Source of the DNA: a virus
Strand: one strand, 5' to 3'
Length of the DNA stretch: 41,688 nucleotides
Virus genome (UHGV): UHGV-0112358
Below the pieces are notes generated by a model. That model searched no databases. It saw nothing but the letters and a program-made list of their open reading frames with translations, and was not told the DNA's origin. How positions within the stretch are numbered: the first letter of the stretch is position 1; the number at the start of each line of letters is the position of its first letter. Below are positions 1 through 41,688 of the stretch, one piece after another. Both the position numbers and the translations under genes were made by a program.

Positions 1-50
1 AGGGCAGCCCGGGAACGCATCACCTGCAAAACCTTCTCTTTTACATCCAT
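1..50 (-). CDS. hypothetical protein (partial, runs off window start)
   Basis: ATG at 50..48 overlaps the stop of the upstream gene (ATGA); reading frame open to position 1. Confidence 0.3.
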   Translation of the reverse strand, partial: MDVKEKVLQVMRSRAA

Positions 51-403
51 CATTTTGCCTCCTGCGGCGGTTCTGGTAGCGGCATCCAGTGGGTTACATT
101 GCGGCTCTGTGTTTCGAAAAATTCATCACCATTACGGACGACATCAAAAAACTCACCGTCTCGATATTGCGCATAAAGAACGAATGCGCCATCACATAAA
201 ATAATTACGTGCTGACCATCATCAGGCATTCGCTCACTACAGCTTATCCAACCATCCGGAGTTACCGGAGAGTTGCCAGTCTTACGCATGGCAATCTCCA
301 CGATTTCAACCATATCTCCTGGCGGAATTTTACAATGCTGGCCAAAGCGCCTCTGCTGCCTGGCATACTCGAGGATGTGCTCCAGTTTGGTTCGATTAAT
401 CAT
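50..403 (-). CDS. DUF551-like phage protein
   Basis: 117-aa ORF ending ...THWMPLPEPP, recalled as typical of DUF551 phage proteins; SD AGGGGG before ATG at 403. Confidence 0.55.
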   Translation of the reverse strand: MINRTKLEHILEYARQQRRFGQHCKIPPGDMVEIVEIAMRKTGNSPVTPDGWISCSERMPDDGQHVIILCDGAFVLYAQYRDGEFFDVVRNGDEFFETQSRNVTHWMPLPEPPQEAK

Positions 404-852
404 GATTTATCCCCCTTAAGCATGGCTGCACGGCAGGCGTTCCATCCTCTCACCTCTGCAATAGCGGCAACAGCATCAACCGCGTACATGCTAAGAGGGT
501 TCGGCATTGGTTTTTCTTCCGGCACTACTGGCGCTGGAGGGGCGGCGTATACTTCAATTGTCCCATTATCAATAGGCCACTCCCCATCCTTGATGTAGTC
601 ACTTGTGCCATCGACCTGCTGTTCTGCAATGTGGAAAGCACCTATTGGTTTTGCTTCCAGTGATGCCAGTGCAATCCGTGCCAGCTCACGCACAACTTCC
701 GGCGGCGCGTAACGGTCATTCAGGTCATCCCACAGGCGTAGCATGTTATCGCTACCAGGGTGAACATCCTCGTTAGTTCCGGCAAGCGCACTAATAACCT
801 CATCGGCTGCCTCAATAATTTTCATAGCTTGTTCTCTGGTAATAGTGGTCAT
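400..852 (-). CDS. hypothetical phage protein
   Basis: 150-aa ORF; GAGGA about 8 nt before ATG; tightly packed in minus-strand operon. Confidence 0.5.
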   Translation of the reverse strand: MTTITREQAMKIIEAADEVISALAGTNEDVHPGSDNMLRLWDDLNDRYAPPEVVRELARIALASLEAKPIGAFHIAEQQVDGTSDYIKDGEWPIDNGTIEVYAAPPAPVVPEEKPMPNPLSMYAVDAVAAIAEVRGWNACRAAMLKGDKS

Positions 853-855
853 GTG

Positions 856-1143
856 TTAGTCCTCATCCACTTCAACGCCATCTTTCAGCGTGATGCCGTG
901 CCAATCATCAGCCCAACTGGTTAGCCCTGGCGCATCAATGCTAGGCATATAAACGCTTGCAGTGTGGTAGCCCTTATCGTTATCAATGCTGGCAACGTGC
1001 TCGCCGTTGTATGCGCTCAGCGTGTCTAGGACGCTATAAAACTTTCCTCCGGCTGCCCTGAAATCCTTTACAGCCTTCACAAGGCGATTCCACGCTTTTT
1101 CCTGTTCTGGCGTCAGGTCGATTAATTCCTGCAAAGTTGCCAT
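856..1143 (-). CDS. hypothetical phage protein
   Basis: Internal ATG at 1143 with SD AAGGAGAG, 1 nt after upstream stop; track ORF extends to 1185. Confidence 0.45.
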   Translation of the reverse strand: MATLQELIDLTPEQEKAWNRLVKAVKDFRAAGGKFYSVLDTLSAYNGEHVASIDNDKGYHTASVYMPSIDAPGLTSWADDWHGITLKDGVEVDED

Positions 1144-1144
1144 A

Positions 1145-1852
1145 TCACTCTCCTTTGATGCGAATGCCAGTAGCGCGGATTGCATCGATGACTTCAGAAA
1201 CTTTGTATGCCATTACCGTTTGGTAATCATCGTGAAAATCTGTTCGATGAAGCATGCTGCTACGTTCCGGGAGCGTTATTTCCCGAGCATCCAGTTCCTT
1301 AACGCGTTCCTCCAGTTCGTAGACCCTGCATTGTTCTCTATCATCAATCAGATATAACCCAAGACATTCGCTTTCTACCCAACCGCCAAAATCATGATCG
1401 TAACGCTCACATGAAAACTCACCGTCACCGTCCTTTGTTGGAATGGTGTAACTGTCTAATGGGCCACCGTACGTCGGCACATTTCCTAATGTCGGATGCT
1501 CAATCCACATAAAAAATGCACGTCCGGTTATTGGGCAAATATCTGGCCGCCATTGGTTACGAACAGCGTTGGTTTCTGATAATTCTTCAGCGTGTTGTTT
1601 TACTTCCTCAAGCTCAACACGCAGCTTCCCTACCGTTAGCGCAATATCCTCGTTCTCCTGATCGCGGCTTTTGATGTATTGCAGGTTTCTTTCCCGTTCA
1701 TCCAACAATGCCAGCGCGATATCTGGCGAAAAGTGCTTCATAAAATCGTTAAGCGCATTAATTCGCTGATCGAAAGGCATTACAGGTGCTTCACCAGCAA
1801 TTTTTGTTTTTTCAGCGATTTCACGAAGCTTTTGATAATCAATCTTGCTCAC
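1145..1852 (-). CDS. hypothetical phage protein (possibly Ea22-like)
   Basis: 242-aa track ORF; likely GTG start at 1852 preceded by AAGGAGG and overlapping upstream stop (GTGA). Confidence 0.5.
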
Positions 1853-2016
1853 TGGTTGCCTCCTTTGCGCCACATCGCATTCAGATATTTGTTTTGATTC
1901 ACTGACGGAAAAGAATTTCTCTTAAGTAATTCCTCTCTCGATGGCATTGGCTTTACGCGTTGGCGAATAATCATTTCTGCCGGAAGAATGCCGGGATTGT
2001 ATGCAAGTCCTCTCAT
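1849..2016 (-). CDS. small hypothetical protein (55 aa)
   Basis: In-frame ATG at 2016 with SD GAGGA 7 nt upstream; stop overlaps next start. Confidence 0.35.
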
Positions 2017-2026
2017 GGTAAATTCC

Positions 2027-2320
2027 TCAGTCATTACTGATAGCGCCATAGCGTGAGCGGTAATTACGCAGGCGCGGGTCAATTTCAGGGAAGTGGGTAT
2101 ATGTGGCTTTGCGGAATGGTCGGATTGATGTCTGGTAAATTCGCTCGCGTTCTTCTTTCTCTGCAAGCCATATACAATGGCGAAATTCCTTTTCCTCTTT
2201 CGTTTCCTGCGGTAGCGACATTATCCGGTCGTAGTTTTTTCCGAATTTATCCAGCACCTCCAATACGGAATTGCCGGAACAGCGGCGCGGGTCATCCGCA
2301 CCATACAGAGGCGCTGGCAT
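2027..2320 (-). CDS. hypothetical phage protein
   Basis: 97-aa ORF directly downstream of exonuclease gene in same operon. Confidence 0.45.
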
Positions 2321-2336
2321 GTTTTTCTCCTGTTGA

Positions 2337-2884
2337 TTATTTAGCTAACTTTTTCCAGATCGCTGAAACGTATTTGGCTTGGTGAATGGCATCATCAAGC
2401 GCGTTGTGGCGAGTTCCTTTGAATGGCATATCTCGCTTAGGGTCGAATCCTATTGCCTTCCCAAGTTCGACGATTGTTCTTACGTCGCGGTCATTCCACC
2501 ACTGCCACGGAACTGGCTGCCCTGTCAGCGAATAACTGTTGCGGAGAATAACGCAGTCAAATGATGCTCCATTCCCCCAAACCTGAACGAATTTGTGGTT
2601 AGCGTTCTTTATGATGAATTCAGATAACCATGAAAGAGCCGTTGAGAGCTCTTGAGTGTTGCTGGTTAGCGATTTTCTGGCTTCTTCACTCTGTTCCATC
2701 CACCATAAAATCGTTGAAGCGTCAGGACGCGCCCGATATCGCATTGATGACTCAAGCGAGATATTTACCGAGAACTCTTCTCCTGTTTCTCCGGTATTCG
2801 GGTCAAAGAATACCGCCCAATAGAAATAACTGGCGCGTATGGCCCGTTGCCCATTGTTTCAAGGTCAACCATCAAGTGATTCAT
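2337..2884 (-). pseudogene. DnaQ-like (DEDDh) 3'-5' exonuclease, disrupted by 1-nt frameshift near 2813-2821
   Basis: ATG 2884 gives MNHLMVDLETMGNGPYAPVISIG (Exo I D-x-E) then stops after 38 codons; other frame continues AVFFDPNTGE...HNALDDA (Exo III); one missing G in a G-run restores a ~182-aa protein. Confidence 0.6.
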
Positions 2885-2892
2885 GTAAGTCC

Positions 2893-3408
2893 TTAAATTG
2901 CGTGAATAGCGTGACGAGGGAAGGGGAGAGTTACTGGTGCAAAGGGGATGTCGTCGTCAAAATCCATAGGTGGTTCGCTGTGATTTCCCTGCTGCTGAGG
3001 TTGCTGTCTTTGTTGCTGACCATTATTTCGCTGAGGTGAAGACTGTTCATTGCCTCCTTGCTTGCCACCAAGCATTTGCATGGTTCCACCAACGCCCACG
3101 ATGACTTCGGTAGTGAACCGATCCTGTCCGCTTTGATCCTGCCATTTTCTTGTCCGCAATTTGCCTTCAAGATAAACCTCAGAGCCTTTTCGCAGATATT
3201 CGCTGGCAATTTCTGCCAGTTTCCCGCTCATTACCACGCGGTGCCACTCCGTCTGCTCCTTTTGCTCTCCAGTTTGCTTATCACGCCATTGTTCTGACGT
3301 AGCAACGGTAAGGTTTGCAAATGCCGTTCCTGATGGTGAATATCTGATTTCTGGATCATGCCCAAGGCGACCAATAATGATCACCTTATTTACGCCTCTG
3401 CTTGCCAT
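2893..3408 (-). CDS. ssb: single-stranded DNA-binding protein
   Basis: N-terminal OB-fold sequence [20 protein letters not shown]..., Gly/Gln-rich linker, acidic tail DFDDDIPF. Confidence 0.9.
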
Positions 3409-4116
3409 TTATGCCGCCTGTTTTAGCTCGTTAACTCTGATGTTCATTACCTGAACGCATTTAGCCTGCGCCTCCTCGTTTCCAGCCATTAATTGCCAGT
3501 CACGCTGATAACGCTCGATGAGTTTTTTCTTGTCAGTTTCTGTTGACGCATAATCGCTGAAGTCTTTCAGGATTTGTTCGCAGTCAACCGATGGAGATTT
3601 CTGGTTGGTATTTTCTGGTGATGGTTTGTTATCTGATGCTGGGATTGCCCATCCCGGCAGTGATGGAGGGAGCCAGTAAAATCCTGTTCCATCCTTCAGT
3701 TTTGCCCTGTGCCACCCCTGCTTTTTATCGAGAGATGTTTGTGCGAAACCTTCCTCAAGGTTATACAGATACCGACCGATTCCCCACTGAACGGCAGCGC
3801 GCTTCATTGCACCGGAACGACCACCTTTGACGGCTTCTACCTGCGTGTTTTCAGCAGCATCCCATTTGGTTACCCATTCGGAATCAATCTTTATTGATAT
3901 GCCGCATTCAACGCCGCCGTTGTTGGGAATATCGCGGTATTCATTGCGCCATCCTGCTTTGCCGCAAACATCGTCCAGGCGTTTCATGATTGCCCGGTTC
4001 GTGACATAAGCCAGCACCATAGCCCACACTTTGCCATCGCGTGTTTTACCGCTTTGCTGTATTCGCCATTCGATATCTTCAGGGCTGAATGGCTCATCGA
4101 ATTTATTCAAATCCAT
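3409..4116 (-). CDS. Rad52/Sak-type single-strand annealing protein
   Basis: 235 aa with motif AAVQWGIGRYLY; SD GAGGTG; position upstream of ssb in recombination module. Confidence 0.7.
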   Translation of the reverse strand: MDLNKFDEPFSPEDIEWRIQQSGKTRDGKVWAMVLAYVTNRAIMKRLDDVCGKAGWRNEYRDIPNNGGVECGISIKIDSEWVTKWDAAENTQVEAVKGGRSGAMKRAAVQWGIGRYLYNLEEGFAQTSLDKKQGWHRAKLKDGTGFYWLPPSLPGWAIPASDNKPSPENTNQKSPSVDCEQILKDFSDYASTETDKKKLIERYQRDWQLMAGNEEAQAKCVQVMNIRVNELKQAA

Positions 4117-4215
4117 AATTCACCTCAGAATGGACACGGCCCAAGGAAATAACGCTGATTTAATACTTCGACTCGGGACAAATTAAGGCATACCCGCATT
4201 CCTTCGCGGTCACCA

Positions 4216-4374
4216 TTATGGCGATACCAGAGAGCTTTCTGCGTGTACATGCGTCTCTGTAACTTGCTCTCCTTCACCGTGGTTGCAAGTGACATGAATA
4301 TCTCCTTCGTTACCGATTAAATCTTTCATCTGACGAATGAATTCTTCGTCTGACCAGTTATCTGTAAAACTCAT
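4216..4374 (-). CDS. small hypothetical protein (52 aa)
   Basis: ATG overlaps Kil-like stop (ATGA); ORF below track cutoff. Confidence 0.3.
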   Translation of the reverse strand: MSFTDNWSDEEFIRQMKDLIGNEGDIHVTCNHGEGEQVTETHVHAESSLVSP

Positions 4375-4523
4375 TTCCTGCGATACCACGGAAGGTTGAT
4401 AGCTGATTTCATCGCTTTATTTGCTTCAAGCCACATTTTTGAATCACCAATAAAGCTGGCTATTACTGCTTTGTTTTGTGCTGCACGAAGCATCTGGTGA
4501 TTGATGGCTATTTCATTGCGCAT
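4371..4523 (-). CDS. kil: Kil-like host-killing peptide (50 aa)
   Basis: MRNEIAINHQMLRAAQNKAVIASFIGDSKMW... resembles recalled lambda Kil (IATFIGDEKM); directly downstream of cIII as in lambda. Confidence 0.45.
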   Translation of the reverse strand: MRNEIAINHQMLRAAQNKAVIASFIGDSKMWLEANKAMKSAINLPWYRRK

Positions 4524-4639
4524 AATAAGACCTCAACTCTTTTCCATCCGTCACGTAATTTACGGGTGATTCGTTCAAGTAAAGATTCATTTAGTTGGAA
4601 GGCACCCATGCGAGCGCCTCCCGCGATTGCGTAAATCAT
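4508..4639 (-). CDS. cIII: cIII-like protease inhibitor (43 aa)
   Basis: MIYAIAGGARMGAFQLNESLLERITRKLRDGWKR matches recalled lambda CIII core; below track cutoff. Confidence 0.75.
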   Translation of the reverse strand: MIYAIAGGARMGAFQLNESLLERITRKLRDGWKRVEVLLCAMK

Positions 4640-4662
4640 GGGTGGTTCCTTATGTTGGTTTA

Positions 4663-5631
4663 TTAGTAGGTTATTTTTGTTGCGAATACTTCGCCTTTTA
4701 CGATGGCTGTTATGATATTTTTAGCAACATCTTCTGATGCGCCAACCTTGATAATGTCAGCAAGTATTTTGTTATTTACTTCTTTCCGGTGAGCTTTATC
4801 CTTTGCTCTACGCTCTTCTTCGTCCTTGATTCTTTTTTCTTCTGCTATTCTGGCTTGCTCTTTTGCTTCAGCCTCGCGCCGGATTCGTTCAGCCTCCTCC
4901 TGTGCTTTTCGGCGTTCTGCTTCAATTGCCGCCTGCTTTTCTCTTTCAGCTCGTTCTGCTGCCTCTTTTGCTTCGCGCTGTGCTCGTTGCTCGGCTTCAA
5001 TGCGTTCACGCTCTGCACGTTCCGCTGCGGCCTTAGCTTCTGCTTCTCGCCTTGCTGCTGCTTCAATTTCGGCTTTTGCCTTTGCTTCGGCTTCTGCTCT
5101 GGCTTTCTCTTCAGCTTCTCTTTTTAAGCGTTCTTCATGCTCTCGCTTTTCCTGCTCCGCTTTGAGTCTTGCCTCTTCTCTTTGGCGGTCAAATTCGCGA
5201 TCCATCAAAATCGCTATTTCATGGTCAGACTCAATTTGCTTTGCGAGAGCTTCAGCTGCTGCCTTAGCTTCTTCTTCGGCTTTAATCCGTGCCTGTTCCT
5301 CCTCATAATCAGTAAGAGGCTGGCGCGCCTTGGCTTTCAGTTCATCAAGGCGATCGCGCACTGTCTTGCGGTTAGCATCAATTAGCTTTGGAATTTCCTT
5401 CAGTTCAGCAACAAGGTCTTTGCCAAGACCATCGAGATATGTTTTCGTCTGCGCAACTTTATACGCCAGAGAAGCGATCTCCTTTCTGCCCTTTGCCGTT
5501 GTGATATCAGGCACAAAGGACATAACTTCACGTTCAACCTTTTGGAGAATTTCTTCAATCTGGTCGGCAGACTGAAATACAGTCATCGCATTTGCTTTTT
5601 CAATAACAACTAAATCTGTTACTTCACTCAT
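4663..5631 (-). CDS. coiled-coil protein with E/A/K/R-rich repeat core, unknown function
   Basis: ATG at 5631 with SD GGAGG; ~170-aa low-complexity charged central region between globular ends; track ORF extends to 5727. Confidence 0.6.
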   Translation of the reverse strand: MSEVTDLVVIEKANAMTVFQSADQIEEILQKVEREVMSFVPDITTAKGRKEIASLAYKVAQTKTYLDGLGKDLVAELKEIPKLIDANRKTVRDRLDELKAKARQPLTDYEEEQARIKAEEEAKAAAEALAKQIESDHEIAILMDREFDRQREEARLKAEQEKREHEERLKREAEEKARAEAEAKAKAEIEAAARREAEAKAAAERAERERIEAEQRAQREAKEAAERAEREKQAAIEAERRKAQEEAERIRREAEAKEQARIAEEKRIKDEEERRAKDKAHRKEVNNKILADIIKVGASEDVAKNIITAIVKGEVFATKITY

Positions 5632-5643
5632 ATATCCTCCATC

Positions 5644-5670
5644 AAAAAAAATCGCCCTCACACTGGAGGG
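5644..5670 (-). terminator. rho-independent terminator inside pL operon (tL-like)
   Basis: Minus strand CCCTC-cagtgt-GAGGG then T8, immediately before the RBS of the coiled-coil gene. Confidence 0.5.
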
Positions 5671-5922
5671 AAAAGAAGATTTCCAATAATCAGAACAAGT
5701 CGGCTCCTGTTTAGTTACGAGCGACATTGCTCACATAGCAGACTCGTAAATCTGCTATAGGCGCTTATTCGCATCGCATGACAACATCAAATTTTTCGAG
5801 ATTACTTTGTCGCAACAATCCTTTTTCTACGCGGTCAGCTTTTCTATAATTATCAAATTAGAAATGTTTAATTACTTCTTTCGTTTCTCGCTCTATAACT
5901 TCAACAATGTATTTCTTATTCA

Positions 5923-6201
5923 TCATTCTTCCCCCAGAGCCTTGCTGATGGCTGCCTTGGCTCGTTTGTATTCGGTTAACTCTCTGCACCCTTCGTCATG
6001 CTCGTAAATGAAGACAAGCTCTTGCAGTGCTTCAAGCAAATCAGGAGCTGCTGCTATCAGTAGCGCATCCTCCCTTTCATTTCTTGTTGCTGCTTCAATG
6101 TATGTGTCACCAATCGTCACACCATGGAACGTAGTCATCATCTCGTTGACGTTTCTAACCGTGTACTTCCATTTACCAGGCGTACCCTTAAACTCTTTCA
6201 T
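5923..6201 (-). CDS. hypothetical protein (92 aa)
   Basis: ATG at 6201 preceded by GAGGTGG; track ORF starts at GTG 6207. Confidence 0.45.
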   Translation of the reverse strand: MKEFKGTPGKWKYTVRNVNEMMTTFHGVTIGDTYIEAATRNEREDALLIAAAPDLLEALQELVFIYEHDEGCRELTEYKRAKAAISKALGEE

Positions 6202-6221
6202 ATCCACCTCTGTTGTTTATG

Positions 6222-6245
6222 CCAAAAATAAAGGCCGACTATGCG
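6222..6245 (-). terminator. rho-independent terminator (tL1-like)
   Basis: Minus strand AGGCCG-catagt-CGGCCT followed by TTTATTTTT. Confidence 0.45.
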
Positions 6246-6253
6246 GCCTGAAA

Positions 6254-6565
6254 TTACTTAACCAATGATGCCGCATATTCAATTAGGAATAACTTAGGTG
6301 CAAGCCAAATCTTCAACCATTCGAAATTGAAGGCAATAATTAAAACACCCATAATTGAGCCAAATATAGGAACAAATACAGTGCATATATCGTAATAAAC
6401 CGAAGATATAAAATGTTCATCATTTGGACGTCCATCGAAAGACGTCCATCTCTCGCCATTATTTCTTGCCGTTCTTGCAAAACTAGGAAGTTTAATTGCT
6501 GCAATTAAAAGCAACAATCCAGCCACTTGGAAAAGTGCGCTATGGACAAAACTCCATATTAGCAA
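6254..6565 (-). CDS. putative small membrane protein, no ATG/GTG start (TTG at 6565)
   Basis: Open frame 6254..6679 directly after N; hydrophobic segments; only in-frame start is TTG without clear SD. Confidence 0.3.
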   Translation of the reverse strand: MLIWSFVHSALFQVAGLLLLIAAIKLPSFARTARNNGERWTSFDGRPNDEHFISSVYYDICTVFVPIFGSIMGVLIIAFNFEWLKIWLAPKLFLIEYAASLVK

Positions 6566-6684
6566 CTGATGAACAACATCAGGAATCTGTGCCTGGCTAA
6601 ATGAAACAGCCGCGTCTATTCCATTGCTGGCTTTTTGCAGTAGTTCTACGAGAATCTTGTTTGCTTGTTCTTCTACATCTCACC

Positions 6685-7020
6685 TCAAATAAGTGGTTTG
6701 CTGCCTAATTTCATTTTTTGGCGACCAACACAAGTCACCCCCATTTCACTGCGTGGCTTGCGGTAGTAAATACGGTTCTGTTTACGCTCGACTTCTTCTG
6801 CCTTCTTGCAGCGAAGGCTTCCGAGTGATGCTGCTTTTTCAGAAAGGCTTAAACGCTTTCTTGGGGCTTCCTGAACAGGTTCCTCACTGTCTGTGCCGAA
6901 GATCGAATCGATGATGTTGCATATAGCATCACGCTCGATAGCCAGCTTTCTGCGCCGCTCATGACGGCGAGTTTTGGCATTTCCTGCAAATGTTGATTTC
7001 CCGTACACGATTACCGTCAT
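6685..7020 (-). CDS. N: N-like transcription antiterminator
   Basis: Arg-rich motif GNAKTRRHERRRKLAIERD (P22 gp24-like) and C-terminus ...GVTCVGRQKMKLGSKPLI (lambda N-like); ATG 7020 with SD GAGGA. Confidence 0.8.
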   Translation of the reverse strand: MTVIVYGKSTFAGNAKTRRHERRRKLAIERDAICNIIDSIFGTDSEEPVQEAPRKRLSLSEKAASLGSLRCKKAEEVERKQNRIYYRKPRSEMGVTCVGRQKMKLGSKPLI

Positions 7021-7139
7021 GATGTTTTCCTCATGTGAAATGGCTTTGGTGGTGATGCGCCAGATGCTGATCTTCTGGTTGCTGTCGTTGCAGCTGCAAT
7101 TCACATCACCGCCAAACCCATCTCGTTTGGTATCTGTTT

Positions 7140-7173
7140 GCGCTTTGTCAGCGCCCCATCGAAGTTAAAGAGC
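7140..7173 (-). promoter_or_regulatory. nutL (boxA GCTCTTTAA, boxB GCGCTGACAAAGCGC)
   Basis: Minus-strand boxA-like then P22-type boxB hairpin between pL and N. Confidence 0.55.
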
Positions 7174-7212
7174 CTGCCAATCTGTTCCGTTTGGCGTCCT
7201 GCTGATGGCTAA

Positions 7213-7243
7213 ATAGTACGATGTGTACTTTATTGAGTCAATA
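7213..7243 (-). promoter_or_regulatory. pL promoter with OL operator dyad
   Basis: Minus strand -35 TTGACT (7241..7236), 17-nt spacer, -10 TACTAT (7218..7213); dyad AGTACGATGTGTACT (7215-7229) in spacer. Confidence 0.4.
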
Positions 7244-7304
7244 CAAAATGTTCTAAATGCGGTTAGTTTTTTATAACACTTTGTATTTTATTGATTTATA
7301 TTTT

Positions 7305-7334
7305 GGAAAAAGAAAACCCGACGCTAAGGTCGGG
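7305..7334 (-). terminator. rho-independent terminator downstream of cI
   Basis: Minus strand CCCGAC-cttagc-GTCGGG followed by TTTTCTTTTT. Confidence 0.5.
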
Positions 7335-7366
7335 TTATTGTTGTGTGTTTTAGAGTGGTGAGGCTG

Positions 7367-8026
7367 TTAACTAAATGTCTCTTCAGGCCACTGGCTGGCG
7401 ATAACTTTCCCTACTACGGAACAGCTATCATTGCATGGGATCATTGGATATTGCGGGTTTAGTGGTTGTAGGAACACCTGACCGCTATCCCTGATCAGTT
7501 TCTTGAAGGTAAACTCGTCACCACCAAGTCTGGCTATGCAGAAATCACCTGGCTCAACAGCCTGCTCAGGGTCAACGAGAATTAACATCCCGTCAGGAAA
7601 GCTTGGCTTGGATCCTGTTGGTGCGGTCATGGAATTACCTTCAACTTCAAGCCAAAACGCACAATCACTGGCTTTTTTGGTTGTGCTGACCCATCTCTCC
7701 GCATCGCCTTTGGTAAAGGTTCTAAGCTCAGGCGAGAACATCCCGGCCTGAACATGAGAAAAAACAGGGTACTCATATTGTTTTTTAACGGGGGCAGATG
7801 AGTATTCGCCAACAGGTGAAAATGTACCGTCGTGGTTGAATGAGACGTTATCAATACCAAGGTATTTAAACACCACACCAATCTCGTCAAGAGATGGATG
7901 ACGAGATCCGCGCAACCAGTGACCAATTCCACCCTGCGTCATACCAAGCTCTTCAGCTAACTTCTCTTGAGTTATGCCGAGCTCTTTCATTCTGGATCTA
8001 GCCAGTTCATACCATTTCATTTTCAT
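7367..8026 (-). CDS. cI: CI-type prophage repressor (HTH N-terminus, lambda-like S24 C-terminal domain)
   Basis: C-terminal half near-identical to recalled lambda CI ([15 protein letters not shown]...GNSM...ASQWPEETF); N-terminal HTH differs; start MKMKW at 8026, track ORF extends to 8101. Confidence 0.9.
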
Positions 8027-8137
8027 ACCCTTATTATTACGCTCTGTACTAAAACCATCCATGCACAAGATGTATTTTTTGTTTGCATTCCAAAAGTACA
8101 TATCGTATTATTGTTTCATGGTTACTATGGAGGGCAT
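8027..8137. promoter_or_regulatory. OR region: pR promoter and candidate operators
   Basis: pR -35 TTGCAT (8083-8088), 17-nt spacer, -10 TATTAT (8106-8111); operator-like dyads ATTACGCTCTGTACT (8036-8050) and AGTACATATCGTATT (8095-8109). Confidence 0.45.
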
Positions 8138-8353
8138 ATGAGCAACCTACGAAAATATCGAGAGTCACTGAATATCTCTCAAACAACACTTGCTAAGGCG
8201 GTTGGATGCACACAGGGAGCTATCGGACATTGGGAATCTGGTCGTCGCTTCCCAGACCTTAAAACATGCCGTGCTCTTGTTGCGTGCCTAAACAAGTTAG
8301 GCGCAAAAGTCAGTCTTGATGACGTGTTCCCACCGGAACACAAAGCCGCTTAA
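8138..8353 (+). CDS. cro: Cro-like HTH repressor
   Basis: 71-aa HTH protein (ISQTTLAKAVGCTQGAIGHWESG) divergent from cI; SD GGAGGG; track ORF starts upstream at 7967. Confidence 0.75.
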   Translation: MSNLRKYRESLNISQTTLAKAVGCTQGAIGHWESGRRFPDLKTCRALVACLNKLGAKVSLDDVFPPEHKAA

Positions 8354-8363
8354 TAAGCGGATC

Positions 8364-8398
8364 CGCTCTTTATCAATCTGCACCGCCGACAACGCGGT
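8364..8398 (+). promoter_or_regulatory. nutR (boxA CGCTCTTTA, boxB ACCGCCGACAACGCGGT)
   Basis: boxA consensus 10 nt after cro stop, then hairpin with GACAA-type loop. Confidence 0.55.
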
Positions 8399-8462
8399 AA
8401 CTAATTAATCACTCATCGAAAGATGAGTATTAGTGATTATTTACCTATGGAAATAGTAAGAA

Positions 8463-8759
8463 ATGGAACAAACAAGTTACAGCAAACTATCACAGCGCGA
8501 CGTTGATCGCGCTGAAACAGATTTACTCATCAACCTGTCAACGCTTACACAGCGCGGTCTGGCAAAGATGATTGGCTGTCATGAATCGAAGATAAGCAGA
8601 ACGGACTGGAGATTTATTGCTTCGGTCTTGTGTGCTTTCGGAATGGCATCAGACATCAGTCCGATTAGCAGGGCTTTTAAGTATGCGCTTGATGGAATCA
8701 CAAAGAAAAAATCCCCGGTGGCCGCCGGGGACTCTAAGCAAATTGATATGCAATTCTGA
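8463..8759 (+). CDS. cII: CII-like transcriptional activator
   Basis: HTH core and C-terminus ...KKKSPVAAGDSKQIDMQF resembling recalled lambda CII (...RSEQIQMEF). Confidence 0.7.
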   Translation: MEQTSYSKLSQRDVDRAETDLLINLSTLTQRGLAKMIGCHESKISRTDWRFIASVLCAFGMASDISPISRAFKYALDGITKKKSPVAAGDSKQIDMQF

Positions 8760-8791
8760 GGGAATTACTGGATCAATCCACAGGAGTCATT

Positions 8792-9637
8792 ATGACAAAT
8801 ACAGCAAAAATACTCAACTTCGGCAGAGGTAACTTTGCCGAACAGGAGCTAAGAGTGGCTGATATCGATGATGGTTACACCAGATTCGCTAACGAGCTGC
8901 TGGAAGCTATCGCAAGTGCCGATTTAACCGCTCGCCAGTTGAAAGTTATGCTGGCCTACGTCCGGAAAACATATGGATTCAATAAGAAAACAGATCGAAT
9001 AGCCGATGAGCAAATTGCTCAGTTAACAGGACTGTCAAGGCAGAATGTTAACAAGGCTAAAAAAGAACTGATTTCAATGAATTGCCTGTTTATGGATGGA
9101 AATAAAATCGGTGTAAACAGGGAGGTATCTGCGTGGCAATTCAGCAAGTGTCTCCAAGTTAGCAACTTTGTCTCGAAGTTAGAGACAAAAAATGTCTCCA
9201 AATTAGAGACACTCAATGTCTCGAAGTTAGAGACACACAAAAGACATTCTTTAAAGACAAAAGAAAATATTAATAAACCCCCTATATCCCCCAAAAAAAT
9301 TTCTCAGAAGTTCGACCCGCTAGAAACAGAGTTGCCTGATTGGTTATCGGCAGAAACATGGTTGTCGTGGGTTACCTATCGCAAGGAGATAGGTAAGTCG
9401 ATCAAGTCTAAGCAAAGCGTCACTCAGGCTATCAACGTTCTAAGCAGAAGTCTGGAGAAGGGATATACACCTGAAGAAATTATAAACCAGAGCATCGCCA
9501 GTGGTTGGCAGGGGATTTTTGAACCCAAGACTCCAAAGGGGAAATCTCAACCGAGGCCGCAGCAGCGAGCTATGCAGGAAAACTTTGCCGCCAAAGATTA
9601 CGGGCAAACTGAAATGCCTTCATGGGCGCAGGAGTGA
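8792..9637 (+). CDS. O: replication initiator O (lambda-O-like N-terminal domain)
   Basis: MTNTAKILNFGRGNFA... matches recalled lambda O N-terminus; iterons inside the gene; C-terminal domain differs. Confidence 0.85.
   Translation: MTNTAKILNFGRGNFAEQELRVADIDDGYTRFANELLEAIASADLTARQLKVMLAYVRKTYGFNKKTDRIADEQIAQLTGLSRQNVNKAKKELISMNCLFMDGNKIGVNREVSAWQFSKCLQVSNFVSKLETKNVSKLETLNVSKLETHKRHSLKTKENINKPPISPKKISQKFDPLETELPDWLSAETWLSWVTYRKEIGKSIKSKQSVTQAINVLSRSLEKGYTPEEIINQSIASGWQGIFEPKTPKGKSQPRPQQRAMQENFAAKDYGQTEMPSWAQE
9149..9235 (+). repeat. origin iterons (ori) inside O
   Basis: TGTCTCGAAGTTAGAGACA at 9169, 9193, 9217 (24-bp period) plus degenerate copy at 9149; each palindromic TGTCTC/GAGACA; followed by A/T-rich stretch 9236-9300. 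Confidence 0.8.
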
Positions 9638-9639
9638 AC

Positions 9640-10485
9640 ATGACGCTGGATGAAAAGATCTCCCAACTGGAGAAAAAACTTGCAGAATTGAGTTCTCCGC
9701 CAATTGCTATCGAGCATACAGCTGTAGAAATTGGCACTGGCATCTGTGAAAAACATGGTGAGTTTGAGCAGCGTAACCGTTACTCGACTGGGCCAATTAA
9801 GTTTGCCTCAAGACCTAGCGAATGCCCGGAATGCATGAGAGATGAGCTTATTCGGCTACAGGCAGAGAAGATTAAAATCGACGAAGAATCACGTAAGCGC
9901 AATGTCGAGTTTCTGTTGAATAATCTTGATATTCCTGAACGATTCAAGGGTTGCACACTACAGAACTACGAGCCAGTCAACGACGATGCAAAGAGAGTGC
10001 TCAGGGTGTGTCAGGCATACGCCAGCAAATGGCCTGAGAGGTTACAGAAAGGCGGTGGGCTGGTTATGTGCGGAAAGCCTGGTACTGGAAAGAATCATCT
10101 TGCACTGGCTATCGCCCGGCACGCAATTACGGAACATCAAAGCTCAGCTATTTTCACAACGGCGCTGAAAATTGCCAGAGAATATAAATCAACATGGTCT
10201 AAAAACTCCACCCGCACAGAGGATGAAGTGATCCGACAGTTCACTAAACCTGACCTGCTAATTATCGATGAGGTTGGTGTGCAGTTTGGAAGCGAGGCGG
10301 AAAAGATGATCATGTTCGAAATCATCAACACCCGCTACGAGTGCATGAAGCCAACAATCCTGATTAGCAACCAGAGCAAAGATGAACTGTCTGCATTCAT
10401 TGGTGAGCGTGTTATTGACAGGATGAATGATGGCGGCGGGTGCACTCTTGCGTTTACATGGGATAGTTACAGGAGCAGATCGTGA
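9640..10485 (+). CDS. DnaC/IstB-type helicase loader ATPase
   Basis: Walker A MCGKPGTGKNHLA, Walker B LLIIDEVG; ATG 9640 with SD AGGAGTG; track ORF starts 9622. Confidence 0.85.
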   Translation: MTLDEKISQLEKKLAELSSPPIAIEHTAVEIGTGICEKHGEFEQRNRYSTGPIKFASRPSECPECMRDELIRLQAEKIKIDEESRKRNVEFLLNNLDIPERFKGCTLQNYEPVNDDAKRVLRVCQAYASKWPERLQKGGGLVMCGKPGTGKNHLALAIARHAITEHQSSAIFTTALKIAREYKSTWSKNSTRTEDEVIRQFTKPDLLIIDEVGVQFGSEAEKMIMFEIINTRYECMKPTILISNQSKDELSAFIGERVIDRMNDGGGCTLAFTWDSYRSRS

Positions 10486-10772
10486 CTGGAAAAGAAATCA
10501 TCCTGGAATATCTGAAAACTCATGAACAATTCTCCCCACATGAATTAGCACTGATCACCGGAATACCAAATAACAGAATCGCTCAAGCAGCAAGGCATAT
10601 GGTGAAACAAGGGAATTTGAGTGTTGTTGAGCGTAAGTGGAAGACGGTTATTTATGCAAAACGCAAAGTGAAGAAGGAGCCAATTAAAAGAAATCCAGAT
10701 GGTACGGGGTGGGGATGTGCAAATCCAATGACGGCGTTTATTAATAGGGCGCTTATGGAGGTAAGGCAATGA
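10482..10772 (+). CDS. hypothetical protein (possible winged-helix)
   Basis: 96-aa ORF, GTG start overlapping upstream stop. Confidence 0.45.
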   Translation: MTGKEIILEYLKTHEQFSPHELALITGIPNNRIAQAARHMVKQGNLSVVERKWKTVIYAKRKVKKEPIKRNPDGTGWGCANPMTAFINRALMEVRQ

Positions 10773-10798
10773 CCATCTACATCACTGAGCTAATAACA

Positions 10799-10826
10799 GG
10801 CCTGCTGGTAATCGCAGGCCTTTTTA
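10799..10826 (+). terminator. rho-independent terminator (tR2-like) before nin region
   Basis: GGCCTGC-tggtaatc-GCAGGCC followed by TTTTT. Confidence 0.6.
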
Positions 10827-10845
10827 TTTGGGGGAGAGGGAAGTC

Positions 10846-11286
10846 ATGAAAAAACTAACCTTTGAAATTCGATCTCCAGCACATCAGCAAAACGCTATTC
10901 ACGCGGTACAGCAAATTCTTCCAGACCCAACCAAACCAATCGTAGTAACCATTCAGGAACGCAACCGCAGCTTAGACCAAAATCGGAAGCTTTGGGCTTG
11001 CCTTGGTGACGTCTCTCGTCAGGTTGAATGGCATGGTCGCTGGCTGGATGCAGAAAGCTGGAAGTGTGTGTTTACCGCAGCATTAAAGCAGCAGGACGTT
11101 GTTCCTAACCTTGCCGGGAATGGCTTTGTGGTAATAGGCCAGTCAACCAGCAGGATGCGTGTAAGCGAATTTGCGGAGCTATTAGAGCTTATACAGGCAT
11201 TCGGTACAGAGCGTGGCGTTAAGTGGTCAGACGAAGCGCGACTGGCTCTCGAATGGAAAGCGCGATGGGGAGATCGGGCTGCATGA
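10846..11286 (+). CDS. ninB: NinB (Orf) recombination mediator
   Basis: MKKLTFEIRSPAHQQNAIHAVQQIL... near-identical to recalled lambda NinB; SD GGAGAGGG. Confidence 0.85.
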   Translation: MKKLTFEIRSPAHQQNAIHAVQQILPDPTKPIVVTIQERNRSLDQNRKLWACLGDVSRQVEWHGRWLDAESWKCVFTAALKQQDVVPNLAGNGFVVIGQSTSRMRVSEFAELLELIQAFGTERGVKWSDEARLALEWKARWGDRAA

Positions 11287-11810
11287 CTATCAAATCAAAT
11301 ACGCCAGCACACGACAAGGACTGCTGGCAAACGCCGCTTTGGCTTTTTGATGCACTGGATATTGAGTTTGGATTCTGGCTGGATTCGGCAGCGAGCGACA
11401 AAAATGCTCTGTGTGCTCACTGGCTAACTGAGGCCGACGACGCGCTCAATTCTGAGTGGGTAAGCCACGGTGCAATCTGGAATAACCCACCGTACAGCAA
11501 TATCAGGCCGTGGGTGGAAAAAGCTGCTGAGCAGTGCATACAACAGCGACAGACGGTAGTTATGCTTGTGCCAGAGGATATGTCAGTCGGATGGTTCAGC
11601 AAGGCTCTGGAGAGTGTCGACGAAGTTCGCATTATCACTGATGGACGGATTAATTTTATCGAACCATCGACAGGGCTGGAGAAGAAGGGAAACAGCAAAG
11701 GCTCCATGCTGCTGATTTGGCGACCGTTCATCAGTCCTCGACGGATGTTTACTACCGTATCCAAAGCGGCATTGATGGCGATCGGGCAGGGTGTCAGGAG
11801 GGCGGCATGA
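11283..11810 (+). CDS. phage-type DNA N6-adenine methyltransferase
   Basis: [14 protein letters not shown]...IWNNPPYS motif; start overlaps ninB stop (ATGA). Confidence 0.75.
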
Positions 11811-11983
11811 GGCGACAGCGACGAAGTATCACCGACATCATCTGCGAAAACTGCAAATACCTTCCAACGAAACGCTCCAGAAATAAACGCAAGCCAATCC
11901 CAAAAGAATCTGACGTAAAAACCTTCAACTACACGGCTCACCTGTGGGATATCCGGTGGCTAAGACATCGTGCGAGGAAATGA
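11807..11983 (+). CDS. ninE: NinE
   Basis: [23 protein letters not shown]...[14 protein letters not shown] matches recalled lambda NinE. Confidence 0.7.
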
Positions 11984-12384
11984 CAATGGATTATTCACAG
12001 TTAAGTGATTTTGAAATTAACGTGGCGGTATTCGAATCCATTCATAACGGATCACCGGATTACAAAGAAGGTGAGAATGGCGATATGGTGTTTGTCTCAT
12101 TTGAGGGAGACATTGTAAACGGAGACGCAGTTGAAGTAGAAGTTGAGCGCGGATCCTTTAACCCATGCGTAAACCCAGCAGACGCATGGCCGATTATCAC
12201 TGAAAACAAAATTAGCACCATGTGGATGACAGCGGAAAAAGAATGGTGCGCATGGTCAGGAGGTGATTTAGAGGAAGGTTGTTGGGAATGGGAAAATATT
12301 CCTGACTACTGCTTCTGCGGTGAATCGCCTCTCCGCGCAGCCATGATTGTATTTCTCATGATGCAGGACGCCAATAATGCTTAG
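11980..12384 (+). CDS. hypothetical nin-region protein
   Basis: ATG overlaps ninE stop; acidic/Trp-rich 134-aa product; track ORF starts at GTG 11944. Confidence 0.5.
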
Positions 12385-12553
12385 CCCATCCCAATCCCTT
12401 CAATACCAGAAAGAAAGCGTCGAGCGAGCTTTAACGTGCGCTAACTGCGGTCAGAAGCTGCATGTGCTGGAAGTTCACATGTGTGAGCACTGCTGCGCAG
12501 AACTGATGAGCGATCCGAATAGCTCAATGTACGAGGAAGAAGACGATGAATGA
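12377..12553 (+). CDS. ninF: NinF (Cys-rich, 58 aa)
   Basis: [43 protein letters not shown] matches recalled lambda NinF; below track cutoff. Confidence 0.6.
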   Translation: MLSPSQSLQYQKESVERALTCANCGQKLHVLEVHMCEHCCAELMSDPNSSMYEEEDDE

Positions 12554-13268
12554 GTTAATAAATGGCAATGCCATCAAAATGACAAGCATTGAAATCGCTG
12601 AGTTGGTGGGTAAGCGTCATGACAATGTGAAACGTACCATCGAAACGCTGGCTAAAAATGGTGTTATCCGGCTTCCTCAAATTGAGGTTTCCGAAAGAAT
12701 CAATAACTTAGGGTTCAATGTTCAGTACGAGCATTACGTCTTCGAGGGCGAACAAGGTAAGCGAGACAGTATTGTCGTTGTAGCCCAGTTGTCGCCGGAA
12801 TTCACGGCTCGCCTTGTTGACCGTTGGCGAGAGCTTGAAGAAGCTGCGGTTAATATCCCAAAAACGCTACCAGAAGCGTTGCGCCTTGCTGCTGACCTTG
12901 CTGAGCAGAAAATGCAACTGGAAAACCAGCTCGCAATTGCCGCACCTAAAGTTGAGTTTGCCGATCGCGTTGGCGAGGCCAGCGGAATTTTGATTGGAAA
13001 CTTTGCAAAGGTTGTTGGAATTGGTCCAAACAAACTGTTTGCGTGGATGCGCGATCACAAAATCCTTATTGCTTCAGGTTCCCGGCGCAATGTGCCAATG
13101 CAGGAATATATGGATCGCGGCTATTTCACAGTGAAAGAAACAGCGTTCAACACAAATCACGGAATACAGATATCGTTCACCACAAAAATCACCGGGCGTG
13201 GTCAACAGTGGCTGACCAGAAGGCTGCTCTATAGCGGAATGCTGAAAGTAACAGGGGAGGCTGCTTAA
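12546..13268 (+). CDS. Rha-family regulatory / antirepressor-like protein
   Basis: N-terminal motif SIEIAELVGKRHDNVKRTIETL; C-terminal antirepressor-like domain; SD GAGGAAG. Confidence 0.65.
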   Translation: MNELINGNAIKMTSIEIAELVGKRHDNVKRTIETLAKNGVIRLPQIEVSERINNLGFNVQYEHYVFEGEQGKRDSIVVVAQLSPEFTARLVDRWRELEEAAVNIPKTLPEALRLAADLAEQKMQLENQLAIAAPKVEFADRVGEASGILIGNFAKVVGIGPNKLFAWMRDHKILIASGSRRNVPMQEYMDRGYFTVKETAFNTNHGIQISFTTKITGRGQQWLTRRLLYSGMLKVTGEAA

Positions 13269-13558
13269 TGGCTAAACTACGCAAAGAAGCGCGCGGCAGA
13301 GAATGCCAGGTACGTATTTACGGCGTATGCAATGGCAACCCTGAAACTACAGTTCTGGCACATTACCGGATGGCTGGAATTTGCGGAACGGGAATGAAGC
13401 CTGACGACCTGATCGGAGCATGGGCTTGTAGCGCGTGTCACGATGAAATCGACCGACGCACCCATAAACTCGACAACAAAGACGCCAGACTTTACCACCT
13501 GGAAGGCGTGATCAGGACGCAGGCGATACTGCTGAAGGAGGGGAAGATTAAGCCATGA
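13268..13558 (+). CDS. YbcO-like small Cys-rich protein (DUF1364-like)
   Basis: 96 aa with Cys/His pattern (ECQVRIYGVC...CSACHDE); sits before rusA as in lambdoid nin regions. Confidence 0.5.
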   Translation: MAKLRKEARGRECQVRIYGVCNGNPETTVLAHYRMAGICGTGMKPDDLIGAWACSACHDEIDRRTHKLDNKDARLYHLEGVIRTQAILLKEGKIKP

Positions 13559-13917
13559 ACGAATATCAGTTTGTGCTTCCATACCCGCCGTCGGTGAACA
13601 CCTACTGGCGAAGACGGGGAAGCCAATACTACATCAGCGATAAAGGCCAGAAATACCGAAAAGACGTTCAGCAAATCATCCGCCAACTTAAGTTAGACAT
13701 TTTCACCAAATCACGACTCCGCATCAAAGTCATCGCAGACGTTCCAGACTCCCGCCGCCGCGACCTCGACAACATCCTGAAAGGTTTACTCGACTCCCTT
13801 ATCCACGCCGGATTTGCGGAAGACGACGAGCAATTCGATGACATTCGCGTAATTCGTGGTGTGAAAGTACCAGGCGGACGGCTTGGAATAAAAATCACCG
13901 AACTGGAGAACGCATGA
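13555..13917 (+). CDS. rusA: RusA Holliday-junction resolvase
   Basis: 120 aa, MNEYQFVLPYPPSVNTYWRRRG...DLDNILKGLLDSL typical RusA. Confidence 0.85.
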   Translation: MNEYQFVLPYPPSVNTYWRRRGSQYYISDKGQKYRKDVQQIIRQLKLDIFTKSRLRIKVIADVPDSRRRDLDNILKGLLDSLIHAGFAEDDEQFDDIRVIRGVKVPGGRLGIKITELENA

Positions 13918-14102
13918 ACGCCACAATTCAAACGATACCAGAGCTTCTTATCCAGACACGAGGCAATCAGACCGAAGTGGCGAGGATGCTTTCCTGTGCA
14001 AGAGGAACAGTGCTCAAGTACAACCGAGACAGCAAAGGCGAGCGTCACGTAATAGTTAACGGCGTCCTGATGGTCAAACAAGGCAAGAGGGGAAGACGAT
14101 GA
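13914..14102 (+). CDS. ninH: NinH
   Basis: ...YGNQTEVARMLSCARGTVLKYNRD... resembles recalled lambda NinH. Confidence 0.65.
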   Translation: MNATIQTIPELLIQTRGNQTEVARMLSCARGTVLKYNRDSKGERHVIVNGVLMVKQGKRGRR

Positions 14103-14722
14103 GACTCGAAAGCGTAGCTAAATTTCATTCGCCAAAAAGCCCGATGATGAGCGACTCACCACGGGCTACGGCTTCTGACTCTCTTTCCGGTACTGATGTG
14201 ATGGCTGCTATGGGGATGGCGCAATCACAAGCCGGATTCGGAATGGCTGCATTCTGTGGTAAGCACGAACTCAGCCAGAACGACAAACAAAAGGCTATCA
14301 ACTATCTGATGCAATTTGCACACAAGGTATCGGGGAAATACCGTGGCGTGGCAAAGCTTGAAGGAAATACTAAGGCAAAGGTACTGCAAGTGCTCGCAAC
14401 ATTCGCTTATGCGGATTATTGCCGTAGTGCCGCGACGCCGGGCGCAAGATGCAGAGATTGCCACGGTACAGGCCGTGCGGTTGATATAGCCAAAACGGAG
14501 CAGTGGGGGAGAGTTGTTGAGAAAGAGTGCGGAAGATGCAAAGGTGTCGGCTATTCAAGAATGCCAGCAAGCGCCGCATATCGCGCTGTAACGATGCTAA
14601 TCCCAAACCTTACTCAACCCACCTGGTCACGCACTGTTAAGCCGCTGTATGACGCTCTGGTGGTGCAATGCCACAAAGAAGAGTCAATTGCAGACAACAT
14701 TTTGAATGCGGTCACACGTTAG
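14099..14722 (+). CDS. Q: late-gene antiterminator Q
   Basis: 207 aa, MRLESVAKFHSPKSPMMSDSP... with zinc-finger CRDCHGTG...CGRCKG; near-identical to recalled lambda Q. Confidence 0.9.
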   Translation: MRLESVAKFHSPKSPMMSDSPRATASDSLSGTDVMAAMGMAQSQAGFGMAAFCGKHELSQNDKQKAINYLMQFAHKVSGKYRGVAKLEGNTKAKVLQVLATFAYADYCRSAATPGARCRDCHGTGRAVDIAKTEQWGRVVEKECGRCKGVGYSRMPASAAYRAVTMLIPNLTQPTWSRTVKPLYDALVVQCHKEESIADNILNAVTR

Positions 14723-14764
14723 CGGCATGATTGCCACGGATGGCAACATATTAACGACATGATA

Positions 14765-14793
14765 TTGACTTTTTGAATAAAGTTGGGTAAATT
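14765..14793 (+). promoter_or_regulatory. late promoter pR' with qut region
   Basis: -35 TTGACT (14765-14770), 17-nt spacer, -10 TAAATT (14788-14793), lambda-like. Confidence 0.6.
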
Positions 14794-14829
14794 TGACTCA
14801 ACGATGGATAAATGCACTCGTTAAATAAA

Positions 14830-14858
14830 GCCCTGAGTTAATAGCTCGGGGCTTTTTG
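14830..14858 (+). terminator. tR'-like terminator of short pR' leader RNA
   Basis: GCCCTGAG-ttaatag-CTCGGGGC followed by TTTTT about 35 nt after predicted start. Confidence 0.6.
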
Positions 14859-15832
14859 CGTTTGCACAACAGGTAAGAGCATTCTCCCTTATGGGGCTTG
14901 GCTTAAATGCACCGAGTGCTCTTATCGTTGTGGCAGCACAACGATAGTTTTCGTCAGAGTTGGCGACTTTGCGGGTTTTTAGAAACTGACCACAAAGATA
15001 AATGCAAACGATGATTTGATGTTGATGGCGGCCTAAGAAACCAAAGTCACGGGGTCTTCCGATTCCCCGCTACCAAATTCGGCGCAGTGGCCCGCTGTGA
15101 TTAATAATGGGCACCCAATAATGAGAGCGTTGGACAGTGGCGATGAGATTTCGCAACCCAGGAGCCAATAGATCGGGGATAGTGCGCATAATACCGATTG
15201 AGGTGAGTGCTGGAATAAGCATCGGGAGTCATGACCCAACATGATGCGGGAAAGCCAGCCACCGAGAGACCCGGCAGGGTAAACCGGCCTTCCGCTTGGT
15301 TATCAAGCAATAATAGCGCTCTCATTCGTGGGTAACAACGGGCATGTCGCCTTAGTAAATCCCTCAAGGGTGCGACGCATAGACCGGTACTAGCGTCGCC
15401 GTTAGCTCCACGAAACGGAGCGCACAACAGGTAAGAGTATTTGTAGAGTTCGACTCTCTACCGTGGGATTTTTTCCGCGATGCGAGCCATAAATGCTCTT
15501 TCCGTTGTGCTGAATTAAGCGAATGCCGGAAGCAGAACCGGATCACCAAATGCGTACAGGCGTCATCGCCGCCCAGCAACAGCACAACCCAAACTTAGCC
15601 GTAGCCACTGGCTATCCTGAACTCATCAGTGATAGTTATGCTGCGGCCTTCTACGCATGACCTTCGTGAAAGCGGGTGGCAAGAGGCTGCGCTAACAACC
15701 TCCTGCCGTTTTGCCCGTGCATATCGGTCACGAACAAATCTGATTACTAAACACAGTAGCCTGGATTTGTTCTATCAGTAATCGACCTTATTCCTAATTA
15801 AATAGAGCAAATCCCCTTATTGGGGGTAAGAC

Positions 15833-16156
15833 ATGAAGATGCCAGAAAAACATGACCTGTTAGCCGCCATTCTCGCGGCAAAGGAACAAGGCATCGGGGC
15901 AATCCTTGCGTTTGCAATGGCGTACCTTCGCGGCAGATATAATGGCGGTGCGTTTACAAAAACAGTAATCGACGCAACGATGTGCGCCATTATCGCCTGG
16001 TTCATTCGTGACCTTCTCGACTTAGCCGGACTAAGTAGCAATCTCGCTTATATAACGAGCGTGTTCATCGGCTACATCGGTACTGACTCGATTGGTTCGC
16101 TTATCAAACGCTTCGCTGCTAAAAAAGCCGGAGTAGAAGATGGTGGAAATCAATAA
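15833..16156 (+). CDS. S: holin S (dual-start MKM)
   Basis: [34 protein letters not shown]... near-identical to recalled lambda S. Confidence 0.9.
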
Positions 16157-16616
16157 TCAACGTAAGGCGTTCCTCGATATGCTGGCGTGGTCAGAGGGAA
16201 CTGATAACGGACGACAGAAAACCAGAAATCATGGTTATGACGTCATTGTAGGTGGAGAGCTATTCACTGATTACTCCGATCACCCTCGTAAACTTGTCAC
16301 GCTAAACCCAAAACTCAAATCAACAGCAGCCGGTCGCTATCAGCTTCTTTCCCGTTGGTGGGATTCCTATCGTAAGCAGCTTGGCCTGAAAGACTTCTCT
16401 CCGAAAAGCCAAGACGCTGTGGCATTGCAGCAGATTAAAGAGCGTGGCGCTTTACCGATGATTGATCGCGGTGATATCCGTCAGGCTATCGATCGTTGCA
16501 GCAATATCTGGGCTTCACTGCCGGGCGCTGGTTATGGTCAGTTCGAGCATAAGGCTGACAACCTGATTGCAAAATTCAAAGAAGCTGGCGGAACGGTCAG
16601 AGAGATTGAGGTATGA
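16140..16616 (+). CDS. R: endolysin R (lytic transglycosylase)
   Basis: [35 protein letters not shown]... near-identical to recalled lambda R. Confidence 0.9.
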
Positions 16617-17050
16617 GCAGAGTCACCGCGATTATTTCCGCTCTGGTTATCTGCATCATCGTCTGTCTGTCATGGGCTGTTAATCATTACCGTGATAACG
16701 CCATCGCCTACAAAGACCAGCGCGATAAAGCCACGTACATCATCGCTGACATGCAGAAGCGTCAACGTGATGTGGCTGAACTCGATGCCAGATATACAAA
16801 GGAACTTGCTGATGCTAACGCGACTATCGAAAGTCTCCGTGCTGATGTTTCTGCTGGGCGTAAGCGCCTGCAAGTCGCCGCCACCTGTGCAAAGTCAACG
16901 ACCGGAGCCAGCAGCATGGGCGATGGAGAAAGCCCAAGACTTACAGCAGATGCTGAACTCAATTATTACCGTCTCCGAAGTGGGATCGACAGGATAACCG
17001 CGCAGGTTAACTACCTGCAGGAGTACATCAGGACGCAATGCCTTCGATGA
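16613..17050 (+). CDS. Rz: i-spanin Rz
   Basis: [31 protein letters not shown]...; follows R with overlapping start. Confidence 0.85.
16812..16997 (+). CDS. Rz1: o-spanin Rz1 (embedded lipoprotein)
   Basis: Alternate frame inside Rz; [20 protein letters not shown] lipobox then Pro-rich tail; SD AAGGA. Confidence 0.7.
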
Positions 17051-17224
17051 TAGCGATAATTTTACTCATCATCCTTCACATCTGGCTCTGTAGACAGGGT
17101 GGTGATCACTTCTGGAGTGAATCCAGATTAAACATCTCATTGCTGATGCTTGATATTGAGCATCTGGCGCGCGGTAAGGGGCTGCGTTGAGATAAGAGCC
17201 AGTTCATTACAAATACCAGGATTT

Positions 17225-17250
17225 AGCCTCGCATTCGCGGGGCTTTTTAT
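17225..17250 (+). terminator. rho-independent terminator after lysis cassette
   Basis: GCCTCGC-attc-GCGGGGC followed by TTTTTAT. Confidence 0.5.
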
Positions 17251-17392
17251 ATCTGAATTTCACAGCGCATCTCACGCGCATATTAACGAGAGCCTTTCAG
17301 TAAGCGAGCCTGAGAAATGCCGTTATAGGTGGCGACCTCTCTCGGGCGGCTTTTCTGTGAGACAGGCTCACTTTCTAAAAGGTAAAGACGCT

Positions 17393-17911
17393 ATGAATCA
17401 TCAATTGGCTAATCTCGATTTCCGGGACATGGTGGTTGTTTCTGGTGATCGCGTGATCACAACCTCCCGCAAGGTAGCAGCTTACTTCGACAAGCAGCAT
17501 CACCACATCATTCAGAAAATCGAAAAGCTAGACTGTTCGGATGAATTTCTAACCAGCAACTTTTCGCGGGTTACCTATGAACACAAGGGTAATCAGTATG
17601 TTGAATATGAAATTTCCAAAGACGGCGCTATGTACATCATCATGTCGTTTACCGGCAAAAAAGCTGCCGCCATCAAAGAGGCGTTTATCAAAGCATTTAA
17701 TTGGATGCGTGACAGGCTGATGGAGATGGCTCACTCATACCAAAGAGAGCACAACGAGTTAATGCTGGAGTTCATGAAGGAAAAGGATGTTGCCAGTATG
17801 TCAGGACGCTTGCTGAACCGCTGGGGCAGGATCAAAAAACCGCAACTCATAGCAAGAATCAAAATGCTTGAGCAGCAGGCGCAAATATCGATCCCCGGAC
17901 TGCCAAAGTGA
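17393..17911 (+). CDS. Rha-family phage regulatory protein
   Basis: MNHQLANLDFRDMVVVSGDRVITTSRKVAAYFDKQHHHIIQKIEKL...FTGKKAAAIKEAFIKAFNWM; track ORF starts upstream at 17150. Confidence 0.65.
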   Translation: MNHQLANLDFRDMVVVSGDRVITTSRKVAAYFDKQHHHIIQKIEKLDCSDEFLTSNFSRVTYEHKGNQYVEYEISKDGAMYIIMSFTGKKAAAIKEAFIKAFNWMRDRLMEMAHSYQREHNELMLEFMKEKDVASMSGRLLNRWGRIKKPQLIARIKMLEQQAQISIPGLPK

Positions 17912-18266
17912 CCATTCCAAAGCCCATCTACGGGTGGGCTTGATAATGAAACCGTGATTTACATCCCCACAATCCGGGTATGTAAAAGATAGTTCAGGCG
18001 AGAACGGATTTAACTAAATCTGTGCGCCACCAGTTAACGGCAGTACCACGAAACAACCCAAGCCAGTAAGTGGGGAAATAACACTGGCAGCCACTGAAAG
18101 ATGAACCTCCTGCCTTATGGCAAAAAAGATTCTTTGTGGTGGCGGACTGATGGAAAGACATCGGTTATTGCAGAGGCCATTCAATGAGTGGTCTCGACAA
18201 TGGCTTATACCCTACACGGGATAACTTAACTGATATCCCTTTTAACGGATAAACGGAGCACAAATA

Positions 18267-18857
18267 ATGGCAAAGCTCACCGACAAACAAGAGCTGTTTG
18301 CCCGTGAGTACCTGAAAGATCTGAATGGAACACAGGCAGCTATCAGGGCGGGCTACAGCGAGAAGACCGCCAATGAGCAGGCATCTCGATTATTAGCAAA
18401 TGTTAATGTTCAAAAATTCGTTGCTGAACTTAAAACCGCCCGCGTTGAACAGACGGGCATAGATGCAGCCTATGTTCTTCGTAGATTGGTTGAAATCGAC
18501 CAGATGGATGTGCTTGACATTCTCCTGCAAGACGGTGAGCTAAAACCCATTAAAGACTGGCCTAAGGTATGGCGCACAACGCTATCAGGAATGGATGTCG
18601 TGGAGATGGTATCCGCAGATAGCGCCGCACTTCTGAAGAAAATCAAATGGCCTGATAAGGTCAAAAACCTCGAACTTCTTGGTAAGCATGTTTCTGTTCA
18701 GGCATTTAAAGAGCAAACATCTACAGAAATAACTGGCGCTGATGGTGGCCCTGTTCGTTATGCCGATATGTCAGAAGAGTTACTTGAAGAGAAACTGAAG
18801 GAGCTTGGTAATGGCAGGCGCTCCAATCAGCTTGAATCGAAACGCTCAGATTTATGA
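18267..18857 (+). CDS. terminase small subunit
   Basis: MAKLTDKQELFAREYLKDLNGTQAAIRAGYSEKTA... typical small-terminase N-terminus; immediately upstream of TerL. Confidence 0.75.
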   Translation: MAKLTDKQELFAREYLKDLNGTQAAIRAGYSEKTANEQASRLLANVNVQKFVAELKTARVEQTGIDAAYVLRRLVEIDQMDVLDILLQDGELKPIKDWPKVWRTTLSGMDVVEMVSADSAALLKKIKWPDKVKNLELLGKHVSVQAFKEQTSTEITGADGGPVRYADMSEELLEEKLKELGNGRRSNQLESKRSDL

Positions 18858-20331
18858 GTTGCACAAAGAGCTGGCTATCCGCTCAGCAAGAAAAAACCTT
18901 CTCGATTTCACTTTGTACACTAATCCGCAATACGAAACAGGTTGGTTTAACGAGCTGCTTTGTGCTGAGCTAGATCACTTTCTGGATGAAGTTAAAGCCG
19001 GAAACATGCCCAGGCTAATGGTGTTTGCCCCTCCGCGCTCAGGAAAGAGTGAGTTGTGCTCTCGCCGCTTCCCGGCGTATGTGTTAGGACAGCATCCATC
19101 ATGGAACATTATCTCGTGCTCATATTCTTCTGACCTGTCAGACCGAATGAGCCGTGACGTTAAACGCATTATCACCTCTGACAAGTACGCTGATGTTTTC
19201 CCTGACGTGAAAATACCTTCAGGACGTAGTTTGGCGGGAGGCATCAACAAAACCGAGCTATGGGAACCAGTTGATGCCAAAGGCGAACTACACGGCGGCT
19301 CATATCGTTCTGCTGGCGTTAACGGTGGTATCACAGGTCAGGGTATGAATATTGGGGTTATTGATGACCCCGCGAAAGATTACAAAACCGCATCGTCTCC
19401 AACTTACCAGGAAGCGGTGATGGACTGGTACGACACGACATTCTTCACGCGTGTTGACCCGAAGATAAACGGCATCGTCATCATTCTGACACGCTGGCAT
19501 CAAAACGATCTCGCCGGACAGTTATTAAAACTAGCTGAAGAGGGTGGGGAACGATGGCGCGTAGTTAGCTTCCCAATGGAAGCTGAAAAGGAGGAGATCC
19601 ATGAACTCAACGGTAACGTATATCGACTGCGCAATCCCGGTGAAATTCTGTTCCCTGAGCGCATGCCGAGAGAGTTCGTAGAGAAATGCAAACAGCGCGG
19701 TTCCCTTGTATGGAATGCTCTTTATCAGCAAAGACCAACCGCCAAAGGCGGGGGGCTTATTAAGTCTGAATGGTTTGGTGAATATCTGGTACTCCCTCCC
19801 ATGCAATGGCGTGCCGTCTATGGAGACACCGCACAGAAAACAAAAGAGGTCAACGACTTCTCAGTATTCGAGCACTGGGGGCTTGGTACTGACGGGTACA
19901 TCTATCTGATAGATATGATTCGCGGTAAATGGGAGGCCGATGAATTACAACGCCGTGCTGTTGCATTCTGGGAAAAGTGCAAAACTCTGAAGAATGGGCC
20001 GCTTCGCCACATGGCGATAGAGGACAAGTCATCTGGCACAGGCCTGATACAGAACATCCGTAAAAAAGCGATATGCCCCATCAAAGCAATTCAGCGCGAT
20101 AAGGATAAGTACACGCGACTGATGGATGTACAGGGTTATATCGAGTCCGGTTACATCAAGTTGCCCAGCAGCGCACCATTCATCAACGACTTCCTCGTTG
20201 AGATGGAAGCTATTAATCCTGATTTCAATACGCACGACGACCAGCTTGATCCGATGATGGATGCCATCGATGAGATGAAAAATGGCAATGGTCCGTTACG
20301 TATATCTGAAGACCTTTTGAGGCTCGCATAG
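18811..20331 (+). CDS. terminase large subunit
   Basis: Walker [12 protein letters not shown], nuclease-domain acidic residues; ATG 18811 with SD AAGGAG. Confidence 0.85.
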
Positions 20332-21866
20332 TGTTTAATTTTTTGAGAAAGAAAAAATCTGAGCCTCAGAAAGAAGAGGCGAAACAGCCAATGTCTCTGG
20401 CGAATGTTCTTGCGATTATTAACGAGCAGGAGCGAATTAAAAATGAAGGCGAGGCATTGCGTAGAATTGAGCGATACGTACCCCCGCCAGGCGTTATTCC
20501 TGAACATATTGGGGAGTCAGCTCTGGCGATGGACTCCACGCCGTACAGTTACCTTAACTCAGCAAACATCACCGCATATGGCTACGGTGGATTTCCCGGC
20601 TACCCATATCTGTCTCAACTTGCTCAGTTGCCGGAGTATCGCAAGATTACTGGCACGATAGCAGAAGAGATGACGCGAAAATGGATTGAGCTGAAGCATG
20701 TAGGTAAAGACGATGGTGACGACAAGGCCGATAAGATTCGCCAGCTTGACGACGCATTAAAGCGTTTCAGAGTGCGAGAGAAGTTTCGCGAGGCGGCGGA
20801 ACATGACGGTTACTTCGGGCGCGGACAGATTTATATCGACGTGAAGACGCCAAGCGGTAACTCAGCCTGGCTGGTTCCCGACGAACTGGATAAGAAGCTC
20901 TATATCAGCCCACGCAAGATTACCAAAGGAAGCCTGAATGGTTTCCGCGTTATCGAGGCCATGTGGACATACCCTGGTGTGTATAACGCTGATAACCCTC
21001 TCAGTCCTGATTTCTTCAATCCATCTGAATGGTATGTCATGGGGCGTACTGTTCACGCCAGCCGTATGTTGACAATGATTTCTCGCCAGGTGCCAGACAT
21101 TCTCAAAGCGGCGTACAACTTCGGCGGCTTGTCGCTGAGTCAGATGGCAGAGCCATACGTGCAGAACTGGTTGAGAACACGTGACAGCGTTAGCGATCTG
21201 GTTCATTCGTTTGTGGTCCATGGGCTGAAGACGAACATGCAGAATGCCTTGTCTGGAATTGCAGACCCAAACCTGTTTATGCGTGCCGAGCTATTCAATA
21301 AGGTTCGCGACAATCGCGGAATGTTCCTTATTGATAAGGATGGAGAAGAATTCTTCCAGTTTGTGACAAGTCTGTCCGGAGTTGATGCTCTTCAGGCGCA
21401 AGCGCAGGAACAAATGGCATCGGTATCAAGCATTCCTCTGGTTAAGCTCCTTGGCATCACTCCTAACGGGCTAAACGCTTCATCTGATGGCGAAATCCGC
21501 GTCTTCTATGACTCAATACACGCCATGCAGGAGAATCTGTTCAGGGTGCCGCTGAAAACGGTGCTGGATGTTATCCAGTTGAATGAATTTGGCGATATTG
21601 ACCCTGACATTGATTTTGAATTCCTGCCGCTGTACGAGCTTACAGAAGCAGAGAAAGCCGAGATCATGAAACATCAGTCTGAGGCTGATAAGAACTATGC
21701 CGAAGCTGGCGTGTTCGATCTTGATGCAATAAGAAGCATGCGCCAGTCGGATAAGGCCAGCCCATACCACATGATGGAATCTGAATATGACGAAGAAGAG
21801 TACGAAAACGAGTCCATCGAAGAAGGATTCGAAGACCCGGAAAACACTTCGTCCAGTCAGAGCTAA
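20331..21866 (+). CDS. portal protein (Mu gp29-like)
   Basis: 511 aa following TerL and preceding MuF-like gene; acidic C-terminus. Confidence 0.65.
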
Positions 21867-22605
21867 CGCCGGAGTTCATGAGTGGTATCGCTCTGAGCTT
21901 CTTAAACTGGTTAGGGAGATGGATAAGTCATACCGATACTGGCTTGAGGGCGCATACAAAAACAACATGGCGATGGATTCCAGTCCTGCGAATGAGTTAA
22001 GGCGCAGATTATCCAGACTAGGCATGCAGTGGGAGCATAAATTCAATGAACTGGCTAAGAAACTGGCTGATCGCTTCGTTGATAAGACACTGCGCAACAC
22101 CGACGTTTCGTTACACTCAGCGTTAAAGGCTGGCGGATTTACCGTTAAGTTCACAATGAATGACGAGCTTAAGAACGTGATGCAGGCTGTCGTTAACGAG
22201 AACGTCAACCTGATTAAATCCATACCTGAACACTATCACACACAGGTTGAGACGATAGTCATGCAGTCTGTCAGCCGTGGTCGTGACCTTGGCTATCTCA
22301 CTGATGAACTGGTTAAGCGATATGGCATTACTCGCAGACGCGCTGAGACGATTGCACGCGACCAGAACAACAAAGCTACAGCGGTAATTCAGTCTGAACG
22401 GCAGAAGAAGTTAGGCATCACCAAAGGAATCTGGCGTCACTCACACGCCGGGAAGCAGCCAAGGCCGTCCCATGTGAAAGCTGACGGTAAAGAGTTCGAC
22501 CTCGATAAAGGGCTGTATCTCGATGGTGAATGGGTGCTGCCTGGAGAGGCTATCAACTGCCGTTGTACGTGGTCTCCTGTTATCCCTGGGGTAGATAGAA
22601 AATGA
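21787..22605 (+). CDS. Mu F-like head morphogenesis protein
   Basis: C-terminal ...[25 protein letters not shown]...CRCTW motif; start uncertain, 80-nt overlap with portal. Confidence 0.7.
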
Positions 22606-22694
22606 TTGAGGTTTTATGGTCTCTGGGCTTAGTGTTAATTTTTGGTTGCTTAATGATTGCACTACTGAAAATAGCTATGTCCAAGAGGAAATAA
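22602..22694 (+). CDS. small hydrophobic peptide (30 aa)
   Basis: [30 protein letters not shown]; ATG overlaps upstream stop; terminator follows. Confidence 0.3.
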   Translation: MIEVLWSLGLVLIFGCLMIALLKIAMSKRK

Positions 22695-22720
22695 TGGCCG
22701 CTACTGCGGCTTTTTTATTG
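22695..22720 (+). terminator. rho-independent terminator
   Basis: GCCGC-tact-GCGGC followed by TTTTTTATT. Confidence 0.45.
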
Positions 22721-22739
22721 CCTGCCGAAAGGTAAATGC

Positions 22740-23966
22740 ATGCCATTACGCAAAGTTAAAGGCGACTGGCAATGGGGATATCACGGATTGGCATTCGACA
22801 AGGCAACGGTGCGCTCCTTTGATAAGGATGGGCGTTTGCATATCGAAGTGACGCCAATCAGTAAGGCTAACGTTTGCCCTTATTATGGACGTGAAATTCC
22901 TAATTACAGATCGCTAGGTTTACAGCCTGACAAAGTTTACTACCTGCTTCGCGACCCGAAAGAGTTAGCCAAAGCAGCATCTACATTCAACAACATCCCG
23001 CTCCTTAACGAACACATTCCGGTTACTGCTTCAGACCCTCAGAAGATGGCTGTGGTTGGTTCTACTGGTACTGATGCTGAGTTTGACGGGACTTATCTCA
23101 AGAACTCGCTTGTCGTCTGGGACGCAGATTCTATCGCTGGAATCGAGACAGACGAGAAGAAAGAACTTTCGTCGGCCTACAGATATGTAGCTGACATGAC
23201 CCCCGGCGTGCATGAAGGCCAGCCATACGATGGTGTAATGCGCGATATCGTCGGGAACCACGTTGCTCTCGTAACAGAGGGAAGAGCCGGATCCGACGTT
23301 GTTGTCGGGGATTCAATACCAACAGGAATGAAATCAATGTCAGAACTTACTAAAAAGTTGATGGCAGTTATCACGCCGATGCTGGCCAGTGATGAGAAGC
23401 CAGAAGAAGTGGAAAAGAAAGTGCAAAAGGTTGTTGAAGACGAAGCCACTCAGGCTGAGAGAGATAATGAGTCAGAAGCAGAGCGTCTGAAACGTGAAGA
23501 GGATGAACTAAAAGAGCGTGAAGAACGTGAGCGAAAGGATCGCGATCGTGACCGCAAAGAAGCGGAAGACGAAGATGATGACGGCAAGGATAAAAAGACT
23601 GCCGAGGATGAAGACGATGATGAGAATAAAGCAGCTATGGATGCCGCATTAATTCGAAAAGCTGAAGAGAATGTGATGGGGCGTATCCGTCAAGCCAATG
23701 AGGCTCGAGAATGCGTTCGCGCTTTGGTTGGTGATGTGAGTCTGGTAGCTATGGATTCCGCAGAGTCTATTTATCGCTTTGCTCTTGATTCAATTGGTGC
23801 TGAACATAAAGGCGTTCATCCTTCAGCACTTAAATCGATGGTTGAATTTGCTATCAGCCAGAAAGCGGTAGTTCGCAAACCATCTCATGGTATGGGTATG
23901 GATGCTGCCGCAACCAATTCTTTCGCCAAGGCATTTCCTGGCGCAACTAAACTGAAACGGAGCTAA
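22740..23966 (+). CDS. putative prohead protease / scaffold (Mu I-like)
   Basis: 408 aa with highly charged low-complexity segment typical of scaffolds; position between MuF-like and capsid genes. Confidence 0.5.
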
Positions 23967-23969
23967 GAA

Positions 23970-24449
23970 ATGAGTGGCTTTCAAAGTGTAATTAATCAGC
24001 AACAGGCGCCGGGAGTTGAGGGCGATTTCGCTTCGGCTAACCCTAAAGCAAGTCTTCTTGCAGGTGAGGGAGCTCTTGTTGCCGGTGCAAATGGGGTTGT
24101 TGTTGGTCGCTTTGCATGGGTAAGCAATGGTGTTGTCAATAACACTGGAACCGGTGCTCCTGCCGGTTTCGTTCATCGGGAAGGGCAGGCGTCTGTCACC
24201 ACATGGCTTGGTGAGTCATCTATGACTATTCAGCCTGGAGTTCAGATGACATTGATGACTGCTGGTGACTACTGGGTGAAAACGGCCGGTGCGGCAACCG
24301 TAGGGCAGAAGATTTTCGCCAAACTGTCAGATGGAACTATTACCGCCGGCGATGCCGGGGCGTCAATCTCGGATTACGTTGAAACAAAATTTGTTGTTGG
24401 CAGTGCTGGCGAGGCTGGCGAGTTGATTCAGATGGGCACCTGGAGCTAA
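23970..24449 (+). CDS. Gly/Ala-rich head protein (putative decoration protein)
   Basis: 159 aa with SD, immediately upstream of major capsid gene. Confidence 0.45.
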   Translation: MSGFQSVINQQQAPGVEGDFASANPKASLLAGEGALVAGANGVVVGRFAWVSNGVVNNTGTGAPAGFVHREGQASVTTWLGESSMTIQPGVQMTLMTAGDYWVKTAGAATVGQKIFAKLSDGTITAGDAGASISDYVETKFVVGSAGEAGELIQMGTWS

Positions 24450-24452
24450 TAC

Positions 24453-25493
24453 ATGAATAACGCAGAATTTTTACAACATAAAGCTATGGCTGAGCGAGAT
24501 TACGGTGTAATCCTTCCGGAAGCCAAAGCCTATCTGACGGATGCTGTTGCTAATAGCTATTCCTATGCAATGGATTCTCAGCCTTCACTGGTAACAACCA
24601 GTAACTCTGGCATTCCATGGTACTTCACTAATTACGTTGACCCGGAACTGATTCGCATCCTTGTCACTCCGATGAAAGCGGTGGAAATTCTGGGGGAAAC
24701 GAAGAAGGGAGACTGGACCACCATGACCGCACAATTCCCGGTTGTGGAATCAACAGGTCAGGTTTCCAGTTATGGTGACTACAACAATAATGGGCAGGTA
24801 AACGCTAACGTCAACTGGGTTGCTCGTGAGTCCTATCTGTACCAGACCATTACTCAGTGGGGTGAACTGGAGCTTGATCGTTACGGTGAAGGCCGCATTG
24901 CATGGGCTCAACAACTGAATACTGCTTCTGCGCTGACCCTGAATAAGTTTCAGAACAAGTCCTACTTCTTCGGCGTTGCTGGTCTGAAGAACTACGGCAT
25001 TCTGAATGACCCTAACCTTCCGGCATCAATCACCCCGGGCGCAACGGGTACTGGCAGTGGAACTACTTGGGCAACTAAAGACGGTCAGGCGGTGTATGAC
25101 GATATCCAGGCTCTTTACATGCAGTTAGTGAAGCAGACCAAGGGGTACGTTGAGCGAGACAGCAAGATGACGCTGGCGATGAGTCCAGAGTCAGAAGCAA
25201 ATCTGACCAAGACCAACATGTACAACGTCAACGTGTCTGATCAGCTGAAGAAAAACTTCCCGAACCTGCGCGTTGTTACTGCTGTTGAGTACAAAACCGA
25301 ATCCGGCGAACTGGTTCAGTTGATCGCCGACGATTTGGATGGTCAGGACACCGGCTACTGCGCATTTACCGAAAAAATGCGTGCGCATCCGGTTGTTGTT
25401 GACCTGTCCGCGTACAAACAAAAGAAAACCGGTGGCACCTGGGGCGCAATCATTCGCCAGCCGCTGGCATTTGCAAGCATGTTGGGAGTTTAA
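24453..25493 (+). CDS. major capsid protein
   Basis: 346 aa, position and size in head module. Confidence 0.65.
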
Positions 25494-25496
25494 TTC

Positions 25497-25844
25497 ATGG
25501 CAGAAATGGTAAGCGTTGGCTGCAAATTGCCAAATGGCCTTCAGGTAACTCTGGATGGCAAAACAGTAATCCTGAACGGGGCGGCAACAACCGCCCTCCG
25601 TGGTCTTGATGGTGCAATTCCTGAGGGGGCTTTCGGAGTTACCATGGTCGAGAAAGACTTCATGGATAAGTTCATCGAGACCTATAAGGATGCCGCGTAT
25701 ATTCAGAACAATGCAATCTTCATTCAGAAAGATATTCGCAGTCTGAATGCGCAGGGTAAAGATCTGAAAGAATCAAAAACTGGCCTCGAAGGCCTTGACC
25801 CGGAAAATCCGGCTCCGGGCGTAAAAAAGGCTGACGAAAAATAG
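25497..25844 (+). CDS. hypothetical head protein
   Basis: 115-aa ORF with SD GGGAG. Confidence 0.5.
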   Translation: MAEMVSVGCKLPNGLQVTLDGKTVILNGAATTALRGLDGAIPEGAFGVTMVEKDFMDKFIETYKDAAYIQNNAIFIQKDIRSLNAQGKDLKESKTGLEGLDPENPAPGVKKADEK

Positions 25845-25856
25845 CGGGAGCAGCAA

Positions 25857-26288
25857 ATGGGCGTCGTAATATTTGACCCCTCCGCATTTAAGCTACGCTA
25901 TCCTGAATTCTCATCTGTCGACGACGCACTTCTTCAGCAGTATTTCACGCAAGCAACCATTTATCTCGATAACACAGACTCAGGTCGTGTGTCGGATTTG
26001 GCTGTACGCTCGATGCTGCTGAATATGCTGGTTGCCCATATCGTCTGTTTGTATTCAGGAGCGAATGGGCAGTCTCCATCCGGATTGGTTGGAAGAATCG
26101 ACAGTGCTTCAGAGGGTTCGGTTAGCGTTCATGCCGATATGCCAGGGGGAACAGCAAATTCAGCATGGTACATGCAAACAAAGTACGGGGCTGATTACTG
26201 GAATGCTACGGCGCCGTTTCGCACCTTCCAGTATATAAGCGGGCATTCTCCATCAAATTACCCGAATGGGTATTACCGGAGGTACTGA
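25857..26288 (+). CDS. putative head-tail connector protein
   Basis: 143-aa ORF with SD in head-completion block. Confidence 0.5.
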
Positions 26289-26734
26289 TGGATAAGGTGA
26301 TGGATGCGCTGGATGAGGTTGAAAAGCAATTTTCCAACATTCAGCTAAAGGTTGGCTTCCTTGAGGGGGCTACTTACGGCGGTGTAATCCCGGTCCCCAT
26401 GGTTGCCGCTACCAACGAGTTTGGGAATCCGGCTCATAATCAGCCTCCTCGACCTTTTTTTAGAAATGCAATCGCAGAGCATGAAGAAGAGTGGAAAGAG
26501 CAGACTGCTTTGCTAATTGAGCGTGGCGATGACATTGAAGAAGTATTTTCAATGCTGGGAACTATTATCGCCGCTGATATACAGCAGTCGATTCGCTCCC
26601 TTGATTCTCCGCCACTTTCACCAGTTACCATCGCAAGAAAGGGATTTGATAATCCGCTGATTGATACCAAAAACATGCTGGACAGCGTCAGCTATGAGGT
26701 GAGCGAAATTGAATCTCAGACAGATAGCCAATAA
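26288..26734 (+). CDS. putative head completion protein
   Basis: 148-aa ORF, SD GGAGGT, overlapping start. Confidence 0.5.
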   Translation: MDKVMDALDEVEKQFSNIQLKVGFLEGATYGGVIPVPMVAATNEFGNPAHNQPPRPFFRNAIAEHEEEWKEQTALLIERGDDIEEVFSMLGTIIAADIQQSIRSLDSPPLSPVTIARKGFDNPLIDTKNMLDSVSYEVSEIESQTDSQ

Positions 26735-27080
26735 CGCGATCACAAGCATTAACCCTAATATCCCGGCAATCCTGAAAAAGTATGCAGGCGAAACTATCGG
26801 CCCCGGTCGCAAGCCGATTCCGTCTTATCTCCCTGACCAGCACGTTACCATTCAACTACAGCCAATCAGTCGCGGCGACATGCAACACGTCGATGGACTG
26901 AATATTCAGGGGCTGGCAAAAGTGATTTACGTCAATGGTAATTACTTCAGTGTGCAGCGAGAACTGGAGCAGGGCGGAGATATCTTCGTGATTAACGGGG
27001 AACAATGGCTTGTTGTTGAGCCAATAGAGTTGTGGGATTCATGGTGCCGACTGATTGCTGTATTGCAGGTAAGCCCATGA
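26709..27080 (+). CDS. putative tail completion protein
   Basis: 123-aa ORF, TTG start preceded by GAGGTGA. Confidence 0.45.
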   Translation: MNLRQIANNAITSINPNIPAILKKYAGETIGPGRKPIPSYLPDQHVTIQLQPISRGDMQHVDGLNIQGLAKVIYVNGNYFSVQRELEQGGDIFVINGEQWLVVEPIELWDSWCRLIAVLQVSP

Positions 27081-27592
27081 ATGATTTCACTGTCGATAAT
27101 ATTATCGATGTACTTGCTGGCTACATAGAACCTATCGCTGGTAAATGCCTGCAGGCTCAGGCTAACCGTGTACCAATGCCCAAGGATCAGTTCTGCATCC
27201 TGACCCCTTTGCGATTCACCAGACTATCCACGACGAGAGAGCTTAAGCAAGATACCGGCTCTCCGGACACAAGCGCCATGGGATATACGGAAGTCCGCCA
27301 GGCTGATATTCAGGTAGATATCTATGGTCAGGGGGCTGGGGATAGAGCTATTGCACTGGAAACAACATTCACCAGTGGATATGGCTACGACATCATCAAG
27401 GCTATTGATGCACGTCTTGCACCGCTTTACTCATCTCCTGTCATTCAGGCGCCGATGATCAACGCCGAGAGTCAGTGGCAGGAGCGTTACACGTTAACTC
27501 TTTCCCTGCAAGCACACATCACCGTGTCGTTCCAGCAGGACTATTTCGACAAAGCAGAAATTTCAACTGAACAGGTGGATAACCGCCCATGA
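27077..27592 (+). CDS. putative tail-associated protein
   Basis: ATG overlaps upstream stop; track ORF starts 27032. Confidence 0.45.
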   Translation: MNDFTVDNIIDVLAGYIEPIAGKCLQAQANRVPMPKDQFCILTPLRFTRLSTTRELKQDTGSPDTSAMGYTEVRQADIQVDIYGQGAGDRAIALETTFTSGYGYDIIKAIDARLAPLYSSPVIQAPMINAESQWQERYTLTLSLQAHITVSFQQDYFDKAEISTEQVDNRP

Positions 27593-29079
27593 GCACAATC
27601 CCTTTATCTGTAGATTTTAATATCACGCCCAATGTCGTTACGCCTGCCGGTTCTGCGGTTGATGCTAACGGCCTGATGTTGACCGATAACGAGCTTATCC
27701 CGGTTGGCGCGGTACAATCTTATTACTCCTCATCTGATGTATCAGCTTTGATGGGGAGTGAATCGAAAGAATTCCTCGCCGCACAACAGTATTTTAACGG
27801 CTACGAAAACTCATCCGTTATTCCTGGTGAACTGCTGATGTATCGTATTGTTACTTCACCAGTGGCTGGGTATCTTCTGTCCGGCAACCTGAAAGGTGTT
27901 GCCCTGGCAACACTGAAAGCGATTCCAGCAGGAACAATCACCCTTTCCATTGACGGTGAGTCGACTACCAGCACATCAATTGATTTGTCCACAGCCACAA
28001 GTTTTAGTGACATTGCGTCCAAGTTGCAGGTTGGAATTGGTGCAAGCAAGGTGGTGGTTGAATGGTTGCCAATCGCTAACCGATTCATCATTCGCTCTGC
28101 CACTACTGGCGCAGAGAGTGAAGTGTCTTATGCTTCTGCTGGCGCTCTGGCTACCGGGTTGTTACTGACGCAGGATTCCGCAGCGATTGTATCACCGGGT
28201 TCTGATGCGGTAACGCTGACAGACACGATGAACAACATCATCAACGTCAACCAGAACTGGATCCTGTTTAACTCGCTGGTCGAACTGACCGATGACCAGA
28301 AAACAGAATTGTGCGCATGGGCAAGCAGCAGTAAAAACCGGTTTGGATATGTTGTTCACGACACCACCTCAGCAGGAACGGTAGCAAATAATGCCAATTG
28401 CTTTGTGCAGAAAGTGGTTGTGGCAAATGGCTACGAGAACATTTTTCCGGTGTACGGAACATACCTGTATAGCGTTACAGCACTGGCATATGCTGCATCC
28501 GTGGATTTTGCACGCACCAATGGGCGTATCTCGTTCAAGTTCCGTGGATTTTCAGGGTTAGCACCCAACGTCAGAGATCTGGCGACCGCTCAGGCACTGA
28601 AGTCAAACGGTTACAACTTCTACGGATCATACAGCCTGAACAAAACAATGGCGCAGTACGCATCTGATGGTGCCATTACTGGAAAGTTTGTATGGCTGGA
28701 CAGTTTTATTAATCAGGTATGGATTAATGCCAATCTGGTTAGTGCTTTTGCCAACCTGTTCACCAATAACCAGTCTTACCCGTTCAATGAGACAGGATAC
28801 GGCGCAGTTTCTGCTGCTGTTATTGATGTTGCTGAACAGGCTCTCAATTTCGGGGCTATTCAGCGCGGCGTGAAACTTGATAATGCGCAAACCAGAATTG
28901 TGAATAACACAGTTGGAAAAGATATCTCATCGACGCTGTATTCACAGGGCTGGTTCCTGTACATCCCGACACAGTCAGGCTCTGCACGCATTGAGCGCGA
29001 CCTGAAAGGTGTCATTTTTTATTATGTCGATGGGCAACTTATTCAGTCCATCACGATGTCCTCAACCGCGATTTTATAA
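27589..29079 (+). CDS. contractile tail sheath protein (Mu gpL-like)
   Basis: 496 aa, size and position before tube gene. Confidence 0.65.
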   Translation: MSTIPLSVDFNITPNVVTPAGSAVDANGLMLTDNELIPVGAVQSYYSSSDVSALMGSESKEFLAAQQYFNGYENSSVIPGELLMYRIVTSPVAGYLLSGNLKGVALATLKAIPAGTITLSIDGESTTSTSIDLSTATSFSDIASKLQVGIGASKVVVEWLPIANRFIIRSATTGAESEVSYASAGALATGLLLTQDSAAIVSPGSDAVTLTDTMNNIINVNQNWILFNSLVELTDDQKTELCAWASSSKNRFGYVVHDTTSAGTVANNANCFVQKVVVANGYENIFPVYGTYLYSVTALAYAASVDFARTNGRISFKFRGFSGLAPNVRDLATAQALKSNGYNFYGSYSLNKTMAQYASDGAITGKFVWLDSFINQVWINANLVSAFANLFTNNQSYPFNETGYGAVSAAVIDVAEQALNFGAIQRGVKLDNAQTRIVNNTVGKDISSTLYSQGWFLYIPTQSGSARIERDLKGVIFYYVDGQLIQSITMSSTAIL

Positions 29080-29090
29080 GGGAATAAATC

Positions 29091-29525
29091 ATGCCTATCG
29101 ATATTACCTCGGCAAACAGTAAGCTGCGAATCGTCGTACCCGCTTACTACCCTGGCGGTTTTGATGTTGACGACTACGCAGCTGATAACATGTTTGAAAC
29201 TGGTGCGTTACAGAACAAAGAAGACATGATGTCAGCGGACGGTAAATACCATGCTGGTTTTATCTTTAACCCGACAGAGTTCACCATCAACCTGATGCCC
29301 ACATCCAATGCTGGCTCGCTGATTGATGACTGGTATGCAGCGGAGAGAACCGCAATTTCAGCGTTTCAGTGTAATGCGGTGCTTACAGTTCCGGCTCTCG
29401 GCGCGAAGTGGAATTTTGTGAACGGGGTTCTTTATACATGGACTCCAACCCCTCCGGGTCGGCGCGTACTGCAACCACGCCCGGCAGTATTTCACTTTGA
29501 GTCTGTAACACGGAGCACTATCTGA
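29091..29525 (+). CDS. tail tube protein
   Basis: 144 aa directly after sheath, SD TAAGGGA. Confidence 0.6.
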   Translation: MPIDITSANSKLRIVVPAYYPGGFDVDDYAADNMFETGALQNKEDMMSADGKYHAGFIFNPTEFTINLMPTSNAGSLIDDWYAAERTAISAFQCNAVLTVPALGAKWNFVNGVLYTWTPTPPGRRVLQPRPAVFHFESVTRSTI

Positions 29526-29932
29526 TGGCACGTAAAGAAATCTCCTTTATCGTGGAAGACGATAATCGCGACAATGGGAAGGAGTTCATTATCACAGAGA
29601 TGTCGGCATGGGATGCCGACGAACTGGCACAGGATTTATTCCGCTCCATGGGGGAATCGGGATTCTCTGGTATTCCTGCTGATGTGATTGCCATGGGGTG
29701 TGCTGGCCTTGCCACCCTTGGTCTGAATGTTATTTCTGCTGCATCGCCGGAAGTCGCCAGAAAACTTCGTGATCGCCTGATGTCAACTGTGCAAATTGTG
29801 ATTACACACGAAGGCAGCAGACAGGTGCGAACCGTGAAGCCTGTCGACTTTGAAGAGGTATCAACCATTCGTCAGGTAATGGATAAGGTATTTAAAGTCA
29901 ATTTTGATTTTTTAACGATCGCCGGAGAGTGA
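29525..29932 (+). CDS. tail assembly chaperone (G-like)
   Basis: 135-aa acidic protein before tape measure; slippery TTTTTTA near 3' end. Confidence 0.65.
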   Translation: MARKEISFIVEDDNRDNGKEFIITEMSAWDADELAQDLFRSMGESGFSGIPADVIAMGCAGLATLGLNVISAASPEVARKLRDRLMSTVQIVITHEGSRQVRTVKPVDFEEVSTIRQVMDKVFKVNFDFLTIAGE

Positions 29933-30147
29933 AGTACCCGTTCATGGAGGAGGAGACTCTTCCGGCAAAACTCGTTAGCCCCGTAAACGTCACACCATCA
30001 ATGAACGCCATTATCTGTTCAGGAAAAGCCACTTATACCGATTTGCAGGAAAGGTTATCTGTTCGTGATATGTATAACCTTCTGGAAATTATCTCGGTGG
30101 AATCATTTAACAAGCGGGTCTGGAATAAACATCAGGAGCAGCGATGA
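29929..30147 (+). CDS. tail chaperone -1 frameshift extension (T-like)
   Basis: Frame is -1 relative to chaperone and open from slippery site 29908-29914; no independent RBS. Confidence 0.55.
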   Translation: MKYPFMEEETLPAKLVSPVNVTPSMNAIICSGKATYTDLQERLSVRDMYNLLEIISVESFNKRVWNKHQEQR

Positions 30148-31919
30148 TTATCAATGAGTTGGCCTACAAGGTCACAATTAAGGCCGATGAATTCCTGAAT
30201 GGAAAACGGAAAGTAAAGCAGGAAGCACAAGACCTTAAAAACGAAATAGAGAGATCTTCATCTGCGATAGAAAGGTCAACAACCTCCTCGATGTCCAAAA
30301 CGGCTAAGGAGACCGACAAAGCTGCTGTTGCAATGAAAGGGTTGACTGCTTCATTTAATGGTTTTTTGGGGCTTTCGACACGCTTTGTGGCTGTTGGCGG
30401 TGTGTTGACTGCCGTAGCCATTGGCATTCATCGTGCATTTGAAAGTACTTCGGAGTCAATTGTAAGAGCCAGTAATATGGGGAGAATGCTTGGAACAAGC
30501 GCCAGTAACGTTCTTGGTACTCAGTATGGATTCTCCCGAATTGGTCAGAACGGCGGCGCGTTCCTTGGGGCACAGATGAGCGCCAGGATGGCGCTTGCCA
30601 ATATAGAAGACCCAACAATTTTCGGCGGACTTACACCGGAGGCTCAGAATTTACTAACAACTGGAGCGAGAACAGGCATTGATATTAGTAAGCTTGGAGG
30701 TAAATCAGAAGATGCTCTGGCGGAATTTCAGAAATATGGGAAGAACCATAACGAGAAACAGTTAATGCAAGTGCTTTCTGCTTTTGGTTATGACCCTAAT
30801 CTTGCCGGGGATATTAAAAGCGGAAAAGCTGTGCAGATGGTATCTGAGGAAGAAAAACGATGGCAGATGACCAAAGAGCAGGAAGAAGCACAGCGCAACA
30901 TTCTTGCTACGACTAAAGCCCTTGACTCGCAATTTGCTCAGGTTAAACAAGAATTAATGGCTACATTTGGCCCTGAAGTGCTTAAAGCTGAACAGGAGTT
31001 TTTAGAGTGGCTGAAAAACAACAAGGGTGACATTGTTGGGTTCTTCAGGAACCTGAGTACAGGTATTGATGGTTTTGTTAAAGCCGTTGGTGGCGCTGGA
31101 AACGCATTGGGCATTCTTGCTGCCATGGCTCTTCTTAGCGGCAAGGGGTTAGGAAGCAAGCTGGGATTAATCGGTGCTGTTGGTATTTTTGGGCAGATGG
31201 TACAAGACCAGTATAAAGATGTTCCTGATGAGATGCGGCCATTCGCATTTCAGCAGCATTGGCTTGAAAGGCTCATTGGGCTGGATTATGACGATCCAAA
31301 TAAAGAGATTCCTCCTAACAAAAATGGTGTCAACAGGCCTGACAGAAACAATAACCCATTAAATCTTAAAGCTACTGGAAACAGAAGAAGAGACAAAGAC
31401 GGATTTGCTCAATACTTCGACCCAGAAGAGGGTTGGGAGGCCGCCAGGAATCAACTGACTCTATACTACAAAAGAGATAAGCTTGATACGTTGCAAGGAA
31501 TAATAAGCAAGTGGGCACCATCCTCAGAAAACAACACAAAGGCGTATATTGACCAGGTTTCTAAGTCTATGGGCGTTGGTGCCAATGATAAGCTAAACCT
31601 CTCAGATCCAGAGGTTATGGCAAAACTTAGCGCCTATATGGCTAGGCATGAAGGTTATCCAGATTGGAAGCGGGGTCTTGATTATGGTAACCCAACGAAA
31701 AATAGCAATGCCGCTTACTACCAAACTCAGCAAAGATTGGCTAATGGATCTGCAAATCAATCCTATACCCAAAGCGTTGTTAACAATTACAACAGCCAGC
31801 ACATAGGAGAGGTAAAGGTAATTGCCAAAACGGATCAATCCTCAAAACTAACCGAAGGATTTAAGGAGTTGAATCGCAGATCATCAGTAAATCAGGCATT
31901 TTCAAGTGCAGTGCCTTAG
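30144..31919 (+). CDS. tail tape measure protein
   Basis: 591 aa with hydrophobic and Gly-rich segments, follows chaperone pair. Confidence 0.65.
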   Translation: MIINELAYKVTIKADEFLNGKRKVKQEAQDLKNEIERSSSAIERSTTSSMSKTAKETDKAAVAMKGLTASFNGFLGLSTRFVAVGGVLTAVAIGIHRAFESTSESIVRASNMGRMLGTSASNVLGTQYGFSRIGQNGGAFLGAQMSARMALANIEDPTIFGGLTPEAQNLLTTGARTGIDISKLGGKSEDALAEFQKYGKNHNEKQLMQVLSAFGYDPNLAGDIKSGKAVQMVSEEEKRWQMTKEQEEAQRNILATTKALDSQFAQVKQELMATFGPEVLKAEQEFLEWLKNNKGDIVGFFRNLSTGIDGFVKAVGGAGNALGILAAMALLSGKGLGSKLGLIGAVGIFGQMVQDQYKDVPDEMRPFAFQQHWLERLIGLDYDDPNKEIPPNKNGVNRPDRNNNPLNLKATGNRRRDKDGFAQYFDPEEGWEAARNQLTLYYKRDKLDTLQGIISKWAPSSENNTKAYIDQVSKSMGVGANDKLNLSDPEVMAKLSAYMARHEGYPDWKRGLDYGNPTKNSNAAYYQTQQRLANGSANQSYTQSVVNNYNSQHIGEVKVIAKTDQSSKLTEGFKELNRRSSVNQAFSSAVP

Positions 31920-31927
31920 CAGATTTG

Positions 31928-32386
31928 CTATTGACTAATTTCCCGCATGAATGCAATTGTTTTTGCCATTTTCTCAGAGTGATCAATTGTCTCAACGAGA
32001 AATTTTCGCGCGGGAGATTGCTCATTCTCGCCTCGGAATGTGGCGTTAATGTTTTGCATTGCTGCATTTTTCCACATGCTTACTTCTTCTATGGATTGCG
32101 ATAATGATGCTGAAGATGCAGCGTCAAAGCATATACCATACGATGAATCTCGTATATCTGACGGTGACTTGCCAATAGCACTAAGTTGATTTCCATACTT
32201 TTTTACCATGTCGTTAGCCATATCCTGACAAACTTCATCAATGCTTTTGCCCATGCCTGCAACATAAGGAGAAGCATCTTTTATTAAAGACATCATTTTT
32301 TCCTTATCTTTGTCGGATGCAGCATAAGCTGCGAGTGATAGAAGAACGGAAGAAAATATTGCTATTGTGAAAAATCTGGATTTCAT
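31928..32386 (-). CDS. secreted/periplasmic protein of unknown function (moron)
   Basis: Signal peptide MKSRFFTIAIFSSVLLSLAAYAASD; SD AGGGGAAAGA; opposite strand to tail genes. Confidence 0.6.
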   Translation of the reverse strand: MKSRFFTIAIFSSVLLSLAAYAASDKDKEKMMSLIKDASPYVAGMGKSIDEVCQDMANDMVKKYGNQLSAIGKSPSDIRDSSYGICFDAASSASLSQSIEEVSMWKNAAMQNINATFRGENEQSPARKFLVETIDHSEKMAKTIAFMREISQ

Positions 32387-32502
32387 TCTTTCCCCTTGTA
32401 ACGTTTCCTATGTTTGTATCCGTTAACTTAAGCAAAAGCACGCAACACTCGGTTTTACGCAGGATACCAGATGATACTGTGTAGTTGGAGTAGTGCGGTT
32501 GC

Positions 32503-32594
32503 AATGCAAGCATTTTGCTTTTGTTTTATGCTTGCTTGTATGTGGGTACAGTGCATATAATGCAAGCATATATCACAGCAAAGGTGCTTGCATT
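32503..32594. promoter_or_regulatory. operator array (4 copies of AATGCAAGCAT) over a consensus promoter
   Basis: Copies at 32503-32514, 32528-32535, 32559-32570, 32585-32594 in alternating orientation; -35 TTGCTT (32532-32537), -10 TATAAT (32556-32561). Confidence 0.5.
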
Positions 32595-33587
32595 ATGACT
32601 GAAAAGAAAAGTGGTGAAGGGAAAGCTAAGGGCGGAATCGCTCGCGCAAAGTCGCTGACTAAAGAGCAGCGTTCTGAAATAGCAAAGAAAGCAGCGGCTG
32701 CAAGATGGAAGGATAAACCATTAATTGCTACGCATAAGGGATCGTTCCAGCATGAATTCGGGATTGATGTTGAGTGCTATGTGTTAAATGATGATAACAA
32801 AACTGCCGTTATTAGCCAGAGAGGCATGGGAGAAGCGATTGGTCTTGGCGAAGGTGGCAGCAGGTTGCCAAAGTTTATTCAGGGGAAAACTATTTCTCAG
32901 TATATCGGGCATGAATTAAGGGCAAAACTTGAAAATCCTCTTATTTTTCAATACAAACAGGTGGGCACGAACACACCAGCTAACCCTGTAATACATGGCT
33001 ACGATGTAACAATCTTAATTGATTTATGTCGAGCAATCTCTAACGCTAAAGCTGAAGGTAAGTTGCTTTCTAGTCAGGAAGGGATTGCTAAGCAAGCCAG
33101 GATAATTATTGATGCATCAGCCAAGGCGGGAATTCAGGGGCTTGTTTATGCTTTGGCAGGGTATGACAGAACAAAAGAAGAAGTAATTCAAGCATATAAG
33201 CGATATGTTGCTGAAGAGGCTCGTGAGTATGAAAGAGAGTTCACCCCTGAACTTTATGAGCATTGGTATCGTCTGTATGGTATAGACAAACCAGTTAGAG
33301 GGCGACCGTGGGCGTTTAAATATCTTACGATAGATCACATTTACTACCCATTAGCCAGAAGTGAAGGAAAGGTATTTAATTTAGCAAAAACGTCAAAAGA
33401 AGAGAAAGGCAGCAAAAACGATAAAATACACCAGTTTTTATCAGAGGTTGGAGTTAAAGCTCTTAGAACCCAAATAGGTAAGGTTACTGGTATTGCAATG
33501 GTTTCTGATACTCGAGAAGAGTATGAGAAATACATAGATGAAAAGGTTATTGGACAAAGAACCATCGACTTAAAAGATAAAGAATAA
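32595..33587 (+). CDS. KGG-motif / P63C-like protein of unknown function
   Basis: ATG 32595 after SD; N-terminus GKAKGGIARAKSLTKEQRSEIAKKAAAARW; track ORF starts upstream at 32493. Confidence 0.55.
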   Translation: MTEKKSGEGKAKGGIARAKSLTKEQRSEIAKKAAAARWKDKPLIATHKGSFQHEFGIDVECYVLNDDNKTAVISQRGMGEAIGLGEGGSRLPKFIQGKTISQYIGHELRAKLENPLIFQYKQVGTNTPANPVIHGYDVTILIDLCRAISNAKAEGKLLSSQEGIAKQARIIIDASAKAGIQGLVYALAGYDRTKEEVIQAYKRYVAEEAREYEREFTPELYEHWYRLYGIDKPVRGRPWAFKYLTIDHIYYPLARSEGKVFNLAKTSKEEKGSKNDKIHQFLSEVGVKALRTQIGKVTGIAMVSDTREEYEKYIDEKVIGQRTIDLKDKE

Positions 33588-33616
33588 GAAAAACCCACCG
33601 TCAGGTGGGTTTTTTG
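33588..33616. terminator. bidirectional terminator between convergent genes
   Basis: A-run, ACCCACC-gtca-GGTGGGT, T-run. Confidence 0.6.
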
Positions 33617-33921
33617 TTTAGCAGTTCTCTTAACTTTTCGTTTTGCTCTCTGAACTTTTCCTGTATTTCTTTTTGCATGGCGATAACCTGGGCTTGAAGT
33701 TGAACTAGCGCATCAACATTTAGCGGAACCGAGACGCTGTTGATTTTGTCTGCTATTTCCCCAAGAGTATTTTCTGCATTCAAGGCATCTTCCAGTATCT
33801 GCACAATCTCTGAGTTCATTGATCTGCCGTTACGTTTAGCTCGTTCAGCTATAGCATCTCGCATTCCGTCAGGAAAACGGAGGTTGAACTTGTCGTAGTC
33901 TTTTACTTGTTTTTCGGCCAT
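33601..33921 (-). CDS. mnt: Mnt/Arc-type ribbon-helix-helix repressor
   Basis: KFNLRFPDGMRDAIAERAKRNGRSMNSEIVQ RHH motif; divergent from arc-ant pair; track ORF extends to 33960. Confidence 0.6.
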   Translation of the reverse strand: MAEKQVKDYDKFNLRFPDGMRDAIAERAKRNGRSMNSEIVQILEDALNAENTLGEIADKINSVSVPLNVDALVQLQAQVIAMQKEIQEKFREQNEKLRELLNKKPT

Positions 33922-33939
33922 TGCAAATCTCTCAAAAAA

Positions 33940-34012
33940 ACCATGGTGCCATATTGCCATACGATTTCAATGGTGGCATTATGGCCTTCATGGCGTCACT
34001 TTGGCACCAAAT
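33940..34012. promoter_or_regulatory. divergent promoter/operator region of immI-like switch
   Basis: Inverted half-sites GGTGCCA / TGGCACC repeated between the mnt-like and arc-like starts. Confidence 0.4.
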
Positions 34013-34027
34013 AAAGGAGATTAGATA

Positions 34028-34201
34028 ATGCAAGATACACTTTTCACTGAGCGCAAAAATATCAAACTCAACCTTCGCCTTCCATCACGGCTGAATGAAG
34101 ACCTTCGCCGCCTGGCGGAAATGGACTGTATATCTCTGAACTCTGCAATTGTTCGTTTGCTGGCAAAAGGTGTTAGGGAAGAGGTGGCGAATGGTCGCTA
34201 A
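34028..34201 (+). CDS. arc: Arc-like ribbon-helix-helix repressor (57 aa)
   Basis: [36 protein letters not shown] motif; SD AAAGGAG; below track cutoff. Confidence 0.6.
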
Positions 34202-35207
34202 AAACAGCGAAGCCCCAATGGCTGCAACCATTGAGGCTTCTAAATTACCAGTTAACTACGAGAAAACTGATATGAATAGTATAGCAATTTTAGAAGCAGT
34301 GAACACCTCTTACGTACCCTTCAACGGTCAGCAAATTATCACCGCCATGGCTGCAGGAGTTGCATATGTTGCGATGAAGCCAATCGTTGAAAACCTCGGA
34401 ATGAGCTGGGGTACTCAGCAACAAAAACTTATGAAACAACTAGATAAGTTCAACTGTATTCATATGAATATGGTTGCTGCTGATGGGAAGCTTCGTAAGC
34501 TACTCTGCCTTCCTTTGAAGAAGTTAAATGGATGGCTGTTCAGCATCAACCCTGAGAAAGTTCGTGCTGACATCCGCGATAAACTGATTCAGTACCAGGA
34601 AGAATGCTTTACTGTGCTGCATGACTACTGGACTAAAGGCCATGTGGTTAACCCGCGCAAAGCTAAAAAGGCGTTGCCGGGCAAAATCACCACTGAACAG
34701 CAGGAAGCCATTAAACAACTTGTCATGAGTCGCGGTCAGTCTCTGCCAAAAGAAAAACAGGCGAAGGCGATGATCACCATGTGGTCGTCACTGAAATCCC
34801 ATTTTGGATGTTCGTACAAAGAAATCAGTGAGGAGCAGTTTACCGAAGCACTGTCACTTGCAGCTCGAGTTCCACTTGAAGGTGAGTTCATTAGCAAACA
34901 AGAGAAGAGCACCAACGAGCTTTCCGCAAAAGAAGCAAACAGCCTTGTATGGTTATGGGATTATGCCAACCGCTCACAGGCATTATTCCGCGAACTGTAT
35001 CCGGCATTAAAACAAATTCAATCGAACTATTCCGGCAGATGCTACGACTACGGTCATGAGTTCTCGTATGTTATCGGAACGGCGAGAGACGTTTTAATCA
35101 ACCACACACGAGATGTTGATATCAATGAGCCAGACGGACCAACAAATCTTTCTGCATGGATAAGGCTTAAGAATAAAGAATTACCGCCTTCTGTTCATCT
35201 GTATTAA
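34191..35207 (+). CDS. ant: antirepressor (Ant-like, AntA N-terminal domain)
   Basis: [23 protein letters not shown]... resembles recalled P22 Ant; ATG 34191 with SD GAGGTGG overlapping arc end. Confidence 0.65.
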
Positions 35208-35291
35208 TGACGCATCTGGTGGTGAAAAAAAACCGCCAGTGTGCAGCTGGCGGCCTATGTCACACCCTTACTACCACATAAGGAATGCCTA

Positions 35292-36020
35292 ATGACTTTT
35301 AAGAATGTAGCAAACATCGGATCCGTTGTCACGGATAAAACCATTGATAGCCAGTACCTGTTAGAGATGGTCAATCATGCTCGTAGACAGTGCGGGGAAA
35401 AAGAAGTCCGCAATAACGACTTTATTGCACGCATTAAGGATGAACTTGAAGGTGAGCACTACGAAATTTTCGTAGTTCAAAAATCAAACAAGACAACTTC
35501 TGAAAAAGTTGTTATGTCAATTAAGCAAGCCCTTCGAGTGGCTGCTCGTGAATCTAAAGCTGTTCGCCGCTCACTTGTAGACCAACTTGAAAGTATGCAA
35601 GAAGCGCACATTAAAAGCGGTAAATCGTCTAGTGGACTTGTTGAGTATCGCCAGGCGCGAACATTGAAAATGACGGTTGAAGCTGTTACCAATCTGTTCG
35701 ATTTGATGCCAAATCTTGCGCCGGAAGCAAAGCAGACTGCGGCAGCAAGCATAATCAACCCGATCGTTGGTTTTAATGCAATACCTCTTCCAGCAATAGA
35801 AGAGCATTACTACTCAGCAGGGGAGGTTGCAGAGCAGCTTGGAGTAACGGCCAACAAGATTGGTCGCATTGCTAACGCAAACAACCTCAAAACTGAGCAG
35901 TACGGGAAGTTCTTCCTGGATAAATCTGCGCATTCCAGCAAACAGGTGGAAGCATTCCGCTACAATGCGGAAGGTGTTAAAGCACTACAACACCTGGTTC
36001 ATGGGAGTAATGTTGCATAA
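35292..36020 (+). CDS. hypothetical DNA-binding protein (possible antirepressor-like)
   Basis: ATG 35292 with SD AAGGA; HTH-like segment near C-terminus; track ORF starts 35241. Confidence 0.45.
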   Translation: MTFKNVANIGSVVTDKTIDSQYLLEMVNHARRQCGEKEVRNNDFIARIKDELEGEHYEIFVVQKSNKTTSEKVVMSIKQALRVAARESKAVRRSLVDQLESMQEAHIKSGKSSSGLVEYRQARTLKMTVEAVTNLFDLMPNLAPEAKQTAAASIINPIVGFNAIPLPAIEEHYYSAGEVAEQLGVTANKIGRIANANNLKTEQYGKFFLDKSAHSSKQVEAFRYNAEGVKALQHLVHGSNVA

Positions 36021-36241
36021 TGGCAAAGAAAAAATATGGCATTATGCCGCCAAGAATCAAAGGAAGAGCCAGGGTAAAAGGCGATGCTGGGAGATATCAC
36101 ATTCTTGGTGTTTTGTGGCATGAGAGAGCTTTAATTTTAAGCAGACCTCATGGGTACATTGAAAAGGTATCTATAGATAGAATTGAGATTCTTCCCCTTA
36201 CTCCTGAAGAAGAAGAAACGTACGGACTTTTTGATAACTAG
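36020..36241 (+). CDS. hypothetical protein (73 aa)
   Basis: ATG overlaps upstream stop; basic N-terminus. Confidence 0.4.
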   Translation: MAKKKYGIMPPRIKGRARVKGDAGRYHILGVLWHERALILSRPHGYIEKVSIDRIEILPLTPEEEETYGLFDN

Positions 36242-36252
36242 CCAATTCACTA

Positions 36253-36276
36253 AACCCAGCTTCGACTGGGTTTTTG
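36253..36276 (+). terminator. rho-independent terminator closing accessory island
   Basis: CCCAG-cttcga-CTGGG followed by TTTTTG. Confidence 0.55.
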
Positions 36277-36291
36277 TTTAATGGAGAGTAG

Positions 36292-37107
36292 ATGAGCATA
36301 ATCGATTTAAACACAGCAGACATATTCAATGCTATCGGTGGTGGCTCTCCGCTTTCGATCATCGACAGCGTTCTGCATCCCCAGTATGTGATTCGTGACA
36401 GGGAAACTGGCGAGGTTGCTCTTGAGTTCAGTGGTATGGCATCCGTACAGCCAAGCGGAAGGGCGCAAATAACAAATGCTCCGGTGGAGAAAGGGAAATA
36501 CCAGTCCATCAACAAAGTTAAAGAACCAGCCAGAGTAAGATGCGCAATCATCGTAAATGGTCTTACTGGTTTTTCCGGCAATATCCCGAATATTTTCGAT
36601 CTCACATTCACAAGCCAGAACAGCACGCTGAACACAATCAAAACGATGCTGTCCTCTGCAAAAACATACGATATTGAAACGCCAAAGGAAACTCTGGAGA
36701 GTTTCGACCTTGTTGACCACTATTACGAAGTTAACTCTCAAAAAGGGGTGACTCTTCTGACGGTTTATCTTGATTTTCAGGAGGTCATTCAGCAAATGGA
36801 GGTTATCCTCTCTGGATCTCAGTCAGAACAGAAGCCAACGGATAACAATAAGTCACAGGGAGATGTAGGAGTTGATCCGCAAATAACCAATGGCGGAGCC
36901 AGGGAATCTACTGTCGATGAGCTAAGTAAATCATGGTCATCACTGAAGTCATCTGTTGGCGACATCACTGGAAAAATCTCCGACACAATCAAGACTGAAT
37001 TTCAGAGTGCTCTTGATACGGTGTCCAAACCAATACTCGAAGTTACAAACAGCGCAACAAAAAAAGCGGCAGATATTGCAAAAAATATAGTTAAGGCGAG
37101 CACATGA
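36292..37107 (+). CDS. putative baseplate/tail protein
   Basis: 271-aa ORF with SD GGAGAG resuming tail gene block. Confidence 0.5.
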   Translation: MSIIDLNTADIFNAIGGGSPLSIIDSVLHPQYVIRDRETGEVALEFSGMASVQPSGRAQITNAPVEKGKYQSINKVKEPARVRCAIIVNGLTGFSGNIPNIFDLTFTSQNSTLNTIKTMLSSAKTYDIETPKETLESFDLVDHYYEVNSQKGVTLLTVYLDFQEVIQQMEVILSGSQSEQKPTDNNKSQGDVGVDPQITNGGARESTVDELSKSWSSLKSSVGDITGKISDTIKTEFQSALDTVSKPILEVTNSATKKAADIAKNIVKAST

Positions 37108-37406
37108 TTACAGTATCTGTTCTTCCCAGCAAATCTCAGTCCATTTCGGTAAGTCTGGCTGGTCAGCAATGTAATATAAAACTTGTTCAGCGACAGAGTT
37201 TTATGTACATGGATTTAACTGTTAATGAAGTCCCAATTATGCAGGGCGTTCCATGCCTGTATGGGAATAAGATGGTAAGATATTCCTACCTTGGATTTAA
37301 GGGAGACCTTATTTTCATTGATAACGATGGGGAGTCGGACCCGCAATGGGAAGGCTTGGGTGGCCGTTACTTGCTGTATTACATTGAGGAAAACGAGCTT
37401 GTATAA
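37104..37406 (+). CDS. hypothetical tail protein
   Basis: 100-aa ORF, ATG overlaps upstream stop. Confidence 0.45.
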   Translation: MITVSVLPSKSQSISVSLAGQQCNIKLVQRQSFMYMDLTVNEVPIMQGVPCLYGNKMVRYSYLGFKGDLIFIDNDGESDPQWEGLGGRYLLYYIEENELV

Positions 37407-37417
37407 AAATCACAGTC

Positions 37418-38280
37418 TTCGGTTTGACTTCACGAATGAATCATCAGCATTTGATAAAAATGGAAACAATAAAATCTCCATCAGAAATGTTAAGTCAACA
37501 GTATCCCTGAACTTTGTTACCGGTCGGGGAGGTGCTCAGGCTGATATATCTCTTTACGGCTTAGGAATTGAAAGACTTGCTGATATATCAGGGAAGGCTG
37601 ATGGTATTGTTGGGGAAGGTCAGAAGTTAAATGTTGAGGTATTTGCTGATGATTCTCTTGTTTTCTCCGGCACGATGCTTTCATCAATAGCAAACATGAA
37701 TTCTGCTCCTGAAAGCAGTTTGATGATAACAGCCTCTTCTAATGTTGATTTACAGAACATGCCAGCAAGTCCGTTTACAGCGCAGGGTGCGCAAAGTGTT
37801 GAAGATGTCATCTCATCCATTTGTGCAAGTGCAGGTTATGAGGCTGTGTTTAATAATGTAAAAGGGATGACAACATCAGGAAGTCCGCATTTTGAAGGAA
37901 GTGTTTTTGAACAACTTTATAGGGTCTGTTCAGATTATGGACTTGCGATGTCAGCCACGCCACCGACAAAAGTAGAGTTCTGGCCTTCAGAAAAAAACAG
38001 AGACGATGTAATTCCGTTTATATCCAGAGAATACGGACTTGTTGGATATCCTGTATTTTCAAATGGGGGACTGATGTTTCAGTCGCAATATTCATCTCTC
38101 CTTTGCATTGGAAGATATGTGGATATCAAAACAGAACTACCACATGCAAGCGGAAGGTATAAGTTAACCTCCGTTCGGCATGAATTATCATCATGGATGC
38201 CAAATGGTTCATGGCACTCAATATGTATTGCCGCCAGAACAGCGGAACAAAGAGCAGAGGCGCAACAGAATAATGGATAA
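37418..38280 (+). CDS. putative baseplate hub protein (Mu gpP-like); start uncertain
   Basis: Track ORF 37291..38280 overlaps previous gene by 116 nt; TTG at 37418 preceded by GAGGA is the first start after upstream stop. Confidence 0.45.
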
Positions 38281-38965
38281 GCAACTATTTACTCCAACGA
38301 CTGCTCAGGTAAGTGAGGCTCAATCTCAGGAATATATTTTTGAGATGATGATGTCTGGATATTTCTTCATTGAGTTAGCGATAGTTCATGAAGTCAGGGG
38401 GGAAGCACCGGATTTAGTTGTTGACGCTCTTCCTTTACTAACCAGAACAGACCGTACAGGAAAAATGATTTCTAACTCGGTTTTATATGATATTCCTGTA
38501 TGGCGGTTGCAGAGAGGCAACAGTGCTGTAATTATGGACCCTGTGGCAGGTGATATTGGTCTGATTGCTGTCTGCGACAAAGACACATCACTGGTAAGAA
38601 AAAATCGTAAAGAATCAGTACCTGGAAGCAAAAGGCGACACAGTAAATCTGATGCAATTTATCTTGGTGGGGTATTAAATATTGCACCTACTCAATTCAT
38701 TGAATTTGCTGATGGTGCAATAAACATAACCACACCTAACCCACTAAATATTAAATGTTCATCGTTAAATATTGATGCTCCTAATGGGGTCAACATGAAT
38801 ACTCCTTTACTTAAAGTTAGCGGTGATATTCAGGATAACGCAAGTTCACAGTCATCTACTGTTAAAAATTTAAGGGACAACTATAACAATCACAAACATT
38901 CTGTTTCAGGAGTACAAAGTGGTGGGTCAACAATAAATTCCAATGCAACGGATAAACCGACATGA
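38273..38965 (+). CDS. putative baseplate spike protein
   Basis: ATG 38273 overlapping upstream stop; track ORF starts 38180. Confidence 0.45.
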   Translation: MDKQLFTPTTAQVSEAQSQEYIFEMMMSGYFFIELAIVHEVRGEAPDLVVDALPLLTRTDRTGKMISNSVLYDIPVWRLQRGNSAVIMDPVAGDIGLIAVCDKDTSLVRKNRKESVPGSKRRHSKSDAIYLGGVLNIAPTQFIEFADGAINITTPNPLNIKCSSLNIDAPNGVNMNTPLLKVSGDIQDNASSQSSTVKNLRDNYNNHKHSVSGVQSGGSTINSNATDKPT

Positions 38966-39321
38966 CATACAGAACTATGCAACTGGACACTTCTACGTGG
39001 GACTTGACGCTTGACGGAAATGGCAATCTGGCGATCGCAGAAGAATCATATTCTGTTGCTCAGGATGTCGCCAGTGCGTGCCTGGTGTTTTCAGGAGAGT
39101 GTTATTACGACAATACACTTGGGATCCCATGGAAGGCAGAAGTTCTTGGCAGGCGACCATCTCCTGGTTTTATTGCTCAGAAAATGCAGGCTGAAGCACT
39201 CAAATTACCCGTCGTTGAGGATGCTCTGGCATCAGTTTTCTTTGACAAGAATACACGCACAACTCGCGGCACAATCCGCGTTACAGATATCAATGGTAAT
39301 ATTGCACAGGCCACCTTATGA
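38962..39321 (+). CDS. baseplate wedge protein (gp25/W-like)
   Basis: 119-aa ORF immediately before J-like gene. Confidence 0.5.
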   Translation: MTYRTMQLDTSTWDLTLDGNGNLAIAEESYSVAQDVASACLVFSGECYYDNTLGIPWKAEVLGRRPSPGFIAQKMQAEALKLPVVEDALASVFFDKNTRTTRGTIRVTDINGNIAQATL

Positions 39322-40547
39322 CGATATTAAATACGGCTGTTCCTGATGTAACCATCACTGAAAACGGTCTTTCAGTTCCCGACATAGCGGATGTGCTGGC
39401 GGGAAGACTTACAGACATGTCAACGGCTCTTGGCGGTGGTGCTAGTCAATCACTGAGTTCACCGCAAGGGCAGATCGCACAGTCTGACACTGAAATTATT
39501 GCTCAGGAATACGACAAACTTCTTTGTTTGTTTAATCAAATTAACCCTGACTTCTCAACTGGCAGATTCCAGGACGGGATTGGTCGGATTTACTTTATGG
39601 AGCGGATCGCTGCTCAGGGGACAGTTGTTACAGCAACATGCATTGGTCAGGTTGGAACAACAATACCAGCAGGGAGTACCGCTGTGGATACGAGCGGGTA
39701 TATATATCAGTCAATTGATAATGCTGTAATACCCTCATCAGGCTCTGTTGATGTGCAGTTTGTCAACACAACAACCGGGCCGATTCCGTGTGCCGCCGGT
39801 TCACTGAACCAGATTTATCGAGCCGTTTCCGGGTGGGATGCTGTAAATAATATTAGCCCTGGAGTCGTTGGTGTTGATGTTGAATCACGTATCGCCTTTG
39901 AAACTCGCCGGAGACAATCAGTTGCCAGAAACAGTCGAAATCAGGACGCATCTACATTAGCAGCGTTACTTGCGACTGATGGTGTGCTTGATGCTTACGT
40001 ATGGTCAAACAGAACTGCAGAAACAGTAAATAAAGGAACAACGAATTTCCCGATTCTTGCGCATTCTGTTTATATTTGTGTTTATGGCGGGGCTGATACG
40101 GATGTTGCCGAGTCAATATTCAATACTTATAACCCCGGCGCCAATATGAATGGTAATACAACGTTCACTGTTTACGATAACGTTAATTACATGCCGCCAT
40201 ATCCATCTTATGTAATGCAATGGCAAAAGGCATCACCTACGCGGGTTTACTTTAAGGTAAATGTCGATGCTTCACTAAATCCCCCAAGTGATATTACTAA
40301 ACAAGTAAAGGAAATGATTGTCACTGTGTTCAATGGAGGGTATGAGGGTATTGGAAAGTCACGAATTGGTTCGACGATAAATGCTGGTAAATACTATGCC
40401 CCTGTTATTTCAATATCTCCTGATACAGTTGGAATTTTGTCTCTTGAAGTTTCCATAGATGGTTCACTATACGGACCTGCTGTGACTATGGGCATAGACC
40501 AGGTTCCAACCATTCAGGAATCAGATATCACTGTTACATTATCGTAG
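39318..40547 (+). CDS. baseplate J-like protein
   Basis: 409-aa ORF in baseplate block. Confidence 0.55.
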   Translation: MTILNTAVPDVTITENGLSVPDIADVLAGRLTDMSTALGGGASQSLSSPQGQIAQSDTEIIAQEYDKLLCLFNQINPDFSTGRFQDGIGRIYFMERIAAQGTVVTATCIGQVGTTIPAGSTAVDTSGYIYQSIDNAVIPSSGSVDVQFVNTTTGPIPCAAGSLNQIYRAVSGWDAVNNISPGVVGVDVESRIAFETRRRQSVARNSRNQDASTLAALLATDGVLDAYVWSNRTAETVNKGTTNFPILAHSVYICVYGGADTDVAESIFNTYNPGANMNGNTTFTVYDNVNYMPPYPSYVMQWQKASPTRVYFKVNVDASLNPPSDITKQVKEMIVTVFNGGYEGIGKSRIGSTINAGKYYAPVISISPDTVGILSLEVSIDGSLYGPAVTMGIDQVPTIQESDITVTLS

Positions 40548-40557
40548 GGGGAGCGGT

Positions 40558-41196
40558 ATGTGGGAAGACACAATTCTTACCCAATACTCGGCAAGCAAAA
40601 AATTATTATCTATCATTGACACTTTTAATCAGGCGGTAAGCCTCGATGACTTCACAGATGAATTCATCAAAAAGGTATGGGATTTGACAACGTGTGAATC
40701 TTTTGGCCTTGATATGTGGGGGAAAATAGTAGGTATAAGCAGATACATTGTCGCTTCAATTGACAGTGACTCATTTGGGTTTAGTGAGGCTGACGATGGA
40801 GGCACTGATTATCCTTCACCATTTAATGATTCTCCTTTTTATGGTGGCGTGCAGGAAACAACAAATGTCAGGCTCGGGGATGACGCTTACAGAACATTAA
40901 TACTCTGCAAGGCTTTTGCTAACATCAGTGTGGCAACCATTCCTGATATAAATAAATTTCTTAAAATACTTTTTTATCAACGAGGCAGAGCATATTGTGT
41001 CAATTACAGAGATATGACCATTGGTATAAATTTTGAGTTCTCACTTGCTCCCTACGAAGAATCGATTTTAACAAATTACGATGTGACTCCTGTACCAAGT
41101 GGAGTTCAGGTAAATATCAAACAAATTGTAAGCCCATACTTTGGTTTTGCTACAGATGCATATCCATTTAATGACGGCACATTTTATAGGAATTAA
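40558..41196 (+). CDS. putative tail protein (gpI-like)
   Basis: 212-aa ORF with SD GGGGAG before tail fibre gene. Confidence 0.5.
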   Translation: MWEDTILTQYSASKKLLSIIDTFNQAVSLDDFTDEFIKKVWDLTTCESFGLDMWGKIVGISRYIVASIDSDSFGFSEADDGGTDYPSPFNDSPFYGGVQETTNVRLGDDAYRTLILCKAFANISVATIPDINKFLKILFYQRGRAYCVNYRDMTIGINFEFSLAPYEESILTNYDVTPVPSGVQVNIKQIVSPYFGFATDAYPFNDGTFYRN

Positions 41197-41197
41197 G

Positions 41198-41688
41198 CAT
41201 GAATCGTTCTGACTCACCTAAAAAACAACCTAAGCCATTTGGAGTTAATGGACAGAGAGGGGCAATATTGCCAACCACCCCTGCAGGTGATAACTCAGCA
41301 TCGTATGAACAGGGGTTTCCTCCAATAACAATGATCCTGAAATCTGCTGGCGGTTTGCCGCCAAAAGGCCAGGATATGAACCAAATTTTATACGAACTTT
41401 CTGCTCTGGGGAGATGGTCGAGCACCGGGGCGCTGAATACTTTTGATTCTGAATTTGCTTCGGAGATTTCTGGATATCCGTCAGGGGCGATGCTCATCTC
41501 GGACGATGGGGAAAGAATATTTATTAACACAACAGAAGGAAATCTATCTGATCCAAACAGCAATGGTGCCGGGTGGAAAGATGTTCTTTCATACCTTGGT
41601 TTGGGGGAAGGCTCTGCATTACCGGTTGGGGTGCCTGTTCCGTGGCCTTCAGCCACTCCGCCAACAGGCTGGCTGAAATGCAATGGTG
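41198..41688 (+). CDS. tail fibre protein, N-terminal part (runs off window end)
   Basis: ATG 41198; open to window end; absent from ORF track because no stop. Confidence 0.5.

Follow-up and report, generated by a model that had tools for sequence, protein, structure and literature searches.

A frameshifted DexA-like exonuclease gene in the early-left recombination module of a gut Escherichia coli prophage

The split exonuclease gene and its neighborhood

The stretch of DNA analyzed here (the window, 41,688 nucleotides) is a complete gut-metagenome contig, ENA ERZ1304610 NODE_567_length_41688_cov_18.49 (locus L075), a SPAdes-style short-read contig with a k-mer coverage of about 18x, and it is a gut E. 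coli prophage. Its early region, which extends to approximately 18.3 kb, is lambdoid and P22-Sf6-like, with 94 to 98% identity to pieces of many phages. The late region (18267-41688) has nearly no nucleotide match among deposited phages and codes for an intact-looking terminase, a portal, a Mu-F-like protein, a DUF2213 protein, a DUF3383 (E217 gp31-like) protein, and baseplate J. It is thus a contractile-tail-type morphogenesis module fused to the P22/Sf6-like early region, and the contig ends inside the baseplate genes. Within the late operon, a cluster at 31928-35207, located partly on the opposite strand, contains the two genes at the foot of Table 1 together with a 364-aa ORF and a putative antirepressor of 352 aa. 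These genes were assigned from their translations only, and on that basis we take their arrangement to recall the P22 immI region.

The early-left recombination module is arranged in the order erf/Rad52-like gene, ssb, exonuclease, and abc2 (Table 1). The abc2 gene has its own Shine-Dalgarno sequence, AGGAG, 16 nt past the exonuclease stop codon, and the N gene, responsible for antitermination of the early-left transcript, is present in the window. The same gene order, with an intact exonuclease gene of 549 nt, is found in phages mEp235, mEpX2, epsilon34, and Bas106. Phages Sf6, IME10, N7, and ECP1 match the window at ssb and abc2 and have no exonuclease in between, so the exonuclease can be considered an accessory gene. 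We found no second frameshifted gene in the window, which would be a sign of poor assembly, and intact ORFs account for the apparent gaps in a crude ORF tiling.

Table 1. Coordinates of the exonuclease gene fragments and of other features in the window.
Feature	Position	Strand	Remarks
abc2 (Anti-RecBCD_p2, PF11043), intact	2027..2320	-	Downstream of the exonuclease
Rest of the exonuclease gene, -1 frame, Ala24 to Lys182 plus TAA	2337..2816	-	Contains D110 and H160-x4-D165
ORF2, longest start-initiated remnant, 135 aa from native Met48	2337..2744	-	Without Exo I
ORF1, 5' exonuclease fragment, 39 codons plus TAA	2765..2884	-	23 native plus 16 out-of-frame residues
Perfect 8-bp hairpin, CGGTATTC/GAATACCG, 8-nt loop	2792..2815	-	Directly 3' of the G-run; from folding
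Lesion: GGG, which is GGGG in intact alleles	2816..2818	-	One G lost in codons Gly23/Ala24
ssb (PF00436), intact	2893..3408	-	Upstream of the exonuclease
Erf/Rad52-Rad22 family single-strand annealing protein, intact	3409..4116	-	Early-left recombination module
152-aa protein with signal-peptide-like N-terminus	31928-32386	-	Translation only
Small protein, putative Arc/Mnt-type ribbon-helix-helix	33601-33960	-	Translation only

On the minus strand, the ATG at 2884 opens MNHLMVDLETMGNGPYAPVISIG, the 23 native residues of the enzyme with DLET at positions 7 to 10, and the out-of-frame residues that follow run into the ORF1 stop, a TAA at 2767-2765. The -1 frame stays open from 2860 until the TAA at 2339-2337, with the translation AVFFDPNTGE...TRHNALDDAIHQ...KKLAK; its part downstream of the lesion comprises 159 codons and has the same protein sequence as the intact alleles. 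The Shine-Dalgarno sequence of ORF2 is weak, consisting only of a GAG 7 to 9 nt upstream of its ATG. No gene with the exact 39-aa product of ORF1 is on record in the public gene collection, so gene callers evidently skip this ORF.

The original prediction for this locus, made from the bare sequence, was of a DnaQ-like (DEDDh) exonuclease gene split by a single-base frameshift, and it proved correct as to the identity of the gene, the site of the lesion, and its repair. Adding one G to the GGG at 2816-2818 does restore a continuous protein, with 182 aa, the approximate length predicted. The N-terminal fragment carries the Exo I motif (DLET) before its stop as described, although it has 39 codons and not the 38 first counted. 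The remainder, which includes HNALDDA, lies in another frame and lacks an early start, as no ATG, GTG, or TTG occurs in that frame before the ATG at 2744. The suggested comparison with intact orthologs gave the same picture: in an alignment with four intact phage orthologs, the missing G of GGGG is the sole indel in the gene.

A DEDDh exonuclease of the DexA type

The repaired protein matches the Pfam family PF16473 (Rv2179c-like 3'-5' exonuclease) over the complete profile (positions 1 to 177 of 177; 247.9 bits, with a cutoff of 27 bits; E value of 6.6e-74) and phrog_255, annotated as "exonuclease," with an E value of 2.2e-86. Given both matches of the repaired protein, the split-gene anatomy is far beyond chance. 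The match to PF00929 is weak, PADLOC returned only a weak generic DEDDh match, and none of the NCBIfam models matched. A family search gave 3,846 matches, and most of the best 120 clusters consist of single ORFs of approximately 180 to 190 aa. The founder of PF16473, Rv2179c of Mycobacterium tuberculosis, is a chromosomal 3'-5' exoribonuclease. Its Pfam family matches the repaired window protein at full length, but Rv2179c is an RNase, while the closest characterized phage relative of the window protein, T4 DexA, acts on DNA.

DexA is also the closest solved structure by sequence (PDB 8KEL/8KEN; E value of 1e-13), and the repaired protein is 33% identical to it over 163 aa (E value of 2e-19). 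Both share the same PHROG (255) and the DEDDh catalytic set. The Exo I D-x-E residues D7 and E9 (DLET), located in ORF1, align to D7 and E9 of DexA; the Exo II residue D110 (SFD) aligns to D119; and the Exo III motif H160-NALD-D165 corresponds to H186-x4-D191, with the C-terminal alignment corrected by eye. These motifs, the PF16473 match, and the alignment to the four phage orthologs establish the DEDDh assignment. DexA differs in its larger size (227 aa against the 182 aa of the repaired protein), with extra loops and a C-terminal extension, and in that the gene in the window is inactivated. The catalytic motifs of the window copy are not on one polypeptide: Exo I is in frame 0 and Exo II and III are in frame -1, with the stop of ORF1 between them. 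No intact enzyme is possible, because the product starting at Met48 has no Exo I (D7 and E9) and therefore lacks two of the four metal-binding acids. The window copy is thus a pseudogene of the DEDDh family and not a functional member of it.

In DexA, residues W152 and D169 are reported to recognize 5hmC-containing DNA, and D90 to mediate tetramer formation (PMC12153337). By pairwise alignment only, W130 and D152 of the repaired protein are the equivalents of W152 and D169, and D90 has no counterpart, as it falls in an alignment gap. A DexA homolog of E. coli, EcD/HREX (HAK9828821.1), is reported to cut only 5hmC-modified T4 DNA and to protect against T4; it is described as keeping the catalytic and the W/D recognition residues and as lacking the D90 tetramer contact (PMC12153337). 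The repaired window protein resembles EcD in these features, with W130 and D152 present and no D90 counterpart, and both are short DexA homologs from bacteria or prophages. They are not the same protein, however, as the EcD cloning primers give an M-I-D-T-E-T start (equivalent to Met5 here) and a different 3' end. Scans of viral contigs with the EcD primer patterns gave no match, a MIDTET start was found in none of the 134 proteins examined, and EcD is absent from the best 120 family clusters.

By analogy with EcD and its reported destruction of 5hmC-modified T-even phage DNA, a minor nuclease function may have gone missing where the allele is broken. Candidate roles for the subfamily are recombination, nucleotide scavenging, and the exclusion of modified phages. 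That it simply serves prophage defense seems uncertain, since the early-left operon would normally be repressed in the lysogen.

Intact alleles, carriers of the short G-run, and origin of the lesion

The intact 3'-5' exonucleases of lambdoid and P22-like prophages (e.g., mEp235 gp030, mEpX2 gp032, epsilon34 gp34, and Bas106_0031; UniRef UPI000854688E) are the same gene in the same slot between ssb and abc2, with a DNA identity of 97.6 to 99.5% to the window gene. The window copy differs from them in having GGG instead of GGGG at codons 23/24, which results in ORFs of 39 and 135 aa. The long run is by far the prevalent form. Among 65 IMG/VR contigs retrieved with a pattern that accepted either run length, 63 have GGGG, one has GGGT (Ala24Ser), and one has GGG, the latter being a copy of the lineage of the window. 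Both of the two species-representative genomes have GGGG. A 61-nt query centered on the junction located the sequence at 158 places in 149 complete E. coli genomes, and no match reached 99% identity, so GGG is present in 0 of the 149. The best 60 matches in a whole-gene search all have one extra base and are annotated as intact 3'-5' exonuclease, and 161 public contigs from E. coli and Shigella encode a protein identical to the repaired one.

Apart from the additional G, the intact alleles L078-L085 have just two differences from the window gene, the synonymous changes G>A at nt 12 and C>T at nt 240; ten intact alleles have these two changes and at most one more, all of them synonymous. The lesion is therefore very recent, as the remainder of the gene codes for the same protein as a common intact allele, from which its DNA is separated by two synonymous changes only. 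Judging from the sequence, the frameshift is the sole predicted functional lesion of the gene.

Three other records of the gene deserve a mention on their own account. The contig IMGVR_UViG_2551306526_000008 (L056) has GGGT in place of the same G-run (Ala24Ser) in an otherwise intact gene, which makes it a second variant at these four bases. In IMGVR_UViG_3300045988_091063 (L013), codon 4 is changed from TTG to TAG, and a restart is possible at Met5 (MVDLET...); this allele may still be functional, as EcD begins at the equivalent position (MIDTET). An intact E. coli-type exonuclease junction sequence was also found on JAFADF010000066.1 (L071), a 3.9-kb contig of a MAG labeled "Actinomycetes bacterium," which is probably an enterobacterial prophage fragment misbinned into an actinomycete MAG.

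Gene callers would report the intact gene with 182 aa, which means that a call of the 135-aa remnant marks a broken gene. It is called as a gene on 8 contigs, and all the copies among those listed have GGG: JGI 3300029828 (46.8 kb), JGI 3300029567, ENA ERZ920321 (56.5 kb), and ERZ1304610, the assembly of the window itself. The window contig is recorded for two samples, and the 3300029567 entry stands for four further similar places. ERZ920321 is a MEGAHIT assembly of run ERR1190803, and the allele calls rest on assembled contigs. The GGG allele is therefore found in at least three other sample assemblies, and the pipelines involved are SPAdes, MEGAHIT, and JGI. A scan of the metagenome_contigs collection for GGG returned 0 matches; this collection evidently does not contain the JGI carrier samples, so the scan adds no support.

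The carriers fall into two structural contexts, each backed by at least two assemblies. The ERZ920321 contig (L073) is 100% identical to positions 1-12744 of the window and extends beyond its left end to an integrase. The contig from 3300029828 (L072, and its IMG/VR entry L047) is 100% identical to positions 1139-12744 and then continues into a different ea/int module, which at its end adjoins the genes of a pectinesterase, a 753-aa aconitase-family protein, and a 477-aa transporter. We take these three genes to be ybhC-ybhJ-ybhI, located near the lambda attachment site on the K-12 map. The contig from 3300029567 (L074) has the structure of L072, with 1 mismatch in 11,606 nt. On the other side of the junction at window position 1139, the module in L073 contains a Fic/PhdYeFM pair, a dUTPase, a Tad2-like gene, and a different integrase. 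An 11.6-kb early region of 99.99 to 100% identity placed on two different ea/integrase modules points to a very recent module exchange at a gene boundary. As the lesion is carried within this region across two backbones and several samples, it is inherited, and the early region continued to propagate, or was exchanged, after the gene had been inactivated.

The original prediction had left two possibilities side by side, a pseudogene or a homopolymer sequencing error, and the recurrence of the allele in different assemblies and backbones, together with the Illumina chemistry, strongly favors the former. If an error had occurred, the true sequence would be GGGG, the gene would be intact, and one G would have been lost in base-calling or in the consensus. 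A single base missing in a homopolymer is the classic signature of such an error, and an error would likewise leave the rest of the gene flawless, as it is here. Nevertheless, GGG comes from three pipelines, at least three other sample accessions, and two contexts, one of them with a nearby SNP, and 12.7 kb of the window are base-for-base the same as in an independent MEGAHIT assembly. The traceable cohort (ERR1190803; PRJEB12124, a Shanghai type-2-diabetes cohort) was sequenced on an Illumina HiSeq 2500 with 100-bp paired-end reads, and in Illumina short reads a run of 3 or 4 bases is not prone to indels. Furthermore, more than 200 other records (64 viral contigs and 149 genomes) have the same flanks with an assembled GGGG, which argues against a systematic error specific to this context. 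With the chemistry, the separate libraries and assemblers, and the behavior of the same flanks elsewhere all on one side, a dropped base is very unlikely, and we regard an intact gene hidden by an error as quite improbable. The carrier samples may be incompletely independent: the ERR1190803 cohort was sampled at baseline and at 3 months, the JGI samples and ERZ1304610 might come from the same cohort or person as ERR1190803, and ERZ1304610 could be a reassembly of this run.

A two-ORF structure shared among orthologs would, by the original prediction, have counted against it; the structure is shared only by DNA-identical copies (99.99 to 100% over 11.6 kb) and by no diverged ortholog, so the sharers of GGG represent identity by descent. 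This bears on the idea that the split is regulated, with the full-length enzyme restored at or near the GGG by transcriptional slippage or by a programmed -1 ribosomal frameshift. Reasoning from the sequence, the exact wild-type peptide would be restored if the Gly-tRNA slipped back by one base on U-GGG-C, the next codon is CGG, uncommon in E. coli, and the hairpin begins directly 3' of the G-run. However, X XXY YYZ heptamers are absent from the 96-nt frame overlap, and its longest homopolymer has 3 nt. The hairpin directly adjoins the site and does not lie 5 to 9 nt downstream, and the intact alleles have it just the same. None of the 149 genomes and none of the 64 other viral contigs conserves the layout, and most of the leading family clusters are single ORFs, as described above. 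With no slippery heptamer, no run above 3 nt, and no conservation of the split, we rejected recoding, to which we assign next to no probability. Phase variation was rejected as well. Phase-variable loci have a long mutable homopolymer, usually of at least 7 nt, with both length alleles common; the run here has only 3 or 4 G's, and the short allele is absent from all 149 genomes and elsewhere restricted to one lineage.

The remnant starting at Met48 could also be expressed and have a residual or new noncatalytic role, for example, in DNA binding or in poisoning dimers with a co-resident intact homolog. Its ORF is intact, it retains both Exo II and Exo III as well as the counterparts of W152 and D169 of DexA, several pipelines call it as a gene, and enzymes of the DexA family act as dimers or tetramers (PMC12153337). 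Against such a role, its Shine-Dalgarno sequence is restricted to the weak GAG, and stable folding seems doubtful because the missing first 47 residues include Exo I and the initial core strands of the DEDD fold. The allele is also rare and young and gives no hint of selection for the remnant. We find a role of this kind very unlikely.

Consequently, the locus is best explained, with a high degree of confidence, as a genuine, recent, and inherited loss-of-function allele, caused by a one-base deletion, of a dispensable DexA-like exonuclease (PF16473/phrog_255). Its most likely origin would be replication slippage in the short G-run, from GGGG to GGG at 2816-2818. Translation from the native start ends after 39 codons, and the remaining 159 codons are left in the -1 frame without a start before the native Met48. 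The exonuclease appears to be dispensable for the phage, since related phages lack the gene or have an HNH gene in its place. The neighbors abc2, ssb, and erf would be expected to be still expressed, and polarity on the downstream genes is probably minor, given the AGGAG of abc2 itself and the presence of the N gene. The event is ordinary, and the gene family was already known. The locus should be annotated as a frameshifted pseudogene of a DexA-like 3'-5' exonuclease, in place of two hypothetical ORFs. As one further accessory gene of a gut E. coli prophage that was inactivated recently, it has little weight alone.

Deletion endpoints beside the lesion

The hairpin is followed by an 18-nt polypurine tract, so that the G-run, the hairpin, and the tract lie within approximately 45 nt. 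This short region is also where other alleles of the locus break. Five independent junction alleles (L087, L088, L089, L097, and L100) lose homology to the window within 2794-2800, an interval of about 6 nt located at the 3' arm of the hairpin and the 5' edge of the polypurine tract, approximately 20 nt downstream of the G-run. L100 (L100/L106) is the same junction allele as that of the finished genome TUM10008. The anchor sequence for this breakpoint hotspot is GGAGAAACAGGAGAAGAG. At the protein level, the otherwise nearly identical clusters P0009, P0026, P0027, and P0028 have unrelated N-termini, all joined at ...|GETGEEFSVN. The DNA abutting each of the five junctions is different. Three of the five read as simple deletions to window-equivalent positions of approximately 11.8, 13.1, and 23.2 kb, which remove the ssb/immunity/replication side and keep the abc2/int side. 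The clustering of the endpoints is real.

We found no microhomology of more than 6 nt and no shared motif at the junctions. A motif located 20 nt from the junction in two of the partners, ACGATATC, was rejected as a chance match, as approximately 19% of shuffles share a 7-mer at matching offsets. Chi was rejected too, since no Chi site (GCTGGTGG) occurs on either strand in the 41.7-kb window. Cutting by a homing endonuclease is weakened as an explanation by Bas106, which has an HNH gene between ssb and the exonuclease and the same hotspot sequence.

Any link between the clustered endpoints and the one-base deletion is speculative. The 5' end of the exonuclease gene could be a mechanistic fragile site that seeded both the one-base slippage and the five large prophage deletions, although we consider this unlikely. 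If it were true, the decay of lambdoid prophages would have a site-specific starting point here. The endpoint cluster, the one finding that might merit further attention, would be worth a population-scale look in studies of prophage decay. Of 155 records from complete E. coli genomes, 150 retain the 5' end of the exonuclease gene in full.

Follow-up and report, generated by a model that had tools for sequence, protein, structure and literature searches.

The Sf6 gp33-type gene of a phage pL operon and the placement of its family among phage recombination genes

In phage lambda, the slot that is bordered on the 5' side by the PreS/tL2a block and on the 3' side by cIII holds ea10, a non-essential gene without known function, and it is not a slot known for exclusion. 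A second point of reference is lambda Gam, a compact DNA-mimicking dimer, together with the operon position that it takes relative to annealing-protein and exonuclease genes; Mu Gam-like, DUF2483 and Sipho_Gp157 proteins belong to the same slot, and in many phages it is also the one in which proteins of the family described here are found. According to a published survey, the gene that immediately precedes erf or sak4 in phages of Firmicutes encodes a Mu-Gam-like, DUF1351, DUF2483 or gp157 protein, 'implying analogous function' (PMC8093625). The closest described gene of all is gene 33 of Shigella phage Sf6, whose locus shares an upstream tL2A and a downstream series of cIII, kil, a Rad52/Erf-like protein and SSB with the DNA that we analysed.

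This DNA is a viral genome of 41,688 nucleotides (UHGV-0112358), the whole of which we refer to as the window. The slot of interest is identical to that of ea10 in lambda, and the operon around it has the following features:

5644..5732, minus strand: counterpart of the lambda sRNA LPR1/PreS with tL2a at its end, with a hairpin at 5655-5670 and a U8 run at 5644-5651 (Sf6 'tL2A' and 'bsq4')
5636..5640, minus strand: Shine-Dalgarno sequence GGAGG, 4 nt 5' of the ATG, read directly from the sequence
4663..5631, minus strand: Sf6 gp33-type gene (PHROG 1376), 322 aa, with the ATG at 5629-5631 and the stop codon at 4663-4665
4508..4639, minus strand: cIII, the next gene downstream (PF02061, E 4e-15)
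4371..4523, minus strand: kil (PF06301, E 5e-20)
3409..4116, minus strand: Rad52-type single-strand annealing protein of the pL operon (PF04098, E 5e-26)
2893..3408, minus strand: SSB (PF00436, E 2e-38)
2027..2320, minus strand: Abc2 anti-RecBCD protein (PF11043, E 7e-62)

The gene and its transcript

When the sequence is read, the minus-strand frame at 4663..5631 proves to be a real open reading frame with a product of 322 aa. A mechanical list of reading frames held a longer version of 354 aa with its start at 5727; the shorter start is preferred because all homologues begin with MSEV..., as does P0264 (322 aa, with 471 member sequences), and because the extension would cross the upstream terminator/sRNA block. 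The gene limits, product length and GGAGG sequence given in the preliminary description are thus confirmed by the sequence itself and by the uniform starts of the homologues. Over its full length the protein is 99.5% identical to the Sf6 gene 33 protein (AAQ12223.1), no substantial difference separates the two genes, and residues 1-322 match positions 1-362 of the 362 positions of the profile phrog_1376 at E 1.1e-109. Pseudomonas phage D3 Orf53 belongs to the same family as Sf6 gp33. Judged by these alignments, the product is an already catalogued member of the Sf6 gp33 family, and GenBank has contained it ever since the deposition of the Sf6 genome. PHROG 1376 is annotated as of unknown function, and since no function is assigned, family membership gives no mechanistic explanation. 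The initial verdict that the protein could not be placed in any family is accordingly right for curated functional families and wrong for the catalogues, where PHROG 1376 and Sf6 gp33 include it; no phage protein with a defined function turned up as a homologue, the family being known but without such a function.

Homology to the lambda protein from the corresponding slot was considered and rejected: Ea10, with 122 aa as against 322 aa in the window, is unrelated (BLASTP E 1.4).

The block of 89 nt upstream of the gene differs by one mismatch from the lambda ral-ea10 intergenic block and reaches up to the Shine-Dalgarno sequence. Taken alone, the terminator-like hairpin is weak (5 bp stem, folding z-score of 0.26 versus shuffles), and an Rfam scan of 4300-7400 found nothing; it is the near-identity to lambda tL2a, and not hairpin folding, that establishes the terminator as real. 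On this ground the internal terminator that had been proposed upstream stands, as does the placement of the gene between this terminator and cIII, with cIII and kil directly downstream. The 5' end of the PreS homologue is a mosaic boundary, with the similarity of most phages stopping at 5732.

PreS, the gp33 gene, cIII and kil form a single conserved mosaic unit that travels together through hundreds of phages of enterobacteria. Such tight linkage to cIII and kil would suit a cytoskeletal, nucleoid or division-related takeover protein that acts together with these two, the more so as long rods are common among division and segregation proteins. However, non-lambdoid homologues lack cIII and kil as neighbours and lie beside recombination genes instead, and an expression screen in UTI89 ascribed the filamentation caused by the equivalent prophage region to kil, which leaves a division-related role quite improbable.

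The gene starts 24 nt downstream of the tL2a-type terminator, within the N-dependent pL transcript and without a promoter of its own, and should therefore be silent in a lysogen. Because expression would depend on N, with none expected in the lysogen, an exclusion role is disfavoured, and superinfection exclusion is unlikely. The original framing of the slot as one for host takeover or exclusion loses ground on three counts, namely the silence expected in the lysogen, the identity of the slot with that of ea10, and the position of distant homologues beside recombination genes rather than beside immunity or exclusion genes. Help in recombination is more likely than either host takeover or exclusion.

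Protein architecture and the TolA name

An AlphaFold2 model based on an alignment of 117 sequences (mean pLDDT 87) contains helices at residues 12-38, 46-74 and 300-311, a continuous helix at 81-295 and a tail that runs to Y322. Three parts can be distinguished:

5311..5631, minus strand: conserved N-terminal domain, residues 1 to ~107, with three helices in the model (12-38, 46-74, and 81 onward)
4762..5310, minus strand: central helix, charged and rich in Ala, residues 108-290; net charge about -8, zero Pro or Gly
4666..4761, minus strand: conserved C-terminal module, residues 291-322, or ~40 residues when H281/R282 from the rod's end are counted in

The composition agrees with the model, as residues 151-290 consist to 84% of E, A, K and R and residues 1-110 and 291-322 are ordinary; an N-terminal region, a charged low-complexity core and a distinct C-terminal domain had been proposed beforehand, and this division is borne out by both. 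The three-part architecture of the PHROG 1376 family (N-domain, Pro/Gly-free helix and a module ending in I.Y) is present in the window protein, and the N and C modules occur together in 244 of the 256 fetched loci. The linker between them varies in length within the family (116-223 aa, median 177) and keeps its character, with less than 1% Pro plus Gly and charge in every case. A search for tandem and direct DNA repeats within the gene returned weak low complexity of the GCTTCT type only, with no true repeat array.

In the N-domain, R49, G70 and R88 are invariant, and D42, T45, G48, K63, K71, K78, D85, R103, P105, L106 and E110 (the last just beyond it) nearly so. The domain is ~50% identical among phages of Escherichia, Pseudomonas, Vibrio and Sinorhizobium, a level of conservation that is unusually high among early accessory genes and suggests a conserved target. 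Structure comparison identified its fold as a generic three-helix bundle, which is uninformative, and DNA binding by the domain is not indicated, given its pI of 6.3 and the lack of a net positive charge. The C-terminal module follows the motif HR..(I/V)N..A...L...G..E..AK....AI..G.I....I.Y-COOH, and the Tyr at its end is nearly invariant. As a whole, the protein is without enzymatic or membrane features.

Profile searches added little to this picture. Scans of Pfam, NCBIfam and PADLOC up to E=10 with the whole protein, the N-terminal 150 residues and the C-terminal 55 residues gave compositional and coiled-coil noise only; the C-terminal 55 residues had zero Pfam matches even at E<=10, no PADLOC model matched (the best hit, which has E 0.035 and falls in the coiled-coil part of LmuB, is compositional), and 117 diverse members, scanned against Pfam at E<=1, pointed to no recurrent family. 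A PDB profile search returned matches to low-complexity helices only, and a literature search on Sf6 gp33 and related families found no functional or experimental study of any member. Domain fusions seen in P0070, P0075, P0100 and P0114 combine truncated N-domains with unrelated tails; most likely they are frameshifts or assembly chimeras, and they were set aside as uninformative.

The core had been described as a coiled coil, which over-reads a charged Ala-rich helix whose large hydrophobic residues lack a 3.5-residue periodicity. There are only 10 of these residues in 151-290, and the periodicity power of the rod at 3.5 residues is 0.1 for ILVMF and 0.8 for AILVMF, so that there is no heptad pattern. 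Over the 183 residues of the rod, pairs of opposite charge at i+4 number 28 from E to K/R and 33 from K/R to E. The sequence therefore shows the sequence features of single alpha-helices of the ER/K type, namely very high E/K/R content, dense i/i+4 pairs and no hydrophobic seam, with the caveat of 25% Ala and a periodicity of 3.67 residues. The rod shares with ER/K spacers its length, its charge and the lack of a hydrophobic seam, although classical ER/K helices are less rich in alanine. Overall the rod looks more like a single-alpha-helix spacer than like a heptad coiled coil. Alanine alone is periodic along it (3.67 residues, power 7.4), and this 11/3 periodicity could instead support a non-canonical coiled coil. 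The window rod links two small conserved end domains, and a rod shape is also known from Hop2-Mnd1, XRCC4/XLF and similar accessory factors of recombination; to these, as to ER/K proteins, the window protein has no homology, and the likeness is one of analogy only.

It is this central rod, residues 108-290, that is the source of the spurious name 'TolA'. Databases list members of the family as 'cell envelope biogenesis protein TolA' or 'colicin import membrane protein', and the composition does resemble the Ala/Lys/Glu-rich domain II of TolA, so that a TolA-like envelope protein or superinfection-exclusion factor had to be weighed. The composition of the long Ala/Glu/Lys-rich helix is, however, the only feature that the two proteins share. 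With the TolA model TIGR02794 (tolA_full) the protein reaches 8.4 bits where 59.45 are required (E 1.1). Its N-terminus, MSEVTDLVVIEK, is acidic, neither a transmembrane segment nor a signal peptide is present (the maximal 19-residue Kyte-Doolittle mean is 1.07), and C-terminal domain III is absent from Pfam scans; moreover, expression dependent on N antitermination would mean that the protein is not made in a lysogen. At the level of sequence the TolA identity (TIGR02794/COG3064) is refuted, and an envelope or exclusion role of this type seems extremely improbable.

Recombination genes around the family

The gp33 family comprises 5,050 clusters at 50% identity (E<=1e-3); when the threshold is 90% identity, there are more than 6,841. 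Diverse loci were obtained through sub-family alignments headed by distant members; another alignment returned almost only E. coli copies.

Examination of the position in related phages found distant homologues at most three genes away from recombination genes across seven genera, in an annotated sample of seven phage genomes from as many genera. In Pseudomonas JBD44 the homologue immediately precedes Erf and a YqaJ exonuclease; it lies upstream of Erf, YqaJ and NinB in Sinorhizobium phiLM21, upstream of Bet in Acinetobacter TCUAN1, and upstream of exoVIII and Bet in Shewanella 1/41; in Serratia Eta it is two genes away from exoVIII and Bet, in Iodobacter phiPLPE it sits between Bet and RdgC, and in Vibrio Seahorse it is found two genes past an AAA_24/Sak4-like ATPase. 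After dereplication of metagenomic IMG/VR loci at 75% identity, 30 of 48 have a gene for SSB, an exonuclease or an annealing protein at most three genes away and 35 of 48 at most six genes away, where the background for "within 3 genes" was put at 13% as an estimate and not as a measured control. A Pfam scan of 98 flanking proteins recovered YqaJ (10), ERF (8), SSB (5), RecT (5), DUF3799 (3), AAA_24 (3) and PDDEXK_1 (3). The homologues thus neighbour four unrelated annealing-protein families (Erf, RecT, Rad52-like and Sak4-like), often in the lambda gam position, and the window operon itself continues with a Rad52-like protein, SSB and Abc2. This consistent synteny with annealing, exonuclease and SSB genes is what places the family in the recombination module.

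Synteny of this kind denotes membership of a module and not activity, and replication and anti-defence genes cluster in the same region too. In the window, cIII, kil and two small genes part the gene from that of the annealing protein, and as the gene travels as a unit with PreS, cIII and kil, the local linkage could here be a matter of mosaic history.

The same neighbourhood invites a different reading, in which the protein is an antagonist of host nucleases or defences, neutralising RecBCD, SbcCD, SMC-like or recombinase-sensing defence as a functional analogue of Gam rather than as a helper of annealing. Homologues often stand where lambda has gam, immediately before the gene for the annealing protein, and a phmmer search with lambda Gam found homologues of it in only 2 of 256 loci, as separate genes and never as the target protein, so that Gam is nearly absent where gp33 is carried. 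The lambdoid N-to-cIII region also carries ral, with counter-defence genes in other phages, PMC11846896 reports several defence systems directed at phage recombinases, and the strong conservation of both end modules would suit a conserved host target. Nevertheless, no PADLOC or anti-defence model matched, and the family spans phages of many bacterial orders, more widely than most counter-defence proteins. The rod is near neutral, with its charge of -8 spread over 183 residues, and is hence no DNA mimic; gp33, at more than twice the size of lambda Gam (PF06064), has no similarity to it in sequence or fold. Finally, where lambda has Gam, the window phage has Abc2 against RecBCD, as have 23 related loci, and an anti-RecBCD role of gp33 would be redundant beside it. 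Taken together, these points make an antagonist unlikely.

A question of classification, compatible with a place in the recombination module, is whether the family might be a remote homologue, from phages of Gram-negative bacteria, of DUF1351 (PF07083). Both families are helical and of ~270-350 residues, and DUF1351, likewise an uncharacterised helical protein, takes the same genomic position beside recT, erf and sak4 in Firmicutes phages (PMC8093625). The comparison of profiles with hhalign also selects a shared local motif, GK.L.AE.K...K.(I/L)D..R..V+; its probability is, however, 0.5% at E 0.12, in a comparison of low power owing to a shallow DUF1351 alignment (Neff 2.7). None of 117 gp33 members matches PF07083 at E<=1 (positive control E 2e-18), and the DUF1351 example has neither a charged rod nor a C-terminal I.Y module. 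Homology is thus without statistical support, and we consider a common origin improbable.

A possible tether in the recombination module

Our best explanation, offered tentatively and short of an even chance, is that gp33 serves the phage recombination module as an accessory or tethering protein without enzymatic activity. Any recombination activity of the protein, its partners and its oligomeric state are what we infer. It would be a cytoplasmic, non-enzymatic protein of the delayed-early class, made from the pL transcript once N allows readthrough of PreS/tL2a. The N-terminal three-helix bundle, a charged Ala-rich helix of ~180-215 residues (~30 nm if straight) and the C-module build a rod, and this rod may serve as a tether or spacer that keeps partners, bound at its two conserved ends, a fixed distance apart. 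Candidate partners are recombination intermediates or DNA ends, the set of annealing protein, SSB and exonuclease, or a conserved host factor. Alternatively, the protein might take on the step that is assigned to Gam in lambda, that is, the protection or handling of DNA ends.

A more far-reaching version, which we regard as possible but doubtful, is that gp33 is a hitherto unrecognised and very widespread fourth component of phage single-strand-annealing systems beside the annealing protein, the exonuclease and SSB. As a rod of ~30 nm it would tether or space recombination proteins or DNA ends, or else protect them against host nucleases, and it would serve Erf, RecT, Rad52-like and Sak4 proteins alike. 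If this were true, co-expression of gp33 could alter the efficiency or the host range of recombineering.

The sequence itself is ordinary, and roughly a tenth of complete E. coli genomes (530 of 5,426) carry the gene, mostly mis-named "TolA". The 'TolA' and 'colicin import' names on thousands of database entries are wrong, and the gp33 family is among the larger phage families without a Pfam model or function. The hypothesis of a recombination accessory or end-handling protein is specific and cheaply testable, and it is based on the placement of the gene in phages that infect at least seven genera of bacteria. If such a role holds true, it would be relevant both to the mosaicism of phages and to the design of recombineering tools.

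Gene 33 in the leftward operon

The 322-residue protein encoded at 4663..5631 on the minus strand is the product of gene 33 of Shigella phage Sf6 (99.5% protein identity; megablast and tblastn against phage genomes), and the gene is also present in CUS-3, HK633, HK544, mEp043, mEp213, mEp234, IME10, N7 and Stx1a-converting phages. It is a long-known conserved hypothetical and no new object: the Sf6 record describes it solely as 'similar to phage D3 gene Orf53', its full-length match PHROG 1376 (E 1e-109) is catalogued without function, and searches of Pfam, NCBIfam and PADLOC returned no match. The real start lies at 5629-5631, since GGAGG precedes the start codon at a spacing of 4 nt, all homologues begin MSEV... 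(one 322-aa cluster among them comprises 471 sequences), and the longer version of the mechanical ORF list, starting at 5727, crosses a conserved non-coding block. The operon runs leftward and is ordered as follows.

Genes and elements of the leftward operon
7367-8101, minus strand: CI-type repressor with S24 peptidase
6685-7104, leftward operon: N
5923-6207 and 6254-6565: two genes without assigned function (PHROGs 1273, 3054)
Next in order: terminator
4663-5631, minus strand: gp33-type gene
4508-4639: cIII
4371-4523: kil
Between kil and the annealing protein: two small genes like HK97 gp42 and gp42.1
3409-4116, leftward operon: Rad52-type annealing protein
2893-3408, minus strand: SSB
2337-2744, minus strand: truncated Rv2179c-like 3'-5' exonuclease (135-aa ORF between SSB and Abc2)
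2027-2320, leftward operon: Abc2

The genes at 5923-6207 and 6254-6565 belong to a module other than that of the gp33-type gene. The mechanical ORF of the repressor has 244 aa, with ~26 leading residues outside the profile match, which begins at residue 21; translation probably begins at an internal Met. In the phage SSB the canonical acidic tip DFDDDIPF is followed by 15 more residues and is thus displaced from the C-terminal position at which host SSB partners normally recognise it; the extension could be genuine variation or result from loss of a stop codon. The 2337-2744 ORF covers just positions 47-177 of the 177-position Rv2179c-like profile and appears N-terminally truncated or mis-called at its start; the equivalent slot of Sf6 holds gene 26.

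At ≥95% nucleotide identity the gp33-type gene occurs in 530 of 5,426 complete E. coli genomes, where it is usually annotated as 'cell envelope biogenesis protein TolA'. This name is wrong, because the protein scores 8.4 bits against the TolA model (cut-off 59.45), contains no hydrophobic segment (maximum 19-residue hydropathy 1.07) and lacks the TolA C-terminal domain; despite the annotation, anything TolA-like is scarcely credible. Thousands of family entries in protein databases bear the same name or 'colicin import membrane protein', and single phage records offer 'fibrinogen binding protein', 'tail-fiber protein' or 'antitoxin'. The source of all these misnomers is the low-complexity helix. 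Many database entries of the family also break off at the repeat-like region, leaving fragments of 118-262 aa.

Conserved end modules and the charged rod

The feature is real and was correctly described in the preliminary description; the composition stated there is borne out by an E/A/K/R content of 84% at residues 151-290, with ordinary composition at residues 1-110 and 291-322. The DNA encoding the charged helix is repeat-like and GAA/GCN-rich, and the plus-strand ORFs 4789-5127 and 4826-5308 were rejected as genes, being antisense artefacts of this coding sequence. At 112 aa and 160 aa, with a high content of Phe, Ser, Cys, Leu or Ala, Ser, Arg, they are open to being mistaken for genes.

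When the first 150 residues were run with HMMER against the full set of 1.84 billion representative proteins, the search recovered 5,050 clusters at 50% identity (E<=1e-3; 3,618 at E<=1e-10), and a profile search of a 90%-identity library gave more than 6,841 family clusters as a lower bound. Members are usually 300-360 aa long. Hits that look like domain fusions consist of truncated N-domains with unrelated tails, and are most likely frameshifts or chimeras.

In an alignment of 117 representatives, the N-terminal core (~residues 36-112) has the consensus FVPDxSTxKGRKxIASxAxKVAxSKTYLDxxGKxLVxExKxxPKxIDAxRKxxRDxLDxLxxEVRKPLTxWExE, with R49, G70 and R88 invariant. The middle is nearly devoid of positional conservation, and the C-terminal module reads HRxxINxxAxxxLxxxGxxExxAKxxxxAIAxGxIxxxxIxY, the final residue being almost always Tyr. 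The N-domain is strongly conserved across phages with distant hosts, the Escherichia and Pseudomonas phage versions being ~50% identical. Both end modules lie in one ORF at 244 of 256 IMG/VR loci, and in 46 dereplicated members the linker between them spans 116-223 residues (median 177; two exceptions), with a median composition of 64% E/A/K/R and <1% Pro+Gly. Hence the rod, though variable in length, is conserved and is not incidental low complexity.

An AlphaFold2 model built on the same 117 sequences (mean pLDDT 87) places helices at 12-20/22-38, 46-74, 81-295 (a single helix, ~32 nm long if straight) and 300-311, then an extended tail, with helices one to three packed into a three-helix bundle. 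The central rod (residues 108-290) lacks a 3.5-residue periodicity among its large hydrophobic residues, displays an alanine periodicity of 3.67 residues (11/3; power 7.4), and contains 61 opposite-charge i/i+4 pairs within 183 residues. It resembles an ER/K-type single alpha-helix, or perhaps a non-canonical Ala-seam coil, more than a heptad coiled coil. Of the coiled coil proposed earlier, the long charged helix stands and the coiling is not established; the rod is probably not a canonical coiled coil. Its net charge of -8 is near neutral, so the rod is no DNA mimic; the N-domain pI of 6.3 does not imply DNA binding, its conserved Lys and Arg notwithstanding. Altogether, the protein is cytoplasmic, non-enzymatic and dependent on pL, with two small conserved end modules parted by a charged helix that is conserved in kind and variable in length.

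The upstream PreS/tL2a block and expression

Abutting the SD, 89 nt at 5644-5732 (minus strand) are one base off the lambda ral-ea10 intergenic block, so that the gp33-type gene occupies the exact lambda ea10 slot, as an alternative that is not homologous (Ea10 and the gp33-type protein share no similarity; BLASTP E 1.4). The lambda block is an ~88-nt Hfq-dependent sRNA, LPR1/PreS, which boosts translation of host dnaN and whose 3' end is the terminator tL2a (bioRxiv 10.1101/2024.10.31.621285). The Sf6 record labels the equivalent element 'tL2A' and boundary sequence bsq4, and Rfam holds no family for the block. By itself the tL2a-like hairpin is weak (5-bp stem, z-score 0.26), and it is considered real because of its homology to lambda. 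The internal terminator noticed previously is thus upheld as a terminator, and probably forms the 3' terminus of an sRNA conserved among phages. In the minimum-free-energy fold of 5626-5690 (minus strand), AUCUUCU upstream of the hairpin pairs with the SD region GGAGGAU; this is probably meaningless, as shuffled sequence folds just as favourably (z 0.26).

In most related phages (Sf6, CUS-3, mEp phages, Stx1a phages), similarity to the window ends exactly at 5732. The sharp mosaic boundary at 5732/5733, where the PreS-like block has its 5' end, agrees with Sf6 bsq4, and the conserved sRNA/terminator block also serves as a mosaic junction.

No site resembling a promoter was found between the terminator and the gp33-type start, so expression should depend on read-through brought about by N. 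The product would then be delayed-early and silent in the lysogen, which speaks against exclusion. Host takeover or exclusion, suggested earlier from the position before cIII, is likewise unsupported by the context evidence; that the protein acts with its downstream neighbours kil and cIII in host-cell takeover is very unlikely.

Recombination neighbourhood and possible role

The literature search found no experiments on any family member, and the only evidence on function is the context of distant homologues. In seven annotated phage genomes of seven genera, the homologue (X) lies inside or beside a recombination operon.

Gene order around the homologue in annotated phages
Pseudomonas JBD44: X-Erf-YqaJ exonuclease
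Sinorhizobium phiLM21: X-Erf-YqaJ-NinB
Acinetobacter TCUAN1: X-Bet
Shewanella 1/41: X-exoVIII-Bet
Serratia Eta: X-orf-exoVIII-orf-Bet
Iodobacter phiPLPE: RecE-Bet-X-RdgC
Vibrio Seahorse: AAA_24 ATPase-orf-X

Sub-family alignments headed by distant members retrieved 258 IMG/VR loci; genes were called, targets were dereplicated at 75% N-domain identity into 48 groups, and recombination neighbours were detected by iterated HMMs seeded with Pfam-verified proteins. An annealing protein, exonuclease or SSB lies within three genes in 30 of 48 groups and within six in 35, compared with a random expectation of ~13% for <=3 genes from a two- or three-gene module in a ~60-gene phage genome, which is an estimate and no measured control. 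A Pfam scan of 98 same-strand flanking proteins (>=100 aa; 36 loci with full flanks) identified YqaJ (10), ERF (8), SSB (5), RecT (5), DUF3799 (3), AAA_24 (3) and PDDEXK_1 (3). Close E. coli-type copies precede a Rad52/Erf-superfamily gene in 73/78 cases and a Sak4-like gene in 4/78. The synteny with recombination genes is persistent, and it ties the gene to the recombination module in general and to no single recombinase family.

A published survey of Firmicutes phages reports a Mu-Gam-like, DUF2483, DUF1351 or gp157 gene upstream of erf and sak4, and suggests analogous functions for these genes (PMC8093625). We compared the family with DUF1351, using a verified protein of Enterococcus phage LG62 and a 17-sequence alignment of relatives. 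Remote homology is conceivable, in that both hhalign comparisons align one identical short motif, but it is not supported: hhalign gave a probability of 0.5% (E 0.12) with the 17-sequence alignment, and none of the 117 members matches PF07083. The likeness is one of genomic position.

We tentatively favour, as a distinct possibility, an accessory or tether of the recombination module. As a spacer, the protein would keep partners at a distance, which may be DNA ends, an annealing protein/SSB or a conserved host factor; alternatively, it could be an end-handling or nuclease-antagonising factor with a role analogous to Gam. The gene often holds the slot that lambda gives to gam, and a lambda Gam homologue occurs at just 2 of 256 loci; an antagonist of a host nuclease or defence is nevertheless rather unlikely.

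The outcome is a corrected annotation, neither TolA nor probably a canonical coiled coil, together with an exact ea10-slot placement behind a PreS/tL2a copy and a specific, testable link between the gp33 family and phage recombination. If the recombination role is true, the size of the family and a possible use in recombineering would add to its importance.

Follow-up and report, generated by a model that had tools for sequence, protein, structure and literature searches.

The virus genome UHGV-0112358 contains, directly downstream of an antitermination gene N, an open frame that lacks a usual start codon at its beginning. This raises the question of whether the frame is a gene translated in an unusual way or a gene that has been lost. 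It was analysed within the whole stretch of 41,688 nucleotides (hereafter, the window). The earlier note on this DNA had offered two readings, namely a membrane protein using a non-canonical start and a decaying gene. The second agrees with the homologs, which carry ATG where the window has GTA, while only the membrane character of the first was borne out and its start was not. We suggest, with a probability of about 0.8, that the start codon of the frame has been knocked out and that the frame is an allele of an accessory gene conserved in the early-left (PL) operon of lambdoid and P22-like phages. At best, the allele would be a severe knock-down instead of a knockout.

The open frame and its surroundings

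On the minus strand, 141 sense codons (6257–6679) lie between TGA 6680–6682 and TAA 6254–6256. An extent of 6254–6682 with 142 codons had been given before; the frame is indeed open throughout, but this span counts both stop codons and the codon number is off by one. The junction TGA-GG-TGA was read correctly from the sequence and consists of the N stop (TGA 6685–6687), GG (6683–6684) and the TGA at 6680–6682. The statement that there is no in-frame ATG or GTG proved wrong, since GTG 6524–6526 and ATG 6350–6352 are both in frame, 52 and 110 codons into it; the first 51 codons contain neither. TTG 6563–6565 is, as had been noticed, the first canonical start-like codon and has no Shine-Dalgarno (SD) sequence, but it is not the sole one, and further in-frame TTG codons are located at 6515–6517, 6512–6514, 6314–6316 and 6263–6265. 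The features of the locus are collected in Table 1.

Table 1. Features in and around the open frame, in coordinates of the window. Residues of the hydrophobic segments are numbered from the GTA codon.
Feature	Position	Strand	Basis and remarks
P22-type antitermination gene N	6685..7023	-	ATG 7021–7023, stop TGA 6685–6687; contains GNAKTRRHERRRKLAIER
Sigma-70 promoter-like site TTGACT-17-TACTAT, likely PL	7213..7241	-	Promoter scan; consensus match only
GCGCTGACAAAGCGC hairpin upstream of N, taken as nutL boxB	7140..7154	-	Sequence reading
Shine-Dalgarno GAGGTGA	6680..6686	-	Overlaps the N stop and the frame-opening TGA; conserved as GAGGTGA/AAGGTGA in the family
Out-of-frame ATG-TAG start-stop	6673..6678	-	4 nt past the GAGG core of the SD; in the N reading frame
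GTA at the family start-codon position	6674..6676	-	Alignment, L004 sequence, census, position-by-position comparison
Sf6 gene 34 / PHROG 3054 homolog coding frame	6254..6676	-	140 codons + TAA; undamaged except for the start codon
Hydrophobic segment 1, residues 38–62	6491..6565	-	Hydropathy; helical in the AF2 model, pLDDT 83–91; TTG 6563–6565 is its first codon
Hydrophobic segment 2, residues 97–119	6320..6388	-	Hydropathy; AF2 helix 93–116
Terminator-like hairpin AGGCCGCATAGTCGGCCT then TTATTTTT	6222..6249	-	Terminator scan; 5 nt past the stop of the frame

The gene upstream of the frame in the early-left operon is a genuine N gene, as it matches Pfam PF25694 (N_peptide, E 1.1e-25) and its homologs are annotated as 'antitermination protein N'. 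The hairpin upstream of N (Table 1) is presumably the P22 boxB, i.e., the nutL site of a P22-type N protein. A consensus scan of the minus strand from the repressor gene to the frame showed no promoter-like site other than the PL-like one, and thus none inside N that could drive expression of the frame in a lysogen. Since no such site lies between the PL-like site and the gene, the gene product would be made from the N-antiterminated early-left transcript and not from the repressed prophage.

A terminator had been placed after the frame, at 6222–6245. A terminator-like element is present there, but its hairpin occupies 6232–6249 and its T-run 6222–6231. The same hairpin was found in an IMG/VR contig (L006) and in the JGI contig Ga0169611_100487 (L007). 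Directly past it, an ORF of 92–94 aa (5923–6207, minus strand) has its own GAGGTGGATATG ribosome-binding site and matches no Pfam family. E. coli 3CM and 13KWH46 have a small gene at the equivalent position, with position and not sequence being compared. Further downstream lies an ORF of 354 aa (4663–5727, minus strand), or 323 aa when counted from an internal ATG, in which a long stretch rich in E/A/R/K resembles a coiled coil. It is homologous to Sf6 gene 33, and the annotation reads 'similar to phage phi80 Agt; Gam antitoxin' in phage HF4s and coiled-coil domain protein according to PGAP; no Pfam match was found for this ORF.

With regard to the window as a whole, the early half includes patches 93–98% identical to P22-like and lambdoid coliphages (N7, IME10, Sf6 and CUS-3). 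The late structural half (18000–41688) contains large same-strand ORFs (e.g., 18805–20331, 20331–21866 and 30144–31919). A comparison with 50,697 phage records showed hardly any similarity of this half at the nucleotide level, the top hit covering 6%. Judging from these comparisons, the window appears to be a mosaic phage whose structural module has been poorly sampled. No Rfam family reached its gathering score on either strand of the window (1–41688).

Relationship to Sf6 gene 34 and the predicted membrane protein

On sequence comparison, the frame is a real, conserved gene for a small membrane protein of the Shigella phage Sf6 gene 34 family. Residues 2–141 of the frame match PHROG 3054 (labelled function unknown) over profile positions 1–137 of 137 with E 8.7e-52. 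A protein search with Sf6 gp34 gave 495 relatives at E ≤ 0.001, so that the frame is far beyond chance. The relatives occur in Escherichia, Salmonella, Citrobacter, Klebsiella, Enterobacter and others, and among the matches listed all are unnamed or hypothetical. The family is widespread in enterobacterial lambdoid and P22-like prophages. The nucleotide identity of the window frame is 97.7% to the gene for the Sf6 gene 34 protein (AAQ12224) and 95.8% to the hypothetical gene ECRS218_0047 of phage CUS-3, and the 'TM helix-containing protein' of phage HF4s is a more distant relative. In annotated relatives, the gene is located in the early-left operon, directly past N or past ral, behind a GAGGTGA or AAGGTGA sequence; the window gene has this location and this SD.

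Intact products of the family comprise about 120–150 aa and are proteins with two transmembrane segments. According to the family alignment (A2), a conserved N-terminal segment of 41 residues (MEEQANKILVELLQKA...) and a C-terminal helix of 21 residues flank the two transmembrane helices and a variable loop. The C-terminal segment reads WLKIWLAPKL.LIEYAASLVK, and the window has every invariant residue except M1. Across loci L009–L145, a biased sample because the loci were picked by an 18-nt match at the 5' end, the family falls into size classes of 121, 140 and 149 aa with a hypervariable core formed by the two helices and the loop. Between the classes, the first 120 nt are 92–96% identical and the middle is only about 60% identical. 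This pattern suggests a cassette-like exchange by recombination at the conserved family ends.

The two hydrophobic segments noticed earlier were confirmed, with the Kyte-Doolittle mean over 19 residues reaching 2.2–2.5 and two hydrophobic helices being predicted. The AlphaFold2 model, obtained with 25 family members (mean pLDDT 75), includes a long helix (2–72), a loop and two further helices (93–116 and 120–139). The model had no match in BFVD or the PDB at E ≤ 0.001. In Pfam, only a sub-threshold hit to DUF1031 was obtained (14.9 bits against a cut-off of 25), and NCBIfam and PADLOC gave nothing significant. In the literature, we found no account of the function of Sf6 gene 34; the paper on Sf6 evolution reports deletions only in the nin region, and not at gene 34.

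It had also been proposed that this is the position of superinfection-exclusion genes. Lambda sieB does adjoin N, but position is the sole basis of this proposal and there is no similarity to SieB. The frame had no hit to PF14163 at E ≤ 1 under conditions in which lambda SieB, the positive control, hits this family at 1e-29, and hhalign gave a probability of 0.2% for the family alignment A2 against lambda SieB; homology to SieB was rejected. As a guess made with low confidence, the intact protein may be a small protein of the inner membrane, acting early in infection to alter the host envelope or to keep other phages out. A hypervariable membrane core between conserved ends fits a role involving the envelope or competing phages.

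The start-codon position and possible routes of translation

An alignment with homologs, which the earlier note had proposed as a check, places an intact ATG exactly at the position of the GTA in the window. The relatives (Sf6, CUS-3 and HF4s) read GAGGTGA-nAT-ATG-GAAGAACAAGC and the window reads GAGGTGA-GAT-GTA-GAAGAACAAGC. The spacer of the relatives is (G/T)AT and the codons after their start are GAA-GAA-CAA, so that GAT-GTA-GAA-GAA-CAA in the window differs in the start codon. In intact relatives, translation would begin at the ATG three bases past GAGGTGA or AAGGTGA, an SD that is located on or just past the stop of the upstream N or ral gene. The SD of the window forms an anti-SD duplex of −6.9 kcal/mol, the sole strong one near any candidate start, and its ideal spacing of 6 nt to the GTA is retained. 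The two substitutions that convert ATG to GTA also yield an ATG-TAG start-stop: the first creates an out-of-frame ATG two bases upstream, and the second creates the TAG.

To cover the start position in other genomes, the conserved 18 nt past the start were scanned for with the start codon left free. The IMG/VR census gave 108 ATG, 1 GTA, 1 ACG and 1 unrelated locus, and the census of metagenome contigs gave 26 ATG and 3 chance matches in unrelated genes. Thus, of the approximately 136 loci in viral and metagenome contigs that truly belong to the family, 134 have ATG at this position. Family members start with ATG, rarely with GTG, three bases past the SD; the window has neither codon there. 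By its alignment and its position, the window frame is a family member by descent and a start-defective allele. The orthologs have an intact start, the window carries a substituted one, and none of the other possible starts is preceded by a ribosome-binding site, as is the case for a pseudogene that arose by start loss.

A probable intermediate allele is present in the chromosome of E. coli 3CM. It has an identical N junction (1 mismatch to the window in 66 nt at the 5' end) and a GTG, which PGAP annotated as the start of WP_167814875. A 47-mer around the start has matches in 199 of 5,426 complete E. coli genomes, none of them perfect, and the best is that of 3CM with its single mismatch. The A-to-G change by which ATG becomes GTG, and by which the out-of-frame ATG arises, is common to the 3CM allele and the window. 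In contrast to the window, it keeps a usable GTG start, and its central coding part is another allele with 15 nt differences. The simplest history is probably ATG to GTG, common to 3CM, and then to GTA; the knockout would have arisen by two point substitutions, probably through this GTG allele.

The GTA itself could be a sequencing or assembly error, the true phage having ATG or GTG, which we consider very improbable. Only two assemblies show it. It was absent from the 25 matching phage records, from GTDB species representatives (0 hits with two patterns), from the complete E. coli genomes and from JGI/ENA metagenome contigs (TGTRGAAG..., 0 hits). However, the change consists of two substitutions and not of an indel, and one of them occurs independently in an E. 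coli isolate genome (3CM). The second assembly, the sole IMG/VR contig with GTA (IMGVR_UViG_3300029828_000288, L006), is a separate one that has the identical sequence here and differs by one base elsewhere: it shows one mismatch to window 4181–17397 in 13,217 nt (99.992% identity). At this identity, L006 and the window are the same phage assembled at least twice, and the presence of GTA in both argues against a sequencing error. The two assemblies possibly come from the same or related samples, which bears on the persistence of the allele in nature.

If the GTA is real, low but functional expression may still be considered, either by initiation at GTA 6674–6676 or by re-initiation after the N stop or the ATG-TAG; the allele would then be attenuated, possibly for a toxic membrane protein. 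We regard this as unlikely. Initiation from all 64 codons has been measured in E. coli, and codons beyond AUG, GUG, UUG and four near-cognates gave approximately 0.01–1% of AUG initiation (bioRxiv 10.1101/063800), so many non-canonical codons initiate detectably. GUA, however, mismatches AUG at two of the three positions, is outside the near-cognates that reach 1–3% and is not a recognised near-cognate start. The SD and its spacing to the GTA are kept, but the out-of-frame ATG, two bases upstream and the better match, would compete for this SD. That the remainder of the frame is intact suits a working gene, but a loss of very recent date predicts it just as well, and over 420 nt it is uninformative at such divergence, with one private missense change only. 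Although the series ATG, GTG and GTA is readable as stepwise down-tuning, the weak start is not conserved among relatives, as GTA was found only in the window and the near-identical L006. A stronger version, in which this series and the start-stop behind an unchanged SD are a selected attenuation device that lets through a trickle of a toxic two-TM protein from the GTA or by re-initiation, seems quite improbable. For the start-codon knockout that we prefer, the out-of-frame ATG-TAG would capture ribosomes bound at the SD, and the full-length protein would most likely not be made, or would reach about 1% or less of normal.

Slightly less likely than low expression from the GTA is a shorter product initiated within the frame, at TTG 6563–6565 (103 aa), GTG 6524–6526 (90 aa) or ATG 6350–6352. 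These codons are in frame, and gene callers choose such starts in damaged relatives; an example is P0037, a protein of 90 aa from the GTG that was called in a nonsense allele. However, none of the three has an SD (anti-SD duplex of +0.3, +1.3 and −1.5 kcal/mol, respectively), nor was one found before the in-frame ATT, CTG and ATA codons. Both TTG and GTG are located inside transmembrane segment 1, and the products would be without the invariant 41 N-terminal residues. These residues, which the TTG-started product would lose, and the 21 at the C-terminus show the strongest conservation in the family. The exact 103-aa product was absent from the gene-call collection.

Finally, the tight TGA-GG-TGA and the 5-nt frame offset superficially resemble a recoding site, where a programmed frameshift or stop read-through from N would give an N-gp34 fusion. 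This is hardly conceivable, because the arrangement of the stop codons rules it out. The −1 frame relative to N is shut immediately ahead of the open frame by a stop of its own, TGA 6680–6682. The stop of the N frame is TGA 6685–6687; read-through of this stop would remain in the N frame and end at TAG 6673–6675, which leaves no open path from N into the frame. Moreover, the gene stands behind ral in many relatives, where it has this SD and an ATG, so it is an independent cistron.

Age of the loss and comparison with known systems

Of the intact alleles, L105 is closest to the window, with 4 nt differences. Two of these are in the start codon, and the others are a synonymous change at S17 and the missense change G87E, private to the window lineage. 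Another locus, L067, whose N junction is that of the window, has ATG and differs from the window at five positions. Because the rest of the frame is undamaged, the loss reads as recent; the closest alleles differ by only 4–8 nt, which gives no power for dN/dS or an analysis of relaxed selection.

Independent lesions were observed in other family loci. Codon 11 (E11) is changed from GAA to TAA in four contigs (L007, where 2851–2886 was read directly, L073, L101 and L122), the start is changed from ATG to ACG in L026, and a remnant of 17 codons is present in five contigs (L035, L074, L099, L124 and L138). Truncations to 20, 81, 100 and 112 residues also occur in the family, and the loci with those to 81, 100 and 112 are L079 and L117, L020 and L104, and L084. 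It should be noted that L007 has a mosaic junction inside N (2750–2850) as well: only the last ~90 nt of a P22-type N precede its gp34-like gene, and on its upstream side this N remnant is joined to an unrelated 110-aa gene and a terminator-like hairpin.

Damaged loci make up roughly one in seven in these collections and represent at least eight separate events. Such repeated damage fits a dispensable accessory gene; from the frequency of damaged alleles and the patchy presence among relatives, the gene is most likely dispensable, and its loss would be tolerated for this reason. The gp34 family is widespread, with conserved termini and a hypervariable core, and has been repeatedly inactivated, which is typical of accessory or conflict-related genes. 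The apparent gene without a start is best explained in an ordinary way, by a knockout of the start codon that befell a dispensable accessory gene of the phage very recently. We propose to annotate 6254–6676 as a pseudogene or start-lost allele, and not as a 103-aa protein from TTG or a 90-aa protein from GTG. The case matters little for biology at large. The natural ATG, GTG, GTA and ACG alleles would provide a ready-made series on whether the gene is costly or beneficial.

Among the known systems, the SieB proteins of lambda and P22 resemble the gp34-like protein in being small membrane-associated accessory proteins encoded beside N in the early-left region. In contrast, the annotation places lambda sieB on the other strand from N, and the window gene runs in the same direction as N and directly adjoins the N stop codon. 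Genes with a conserved non-AUG start, such as infC with AUU, have a good SD and no AUG, GUG or UUG at the expected position, as does the window. In infC-type genes, the unusual start is a near-cognate codon conserved among orthologs. Unlike them, the window has a codon with two mismatches that was seen in one lineage only, and about 134 of 136 relatives have ATG instead. The closest counterparts are the genes of Sf6, CUS-3 and HF4s, which share with the window the early-left position, the SD, the two hydrophobic segments and the conserved termini. They differ in having ATG where the window has GTA and in lacking its private G87E; in Sf6 and CUS-3, ral is located between N and the gene, whereas in the window the gene directly follows N.

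Follow-up and report, generated by a model that had tools for sequence, protein, structure and literature searches.

A patchwork lambdoid early control region of a kind already carried by E. coli prophages and Shiga-toxin phages

The closest described relatives of the locus analysed here are of several kinds. The Stx1 and Stx2-II phages of O157:H7 Morioka V526 (AP005153, AP005154), Nil2 (AJ413274), 1717 and 2851 have the same order cI-OR-cro-cII, and the Stx1 Morioka record, which annotates putative operators, names its CI "similar to phage lambda CI". This Morioka/Nil2-type CI is most likely the clade I CI of Stx phages, which is about 61% identical to lambda CI overall (PMC8951638). Dewey and Louie (Lederbergvirus, PMC12243541), vB_EcoP-683R2 and phi458 share the immunity cassette of our locus. 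For the N antiterminator, intragenic mosaics that keep their function have been published: over 75 aa, the gp24 of phage L is 96% identical to that of P22, the C-termini are unrelated, and either protein can stand in for the other (PMC8022706).

Distribution of the region in prophages and phages

We analysed a stretch of 41,688 nucleotides, the UHGV virus genome UHGV-0112358 (hereafter, the window), in which positions 6685-8410 are, with high confidence, the normal early control region (immC and an N/nut system) of a lambda-family E. coli prophage. A first-pass annotation had described this interval as a chimeric immunity region; its coordinates were accurate, and when each described element was checked, all were present (Table 1). 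Judging from sequence comparison, the region is pieced together from modules also known in lambda, P22, phage 21 and HK022, with junctions in the CI linker and within N, so the domain-level mosaic that had been proposed is real. It is also ordinary, since many E. coli prophages and Shiga-toxin phages that have been sequenced already carry it: this is lambdoid mosaicism of the textbook kind, known before, and not a new chimera.

The first-pass annotation had implied that no single known phage would match the whole region without domain junctions. For prophages this does not hold, as the full 1,726 bp aligned in one piece and without junctions, at 98.2-98.9% identity, in at least seven complete E. 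coli genomes, and at ≥80% coverage in 50 E. coli genomes. The prophages with the identical contiguous arrangement lie in independent complete genomes that differ in host and country. In the search of phage records, no named phage spanned all of 6685-8410, the maximum coverage being 72%. This ceiling, together with the clear junctions with lambda, P22 and 21, is what would be expected if a recent and unique recombination in the UHGV-0112358 genome had made a new immunity specificity. We consider such an event very improbable, given the one-piece prophage alignments as well as the CI of phage Dewey, which has 100% amino acid identity to that of the window, the CI HTH domain, found at ≥95% identity in 63 phage records, and the hybrid N and nutL, which are 95% identical in Stx2a phages. 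Moreover, the CI C-terminal domain has diverged from lambda by 6% at the nucleotide level, mostly at synonymous positions, which points to an old exchange. The immunity type is present, and partly annotated, in the Morioka V526 Stx1 and Stx2-II phages, Nil2, 1717, 2851, phi458, Dewey and Louie. Since the region and its immunity type already occur in other genomes and phages, the junctions are old and shared rather than an event of the UHGV-0112358 genome.

A chimeric contig assembled from the reads of several prophages could also produce a mosaic, and one E. coli genome often holds several lambdoid prophages with shared segments (a wider query, 6200-8800, had a median of two matching places per genome with any match). 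This is next to inconceivable here, because the mosaic is found uninterrupted in independent complete genomes, no reading frame is broken, and the junctions coincide with biologically sensible module borders. Our literature searches returned no paper on the exact N/CI combination, and similar CI (Stx-phage clade I) and N mosaics have been described. No Rfam family matched within 6000-9200 at permissive E-values.

Table 1. Features of the early control region and its border, in window coordinates
Feature	Position	Strand	Basis
Phage-21-type N 3' segment (aa 60-111 and 20 nt past the stop)	6665-6840	-	94.9% nt over 176 nt to lambda imm21 and CUS-3
N antiterminator gene, 111 aa	6685-7020	-	ORF; Pfam N_peptide PF25694, E=1e-25
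P22-family N 5' segment (arginine-rich motif), leader and nutL	6793-7209	-	93.9% to phage Lambda_2G7a
nutL boxB hairpin GCGCTGACAAAGCGC (= GCGCUGACAAAGCGC)	7140-7154	-	exact match to P22 30816-30830, within annotated nutL
nutL boxA-like GCTCTTTAA	7165-7173	-	aligned with P22 nutL CGCTCTTTAA
Conserved linker CGTCCTGCTGATGG at PL transcript start; junction of N/nutL module and immunity cassette	7195-7208	-	exact 14-mer
PL promoter-like site (-35 TTGACT, -10 TACTAT)	7213-7241	-	consensus scan; overlaps OL1 and OL2; function inferred
Predicted 17-bp operator OL1	7214-7230		positional homologue of AP005153 putative operator
Predicted 17-bp operator OL2	7239-7255		positional homologue of AP005153 putative operator
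Predicted 17-bp operator OL3	7272-7288		positional homologue of AP005153 putative operator
Intrinsic terminator directly 3' of cI, lambda t_imm homologue by sequence	7305-7336	-	terminator scan, fold
cI repressor gene, 219 aa from MKMKWYE	7367-8026	-	Pfam HTH_3 and Peptidase_S24; PDB 3BDN
Lambda-type cI part: linker, cleavage site, C-terminal domain	7373-7777	-	94.1% nt to lambda cI over 405 nt
Predicted operator OR3	8035-8051		homology to AP005153-annotated operator
Predicted operator OR2	8061-8077		homology to AP005153-annotated operator
PR promoter-like site (-35 TTTGCA, -10 TATTAT)	8082-8111	+	consensus scan; overlaps OR1; function inferred
Predicted operator OR1	8094-8110		homology to AP005153-annotated operator
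cro, 71 aa, HTH_3 type	8138-8353	+	Pfam HTH_3, E=4e-12
nutR boxA CGCTCTTTA	8364-8372	+	8364-8400 94.6% to P22 nutR
nutR boxB ACCGCCGACAACGCGGT (= ACCGCCGACAACGCGGU)	8382-8398	+	exact match to P22 31954-31970, its annotated nutR
cII, HK022-type, just outside 6685-8410	8463-8759	+	Pfam Phage_CII, E=2e-31

The immunity cassette

CI has the architecture of a LexA/CI-type phage repressor, with an HTH_3 domain (aa 16-63 of the query, E=8e-11) followed by Peptidase_S24 (E=9e-29, full-length profile), and its best PDB match is the lambda repressor (3BDN, E=2e-96). Residues 84-219 are identical to lambda CI at 133 of 136 positions, in line with the near-identity that the first-pass annotation had given for this half of the protein. 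The codon differences in the C-terminal domain comprise 22 synonymous and 3 non-synonymous changes, suggesting purifying selection. Ala94-Gly95, Ser132 and Lys175 align with Ala111-Gly112, Ser149 and Lys192 of lambda CI, that is, with the cleavage site and the catalytic dyad. In the N-terminal domain, 20 of 71 aligned positions are identical to lambda CI. The HTH domain thus differs from lambda's, as the first-pass annotation had said, but its word "unrelated" was too strong: the domain is a divergent homologue, both N-terminal domains being Pfam HTH_3 and residues 8-40 being 60.6% identical to the lambda-like phage HK630 (tblastn, E=2e-5). A PGAP-style cI start lies 36 nt further upstream, within the operators; this automatic start codon falls inside the predicted OR3 and OR2, and the true start is probably 12 codons downstream of it. 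The cI mRNA is possibly leaderless, as in lambda.

We assign operator binding, promoter use and the functional specificities in the region by homology, as predictions. The six predicted operators are positional homologues of those in the Morioka/Nil2 type, with 0-2 mismatches each. Their consensus half-site, tA-g/a-TAC, does not resemble lambda's, and the left half-site of OR2 (ATGCAC) departs from the consensus. OL1/OR1 was found as an inverted repeat, 90% complementary. The pattern ANWACN5GTWNT has seven matches in the whole window, five of them in OL or OR, where alone they cluster; this count is partly circular, as the pattern was derived from these sites. The operators are spaced by about 25-26 and 33 bp (OR2 to OR1, start to start, is 33 bp here and 32 bp in the Morioka/Nil2 type). 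In lambda, the operator spacing is 23-24 bp; because the spacings differ, lambda-like pairwise cooperativity is only an assumption here. The region has as many promoter-like sites as shuffled sequence would give (5 against an expected 5.0), so that PL and PR are called from position and homology only. Cro has a recognition helix, TQGAIGHW, nearly equal to the TQGGIGHW of CI.

The Morioka/Nil2 type is 89.8% identical to the window in DNA over 7367-8799, has cII in common with it, and its CI is 97% identical (212/219 with Stx1 Morioka), lambda-type C-terminal domain included. It differs from the window in having extra ORFs between cI and PL, the rex position of lambda, as well as an HK97-like N and other nut sites. 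Over 7194-8353, Dewey is 98.2% identical to the window. The CI DNA-binding domain, Cro and the operators are of the same type as in Nil2, Stx1 Morioka and Dewey, and on these grounds the prophage would belong to their immunity group. From its lambda-type CI C-terminal domain (133/136) and its best PDB match, one might instead place the phage in the lambda immunity group, homoimmune with lambda. This is exceedingly improbable, because operator specificity resides in the N-terminal domain, where the identity to lambda is 20/71. Furthermore, the predicted operators are unlike lambda's, Cro has no significant similarity to lambda Cro, and lambda-immunity phages such as HK544 appear only through a lambda-type N at 41%. 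Thus, the lambda N-terminal domain, operators and Cro that mark the lambda group are not found here, and DNA similarity to lambda is confined to the C-terminal part of cI, the terminator and cII-O. What the region shares with lambda is the CI linker, cleavage site and C-terminal domain, a t_imm-type terminator and three operators each at OL and OR, whereas the DNA-binding domain, the operators, Cro and the N and nut specificity differ and rexA and rexB are missing. The distinct immunity specificity proposed in the first-pass annotation stands insofar as the repressor/operator set is unlike those of lambda, P22, 21 and HK022; it is not distinctive, because the type had been sequenced before. 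HK022 matches only in cII (8436-8799, 94.8% nt), and its comparison with CI, Cro and N gave no tblastn match at E≤0.01.

No rexAB genes follow cI and a terminator comes directly after it, as had been noticed. Its hairpin (7315-7336, minus strand) begins 31 nt past the cI stop codon and consists of an 8-bp stem and a 6-nt loop, followed by UUUUCUUUUU; it folds at -12.4 kcal/mol (z = -4.2). A GC-rich hairpin with a U tract downstream of cI is what characterizes a Rho-independent terminator. To this the comparison adds a correction: positions 7309-7344 align at 88.9% identity with lambda 35799-35834, where rexB ends and the terminator behind it lies, indicating that the element is the homologue of lambda t_imm, which in lambda sits after rexB. 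Compared with t_imm, the stem is changed on both sides (GAC/GTC vs GGC/GCC). The Dewey group has the same terminator directly after cI. The longer E. coli matches differ at the 3' end of N and in the downstream genes, not by genes in the rex position, and their spacing from cI to the start of N looks close to the window's in annotation tables.

The N antiterminator and the nut sites

Downstream of PL and nutL, N comes first, as a lambdoid N antiterminator does, and it matches phrog_271 N-like (E=2e-46) and lambda N in PDB 6GOV (E=2e-6). Its N-terminal arm is of P22 type, as had been suggested: aa 1-42 are identical to P22 gp24 at 40 positions, the first 75 aa at 52 with the divergence in the middle, and the arginine-rich motif (GNAKTRRHERRRKLAIER) is unchanged. 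For the C-terminus, the lambda-N-like assignment is right as to the lambda/21 type, but the last 52 aa are specifically of phage-21 type (48/52), while the last 35 aa are identical to lambda N at 20 positions, counted by hand. At the DNA level, the 3' end of N has no blastn match to lambda N at E≤1e-3, the similarity being at the protein level only. Sequence similarity therefore points to phage 21 as the true donor type of the C-terminal half, with kinship to lambda N only through it. The hybrid N is found, about 94% identical in amino acids, in 87 phage records. In the gene that follows N, the ATG start codon has been lost.

Both nut sites have a boxA, a spacer and a boxB, one site between PL and N and the other between cro and cII; the boxA-like 9-mers lie upstream of the boxB hairpins by 10 nt on the left and 9 nt on the right. 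Both boxB elements are identical to P22 base for base, bearing out the P22-type nutL and the nutR boxB noted before, and the nutL boxB folds into a 5-bp stem with a GACAA loop (-7.1 kcal/mol). P22, and also phage L, has a boxA near-identical to the window's. On the other hand, P22 DNA is only 73% identical (72.6% over 6895-7213), the C-terminus of N is unrelated to the GVALYAAGHRKSKQITAR tail of P22, and c2, cro and the operators differ. The N proteins of phage 21 (lambda imm21) and CUS-3 differ from that of the window by an arginine-rich motif and nut sites of the 21 type. Wherever the locus of a comparator with a P22-type motif extends to the site, the boxB is of P22 type. This co-variation of N type and boxB type is observed here directly, as are the identities, junction positions, motifs and domain content. 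With the same arginine-rich motif and both boxB hairpins identical, the N/boxB specificity would be that of P22.

The missing ATG downstream of N, and the occurrence of similar modules in many resident prophages, could suggest what remains of a cryptic prophage in decay, with regulatory elements that no longer function. We find this unlikely, because cI, cro, N and cII are full-length, the conserved nut sites, operators and terminator are intact, and the divergence of the CI C-terminal domain is biased towards synonymous changes. The window also encodes complete sets of replication, lysis and virion proteins, and Dewey, Louie and phi458, isolated plaque-forming phages, use the same cassette.

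Two proposed nested sets and their exchange

We return to the reading of a normal early control region and propose that it consists of two nested, independently exchangeable sets. The inner one, an immunity cassette at about 7195-8353, would comprise OL1-3 with PL, the t_imm-like terminator, cI, OR1-3 with PR and PRM, and cro; the outer one would comprise N, nutL and nutR. Dewey argues that the cI-cro cassette moves as one functional set and that N, nutL and nutR move together as a second, because in this phage the same cassette is flanked by an N of lambda type, ending in a 21-type tail, and by lambda-type boxB elements at both nutL and nutR. Stx2a phages such as Stx2_EH1965 (LC616032) have the hybrid N and nutL (6684-7207, 94.8%) and nutR (8363-8487, 98.4%) in common with the window but a different immunity cassette, of about 2.7 kb, between nutL and nutR. 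At the left border, the similarity of Stx2_EH1965 stops at 7207 and that of Dewey begins at 7194; the 14-mer linker located there is present exactly in P22, 21, L, CUS-3, 2G7a, Dewey, Stx1 Morioka and an E. coli O25 prophage. The patchwork probably arose, before the UHGV-0112358 genome, by homologous recombination within short conserved stretches. These would be the start of the PL transcript, the linker of CI, the EKAASLGSLRCKK segment in N and the interval that separates cro from boxA.

In the inner set, the HTH domain of CI would recognise the six 17-bp operators and give the repressor the specificity of the Nil2/Stx1-Morioka/Dewey immunity group. Cro, with almost the same recognition helix, would bind the sites of CI. 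Through its C-terminal domain, with the Ala-Gly site and the Ser/Lys dyad, CI would dimerise, bind cooperatively and cleave itself under RecA stimulation, and because this domain is lambda-type, prophage maintenance and SOS induction should work as in lambda. In the outer set, N should load onto RNA polymerase at the nut sites with P22 specificity, as its arginine-rich motif and both boxB hairpins are those of P22, and its 21/lambda-type C-terminal half would contact the elongation complex. The C-terminal domain of CI, at 133/136, covers the dimer and cooperativity surfaces of lambda CI, so that CI might mix with a co-resident lambda-type CI of another DNA-binding domain, in dimers or in cooperative tetramers or octamers. 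We regard this as doubtful; if true, heteroimmune prophages sharing a cell would become linked in their stability or in the threshold at which they are induced.

In summary, the region carries little weight as a discovery and serves as a tidy illustration of how lambdoid phages evolve by modules, in which the immunity cassette was swapped independently of the split N/nutL/nutR set flanking it, with exchange points in the CI inter-domain linker and inside N. For annotation, its value is that the prophage can be provisionally assigned to the Nil2/Stx1-Morioka/Dewey immunity group with a P22 antitermination specificity.

Organization of the early control region

At 6685-8410 lies the early control region of a lambdoid E. 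coli prophage or phage, with its features collected in the table below.

Features of the early control region and the adjoining cII gene
Feature	Position	Strand	Domain or match
N (111 aa)	6685-7020	minus	Pfam N_peptide
nutL boxB	7140-7154	minus	identical to P22 annotated nutL
nutL boxA-like	7165-7173	minus	
PL-like promoter	7213-7241	minus	
Predicted operator OL1	7214-7230	both	
Predicted operator OL2	7239-7255	both	
Predicted operator OL3	7272-7288	both	
Intrinsic terminator	7305-7336	minus	
cI	7367-8026	minus	Pfam HTH_3 + Peptidase_S24
Predicted operator OR3	8035-8051	both	
Predicted operator OR2	8061-8077	both	
Predicted operator OR1	8094-8110	both	
PR-like promoter	8082-8111	plus	
cro (71 aa)	8138-8353	plus	Pfam HTH_3
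nutR boxA	8364-8372	plus	
nutR boxB	8382-8398	plus	identical to P22 annotated nutR
cII	8463-8759	plus	Pfam Phage_CII

Each predicted operator has a positional homologue among the putative operators annotated in AP005153, the Stx1-converting phage of E. coli O157:H7 Morioka V526. A degenerate operator pattern has seven matches in 41.7 kb, five of them in OL or OR, a count that is partly circular because the pattern was built from those operators. The recognition helices of CI (TQGGIGHW) and Cro (TQGAIGHW) are almost equal, as would be expected of proteins that compete for shared operators. The arrangement of OR3, a -10-like AATAAT (8033-8038, minus) and the ATG at 8026 suggests that the PRM transcript would be leaderless, like that of lambda; the longer automatic call of cI (231 aa) would begin within OR2.

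The first-pass annotation had noted a terminator directly after cI and no rexAB-like genes, and the terminator indeed begins 31 nt past the cI stop codon with no rex genes between. It shares 89% identity with the lambda terminator after rexB (t_imm) and shows compensating changes on both sides of the stem. Compared with lambda, the rexAB block is simply absent between cI and the common terminator.

Domain make-up, junctions and exchangeable sets

CI had been described as having a C-terminus almost identical to that of lambda and an unrelated HTH domain. The first part stands, as residues 84-219 are identical to lambda CI at 133 of 136 positions; the corresponding DNA is 94.1% identical over 405 nt (7373-7777), the differing codons are 22 synonymous and 3 non-synonymous, and this stretch includes both the Ala-Gly cleavage site and the Ser/Lys dyad. 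The identity starts at lambda mature residue Tyr101 (position 102 with Met1 counted), in the linker just past the DNA-binding domain and ten residues ahead of the cleavage site, and this is a genuine domain-boundary junction. The N-terminal domain is very different from that of lambda (20/71 aligned residues identical) but homologous to it, being of the same Pfam HTH type and matching the lambda-like phage HK630 at 60.6% over residues 8-40 (tblastn). Beyond its own group, its closest relatives are repressors of the Salmonella P22-like phages SPN9CC, epsilon34 and L, at ~54%.

The P22-like parts of the antitermination system were recognized correctly, since residues 1-42 of N equal P22 gp24 at 40 of 42 positions, with the arginine-rich motif unaltered, and both boxB hairpins are base-for-base those of P22. 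The C-terminus of N, first read as lambda-N-like, is specifically of phage 21 type: 6665-6840 shows 94.9% DNA identity to N of lambda imm21 and CUS-3, and 48 of 52 amino acids are identical to phage 21 N. The lambda likeness is real but weaker, with 20 of the last 35 amino acids identical (counted on aligned strings), E=2e-6 between the window N and lambda N in PDB 6GOV, and no DNA-level match of the back part to lambda N by blastn. The hybrid N recurs at ~94% amino acid identity in 87 phage records, most of them from Stx2a phages and unannotated. Intragenic N mosaicism with specificity kept has been published for phage L versus P22 (PMC8022706), and the converse case for epsilon34 (PMC2629481).

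Mosaic map of the region from blastn against fetched comparators
Position	Comparator	Nucleotide identity
6665-6840	phage 21, CUS-3	95%
6793-7209	Lambda_2G7a	94%
6895-7213	P22	73%
6684-7207	Stx2a phage Stx2_EH1965	95%
7194-8353	phage Dewey	98.2%
7367-8799	Stx1 phage of Morioka V526	89.8%
7373-7777	lambda	94%
8364-8400	P22	95%
8363-8487	Stx2_EH1965	98%
8436-8799	HK022	95%

Junctions fall at four places: inside N, at the PL transcript start, in the CI linker, and between the cro stop codon and nutR boxA. Inside N, the 48-nt overlap 6793-6840 encodes EKAASLGSLRCKK, common to both N types. The 14-mer CGTCCTGCTGATGG (7195-7208) at the PL transcript start has identical copies in P22, 21, L, CUS-3, 2G7a, Dewey, the Stx1 Morioka phage and an E. 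coli O25 prophage. It sits at the left edge of the exchangeable immunity cassette (OL to cro) and may be a linker for recombination or a boundary sequence.

Phage Dewey has the same cassette, with a 100% identical CI, but the arginine-rich motif of its N is lambda-type, and nutL and nutR each carry the lambda boxB. Conversely, Stx2_EH1965 shares N, nutL and nutR with the window but has a different cassette between them. Among the boxB sites inside the fetched loci, every comparator with the P22-type motif has a P22-type boxB. By these comparisons, N, nutL and nutR act as a single specificity set, inherited together although split by the cassette, which is itself swapped as a unit.

A perfect palindrome, CCGCTTAATAAGCGG (8346-8360), spans the cro stop codon, precisely where the cassette ends on the right and just ahead of nutR boxA; the terminator scan marked it as a minus-strand terminator-like hairpin.

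The remainder of the window

Early genes in the left part of the window resemble those of the P22-like coliphages N7, IME10, CUS-3 and Sf6. The gene directly downstream of N (6254-6679, minus) matches phrog_3054, of unknown function, across the full profile, and has lost its ATG start: relatives have GAGATATGGAAGAAC (ATG GAA GAA) versus GAGATGTAGAAGAAC in the window, where a GTA is in frame and an ATG-TAG is out of frame. Among canonical starts, the first in frame is a TTG at 6565; the gene may be a pseudogene, or its start may be unusual. A strong terminator-like hairpin (8708-8735, minus) lies antisense in the cII 3' end, at the position of the lambda/P22 oop terminator, and nearby, 8767-8799 matches the P22 oop promoter region at 94% identity. 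Remote from both nut sites are extra boxA-like strings (CGCTCTTTA / GCTCTTTAA at 16435-16444 and GCTCTTTAA at 18706-18714, minus strand), which could be due to chance.

The part from 18000 to 41688 has almost no DNA match, with at most 6% coverage by any of 50,697 phage records. It encodes a large terminase (Terminase_6N/6C), a portal (Phage_portal_3), DUF2213, a DUF3383 protein, in our reading possibly sheath-like, and a Baseplate_J protein, which suggests a contractile-tail type virion module joined to a lambdoid, P22-like early region.

Within the tail-gene cluster lies a P22 immI-like insert (33601-35207; surroundings 32493-36020). Its divergent pair of small ORFs (33601-33960, minus; 34028-34201, plus) look by eye like Arc/Mnt-like ribbon-helix-helix proteins. 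An Ant antirepressor gene comes next (34149-35207; P22_AR_N and P22_AR_C domains), ~94% identical to its Stx-phage counterparts, and nearby are a P63C-domain protein (32493-33587) and a further ORF (35241-36020). The insert may provide a second, antirepressor-based layer of control over immunity, which could thus be bipartite like that of P22.

Occurrence in phages and prophages

A whole-region match without domain junctions, which the first-pass annotation named as evidence against its reading, exists in prophages of bacterial genomes but in no single named phage record. At least seven complete E. coli genomes contain the full 1,726 bp as a single aligned stretch at 98.2-98.9% identity, and 50 E. 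coli genomes match at ≥80% coverage; one match is a prophage adjoining dsdC/torI in an O25:NM strain. A CI HTH domain with ≥95% identity to this one is encoded in 63 phage records, including Nil2, 1717, 2851-type Stx phages, phi458, PhiR11_1, Dewey and Louie. In the AP005153 record, operators are marked and the CI is labelled 'similar to phage lambda CI', and a survey of Stx-phage repressors gives clade I CI as ~61% identical overall to lambda CI (PMC8951638), the value that a protein with the domain make-up of the window CI would give.

The earlier observations thus all hold, with the HTH domain and the N C-terminus refined. Of the proposed distinct immunity specificity built by domain-level recombination, the mosaic and an immunity unlike those of lambda, P22, 21 and HK022 are borne out, but nothing is distinctive, as prophages carry the whole region and the group is known. 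The region is not new: it belongs to an immunity group that has been sequenced and partly annotated before, joined here to an N/nut set also known from earlier sequences.

Follow-up and report, generated by a model that had tools for sequence, protein, structure and literature searches.

Predicted CI and Cro operators in a probable VT2-Sakai-type lambdoid immunity region

Introduction

The question raised by this locus is whether the short dyads found at its two divergent early promoters are the operators of the resident repressors, and which immunity type they would then define. The DNA analysed, called the window below, is the whole stretch of 41,688 bp. A preliminary description proposed that a dyad of the form AGTAC-N5-GTACT is the operator recognized by the CI protein at both OL and OR, that it differs from the operators of lambda, 434 and P22, in keeping with a heterologous DNA-binding domain of CI, and that a second palindrome overlaps the -35 hexamer of pL. 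These claims were followed up by motif statistics in the window and by comparison with related phages.

The immunity region

The cI gene is located at 7367..8026 on the minus strand, with an alternative start at 8020, and codes for a protein of 219 or 217 aa with an N-terminal HTH_3 domain (Pfam, 8e-11) and a C-terminal Peptidase_S24 domain (9e-29) in which the VQAGMF cleavage region is present, as is expected for the repressor of a lambdoid switch. The cro gene (8138..8353, plus strand) codes for 71 aa with a Pfam match to HTH_3 (4e-12). An N-type antiterminator gene (6685..7020, minus strand; Pfam N_peptide, 1e-25) is transcribed from pL, and CII was also detected by Pfam in the window. Between the cI stop and OL3 (7315..7336) the terminator scan detected, on both strands, a G+C-rich hairpin whose stem is 8 bp long, and this hairpin is probably the terminator of the cI transcript.

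The promoter scan placed pL, which drives the N gene, at 7213..7241 on the minus strand with the -35 hexamer TTGACT (7241-7236), a 17-bp spacer and the -10 hexamer TACTAT (7218-7213). The promoter of cro, pR, was found at 8082..8111 on the plus strand with TTTGCA (8082-8087), an 18-bp spacer and TATTAT (8106-8111). Their positions are those annotated in VT2-Sakai as 'putative major leftward promoter' and 'putative major rightward promoter', respectively. A candidate pRM was read from the sequence at 8034..8062 on the minus strand, with the -10 hexamer TAATAA (8039-8034) and the -35 hexamer ATGGAT (8062-8057), which puts it no more than 1 bp away from the feature labelled 'putative maintenance promoter for cI' in VT2-Sakai and Stx2 phage II. 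The pRM transcript would start at or adjoining the cI ATG (8026) and would therefore be leaderless.

The arrangement is that of a lambdoid switch. The short spacer between the divergent cI and cro genes carries pR, the putative pRM and three dyads (as 17-mers, 8035-8110), and a second set of three 17-mers (7214-7288) lies over and upstream of pL with the N_peptide gene beyond. The sites OL1 and OR1 overlie the -10 and spacer of consensus-like promoters which face N and cro.

Dyads in the window

The three dyads of the preliminary description were found where it had placed them. AGTACGATGTGTACT (7215-7229) overlies the spacer of pL together with 4 bp of its -10, AGTACATATCGTATT (8095-8109) overlies the spacer of pR together with most of its -10, and ATTACGCTCTGTACT (8036-8050) is 10 bp from the cI ATG. 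A search for AGTACNNNNNGTACT with at most one mismatch gave 5 matches in the 41,688 bp, where dinucleotide-preserving shuffles (n=100) led to an expectation of 0.41, and none of the 100 shuffles had five or more. Three of the five are clustered within 0.9 kb, each on a promoter. Of the other two, one (26272-26286) is at the junction of two ORFs and one (35899-35913) lies within an ORF. Both were set aside as chance matches, since two are unremarkable at an expectation of 0.41.

The enrichment is a property of the strict pattern. When two mismatches are permitted the window holds 15 matches against 9 expected, which is not significant, so the loose pattern by itself does not define sites. The bare core TAC-N5-GTA, with 6 matches against 4, likewise shows no enrichment. 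For this reason the analysis was based on matches with one mismatch or less, on a leave-one-out score matrix and on comparative data. Scored over the window, the six sites described below reach 12.2-19.3 bits and the next-best position 9.7; in the leave-one-out version five of the six are in the top 6 of 41,672 positions and OR2 has rank 17. The six sites thus share a consensus and occur at a frequency above chance.

These weak counts would fit the view that the dyads are chance products of A+T-rich promoter DNA and that the true operators are other sequences in the same intergenic regions. TAC and GTA do resemble parts of -10 elements, and in OR1 and OL1 the right half also serves as the -10 hexamer, so that promoter constraint alone could conserve them. 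This explanation has to face the strong enrichment at one mismatch or less, and also OR3, OR2, OL2 and OL3, which are off the -10 elements of pR and pL and yet keep their half-sites. Together with the comparative evidence given below this makes it extremely unlikely.

The six sites

The preliminary description had correctly picked out OL1, OR1 and OR3 and had overlooked OL2, OL3 and OR2. OL1 (7214..7230, TAGTACGATGTGTACTT) is the best dyad of the window, an exact match to AGTAC-N5-GTACT with the highest matrix score (19.3 bits) and leave-one-out rank 1; it overlaps the -10 and spacer of pL and is homologous to the annotated putative operator TAGTACGATATGTACTT in VT2-Sakai and Stx2 phage II. 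OL2 (7239..7255, CAATACAAAATGTTCTA), centred 25 bp from the centre of OL1, overlaps the pL -35 by 3 bp. It matches the consensus with two mismatches, has rank 5 of 41,672 when left out, and corresponds to the annotated operator CAATACAATTTGTTCTA of the same two phages. OL3 (7272..7288, TATAACACTTTGTATTT) has its centre 33 bp from that of OL2, with which it forms an inverted repeat (I1); it also has leave-one-out rank 5, and its annotated homologue there is TACAACGCTTTGTATTT.

In the cI-cro spacer OR3 (8035..8051, TATTACGCTCTGTACTA; annotated homologue in VT2-Sakai and Stx2 phage II TATTACGCTCTGTACTG) is a one-mismatch match which spans the -10 and spacer of the putative pRM and leaves 8 bp between its end and the cI ATG. 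OR2 (8061..8077, ATGCACAAGATGTATTT; homologue ATGCACAATGTGTATTT) is the weakest site at 12.2 bits; it abuts the -35 of the putative pRM, sharing 2 bp with it just as OR2 does in lambda, and a gap of 4 bp separates it from the pR -35 downstream. OR1 (8094..8110, AAGTACATATCGTATTA; homologue AAGTACATATTGTATTT) is a one-mismatch match of 18.3 bits and leave-one-out rank 2 which overlaps the spacer and -10 of pR. The centre-to-centre spacings in the window are OR1-33-OR2-26-OR3 and OL1-25-OL2-33-OL3 bp.

The second palindrome, TATTGAGTCAATA, does lie at 7231-7243 and overlaps the pL -35; as a conserved element it did not hold up, being perfect in only 23 of 82 related loci. The right arm is made up of the pL -35 together with the beginning of OL2, the left arm of variable spacer. 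The 13 bp might be thought of as a separate operator for a second regulator, e.g. Cro alone, or a host or antirepressor-linked factor, since in the window it is a perfect 6+1+6 palindrome and has 6 matches with at most two mismatches against 1.4 expected. Two of those six are the site itself read on both strands. The commonest allele, TATCGAGTCAATA (48 of 82 loci), breaks one pair, the Sakai type CACTTGGTCAATA retains two of the six pairs, the right arm (-35 and OL2 edge) is constant throughout, and there is no counterpart at OR. We have rejected it as an independent operator because the left arm is not conserved, and the probability that it serves a second regulator is close to negligible.

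Identity with the VT2-Sakai group

In alignment each of the six sites pairs with one of the six features labelled 'putative operator' in AP000422 (VT2-Sakai) and AP005154 (Stx2 phage II), and their order and positions relative to pL, pR, pRM, cI and cro are the same. Per 17-mer there are 0-3 substitutions, most of which fall within the central 5 bp or at the edges, and the core of OR3 is identical. Cro is 100% identical to that of VT2-Sakai. In the N-terminal domain of CI three residues differ (SD to DE, I to V), all outside the helix-turn-helix, which is identical. With a CI DNA-binding domain and a Cro which are essentially those of VT2-Sakai, and operators positionally homologous to its OL1-3 and OR1-3, it is highly probable that the window carries an immunity region of VT2-Sakai specificity (Stx2 phage II, 1717, 2851, Nil2) working as a standard lambdoid switch. 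The same immunity type is found in phages 1717, 2851 and Nil2 and in the non-Stx podovirus vB_EcoP-720R6, whose CI is identical to that of the window.

The surroundings differ from those of VT2-Sakai. OL lies ~80 bp beyond the cI stop in the window and ~1.5 kb beyond it, with two extra ORFs between, in VT2-Sakai, and the distance from OL to OR is therefore ~0.88 kb compared to ~2.3 kb. Left of pL, the N gene belongs to another mosaic module.

The same 17-mers appear as Sakai operators in Table S5 of Yin et al. 2015 (PMC4587872), where Fattah et al. 2000 is given as the origin, and as far as can be taken from this source the motif has long been published as a prediction, in the original VT2-Sakai paper and in Fattah et al. 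2000. The motif is thus already known and the observation is correct and ordinary, because the six operators had been predicted and annotated for the VT2-Sakai group. The GenBank features carry the label 'putative'. A literature search for DNA binding by the cognate CI and Cro of the Sakai type returned predictions only; Fattah et al. 2000 or Serra-Moreno et al. 2008 might contain binding data. The only gel-shift study found concerned lambda CI at micromolar concentrations (PMC10742460).

Conservation and covariation

Conservation was analyzed in 29 OR and 37 OL sequence variants from about 85 related loci, among which close relatives are not independent. Variable columns make up 4 of 60 in the half-sites against 43 of 115 in the non-coding DNA outside the sites (Fisher p = 5e-6), and 9 of 30 in the site centres. 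That centres and spacers vary while half-sites stay constant speaks against chance promoter sequence. The 15-bp core of OR3 is invariant in 29 of 29 OR variants, and the OL half-sites have one variant column in 30, those of OL2 being essentially invariant.

The comparison was extended to 15 genome loci with CI N-terminal domains 43-100% identical to that of the window, eleven of them from genera other than Escherichia. In every one of the 15 the cI-cro spacer contains exactly three AC-N5-GT dyads, at ~20, 46 and 80 from cI, including the one at the position of OR2. Relatives from ten other genera (CI N-terminal domain 43-55% identical) keep the three OR dyads at equal offsets in unrelated surrounding sequence, which again speaks against chance. 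Equivalent sites are present in a Salmonella phage, and a dyad triplet is found downstream of cI in 10 of the 12 diverged relatives scanned. As the sites of the distant relatives were located by the AC-N5-GT pattern, the invariance of A5, C6, G12 and T13 among them is in part a result of the method.

The half-sites also covary with the recognition helix. Where the recognition helices of CI and Cro begin with Gln the half-site is tA(G/A)TAC, and Lys in CI (with Lys, Arg, Thr or Asn in Cro) goes with nnATAC, i.e. half-site positions 2 and 3 follow the first recognition-helix residue. This is a further point against the chance explanation. In the window the recognition helix of Cro, TQGAIGHW, matches that of CI, TQGGIGHW.

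A simpler switch in which OL1, OR1 and OR3 are the sole functional sites and OL2, OL3 and OR2 are look-alikes could be argued for from the low score and rank of OR2, from the two or three mismatches which OL2 and OL3 each have to the consensus, and from the report of fewer OL sites in 933W (PMC4587872). The half-sites of these three are, however, as invariant in the family as those of the strong sites, and their dyads recur at equal offsets, at OR in all distant relatives and at OL in most. OR2 is exactly at the position expected by analogy to lambda for activation of pRM, and weak middle operators which depend on cooperativity are normal in lambdoid phages. We consider this simpler switch very unlikely. 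The weak match of OR2 would require cooperativity or a relaxed site definition.

Promoter geometry, annotated homologues, half-site conservation and the layout across genera all support the proposal that the dyads are CI operators at OL and OR, and the annotated operators of VT2-Sakai and Stx2 phage II match site by site. [quoted passage not shown]

A proposed working of the switch

The model hypothesizes that CI dimers of the prophage bind the six 17-bp sites with the consensus tA(G/A)TAC-N5-GTA(C/T)Tn, and that after induction Cro, having a near-identical recognition helix, binds the same sites. Occupancy of OL1 and OR1 over the -10 and spacer of pL and pR would block RNA polymerase and thereby silence N and cro; OL2 overlaps the pL -35. 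CI bound at OR2, at about -42/-43 and abutting the pRM -35, would activate pRM in a lambda-like manner through an acidic patch of helix 2. The window CI residues which align with Glu34 and Asp38 of the lambda positive-control patch are acidic (Glu19 and Glu23). OR3 over the -10 and spacer of pRM would shut off cI at high CI concentration or upon binding of Cro. The lambda-like S24 C-terminal domain is predicted to provide dimerisation, pairwise cooperativity and OL-OR looping over ~0.88 kb, and to undergo RecA-stimulated self-cleavage at the conserved VQAG/MF site.

One part of the lambda scheme does not transfer easily. In lambda the OR spacings are ~24 and 23 bp, compared to 33 and 26 bp in the window, and lambda-style cooperativity between an adjacent pair cannot simply be assumed for OR1-OR2 when these are 33 bp apart instead of 24. 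The lambda-like close pair is OR2-OR3 and not OR1-OR2, and the pR -35 lies between OR1 and OR2. The spacing OR1-33-OR2-26-OR3 and OL1-25-OL2-33-OL3 is conserved in the repressor family from E. coli to Proteus and Providencia.

Given this conserved spacing and a C-terminal cooperativity domain which is nearly that of lambda, one may speculate that the switch uses a pairing logic unlike lambda's, an idea we find rather unlikely. OR1 and OR2 may cooperate over a distance of three helical turns along the same face of the DNA, or the pair may be OR2-OR3, which would give a tighter negative autoregulation by CI. If another pairing logic were true this immunity type, which is very common in E. coli, would be a natural test of how well lambda-CI cooperativity tolerates changes in operator spacing.

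The T run between OR2 and the pR -35 varies in length from T5 to T8. This variation could tune the phasing.

The biology of these operators is not new. The immunity region of the VT2-Sakai type occurs in ~14% of the complete genomes of E. coli, including O157:H7 Stx2 prophages, and the assignment predicts which phages are excluded and which prophages are open to repressor cross-talk. The Sakai-type operators are still 'putative' after 25 years, and concrete hypotheses on specificity can be drawn from the conserved operator spacing and from the fact that half-site positions 2-3 covary with Gln or Lys.

Comparison with known systems

Like the type found here, 933W and BAA2326 (Koudelka and Friedman laboratories) have Stx-associated lambdoid immunity regions with OR1-3; their CI proteins belong to another clade and their operator sequences are different. 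In 933W there are two OL sites, and the operators have been footprinted experimentally (PMC5977221; PMC4587872).

The phages 434 and P22 resemble the window in that the N-terminal domain of the repressor and Cro are homologous HTH proteins with matching recognition helices which use one operator set, and in that the operator centres are not conserved. The similarity of the window CI N-terminal domain to theirs is marginal (E = 0.3-0.6). The operators are ACAA-N6-TTGT in 434 and ATTTAAG..CTTAAAT in P22, and the window operators are unrelated to both in sequence.

In lambda as in the window, tripartite operators made up of 17-bp dyads lie at two early promoters which are divergent. At the DNA level the C-terminal part of cI shares 94% identity with that of lambda. 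In the N-terminal domain, by alignment, the homology to lambda is weak and the recognition helix is another one, and this bears out the view that the operators are unlike those of lambda, 434 and P22 owing to a heterologous domain. A search of solved structures with this domain gave weak matches to lambda CI and generic helix-turn-helix proteins, and among them no close DNA-bound template. The recognition helix is QGGIGHW in the window and QSGVGAL in lambda, the window protein is without the N-terminal arm, and its Cro is an HTH_3 paralogue of the CI N-terminal domain and does not have the lambda-Cro fold. The residues aligned with lambda Gln33, Gln44, Glu34 and Asp38 are retained, and it is the recognition-helix Gln of the window CI (Gln29) which aligns with Gln44. 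In the lambda complex (PDB 1LMB) Gln44 contacts adenine 2. The half-site is tAGTAC in the window compared to TATCAC in lambda, and the two have A2, A5 and C6 in common.

The immunity region

This is a textbook immunity module of the lambdoid kind, with an N-type antiterminator gene (6685-7020, minus strand; Pfam N_peptide, 1e-25), cI (7367-8026, minus strand; HTH_3 plus Peptidase_S24), cro (8138-8353, plus strand; HTH_3), cII (8463-8759, plus strand) and an O-like replication gene which starts at 8792. The promoters pL (-35 TTGACT, 7241-7236; -10 TACTAT, 7218-7213) and pR (-35 TTTGCA, 8082-8087; -10 TATTAT, 8106-8111) were called by a consensus scan. A weak promoter on the cI strand, the predicted pRM (-35 ATGGAT, 8062-8057; -10 TAATAA, 8039-8034), was read from the sequence and is at most 1 bp from the pRM annotated in Sakai-type records. 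The cI ATG at 8026 lies 7-8 nt downstream of the predicted pRM -10, and the cI transcript would therefore be leaderless. Two in-frame cI ATGs, 8026 and 8020 (MKMKWYE), are kept even in distant genera; the upstream one fits a leaderless pRM transcript, while AAGGG at 8028-8032 could be a ribosome-binding site for ATG 8020 on longer (pRE) transcripts. Three different cI starts are annotated in public records.

Six probable operator sites

The preliminary description proposed AGTAC-N5-GTACT as the CI operator consensus and listed the dyads AGTACGATGTGTACT (7215-7229), an exact match, ATTACGCTCTGTACT (8036-8050) and AGTACATATCGTATT (8095-8109) together with a second palindrome, TATTGAGTCAATA (7231-7243); all four are present at these positions. 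A search for the dyad across the prophage, which it suggested as a check, gave 5 matches with at most one mismatch in 41,688 bp. The mean was 0.41 in 100 dinucleotide-preserving shuffles, none of which reached 5, and three of the five matches fall inside 0.9 kb. With two mismatches allowed the pattern is no longer enriched in the window (15 vs 9), nor is the bare core TAC-N5-GTA (6 vs 4), and the signal thus resides in the full dyad. The late region holds two one-mismatch dyads, at 26272-26286 (junction of ORFs 25857..26288 and 26288..26734) and 35899-35913 (within ORF 35241..36020), which are probably due to chance.

The exact dyad, core of OL1, spans the pL spacer and -10, and in the same register the core of OR1 (8095-8109) lies over the spacer and -10 of pR; in promoter orientation they read AGTACACATCGTACTAT and AGTACATATCGTATTAT. 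The dyad at 8036-8050 is the core of OR3. These three sites stand, but the list was incomplete, since OL2 (7239-7255, CAATACAAAATGTTCTA), OL3 (7272-7288, TATAACACTTTGTATTT) and OR2 (8061-8077, ATGCACAAGATGTATTT) belong to the same 17-mer family. Positions A5, C6, G12, T13 and T16 are identical in all six sites, and A2 in five. With a symmetrised score matrix the six sites reach 12.2-19.3 bits, against 9.7 for the next best window position; when each site was left out in turn, five ranked in the top 6 of 41,672 positions and OR2 ranked 17. Centre-to-centre distances are 25 bp (OL1-OL2), 33 bp (OL2-OL3), 33 bp (OR1-OR2) and 26 bp (OR2-OR3). We consider it very probable that the six sites are the CI/Cro operators; this reading of the dyads is supported by their placement at the promoters, by homology to annotated Sakai operators, by conservation and by covariation with the protein.

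The second palindrome, said to overlap the pL -35, is perfect in the window, but this form is kept in only 23 of 82 related loci. At its position 48 of the 82 have TATCGAGTCAATA, and the Sakai type is CACTTGGTCAATA. Its right arm, which does not vary, consists of the pL -35 and the first bases of OL2; the left arm is spacer. We therefore reject the palindrome as a separate, conserved element.

With their flanks (7240-7257 and 7270-7287) OL2 and OL3 form an 18-nt inverted repeat, 89% complementary with a 12-nt gap, which could give an RNA or single-stranded DNA hairpin just upstream of pL. OL3 is only about 80 bp past the cI stop, with a hairpin at 7315-7336 in the interval (7289-7366). In VT2-Sakai this interval is about 1.5 kb with two ORFs, and it ranges from 56 bp to 2 kb in relatives; it is the slot for accessory genes of the lambda rexAB type, empty in the window. 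A mosaic junction lies immediately downstream of the pL -10 (about 7180-7200): GTCCTGCTGATGGCTAAAT is common to family members and is followed leftward by unrelated sequences (ATCTGTTCCGTTTGGC... or TCATGGTGGTCAGTGCG...), and the N modules therefore differ among them.

Conservation and covariation

Viral contigs were scanned with the CI N-terminal domain, and 208 loci were confirmed. The 80 kept, all with a 100% identical domain, gave together with phage loci 29 OR and 37 OL variants. Half-site positions (2-6 and 12-16 of the 17-mer) vary in 4 of 60 columns, central positions (7-11) in 9 of 30 and non-coding columns outside the sites in 43 of 115. Fisher's test gives p = 5e-6 for half-sites against outside columns and p = 0.008 for half-sites against centres; the sequences are related, and the variation is therefore a footprint rather than a count of independent events. 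Two loci under other labels, L088 (JAEZIN010000021.1, Bacillota MAG; identical OR region) and L089 (JAJXBQ010000280.1, Segatella copri MAG; Sakai-type OR), carry an E. coli-type cI with a 97% identical N-terminal domain and probably come from enterobacterial prophages through mis-binning.

With one genome scanned per species, 15 loci had a CI N-terminal domain 43-100% identical to that of the window, including Providencia, Proteus, Moellerella, Ignatzschineria, Yokenella, Scandinavium, Kosakonia, Superficieibacter, Buttiauxella and Silvania; Salmonella phage 101962B_sal5 is related as well (55%). In all 15 the AC-N5-GT dyads in the cI-cro spacer number exactly three, with offsets from the cI start of about 20, 46 and 80. 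On the downstream side of cI, 10 of the 12 diverged relatives scanned have a triplet too, with spacings of 23-26 bp and 28-34 bp; none was seen downstream of cI in the related locus L086, and the contig of L094 stops 70 bp past cI. The three-dyad layout is retained in distant relatives despite unrelated surrounding DNA. Across genera (the window and loci L090-L101) the spacings are 26-27 bp (OR3-OR2), 32-34 bp (OR2-OR1), 23-26 bp (OL1-OL2) and 28-34 bp (OL2-OL3).

The half-site changes together with the recognition helix. The E. coli group (CI ..TQGGIGHW, Cro ..TQGAIGHW) has tA(G/A)TAC, with A2 in 32 and G3 in 18 of 36 half-sites. The other group (CI ..(S/T)KGAV(G/S/N)HW, Cro T(K/R/T/N)G..HY) has nnATAC, with A2 in 17, G3 in none and A3 in 54 of 66. 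It should be noted that the invariance of A5 and C6 in the distant comparison is partly built in, since the sites were located by the AC-N5-GT pattern.

The VT2-Sakai immunity group

Over the cI-cro-cII segment the window shares 92-94% identity with Stx phages Nil2, 2851, 1717, Stx2 II and VT2-Sakai; the non-Stx podovirus vB_EcoP-720R6 matches 7194-8160 at 98% identity. Six "putative operator" features, with putative pL, pR and pRM, are already annotated in GenBank for VT2-Sakai (AP000422) and Stx2 II (AP005154). A comparison with operators of phages of like CI N-terminal domain, also suggested earlier, supports the proposal: the annotated sites align one-to-one with the six in the window, with 0-3 substitutions each. 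Cro has the same sequence as its VT2-Sakai counterpart (100% identity), CI is identical to that of 720R6, and the CI N-terminal domain differs from the Sakai group at three residues, all outside the helix-turn-helix. Because of the operator homology, Cro identity and near-identical CI N-terminal domain, the window is predicted to carry VT2-Sakai immunity specificity. This type of immunity region is common in E. coli, at least 80% of 7190-8140 being present in 776 of 5,426 complete genomes.

The motif is already known as the predicted VT2-Sakai operator set in public annotation and literature. Yin et al. (2015; PMC4587872, Table S5) describe the 17-mers as "same as operator sequences in E. coli O157:H7 Sakai", where Fattah et al. 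(2000) is the source given, and Sedhom et al. (PMC9803871, PMC10742460) take them as the VT2-Sakai set. In Table S5 the OR/OL labels of the six 17-mers are swapped relative to the AP000422 annotation and gene order, the cro-adjoining sites being named OL. Smith et al. (2012; PMC3430580) characterise the present CI variant as having a lambda-like C-terminus and a unique N-terminus. Neither a footprint nor a gel shift with the cognate CI turned up in our literature search; the sole gel-shift study found used lambda CI at micromolar concentrations (PMC10742460).

CI protein and comparison with lambda

The CI N-terminal domain aligns weakly to lambda repressor (3bdn, E = 6e-8). The alignment begins near lambda residue 16, and CI is therefore without the N-terminal arm, which fits the unconstrained central 5 bp of the sites. 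The Gln opening helix 3 corresponds in the alignment to lambda Gln44, whose contact in the complex of lambda repressor and operator is adenine 2 (PDB 1LMB); in keeping with this, A2 is conserved in the Gln group only. Where lambda has Ser45, CI has Gly, and half-site position 4 is T here and C in lambda. The counterparts of Glu34 and Asp38, the positive-control patch of lambda, are Glu19 and Glu23. The predicted pRM -35 and OR2 share 2 bp, just as they do in lambda, and the C-terminal domain of cI has 94% DNA identity to lambda.

In the proposed model, CI dimers on OL1 and OR1 would occlude pL and pR, CI on OR2 (centre about -43) would activate pRM, and OR3 would switch pRM off at high CI or on Cro binding. 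The lambda-type C-terminal domain would supply cooperativity, OL-OR looping across about 0.88 kb and RecA-dependent cleavage.

The OR spacing is unlike that of lambda although the C-terminal domain is nearly lambda's. The 33-bp OR1-OR2 interval puts the pR -35 between these two sites, and the lambda-like close pair is OR2-OR3; both are retained from genus to genus. In 87 loci the run of T that separates OR2 from the pR -35 (8075-8081) is 5 to 8 nt long (T5 in 3, T6 in 74, T7 in 8, T8 in 2), and the phasing of OR1 and OR2 thereby shifts by as much as 3 bp. That this spacing alters the pairing logic of the switch compared to lambda seems to us unlikely.

Follow-up and report, generated by a model that had tools for sequence, protein, structure and literature searches.

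A lambdoid replication cassette combining an O-type initiator with a DnaC-type helicase loader, and a short initiator tail that appears to follow the loader class

In lambdoid genomes, modules of the P22 gp18/gp12 type combine an O-type initiator with a partner other than P; this partner is a DnaB-family helicase, in contrast to the loader found at the locus described here. Types of initiator/helicase-loader modules are treated by Weigel & Seitz (2006), and partners of the DnaB family have been reported for HK022 and Sp5 (PMC2669165). In E. coli O157 Sakai, the prophages Sp4, Sp10, and Sp12 each have an O protein accompanied by a loader of the DnaC type (Asadulghani 2009, PMC2669165) and, by that description, have the same combination as the window, that is, the whole stretch of viral DNA analyzed (UHGV-0112358; 41,688 nucleotides). 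As an experimental precedent for an O plus DnaC plasmid, phiP27 was rejected, as it has an unrelated L17 together with a DnaC-like protein and a helicase; the O-protein work referring to "P27" concerns O with lambda-like replication regions (PMC7466680).

The likeness to lambda itself is extensive. The origin lies within O at the same position and comprises four palindromic iterons and a homologous A/T-rich stretch, and the module is bordered upstream by cII and the oop region and downstream by ren-like and ninB genes, giving the lambda gene order with P replaced (cII-O-loader-ren-like-ninB). The differences concern the iteron sequence (TCCCTC...GAGGGA in lambda versus TGTCTC...GAGACA in the window), the C-terminal half of O, which is unrelated, and the partner, which is P in lambda and an AAA+ DnaC-type ATPase here. 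A lambda O-P module has a lambda-type O C-terminal domain, which is the half that binds P, and a PF06992 partner, and the window module has neither. Furthermore, when a known O-P pair matching both the C-terminal domain and the partner was looked for, none was found, which leaves standing the earlier reading of a lambda-O-like iteron binder accompanied by a different kind of partner. The coordinates of the features are collected in Table 1.

Table 1. Features of the replication module, in positions of the window
Feature	Position	Strand	Basis
O-like replication initiator gene, 281 aa, contains the origin	8792..9637	+	ORF; PF04492; TIGR01610; PHROG 678
N-terminal origin-binding (winged-helix) domain, aa 1-115	8792..9136	+	58% identity to lambda O
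Iteron array: 9149-9167 (degenerate), 9169-9187, 9193-9211, 9217-9235	9149..9235	.	Spacing 20/24/24
A/T-rich, A-skewed stretch, presumed DNA-unwinding element	9240..9300	.	GC 20-27.5%; aligns with ori-lambda
O C-terminal three-helix domain, ~aa 180-245, LPDWL...W..W..YR...GWQGIFEPK	9329..9526	+	Profile clusters; AlphaFold2
19-aa C-terminal tail ENFAAKDYGQTEMPSWAQE ("tail A"), candidate loader-docking peptide	9578..9634	+	Co-inheritance; PHROG 17247
DnaC-type AAA+ helicase-loader gene, 281 aa	9640..10485	+	6qel; PF01695; PHROG 50
Cys/His motif C36-x2-H39-G ... C62-P-x-C65, putative zinc-binding site	9745..9834	+	Conservation
AAA+ core: Walker A GKPGTGKNH, Walker B DLLIIDEVG, ERVIDRM arginine	10057..10416	+	Invariant vs DnaC

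The module is an ordinary, already catalogued lambda-like replication cassette of O plus a DnaC-type loader and is not new. At the DNA level it shares 98.9% identity with Escherichia phage N7 (MH717096), in which the two genes (ORF41/42) are annotated as "replication protein O" and "ATP-binding protein." The closest annotated counterpart in Escherichia phage mEpX1 is gp46, with 98% identity to the O protein of the window; it adjoins gp47, a "DnaC-like helicase loader." The iterons and A/T-rich stretch of mEpX1 are identical to those of the window, whereas its loader has an AAA+ core that is 94% identical but differs in allele over the first ~95 residues, where identity drops to 31%. The module is carried by 45 complete genomes of E. 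coli and was also found in 60 contigs of IMG/VR. The preliminary description had called it a hybrid; the parts were described correctly, but the whole belongs to a standard type with many members and existing annotations rather than being an unusual chimera. Insertions of IS2 or ISKpn26 within the module in some E. coli genomes would fit a decaying, nonfunctional remnant of a cryptic prophage, a reading that we consider very unlikely and have rejected, given that both open reading frames in the window are intact, with good ribosome-binding sites and three perfect iterons, and that the near-identity to the plaque-forming isolate N7 is accompanied by intact, nearly identical modules in the likewise plaque-forming isolates mEpX1 and CurroJimenez and by intact counterparts in phages Dewey and Louie.

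By its profile matches, the initiator of the window is a member of the lambda-O-type family (PF04492/TIGR01610). Its ATG is preceded by AGGAG 5 nt upstream, the Pfam model Phage_rep_O (PF04492) covers aa 21-115 (E 5e-36; 123.6 bits against a cutoff of 28.7), TIGR01610 scores 108.8 bits (cutoff, 45.5), and PHROG 678, "replication initiation O-like," matches over the full length (E 2e-82). In comparison with lambda O, aa 1-115 were 58% identical (BLASTP, E 3e-44) and the C-terminal domain was without similarity, which bears out the proposal of a lambda-O-like N-terminal domain.

Within this gene, three exact 19-bp iterons, TGTCTC(G/C)AA(G/A)TTAGAGACA, start at 9169, 9193, and 9217, that is, every 24 bp, and the array has a tandem-repeat score of 109 (TRF). 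Each copy consists of a 6-bp inverted repeat flanking a 7-bp spacer. The fourth copy, at 9149, is degenerate, with three mismatches, and lies only 20 bp upstream of the 9169 copy, so the initial account of four in-gene iterons with a 24-bp period was right for the three exact copies and slightly overstated for the set. The resulting start-to-start spacing of 20/24/24 compares with 20/24/23 in lambda. Outside the array, the iteron motif was not found anywhere in the 41.7-kb window; the chance expectation is 0.04 matches, and 0 of 100 shuffles reached 7. The VSKLET peptide repeats noticed earlier are, as had been said, the iterons in translation. The A/T-rich stretch reported to follow them is also real: the GC content falls to 20-27.5% at 9240-9299, with a strong excess of A on the plus strand, and this region is homologous to that of ori-lambda, with stretch and iterons aligning in register (e.g., AAAGACAAAAGAAAAT vs AAAGAAAAAAGAAAAG). 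Searches for DnaA boxes within 8700-10500 and for Rfam families in 7900-10900 gave no match. The succession of in-gene palindromic iterons and an A/T-rich stretch is that of a predicted lambda-type origin.

The second gene had been described as encoding a DnaC/IstB-type ATPase rather than a lambda-P-like protein, and this is what the comparisons indicate. Residues 79-280 match E. coli DnaC (PDB 6qel) with an E value of 4e-32, PHROG 50, "DnaC-like helicase loader," matches with an E value of 2e-84, and no similarity to lambda P was detected. The Pfam matches are to IstB_IS21 (PF01695, aa 140-259; E 4e-18, 66.3 bits, cutoff 24.1) and Bac_DnaA, and none is to Phage_lambda_P (PF06992). The name of the top Pfam match could suggest an IstB-like helper ATPase left by an IS21-type transposon instead of a loader. 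This alternative is exceedingly improbable and was rejected: the NCBIfam model of IS21 helpers (NF038214) gives 78.8 bits, below its cutoff of 200, compared with 154 bits for the DnaC model; the match to IstB (8e-11) is far behind that to DnaC, the nearest solved relative; no IstA or transposase gene adjoins and no IS ends are present; and among 60 related loci, the gene occupies the place of P in lambda in 58. With 154.4 bits, the loader remains below the cutoff of 357 of the DnaC equivalog model (NF005931), and by this measure it is a phage paralogue and not the host dnaC.

Judged by its core motifs (Walker A, Walker B, and the arginine motif), the loader is a DnaC/DnaI-family AAA+ protein of the initiator/loader clade, homologous to E. 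coli DnaC across the AAA+ core. The N-terminal DnaB-binding domain of the DnaC type is absent, the alignment beginning at DnaC residue 43; in its place, the first 78 residues contain a coiled region and a C-x2-H...C-P-x-C motif. The latter is invariant in nine divergent representatives, including the mEpX1 allele that is 31% identical in this region, and is a putative zinc-binding site. A single-sequence structure model of the loader reached a pLDDT of 34. As for the start codon, an alternative ATG at 9622 would give 287 aa, and AGGAG at 9630-9634 favors 9640; N7 is annotated from 9622, and Dewey is annotated from the equivalent of 9640.

The window probably holds the module by which a lambdoid phage or prophage of E. 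coli replicates, with an initiator acting together with a DnaC-type loader, the mechanism being read by homology. Transcription from pR would run through cII into O, whose dimers would use their lambda-O-type N-terminal domain to bind the four palindromic iterons within the gene and, in the nucleoprotein complex so formed, would destabilize the neighboring A/T-rich DNA; homology and the origin architecture in register with ori-lambda are the grounds for these steps. The phage AAA+ loader would then capture the host DnaB hexamer, join the O-origin complex, and set DnaB on the opened strands, as expected from its homology to E. coli DnaC, with the last ~19 residues of O most likely contacting the loader. 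Since the partner is an AAA+ DnaC-type ATPase and not P, ATP hydrolysis, in place of DnaK/DnaJ/GrpE, would be expected to drive release of the loader.

The C-terminal half of O was correctly described as differing from lambda O: BLASTP found no similarity past aa 115, and hhalign of the C-terminal domain profile against the lambda O C-terminal half gave a probability of 0.09%. A homologue search with this half returned only 14 near-identical fragments, and its three-helix domain belongs to a family of 3077 representative clusters (E<=1e-3). The AlphaFold2 model of the domain has three helices with a pLDDT of about 91, and neither a Pfam model nor a PDB entry matched it. It occurs fused to HTH_36, Phage_rep_O, DUF1376, or DnaD_N N-terminal domains, and members of the family adjoin either DnaC-type or lambda-P-type partners. 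The logic implied in the preliminary description, that the C-terminal domain is different because the partner is different, therefore fails, as the same family also adjoins lambda-P-type partners. The three-helix domain is a generic module that may hold single-stranded DNA in the way the C-terminal domain of DnaT does.

What follows the loader class appears to be a much shorter element. PHROG 17247 matches O at tail A only, and this tail is the sole part common to the O of the window and the initiator of phage Dewey, which is otherwise unrelated and lacks the three-helix domain but is encoded upstream of a loader that is 99% identical. In a survey of 304 loci (four seeded scans of one viral collection and a few look-ups), tail A was found with a DnaC-type loader of the window's subtype in 137/137 loci, tail B with a DnaC-type partner in 128/129, tail C with lambda P in 13/13, and tail L with lambda P in 14/14, although these loci are mostly enterobacterial and phylogenetically non-independent, so that there are fewer independent events than a perfect association implies. 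DnaC-type loaders thus seem to be paired with tails A, B, and D, and lambda P seems to be paired with tails C and L. Between two of the loci, L203 and L223, the three-helix cores share 97% identity, yet the tails differ and so do the partners, one being DnaC-type and the other P-type. These observations suggest that only the last ~19 residues of O, and not the rest of its C-terminal half, track the loader class. In lambda, O cut to 294 of its 299 aa is inactive (Hayes 2018, PMC6022878); the lambda O C terminus carries the class-L motif NTDWIYGVDL.

Differences in the tail-coding DNA are distributed over the three codon positions as 1001:858:5348, with synonymous changes dominating, and the residues E.F..KDYG.T..P.WA of tail A are invariant. 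This pattern indicates purifying selection on tail A at the protein level; it argues for a function of the peptide and says nothing about what the peptide binds. As judged from co-inheritance, the contact of O with the loader is most likely made by these last ~19 residues and not by the three-helix domain. A rather unlikely alternative is that the loader-helicase complex is recruited by the three-helix domain or by O touching DnaB directly, with the tail conserved for another reason (folding, host contact, or translational coupling) or traveling with the loader only as part of a recombination joint. The tail-coding DNA abuts the ribosome-binding site of the loader, whose Shine-Dalgarno sequence it contains, and overlaps the alternative start at 9622, so linkage at such a joint would also produce co-inheritance. 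Moreover, no single tail comes near the three-helix domain in breadth of occurrence or in conservation, and tail A is unchanged across loader alleles whose N termini are only 31% identical, so a docking site on the loader, if any, is not obvious. However, the same loader serves the Dewey initiator, which has no three-helix domain; nearly identical cores occur with both partner types; and the prevalence of synonymous changes in the tail, with its invariant residues, also speaks against this alternative.

The preferred reading, in which the tail contacts the loader, may extend to the dnaTC operon of E. coli, where dnaT is directly upstream of dnaC. Relatives of the window O with class-B tails end in RDVNxxSxPDxxIPxGFRG, the same motif as the DnaT C terminus, and precede DnaC-like loaders with the classical DnaC N-terminal domain; the window O differs in having tail A, not tail B, and its loader in having the Cys/His N-terminal domain. 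With phmmer, DnaT (aa 84-179) and the class-B relatives aligned end to end, with most of the score coming from the tail. Homology between the three-helix domain and the DnaT C-terminal domain was considered and found unsupported: PF17948, the model of the latter, matched DnaT and none of the phage initiators; hhalign of the diverse alignment A4 against DnaT gave a probability of 0.6%; similarity between the A4 HMM and DnaT over the three-helix domain was not significant; a profile search of PDB sequences gave no DnaT match for A4 and tail-only matches for A8; and Foldseek of the AlphaFold2 C-terminal model against the PDB gave no DnaT match (best E, 4.5). Consequently, likeness to DnaT is claimed for the tail only. 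DopC, from Cellvibrionales/Oceanospirillales, has been described as an O-like HTH N-terminal domain with a "DnaT_C" C-terminal domain (HHpred) and adjoins a helicase loader (Brezellec 2017, PMC5509034). DopC has the general architecture of the window O family, but DopC/DopE are chromosomal, are without iterons, and have a lambda-P-like partner.

As stated, the finding of this module is of little weight, for lambdoid replication modules of this class are known and this one is routine among them. Its value for annotation lies in the exact predicted origin coordinates, the likely true start of the loader, and the recognition of a DnaC-type loader in what N7-like records call an "ATP-binding protein." The comparative result on the tails may be more useful. 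We tentatively propose, as an idea somewhat short of an even chance, that the ends of lambdoid initiators (~15-20 residues) are portable docking peptides specific to the loader class, swapped with the loader gene independently of the origin-binding and three-helix domains. Since the class-B peptide is that of the DnaT C terminus and dnaT lies upstream of dnaC, the DnaT tail could be what recruits DnaB-DnaC to the preprimosome of PriA, PriB, and DnaT, and dnaT-dnaC could have arisen by domestication of an initiator C terminus together with its loader. How DnaB-DnaC is recruited in replication restart is still listed as unknown in a 2026 structural paper (PMC13377028). If the tail is a loader-docking element, it would explain the positions of the mosaic joints in these modules, provide a simple rule for predicting which initiators and loaders are compatible, and make the conserved DnaT tail a candidate for the recruitment of DnaB-DnaC in replication restart.

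The replication module of the window is an ordinary, already annotated lambdoid module of the O plus DnaC type. Residues 21-115 of the initiator (O) correspond to Pfam Phage_rep_O (E 5e-36; score 123.6 bits, cut-off 28.7), the NCBIfam model of the O N-terminal domain is also matched, and PHROG 678, "replication initiation O-like", matches across the whole protein. O shares 58% identity with lambda O over aa 1-115 (E 3e-44), and past aa 115 the two show no similarity (profile comparison probability, 0.09%). The loader matches the Pfam AAA+ models IstB_IS21 and Bac_DnaA, PHROG 50, "DnaC-like helicase loader" (E 2e-84), and, through aa 79-280, E. coli DnaC (PDB 6qel; E 4e-32), with no similarity to lambda P. 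The preliminary description had proposed a hybrid of a lambda-O-like N-terminal domain, a C-terminal domain unlike that of lambda O, and a DnaC/IstB-type partner in place of a P-like one. These observations are confirmed, and no match to a known O-P pair emerged from comparison with lambda O and P.

The gene order, with cII before O and a Ren-like/MarR-like ORF and ninB after the loader, is that of lambda except that P is replaced. On the minus strand lies a homologue of the lambda oop antisense RNA with its pO promoter, its terminator placed inside the end of cII; the region is 90% identical to that of lambda, and substitutions in the stem of the terminator are compensatory. Comparison with Rfam gave no matching family.

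Coordinates of the replication module, its neighbors, and the compared Dewey initiator (window positions unless stated otherwise)
Feature	Position	Strand	Remarks
CI-like repressor ORF	7367-8101	-	neighboring gene
cII	8463-8759		upstream of O; PF05269
oop-like RNA with pO promoter	8703-8817 (approximate)	-	
oop-like terminator	8735..8708		strong hairpin and T-run, within the end of cII
Promoter-like TTGAGT-17-CATAAT	8817..8789	-	oop/pO region
O-like initiator ORF	8792-9637	+	281 aa
Iteron array	9149-9235		starts 9149 (degenerate), 9169, 9193, 9217
A/T-rich stretch	9240-9299		20-27.5% GC, strong A excess
Loader ORF	9622 or 9640 to 10485	+	287 or 281 aa, by start
C-x2-H-G...C-P-x-C motif	9745-9834		loader aa 36-65, N-terminal extension
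Ren-like/MarR-like ORF	10482-10772	+	directly after loader; PHROG 1687/142
ORF with N7 counterpart	11223-11810	+	counterpart annotated DNA N-6-adenine methyltransferase
Dewey initiator	L003 1673-2560		ends in the exact 19-residue tail of the window's O

The predicted origin lies inside the O gene. Three exact 19-bp palindromic iterons, TGTCTC(G/C)AA(G/A)TTAGAGACA (TRF score, 109), are followed by an A/T-rich stretch, and their translation yields the VSKLET peptide repeats, both as originally described. Of the four iterons first described with a 24-bp period, these three are clean copies at that period; the fourth is degenerate, with 3 mismatches, and starts 20 bp before the next copy. The resulting spacing of 20/24/24 is close to the 20/24/23 of the annotated lambda iterons, and an alignment with ori-lambda places the two sets of iterons in register and shows clear homology of the A/T-rich stretch. 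The motif was not found elsewhere in the window (0.04 matches expected by chance), and neither was a DnaA box with up to one mismatch within 8700-10500.

In phage databases, as well as in bacterial genomes, the same combination recurs. Escherichia phage N7 is 98.9% identical over the 1.7-kb module, annotated there as "replication protein O" and "ATP-binding protein," and phage mEpX1 matches 84% of the module at 92.7%, with an O protein 98% identical to that of the window; its two genes are annotated "replication protein" (Phage_rep_O) and, for the partner, "DnaC-like helicase loader." In 45 complete E. coli genomes, 80% or more of the module is present, in many of them at 99% or more; some prophage copies, in NZ_CP025881, NZ_CP025869, NZ_CP154406, and NZ_CP154401, are broken by IS2 or ISKpn26 insertions. 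Among 60 IMG/VR contigs with the C-terminal half of O, a DnaC-type loader is the next gene in 58, the remaining 2 end before the next gene, and a P-type gene follows in none. Furthermore, three lambdoid prophages of O157 Sakai carry DnaC-type helicase loaders beside O (Asadulghani et al. 2009, PMC2669165), the module classification of Weigel & Seitz (2006) is cited for initiator and helicase-loader types, and Brezellec et al. (2016, PMC5109545) credit Wrobel & Wegrzyn (2002) with the idea that dnaC came from such phage genes. Because of these records and precedents, the "hybrid" is a standard, already known module type, so that this interpretation stands for every part described but not as a novelty. 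The window has the typical mosaic make-up of a lambdoid phage or prophage of E. coli; the best matches to its first 25 kb (1-25000) are N7, CurroJimenez, HZ41, IME10, and Louie, and deposited phages cover at most 46% of that part. IME10 and mEpX2 share flanking genes with the window and have different replication partners (DnaB-like or P).

The loader retains the Walker A, Walker B, and arginine motifs of the DnaC AAA+ core without change, but it is not the orthologue of host DnaC, scoring 154 bits against the equivalog cut-off of 357. Since the alignment begins at DnaC residue 43, the loader differs from E. coli DnaC in lacking the N-terminal DnaB-binding domain. In its place are about 78 residues with a Cys/His motif that nine divergent representatives, the mEpX1 allele among them, all retain unchanged. 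The region circulates as two alleles, 31% identical to each other, joined to an AAA+ core that is 94% identical. This invariance across divergent alleles suggests a putative zinc-binding helicase-interaction domain; such a domain is known in DnaI. Regarding the start codon, the N7 record uses the equivalent of ATG 9622, overlapping O, and that of phage Dewey the equivalent of 9640. The latter is probably the true start because it alone has a Shine-Dalgarno sequence, AGGAG, 5 nt upstream, in the same geometry as at the start of O. By homology with lambda and DnaC, O dimers would bind the palindromic iterons through the N-terminal domain, the complex, aided by rightward transcription, would open the A/T-rich DNA, and the loader would bind host DnaB and then deliver it.

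An exhaustive search with O aa 165-281 returned 3,077 representative clusters at E<=1e-3, sharing the core LPDWL..x4..W..W..YR...KP.T......L.....G..P..(I/V)I..SI.NGWQGLF.PK. AlphaFold2, given a 50-sequence alignment, predicts a three-helix unit (pLDDT about 91) that corresponds to no Pfam model and, by sequence or fold, to no solved structure. Its N-terminal partners in 101 members include HTH_36 (21), Phage_rep_O (17), DUF1376 (17), and DnaD_N (2), among others, a diversity that points to a shuffled, generic "initiator C-domain." Nor is the domain specific for DnaC-type partners: Phage_lambda_P follows it in two family proteins (P0029, with Phage_rep_O, and P0030, with HTH_36), and IstB/DnaC-type genes follow in two others (P0048 and P0032).

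The partner instead tracks the residues after the conserved GLF.PK. We classified these tails and identified the next ORF at 304 loci, obtained from IMG/VR scans seeded with four queries and from look-ups; the loci are not independent, although each major class includes 11-29 distinct 66-residue cores. Tail A (...ENFAxKDYGxTExPxWAxE), that of the window, precedes a DnaC-type loader of the window's subtype at 137/137 loci. Tail B (...RDVNxxSxPDxxIPxGFRG) precedes DnaC-type loaders at 128 loci, which have the classical N-terminal domain of E. coli DnaC and are closest to that protein; at one further locus it precedes a short ORF. Lambda-P-type partners follow tails C (HWN..W..FI; 13/13) and L (...NTDW(A/I)YGV..; 14/14), the latter being the motif in which lambda O itself ends (LDLTNTDWIYGVDL), and a DnaC-type partner follows the single tail D (FIPEDF). 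In two loci with three-helix cores 97% identical, the sequences diverge just past GLFKPKF: L203 has the DnaT-like tail B and a DnaC-type partner, and L223 the lambda-O-like tail L and a lambda-P-type partner. The break between the domain and the tail is thus a clean mosaic joint.

The initiator of Dewey has no similarity to O, no three-helix domain, and no Pfam match, and carries its own in-gene direct repeats (CTGATTCCCTTAACCTGATTC, twice, encoding SLNLIPDSLNLIPDSL); it nevertheless shares the tail and is followed by a loader 99% identical to that of the window. PHROG 17247 matches O in the tail only. A comparison of 39 distinct coding sequences for tail A gives differences of 1001:858:5348 at the three codon positions, with E.F..KDYG.T..P.WA unchanged throughout, so that selection acts on the peptide as well as on the loader's overlapping ribosome-binding site. 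Lambda O loses its activity when truncated from 299 to 294 residues, whereas it tolerates a long tag at the C terminus (PMC6022878). From the tail-partner tracking, the L203/L223 pair, Dewey, the codon data, and the lambda O truncation, we infer that the tail is the loader-docking element, a reading to which we give about an even chance; in the main alternative, the tail only lies at the recombination joint and the loader is contacted elsewhere.

E. coli DnaT ends, over its last ~20 residues, in the motif of tail B. A class-B profile retrieves DnaT chains from the PDB (E 2e-4 to 1e-3) via the tail only, and in phmmer the alignment of DnaT aa 84-179 to some class-B initiators runs end to end, with modest scores and with PDW and ALRxPxxTE in common. 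The C-domain of the window and class B are, by hhalign (probability 100%, E 8.5e-47), clearly one family; profile, fold, and Pfam tests gave no significant match between the three-helix domain and DnaT at the domain level. An HHpred "DnaT_C" domain was reported in DopC, an O-like protein encoded beside a P-like loader (Brezellec et al. 2017, PMC5509034), and the O-like plus DnaT_C architecture is therefore already published. In E. coli K-12 (L066), dnaT lies directly upstream of dnaC, and class-B prophage initiators (L231-L310) always have a DnaC-like loader with the classical N-terminal domain as the following gene. The shared tail and this adjacency suggest that dnaT-dnaC is a domesticated pair of initiator C terminus and loader. 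A 2026 cryo-EM study (PMC13377028) shows filaments of the DnaT C-terminal domain on single-stranded DNA of the lagging strand and states that the mode of DnaB/DnaC recruitment is still unknown; the DnaT tail is a candidate for bringing in DnaB/DnaC at this step. The module as first described is of low interest, and the tail-partner rule, with its echo in DnaT, is a lead worth testing at the bench.

Follow-up and report, generated by a model that had tools for sequence, protein, structure and literature searches.

P22 Ant is reportedly a trans-acting antirepressor, and its specificity is broad. HK022 Roi is said to bind a site in its own gene beside an IHF site and to inhibit lytic growth in IHF mutants. 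The Bro-N, KilA-N, pRha, ANT(KilAC), P63C, ORF11CD3 and P22AR domains of DNA-virus regulators have been reported to form one shuffled network. The literature presents Roi and Rha as DNA-binding regulators whose growth phenotypes depend on IHF, and not as repressor binders (PMC4936722, PMC3430580), and the Rha proteins of P22 and phi80 block phage growth in IHF-defective hosts (PMC4936722). In the description of phage Gally, roi, rha and mnt are listed among its regulators (PMC9928086), and the “ant moron” has been characterized as a high-flux insertion in late operons (PMC2629481).

The window analysed here, 41,688 nucleotides of the virus genome UHGV-0112358, is very probably a mosaic lambdoid prophage of E. 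coli type that carries five accessory regulator genes drawn from the shuffled “Bro / KilA / Rha / Ant” domain kit. Its early and lysis regions resemble those of HK022, HK97 and P22, and its tail is of the contractile type. A sequence-only reading had reported four dispersed antirepressor-family genes, identified here as roi (12546–13268), rha (17393–17911), ant in the tail island and the gene directly behind ant (35292–36020). All four are confirmed, with domain matches far beyond chance: HMM and fold analysis found antirepressor-kit domains in every gene rather than unrelated families devoid of them. A fifth gene of the kit, overlooked in that reading, encodes a P63C-domain protein (32595–33587), and a scan of the other early-region ORFs gave no additional members. 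The analysis establishes what the genes are, which domains they contain, how they are ordered relative to other phages and which RNA and promoter elements are conserved. Judged by gene order, each of the five regulator genes occupies a slot that is routine for such genes. None of this is unusual: roi, rha and the complete P22-style ant control cassette are familiar accessory genes at their customary positions, and the observation, while correct, concerns biology that is already known. The single lead, a modest one, comes from the conserved Ant-partner gene at 35292–36020.

The roi gene (12546–13268, + strand) encodes a protein of 240 aa whose N-domain is pRha and whose C-domain is ANT/KilAC, an assignment that comes from Pfam and PHROG matches and from identity to the HK022 and Gally proteins. 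The ANT/KilAC match (E 1.7e-32, 112 bits) lies above the Pfam cut-off, as does that to Phage_pRha (E 5.8e-9, 36.8 bits against a cut-off of 29.9), and the protein also matches PHROG 63 “anti-repressor Ant” (E 2.5e-97). Full-length identity reaches 87% over 241 aa with HK022 Roi (BLASTP) and 98% with Gally Roi. The gene is embedded in the nin operon, where it overlaps ninF (12377–12553) at its start and the following ATG (13268) at its stop. The order ninF – roi – ybcO/rusA is common to HK022, Gally, WS4437A-1 and the prophage, in which it lies upstream of Q. An exact match to the IHF consensus WATCAANNNNTTR, one of only two in the window, is located inside roi at 12698–12710 on the + strand (AATCAATAACTTA). 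It is located at nt 153 of the gene, the same nucleotide as in HK022 and Gally roi, and an identical 13-mer also occurs inside P22 rha; conservation of the site in roi may be a by-product of conserved I-N-N-L codons. The prophage Roi thus shares the pRha + ANT/KilAC architecture, the nin position and the IHF-consensus nucleotide with its HK022, HK97 and Gally counterparts, whereas its residues ~22–62 differ from those of HK022 Roi. By orthology to HK022 Roi, it would be a DNA-binding protein with an IHF-dependent effect on lytic growth, and roi would be transcribed with its operon from pR, the early rightward promoter.

The rha gene (17393–17911, + strand) belongs to the late operon, where it follows the lysis cassette and precedes the small terminase gene; it encodes 172 aa with pRha and ORF11CD3 domains. 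Its product matches Phage_pRha (PF09669; E 1e-23, 84.1 bits against a cut-off of 29.9), ORF11CD3 (E 3.9e-23) and TIGR02681 (75.9 bits against a cut-off of 45.95), and it is 99% identical to Gally Rha and 44% identical to P22 Rha (E 9e-52). The order Rz – rha – terminase is the same in P22 and Gally. A leader of ~340 nt had been proposed for rha. Rz stops at 17050, 343 nt before the rha ATG, which bears this out, but only about 200 nt are truly non-coding, because the interval holds a 50-codon ORF (17038–17190, + strand). This ORF is annotated as hypothetical in relatives, has no Pfam match and is absent from P22, where no such ORF separates Rz from the rha leader. The non-coding leader (17191–17392, + strand) contains a terminator-like hairpin at 17225–17244, has an RNA fold z-score of −2.7 and can be aligned with the P22 leader, the hairpin being conserved in both. 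Besides this P22-like leader, the pRha + ORF11CD3 composition and the post-Rz slot are shared with the Rha proteins of P22 (orf201) and phi80; the annotated P22 Rha is 24 residues longer at the N-terminus than the prophage protein. We propose that rha is reached by Q-antiterminated late transcripts that would read through the hairpin at 17225.

The regulators had also been described as paralogous, which is too strong. Only Roi and Rha share a domain, and all-versus-all BLASTP among Roi, Rha, Ant, the 35292–36020 protein and the P63C protein gave no significant pair. Homology is confined to the N-domains of Roi and Rha (hhalign probability 93.9%, E 1.5e-7, from a comparison of non-overlapping sequence sets), and Ant (P22_AR_N/C) and the 35292–36020 protein belong to separate families. 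As in the shuffled-domain network, every gene here is two-module and built from the kit, and the modules of the 35292–36020 protein are recombined with kit domains elsewhere; in contrast to that network, both of these modules are outside all Pfam and NCBIfam models.

The ant gene (34272–35207, + strand; true start at the ATG 34272) in the tail island encodes 311 aa with P22_AR_N (E 1.2e-44, 151.5 bits) and P22_AR_C (E 6.3e-30, 103.5 bits) and has 68% full-length identity to P22 Ant. Its cassette shows ~94% DNA identity to the Ant cassettes of O157 Stx phages and is colinear with P22 immI in the order and orientation of mnt, arc, sar and ant. Divergently from arc-ant, a Mnt-like ribbon-helix-helix repressor of 106 aa is encoded at 33601–33921 on the − strand (Pfam Arc E 1.4e-20, 73.3 bits); over its N-terminal 42 aa it has 50% identity with P22 Mnt (E 1e-11), whereas its C-terminal half is different. 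The first gene of the ant operon (34028–34201, + strand) encodes an Arc-like ribbon-helix-helix protein of 57 aa (Pfam Arc 22.1 bits against a cut-off of 20.4; 30% identity to P22 Arc, E 2e-4), and relatives carry two “Arc family” annotations beside Ant. Between these two genes, the control region (33922–34027) contains overlapping, face-to-face promoter-like sites (33954–33982 on the + strand, 34007–33978 on the − strand) and TGGYRCCA palindromes at 33944 and 34002, a geometry resembling P22 Pant/Pmnt. These sites, like the other promoters, operators and terminators named here, were recognized by consensus only, and promoter-like sites showed no enrichment relative to shuffled sequence. A putative sar-like antisense RNA (34206–34272, − strand) covers the ant ribosome-binding site at the same position as P22 sar. 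It matches Rfam RF00262 over the full model length with 28.6 bits (E 0.0026), below the gathering score of 43, and is predicted to fold into two hairpins (−31.4 kcal/mol, z −6.8) with compensatory changes and a terminator-like hairpin. The putative Psar-equivalent promoter (34278–34306, − strand), within the first codons of ant, is identical to the annotated P22 Psar at 28 of 29 nt.

While P22 immI is situated between gene 16 and the tailspike gene, the prophage cassette lies between the tape-measure and the Dit-like/baseplate genes of a contractile-type tail. It also differs from immI in the two extra genes after ant (35292–36020 and 36020–36241) and in the P63C gene and a secreted-protein gene that flank it. 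For all regulators considered here, we infer expression timing, DNA binding, repressor binding and all phenotypes. By analogy with P22, the Mnt-like repressor would keep the ant promoter off in the lysogen, and infection or derepression would lead to transcription of the operon arc-ant-35292-orf73, which the Arc-like protein would then shut down. The sar-like antisense RNA would block ant translation, and Ant would bind and inactivate CI-type repressors in trans.

Layered control or cross-talk with co-resident prophages, as suggested in the sequence-only reading, is reasonable for Ant, whose family is proven to act in trans, but does not extend to Roi and Rha, which are not known to bind repressors. 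We consider it unlikely that each of the four or five proteins functions as an antirepressor, with differing repressor specificities that provide layered induction and cross-induction of co-resident heteroimmune prophages. All of them carry antirepressor-kit domains, and trans-acting antirepressors with cross-talk between prophages are documented, the principle having been demonstrated for unrelated antirepressors (PMC3121763). Moreover, many Stx prophages share the Ant cassette at ~94% DNA identity, and therefore cognate targets could be common in polylysogens. However, antirepressor activity has been demonstrated only for the P22_AR family, to which Ant alone of the five proteins belongs. 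For Roi and Rha, the descriptions are of a DNA-binding or regulatory role and of IHF-linked phenotypes (PMC4936722, PMC3430580), and their genes are inside lytic operons, so that they would be made only once the repressor is already gone. The resident repressor (7367–8101) is a self-cleaving protein of the S24/LexA type; therefore, induction needs no antirepressor. The LexA box CTGT-N8-ACAG, searched with at most one mismatch, gave 16 matches in comparison to 14 expected, and no LexA box was found near these genes. The only LexA-like sites near them, each with one mismatch, are at 17350–17365 in the rha leader and at 32536–32551 in the putative P63C promoter, both without an AT-rich spacer. 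Control of the genes by LexA, as in Gifsy-type antirepressors, is not supported, as no LexA box was seen upstream of them. The reading as ordinary accessory regulators, among which Ant would be the antirepressor, is thus preferred.

The P63C-domain protein (32595–33587, + strand; Pfam P63C E 1.3e-8; PHROG 2384) is weakly similar to the P63C part of HK022 gp73, and its counterpart in a relative is annotated as “P63C domain-containing protein”. Upstream of its gene, at 32500–32594 on the + strand, a candidate promoter with TATAAT at ~32555 and TGCWWGCA palindromes can be read from the sequence; three of the six TGCWWGCA sites in the window are located there. A bidirectional terminator hairpin (33589–33614) is common to the P63C gene and the mnt-like gene. 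The P63C gene, with a candidate promoter and palindromes of its own, would be an independent unit. At the left end of the tail island, a protein of 152 aa with an apparent N-terminal signal peptide is encoded at 31928–32386 on the − strand; it has no family match and is likely moron cargo.

The moron nature of the tail island, with its independent predicted promoters and terminators, would also suit anti-phage or abortive-infection functions of Rha, Roi, the P63C protein or the 35292–36020 protein, comparable to that of the KilA-N protein BstA. For the KilA-N-like BstA, a role in prophage defence has been proven (bioRxiv 10.1101/2020.07.13.199331), and the phenotypes of Rha and Roi consist in inhibition of phage growth under particular host conditions (PMC4936722). 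Nevertheless, we regard such functions as very improbable: none of the five proteins has a KilA-N domain, the roi and rha genes lie in lytic operons and not under lysogen-type promoters, and the 5027 defence models of PADLOC gave no significant match to the genes (best E 0.004, over short stretches only).

The Ant-partner gene (35292–36020, + strand) encodes a PHROG-1726 protein of 242 aa, predicted to consist of two winged-helix-like modules with long helices between them. The match to PHROG 1726 “anti-repressor” is strong (E 8e-100), whereas neither module matched Pfam or NCBIfam and no curated antirepressor-kit domain (ANT/KilAC, Bro-N, KilA-N, pRha, P22_AR) was detected; hhalign comparison with the ANT and pRha profiles gave probabilities of at most 1%. 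The top Foldseek matches were antirepressor, KilAC and KilA models with E-values from 1.4e-10 to 1e-5, though at a TM of ~0.3. The N- and C-modules match independently among 919 relatives. Fusion partners of the C-module in other proteins are Bro-N, pRha, ORF6N and KilA-N, that of the N-module is ANT/KilAC, and chimeras of these modules with Roi-type and Rha-type halves were found as well. With its two predicted winged-helix-like modules, the protein probably binds DNA. In 22 of 24 species-level loci, the upstream neighbour of the relative has a Bro-N (20) or P22_AR_N (2) domain. The Ant-partner gene pair is kept across genera, and the same cassette is found in Klebsiella, Morganella and phage JEP4. 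A comparable arrangement is known from the Stx phages phi24B and Min27, in which a Bro/Ant-type antirepressor gene is directly followed by the gene of a two-module regulator of ~242 aa; in these phages, however, the pair belongs to the nin region, and the second gene carries an N-half of the Roi type (PMC3430580). The 35292–36020 gene, which is carried along directly downstream of Ant-type genes, is probably co-expressed with ant.

This conservation of the pair across genera also argues against neutral or decaying mosaic cargo that currently has no function, an explanation that we regard as extremely unlikely for the five genes. The region is indeed highly mosaic, at most 66% of the island being present in any single complete E. 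coli genome, and ant morons with degraded ant genes exist (PMC2629481). In the prophage, however, no reading frame is interrupted or shortened in comparison to characterized homologues, and Psar, the sar hairpins with their compensatory changes and the terminators are preserved.

The operon that would comprise ant and its conserved partner ends with an ORF of 73 aa (36020–36241, + strand; PHROG 4977, unknown function), the start of which overlaps the stop of the 35292–36020 gene. It is also found behind the homologous gene in phage JEP4. A terminator-like hairpin (36252–36273, + strand) closes the island just ahead of the Dit-like tail gene at 36292.

The window is a lambdoid prophage. Its early leftward genes on the minus strand encode an anti-RecBCD protein, SSB, a Rad52-type recombinase and N. 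A CI-type repressor with S24 and HTH domains (7367-8101), which is of the self-cleaving type, is followed by Cro/CII, O, a DnaC-like loader, the nin genes, Q (14099-14722), the lysis genes (15833-17050), and then terminase, head and contractile-type tail genes; no tRNA genes were found in the window. The early left region also encodes a 354-aa protein (4663-5727, minus strand) with a long, highly charged repeat region rich in Glu, Ala, Lys and Arg, for which no match was obtained in Pfam, NCBIfam or PADLOC. Gally, HK620, HK022 and HK97 share 95-97% identity with the nin-to-lysis segment, and 80% of the 12.1-37 kb segment is covered at 97.7% identity by the closest complete E. coli prophage.

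Four dispersed genes had been assigned to Rha/Ant-type regulators in the sequence-only reading. All four were confirmed at their given coordinates with strong family matches, and a gene for a P63C-domain protein (32595-33587), missing from that reading, is the fifth member of the domain kit, i.e. the set of shuffled Bro-N, KilA-N, pRha, ANT, P63C, ORF11CD3 and P22AR modules of phage regulators. No further kit members were detected in the scanned early-region ORFs. Relatives carry five (WS4437A-1), four (JEP4) or two (P22, HK97 and HK022) such genes. The best-supported picture is that these are known accessory regulators, each in a mosaic slot where such genes are usually met. The biology of these genes is already known; the earlier observation is confirmed, and its interpretation is supported in part.

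The nin-region gene at 12546-13268 is roi, judged by 98% identity to the Roi protein of Gally and 87% to that of HK022. Its product of 240 amino acids has a strong ANT/KilAC domain (E 1.7e-32) and a weaker N-terminal Phage_pRha domain that is still above the Pfam cut-off. As in relatives, the gene lies between ninF and ybcO/rusA, with start and stop codons overlapping the neighbouring genes. Roi of HK022 was implicated in lytic growth (PMC3430580), and the regulators described for Gally include roi, rha and mnt (PMC9928086). The IHF consensus WATCAANNNNTTR has two exact sites in the whole window, one of them within roi at 12698-12710. This site is at the same nucleotide in roi of the window, of HK022 (nt 788 of the HK022 locus) and of Gally, it falls on the I-N-N/D-L codons of the pRha domain, and its 13-mer recurs unchanged inside P22 rha (P22 nt 39835). 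The conserved consensus fits the IHF-linked biology; conservation of the I-N-N-L codons is another possible cause. It is to these two genes, roi and rha, that IHF-dependent phenotypes are attributed.

The gene downstream of the lysis genes (17393-17911) is rha, as its product of 172 amino acids is 99% identical to Rha of Gally and 44% identical (E 9e-52) to Rha of P22. The protein combines Phage_pRha and ORF11CD3 domains in Pfam and is above the TIGR02681 cut-off, and the position of the gene corresponds to the P22 rha slot. Rha of P22 and phi80 has been described as detrimental to lytic growth when IHF is absent (PMC4936722). The leader of ~340 nt ascribed to rha is correct as a distance, the Rz stop and the ATG being 343 nt apart, but only ~200 nt of it are non-coding. 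The first 153 nt are coding: they form a 50-codon ORF at 17038-17190, which has been annotated in relatives but is lacking in P22. The remaining ~200 nt contain a terminator-like hairpin (17225-17244). Although the two Rha proteins are only 44% identical, the segment 17191-17392 including this hairpin aligns with P22 39426-39645 and may be a conserved regulatory leader. Downstream of Q lie a promoter-like site of the late type (14765-14793) and, at 14827-14855, a tR'-like terminator, and Q-antiterminated late transcripts should therefore reach rha. In E. coli WS4437A-1, the closest relative, a Gp49-family gene (17378-17758) fills the rha slot and a second P63C-domain gene (6139-7050) adjoins the CI repressor, from which it follows that these slots exchange cargo.

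The remaining three kit genes are found in the tail island 31928-36273, which has the tape-measure gene (30144-31919) on one side and a Dit-like gene (36292) on the other. At its left edge, a gene on the minus strand (31928-32386) encodes a 152-aa protein without family match. Its N-terminus looks like a signal peptide, and it is probably a moron product that is secreted or resides in the periplasm. Upstream of the P63C gene (32500-32594) lie a TATAAT of its own at about 32555 and exact TGCWWGCA palindromes at 32505, 32561 and 32585, these palindromes being half of the window's total; the motifs suggest that the gene is an independent, autoregulated unit. It is followed by a bidirectional terminator and then by a module colinear with immI, the immunity I region of P22. 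This module consists of a Mnt-like RHH gene (33601-33921, minus strand; N-terminus 50% identical to P22 Mnt), a control region of 106 bp in which promoter-like sites overlap face to face and TGGYRCCA palindromes occur, an Arc-like RHH gene (57 aa, 34028-34201), a sar-like antisense RNA (34206-34272, minus strand) and ant (34272-35207), whose true start is the ATG at 34272 and whose product contains P22_AR_N and P22_AR_C and is 68% identical to P22 Ant. Rfam gave no matches on the whole window at gathering thresholds, and sar emerged only in a permissive local search, where the RNA covered the full length of the Rfam model with 28.6 bits (E 0.0026), below the gathering score of 43. Inside ant, the counterpart of Psar agrees with P22 in 28 of 29 positions, and the RNA folds into two hairpins (z = -6.8). 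Cassettes with ~94% DNA identity to mnt-arc-ant are present in O157 Stx prophages, where they are annotated as "Ant" and two "Arc family" proteins. This cassette is the "ant moron" that has been described in P22-like phages as inserting at high flux into the late operon (PMC2629481); the tail genes that surround it in the window are of another type.

The genes had been described as paralogous, which goes too far: all-vs-all BLASTP of the five proteins gave no significant pair, and simple paralogy is therefore rejected. The N-terminal domains of Roi and Rha are homologous (hhalign 93.9%, E 1.5e-7, with non-overlapping sequence sets); Ant and the product of the fourth gene, 35292-36020, are separate families. 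The "antirepressor" labels are not equivalent, which matters for annotation. Demonstrated antirepressor activity belongs only to the family of ant, which is accompanied by what would be a full Mnt/Arc/sar control circuit. Roi and rha, predicted DNA-binding regulators with a link to IHF, owe the label to the domains they share.

Layered control and cross-talk with co-resident prophages, also proposed earlier, are plausible for Ant, as the principle of antirepressor cross-talk has been demonstrated (PMC3121763), but unsupported for the other genes; only of Ant are repressors the expected target. With an Ant cassette almost the same as those of Stx phages, derepression of co-resident lambdoid prophages would in principle be possible. 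Such derepression bears on toxin-phage induction in polylysogens, an idea already established in the literature. SOS-wired antirepressors in the style of Gifsy were considered and rejected, because no convincing LexA box was found and the counts equalled chance. The two hits near the genes, each with one mismatch to LexA boxes and lacking the usual AT-rich spacer, are at 17350-17365 in the rha leader and at 32536-32551 upstream of the P63C gene. A defence role received no support from the PADLOC search, and two recent studies of Gifsy defence proved to have no bearing on these domains.

The gene at 35292-36020 (plus strand) had been called antirepressor-like. This label is justified by the domain network and the gene context of its product, not by a curated domain. 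The protein of 242 amino acids matches PHROG 1726, "anti-repressor" (8e-100); no domain was found in Pfam or NCBIfam, a PDB sequence search was empty, and hhalign detected no similarity of its modules to the ANT and pRha profiles. Thousands of relatives exist in Enterobacterales, almost all labelled hypothetical. In an exhaustive HMMER search the N-terminal (~10-110) and C-terminal (~110-240) halves matched independently: relatives of the C-half only have Bro-N, pRha, ORF6N or KilA-N at the N-terminus, relatives of the N-half only have ANT/KilAC at the C-terminus, and some are direct chimeras with Roi-type or Rha-type halves. The AF2 model (pLDDT 82.9) consists of two beta-alpha-alpha-beta-beta-alpha modules with long helices between them, and Foldseek against viral models retrieved "antirepressor", "KilAC" and "KilA" (E 1e-10 to 1e-5) with low TM.

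The gene context was scanned with one genome per species (63 loci). In 24 Enterobacterales loci with a full-length or C-module homologue, the gene directly upstream encodes Bro-N in 20 cases and P22_AR_N in two, usually with an Arc-like ORF before it and a divergent Mnt-like gene. Homologues of orf73 (36020-36241), the next gene in the window, were absent from all 63 loci, and orf73 is therefore outside the conserved pair. Unrelated tail operons host the cassette, under a repressor of either Arc/Mnt-type or S24 CI-type: a Klebsiella locus (3592-6052) has a repressor, a small RHH gene, a Bro-N antirepressor and the 35292-family gene in a siphovirus-type tail operon, and in a Morganella locus (1-2612) the same cassette precedes a Dit-like gene under an S24 repressor. 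We tentatively propose, while regarding it as rather unlikely, that antirepressor cassettes of the immI type have in the 35292 protein a dedicated and widely conserved second component, either a DNA-binding co-factor tuning or targeting antirepression or a second antirepressor with different specificity. If so, the classical immI of P22, which differs in having no 35292-family component, would be an incomplete model of such cassettes. The conserved pairing of an Ant-type gene with this uncharacterised family is the sole new thread of the analysis and a modest lead. In phage JEP4 the cassette is located in the immI slot, behind a Rha-type gene, and a homologue more distantly related is found after NinB, in the nin slot.
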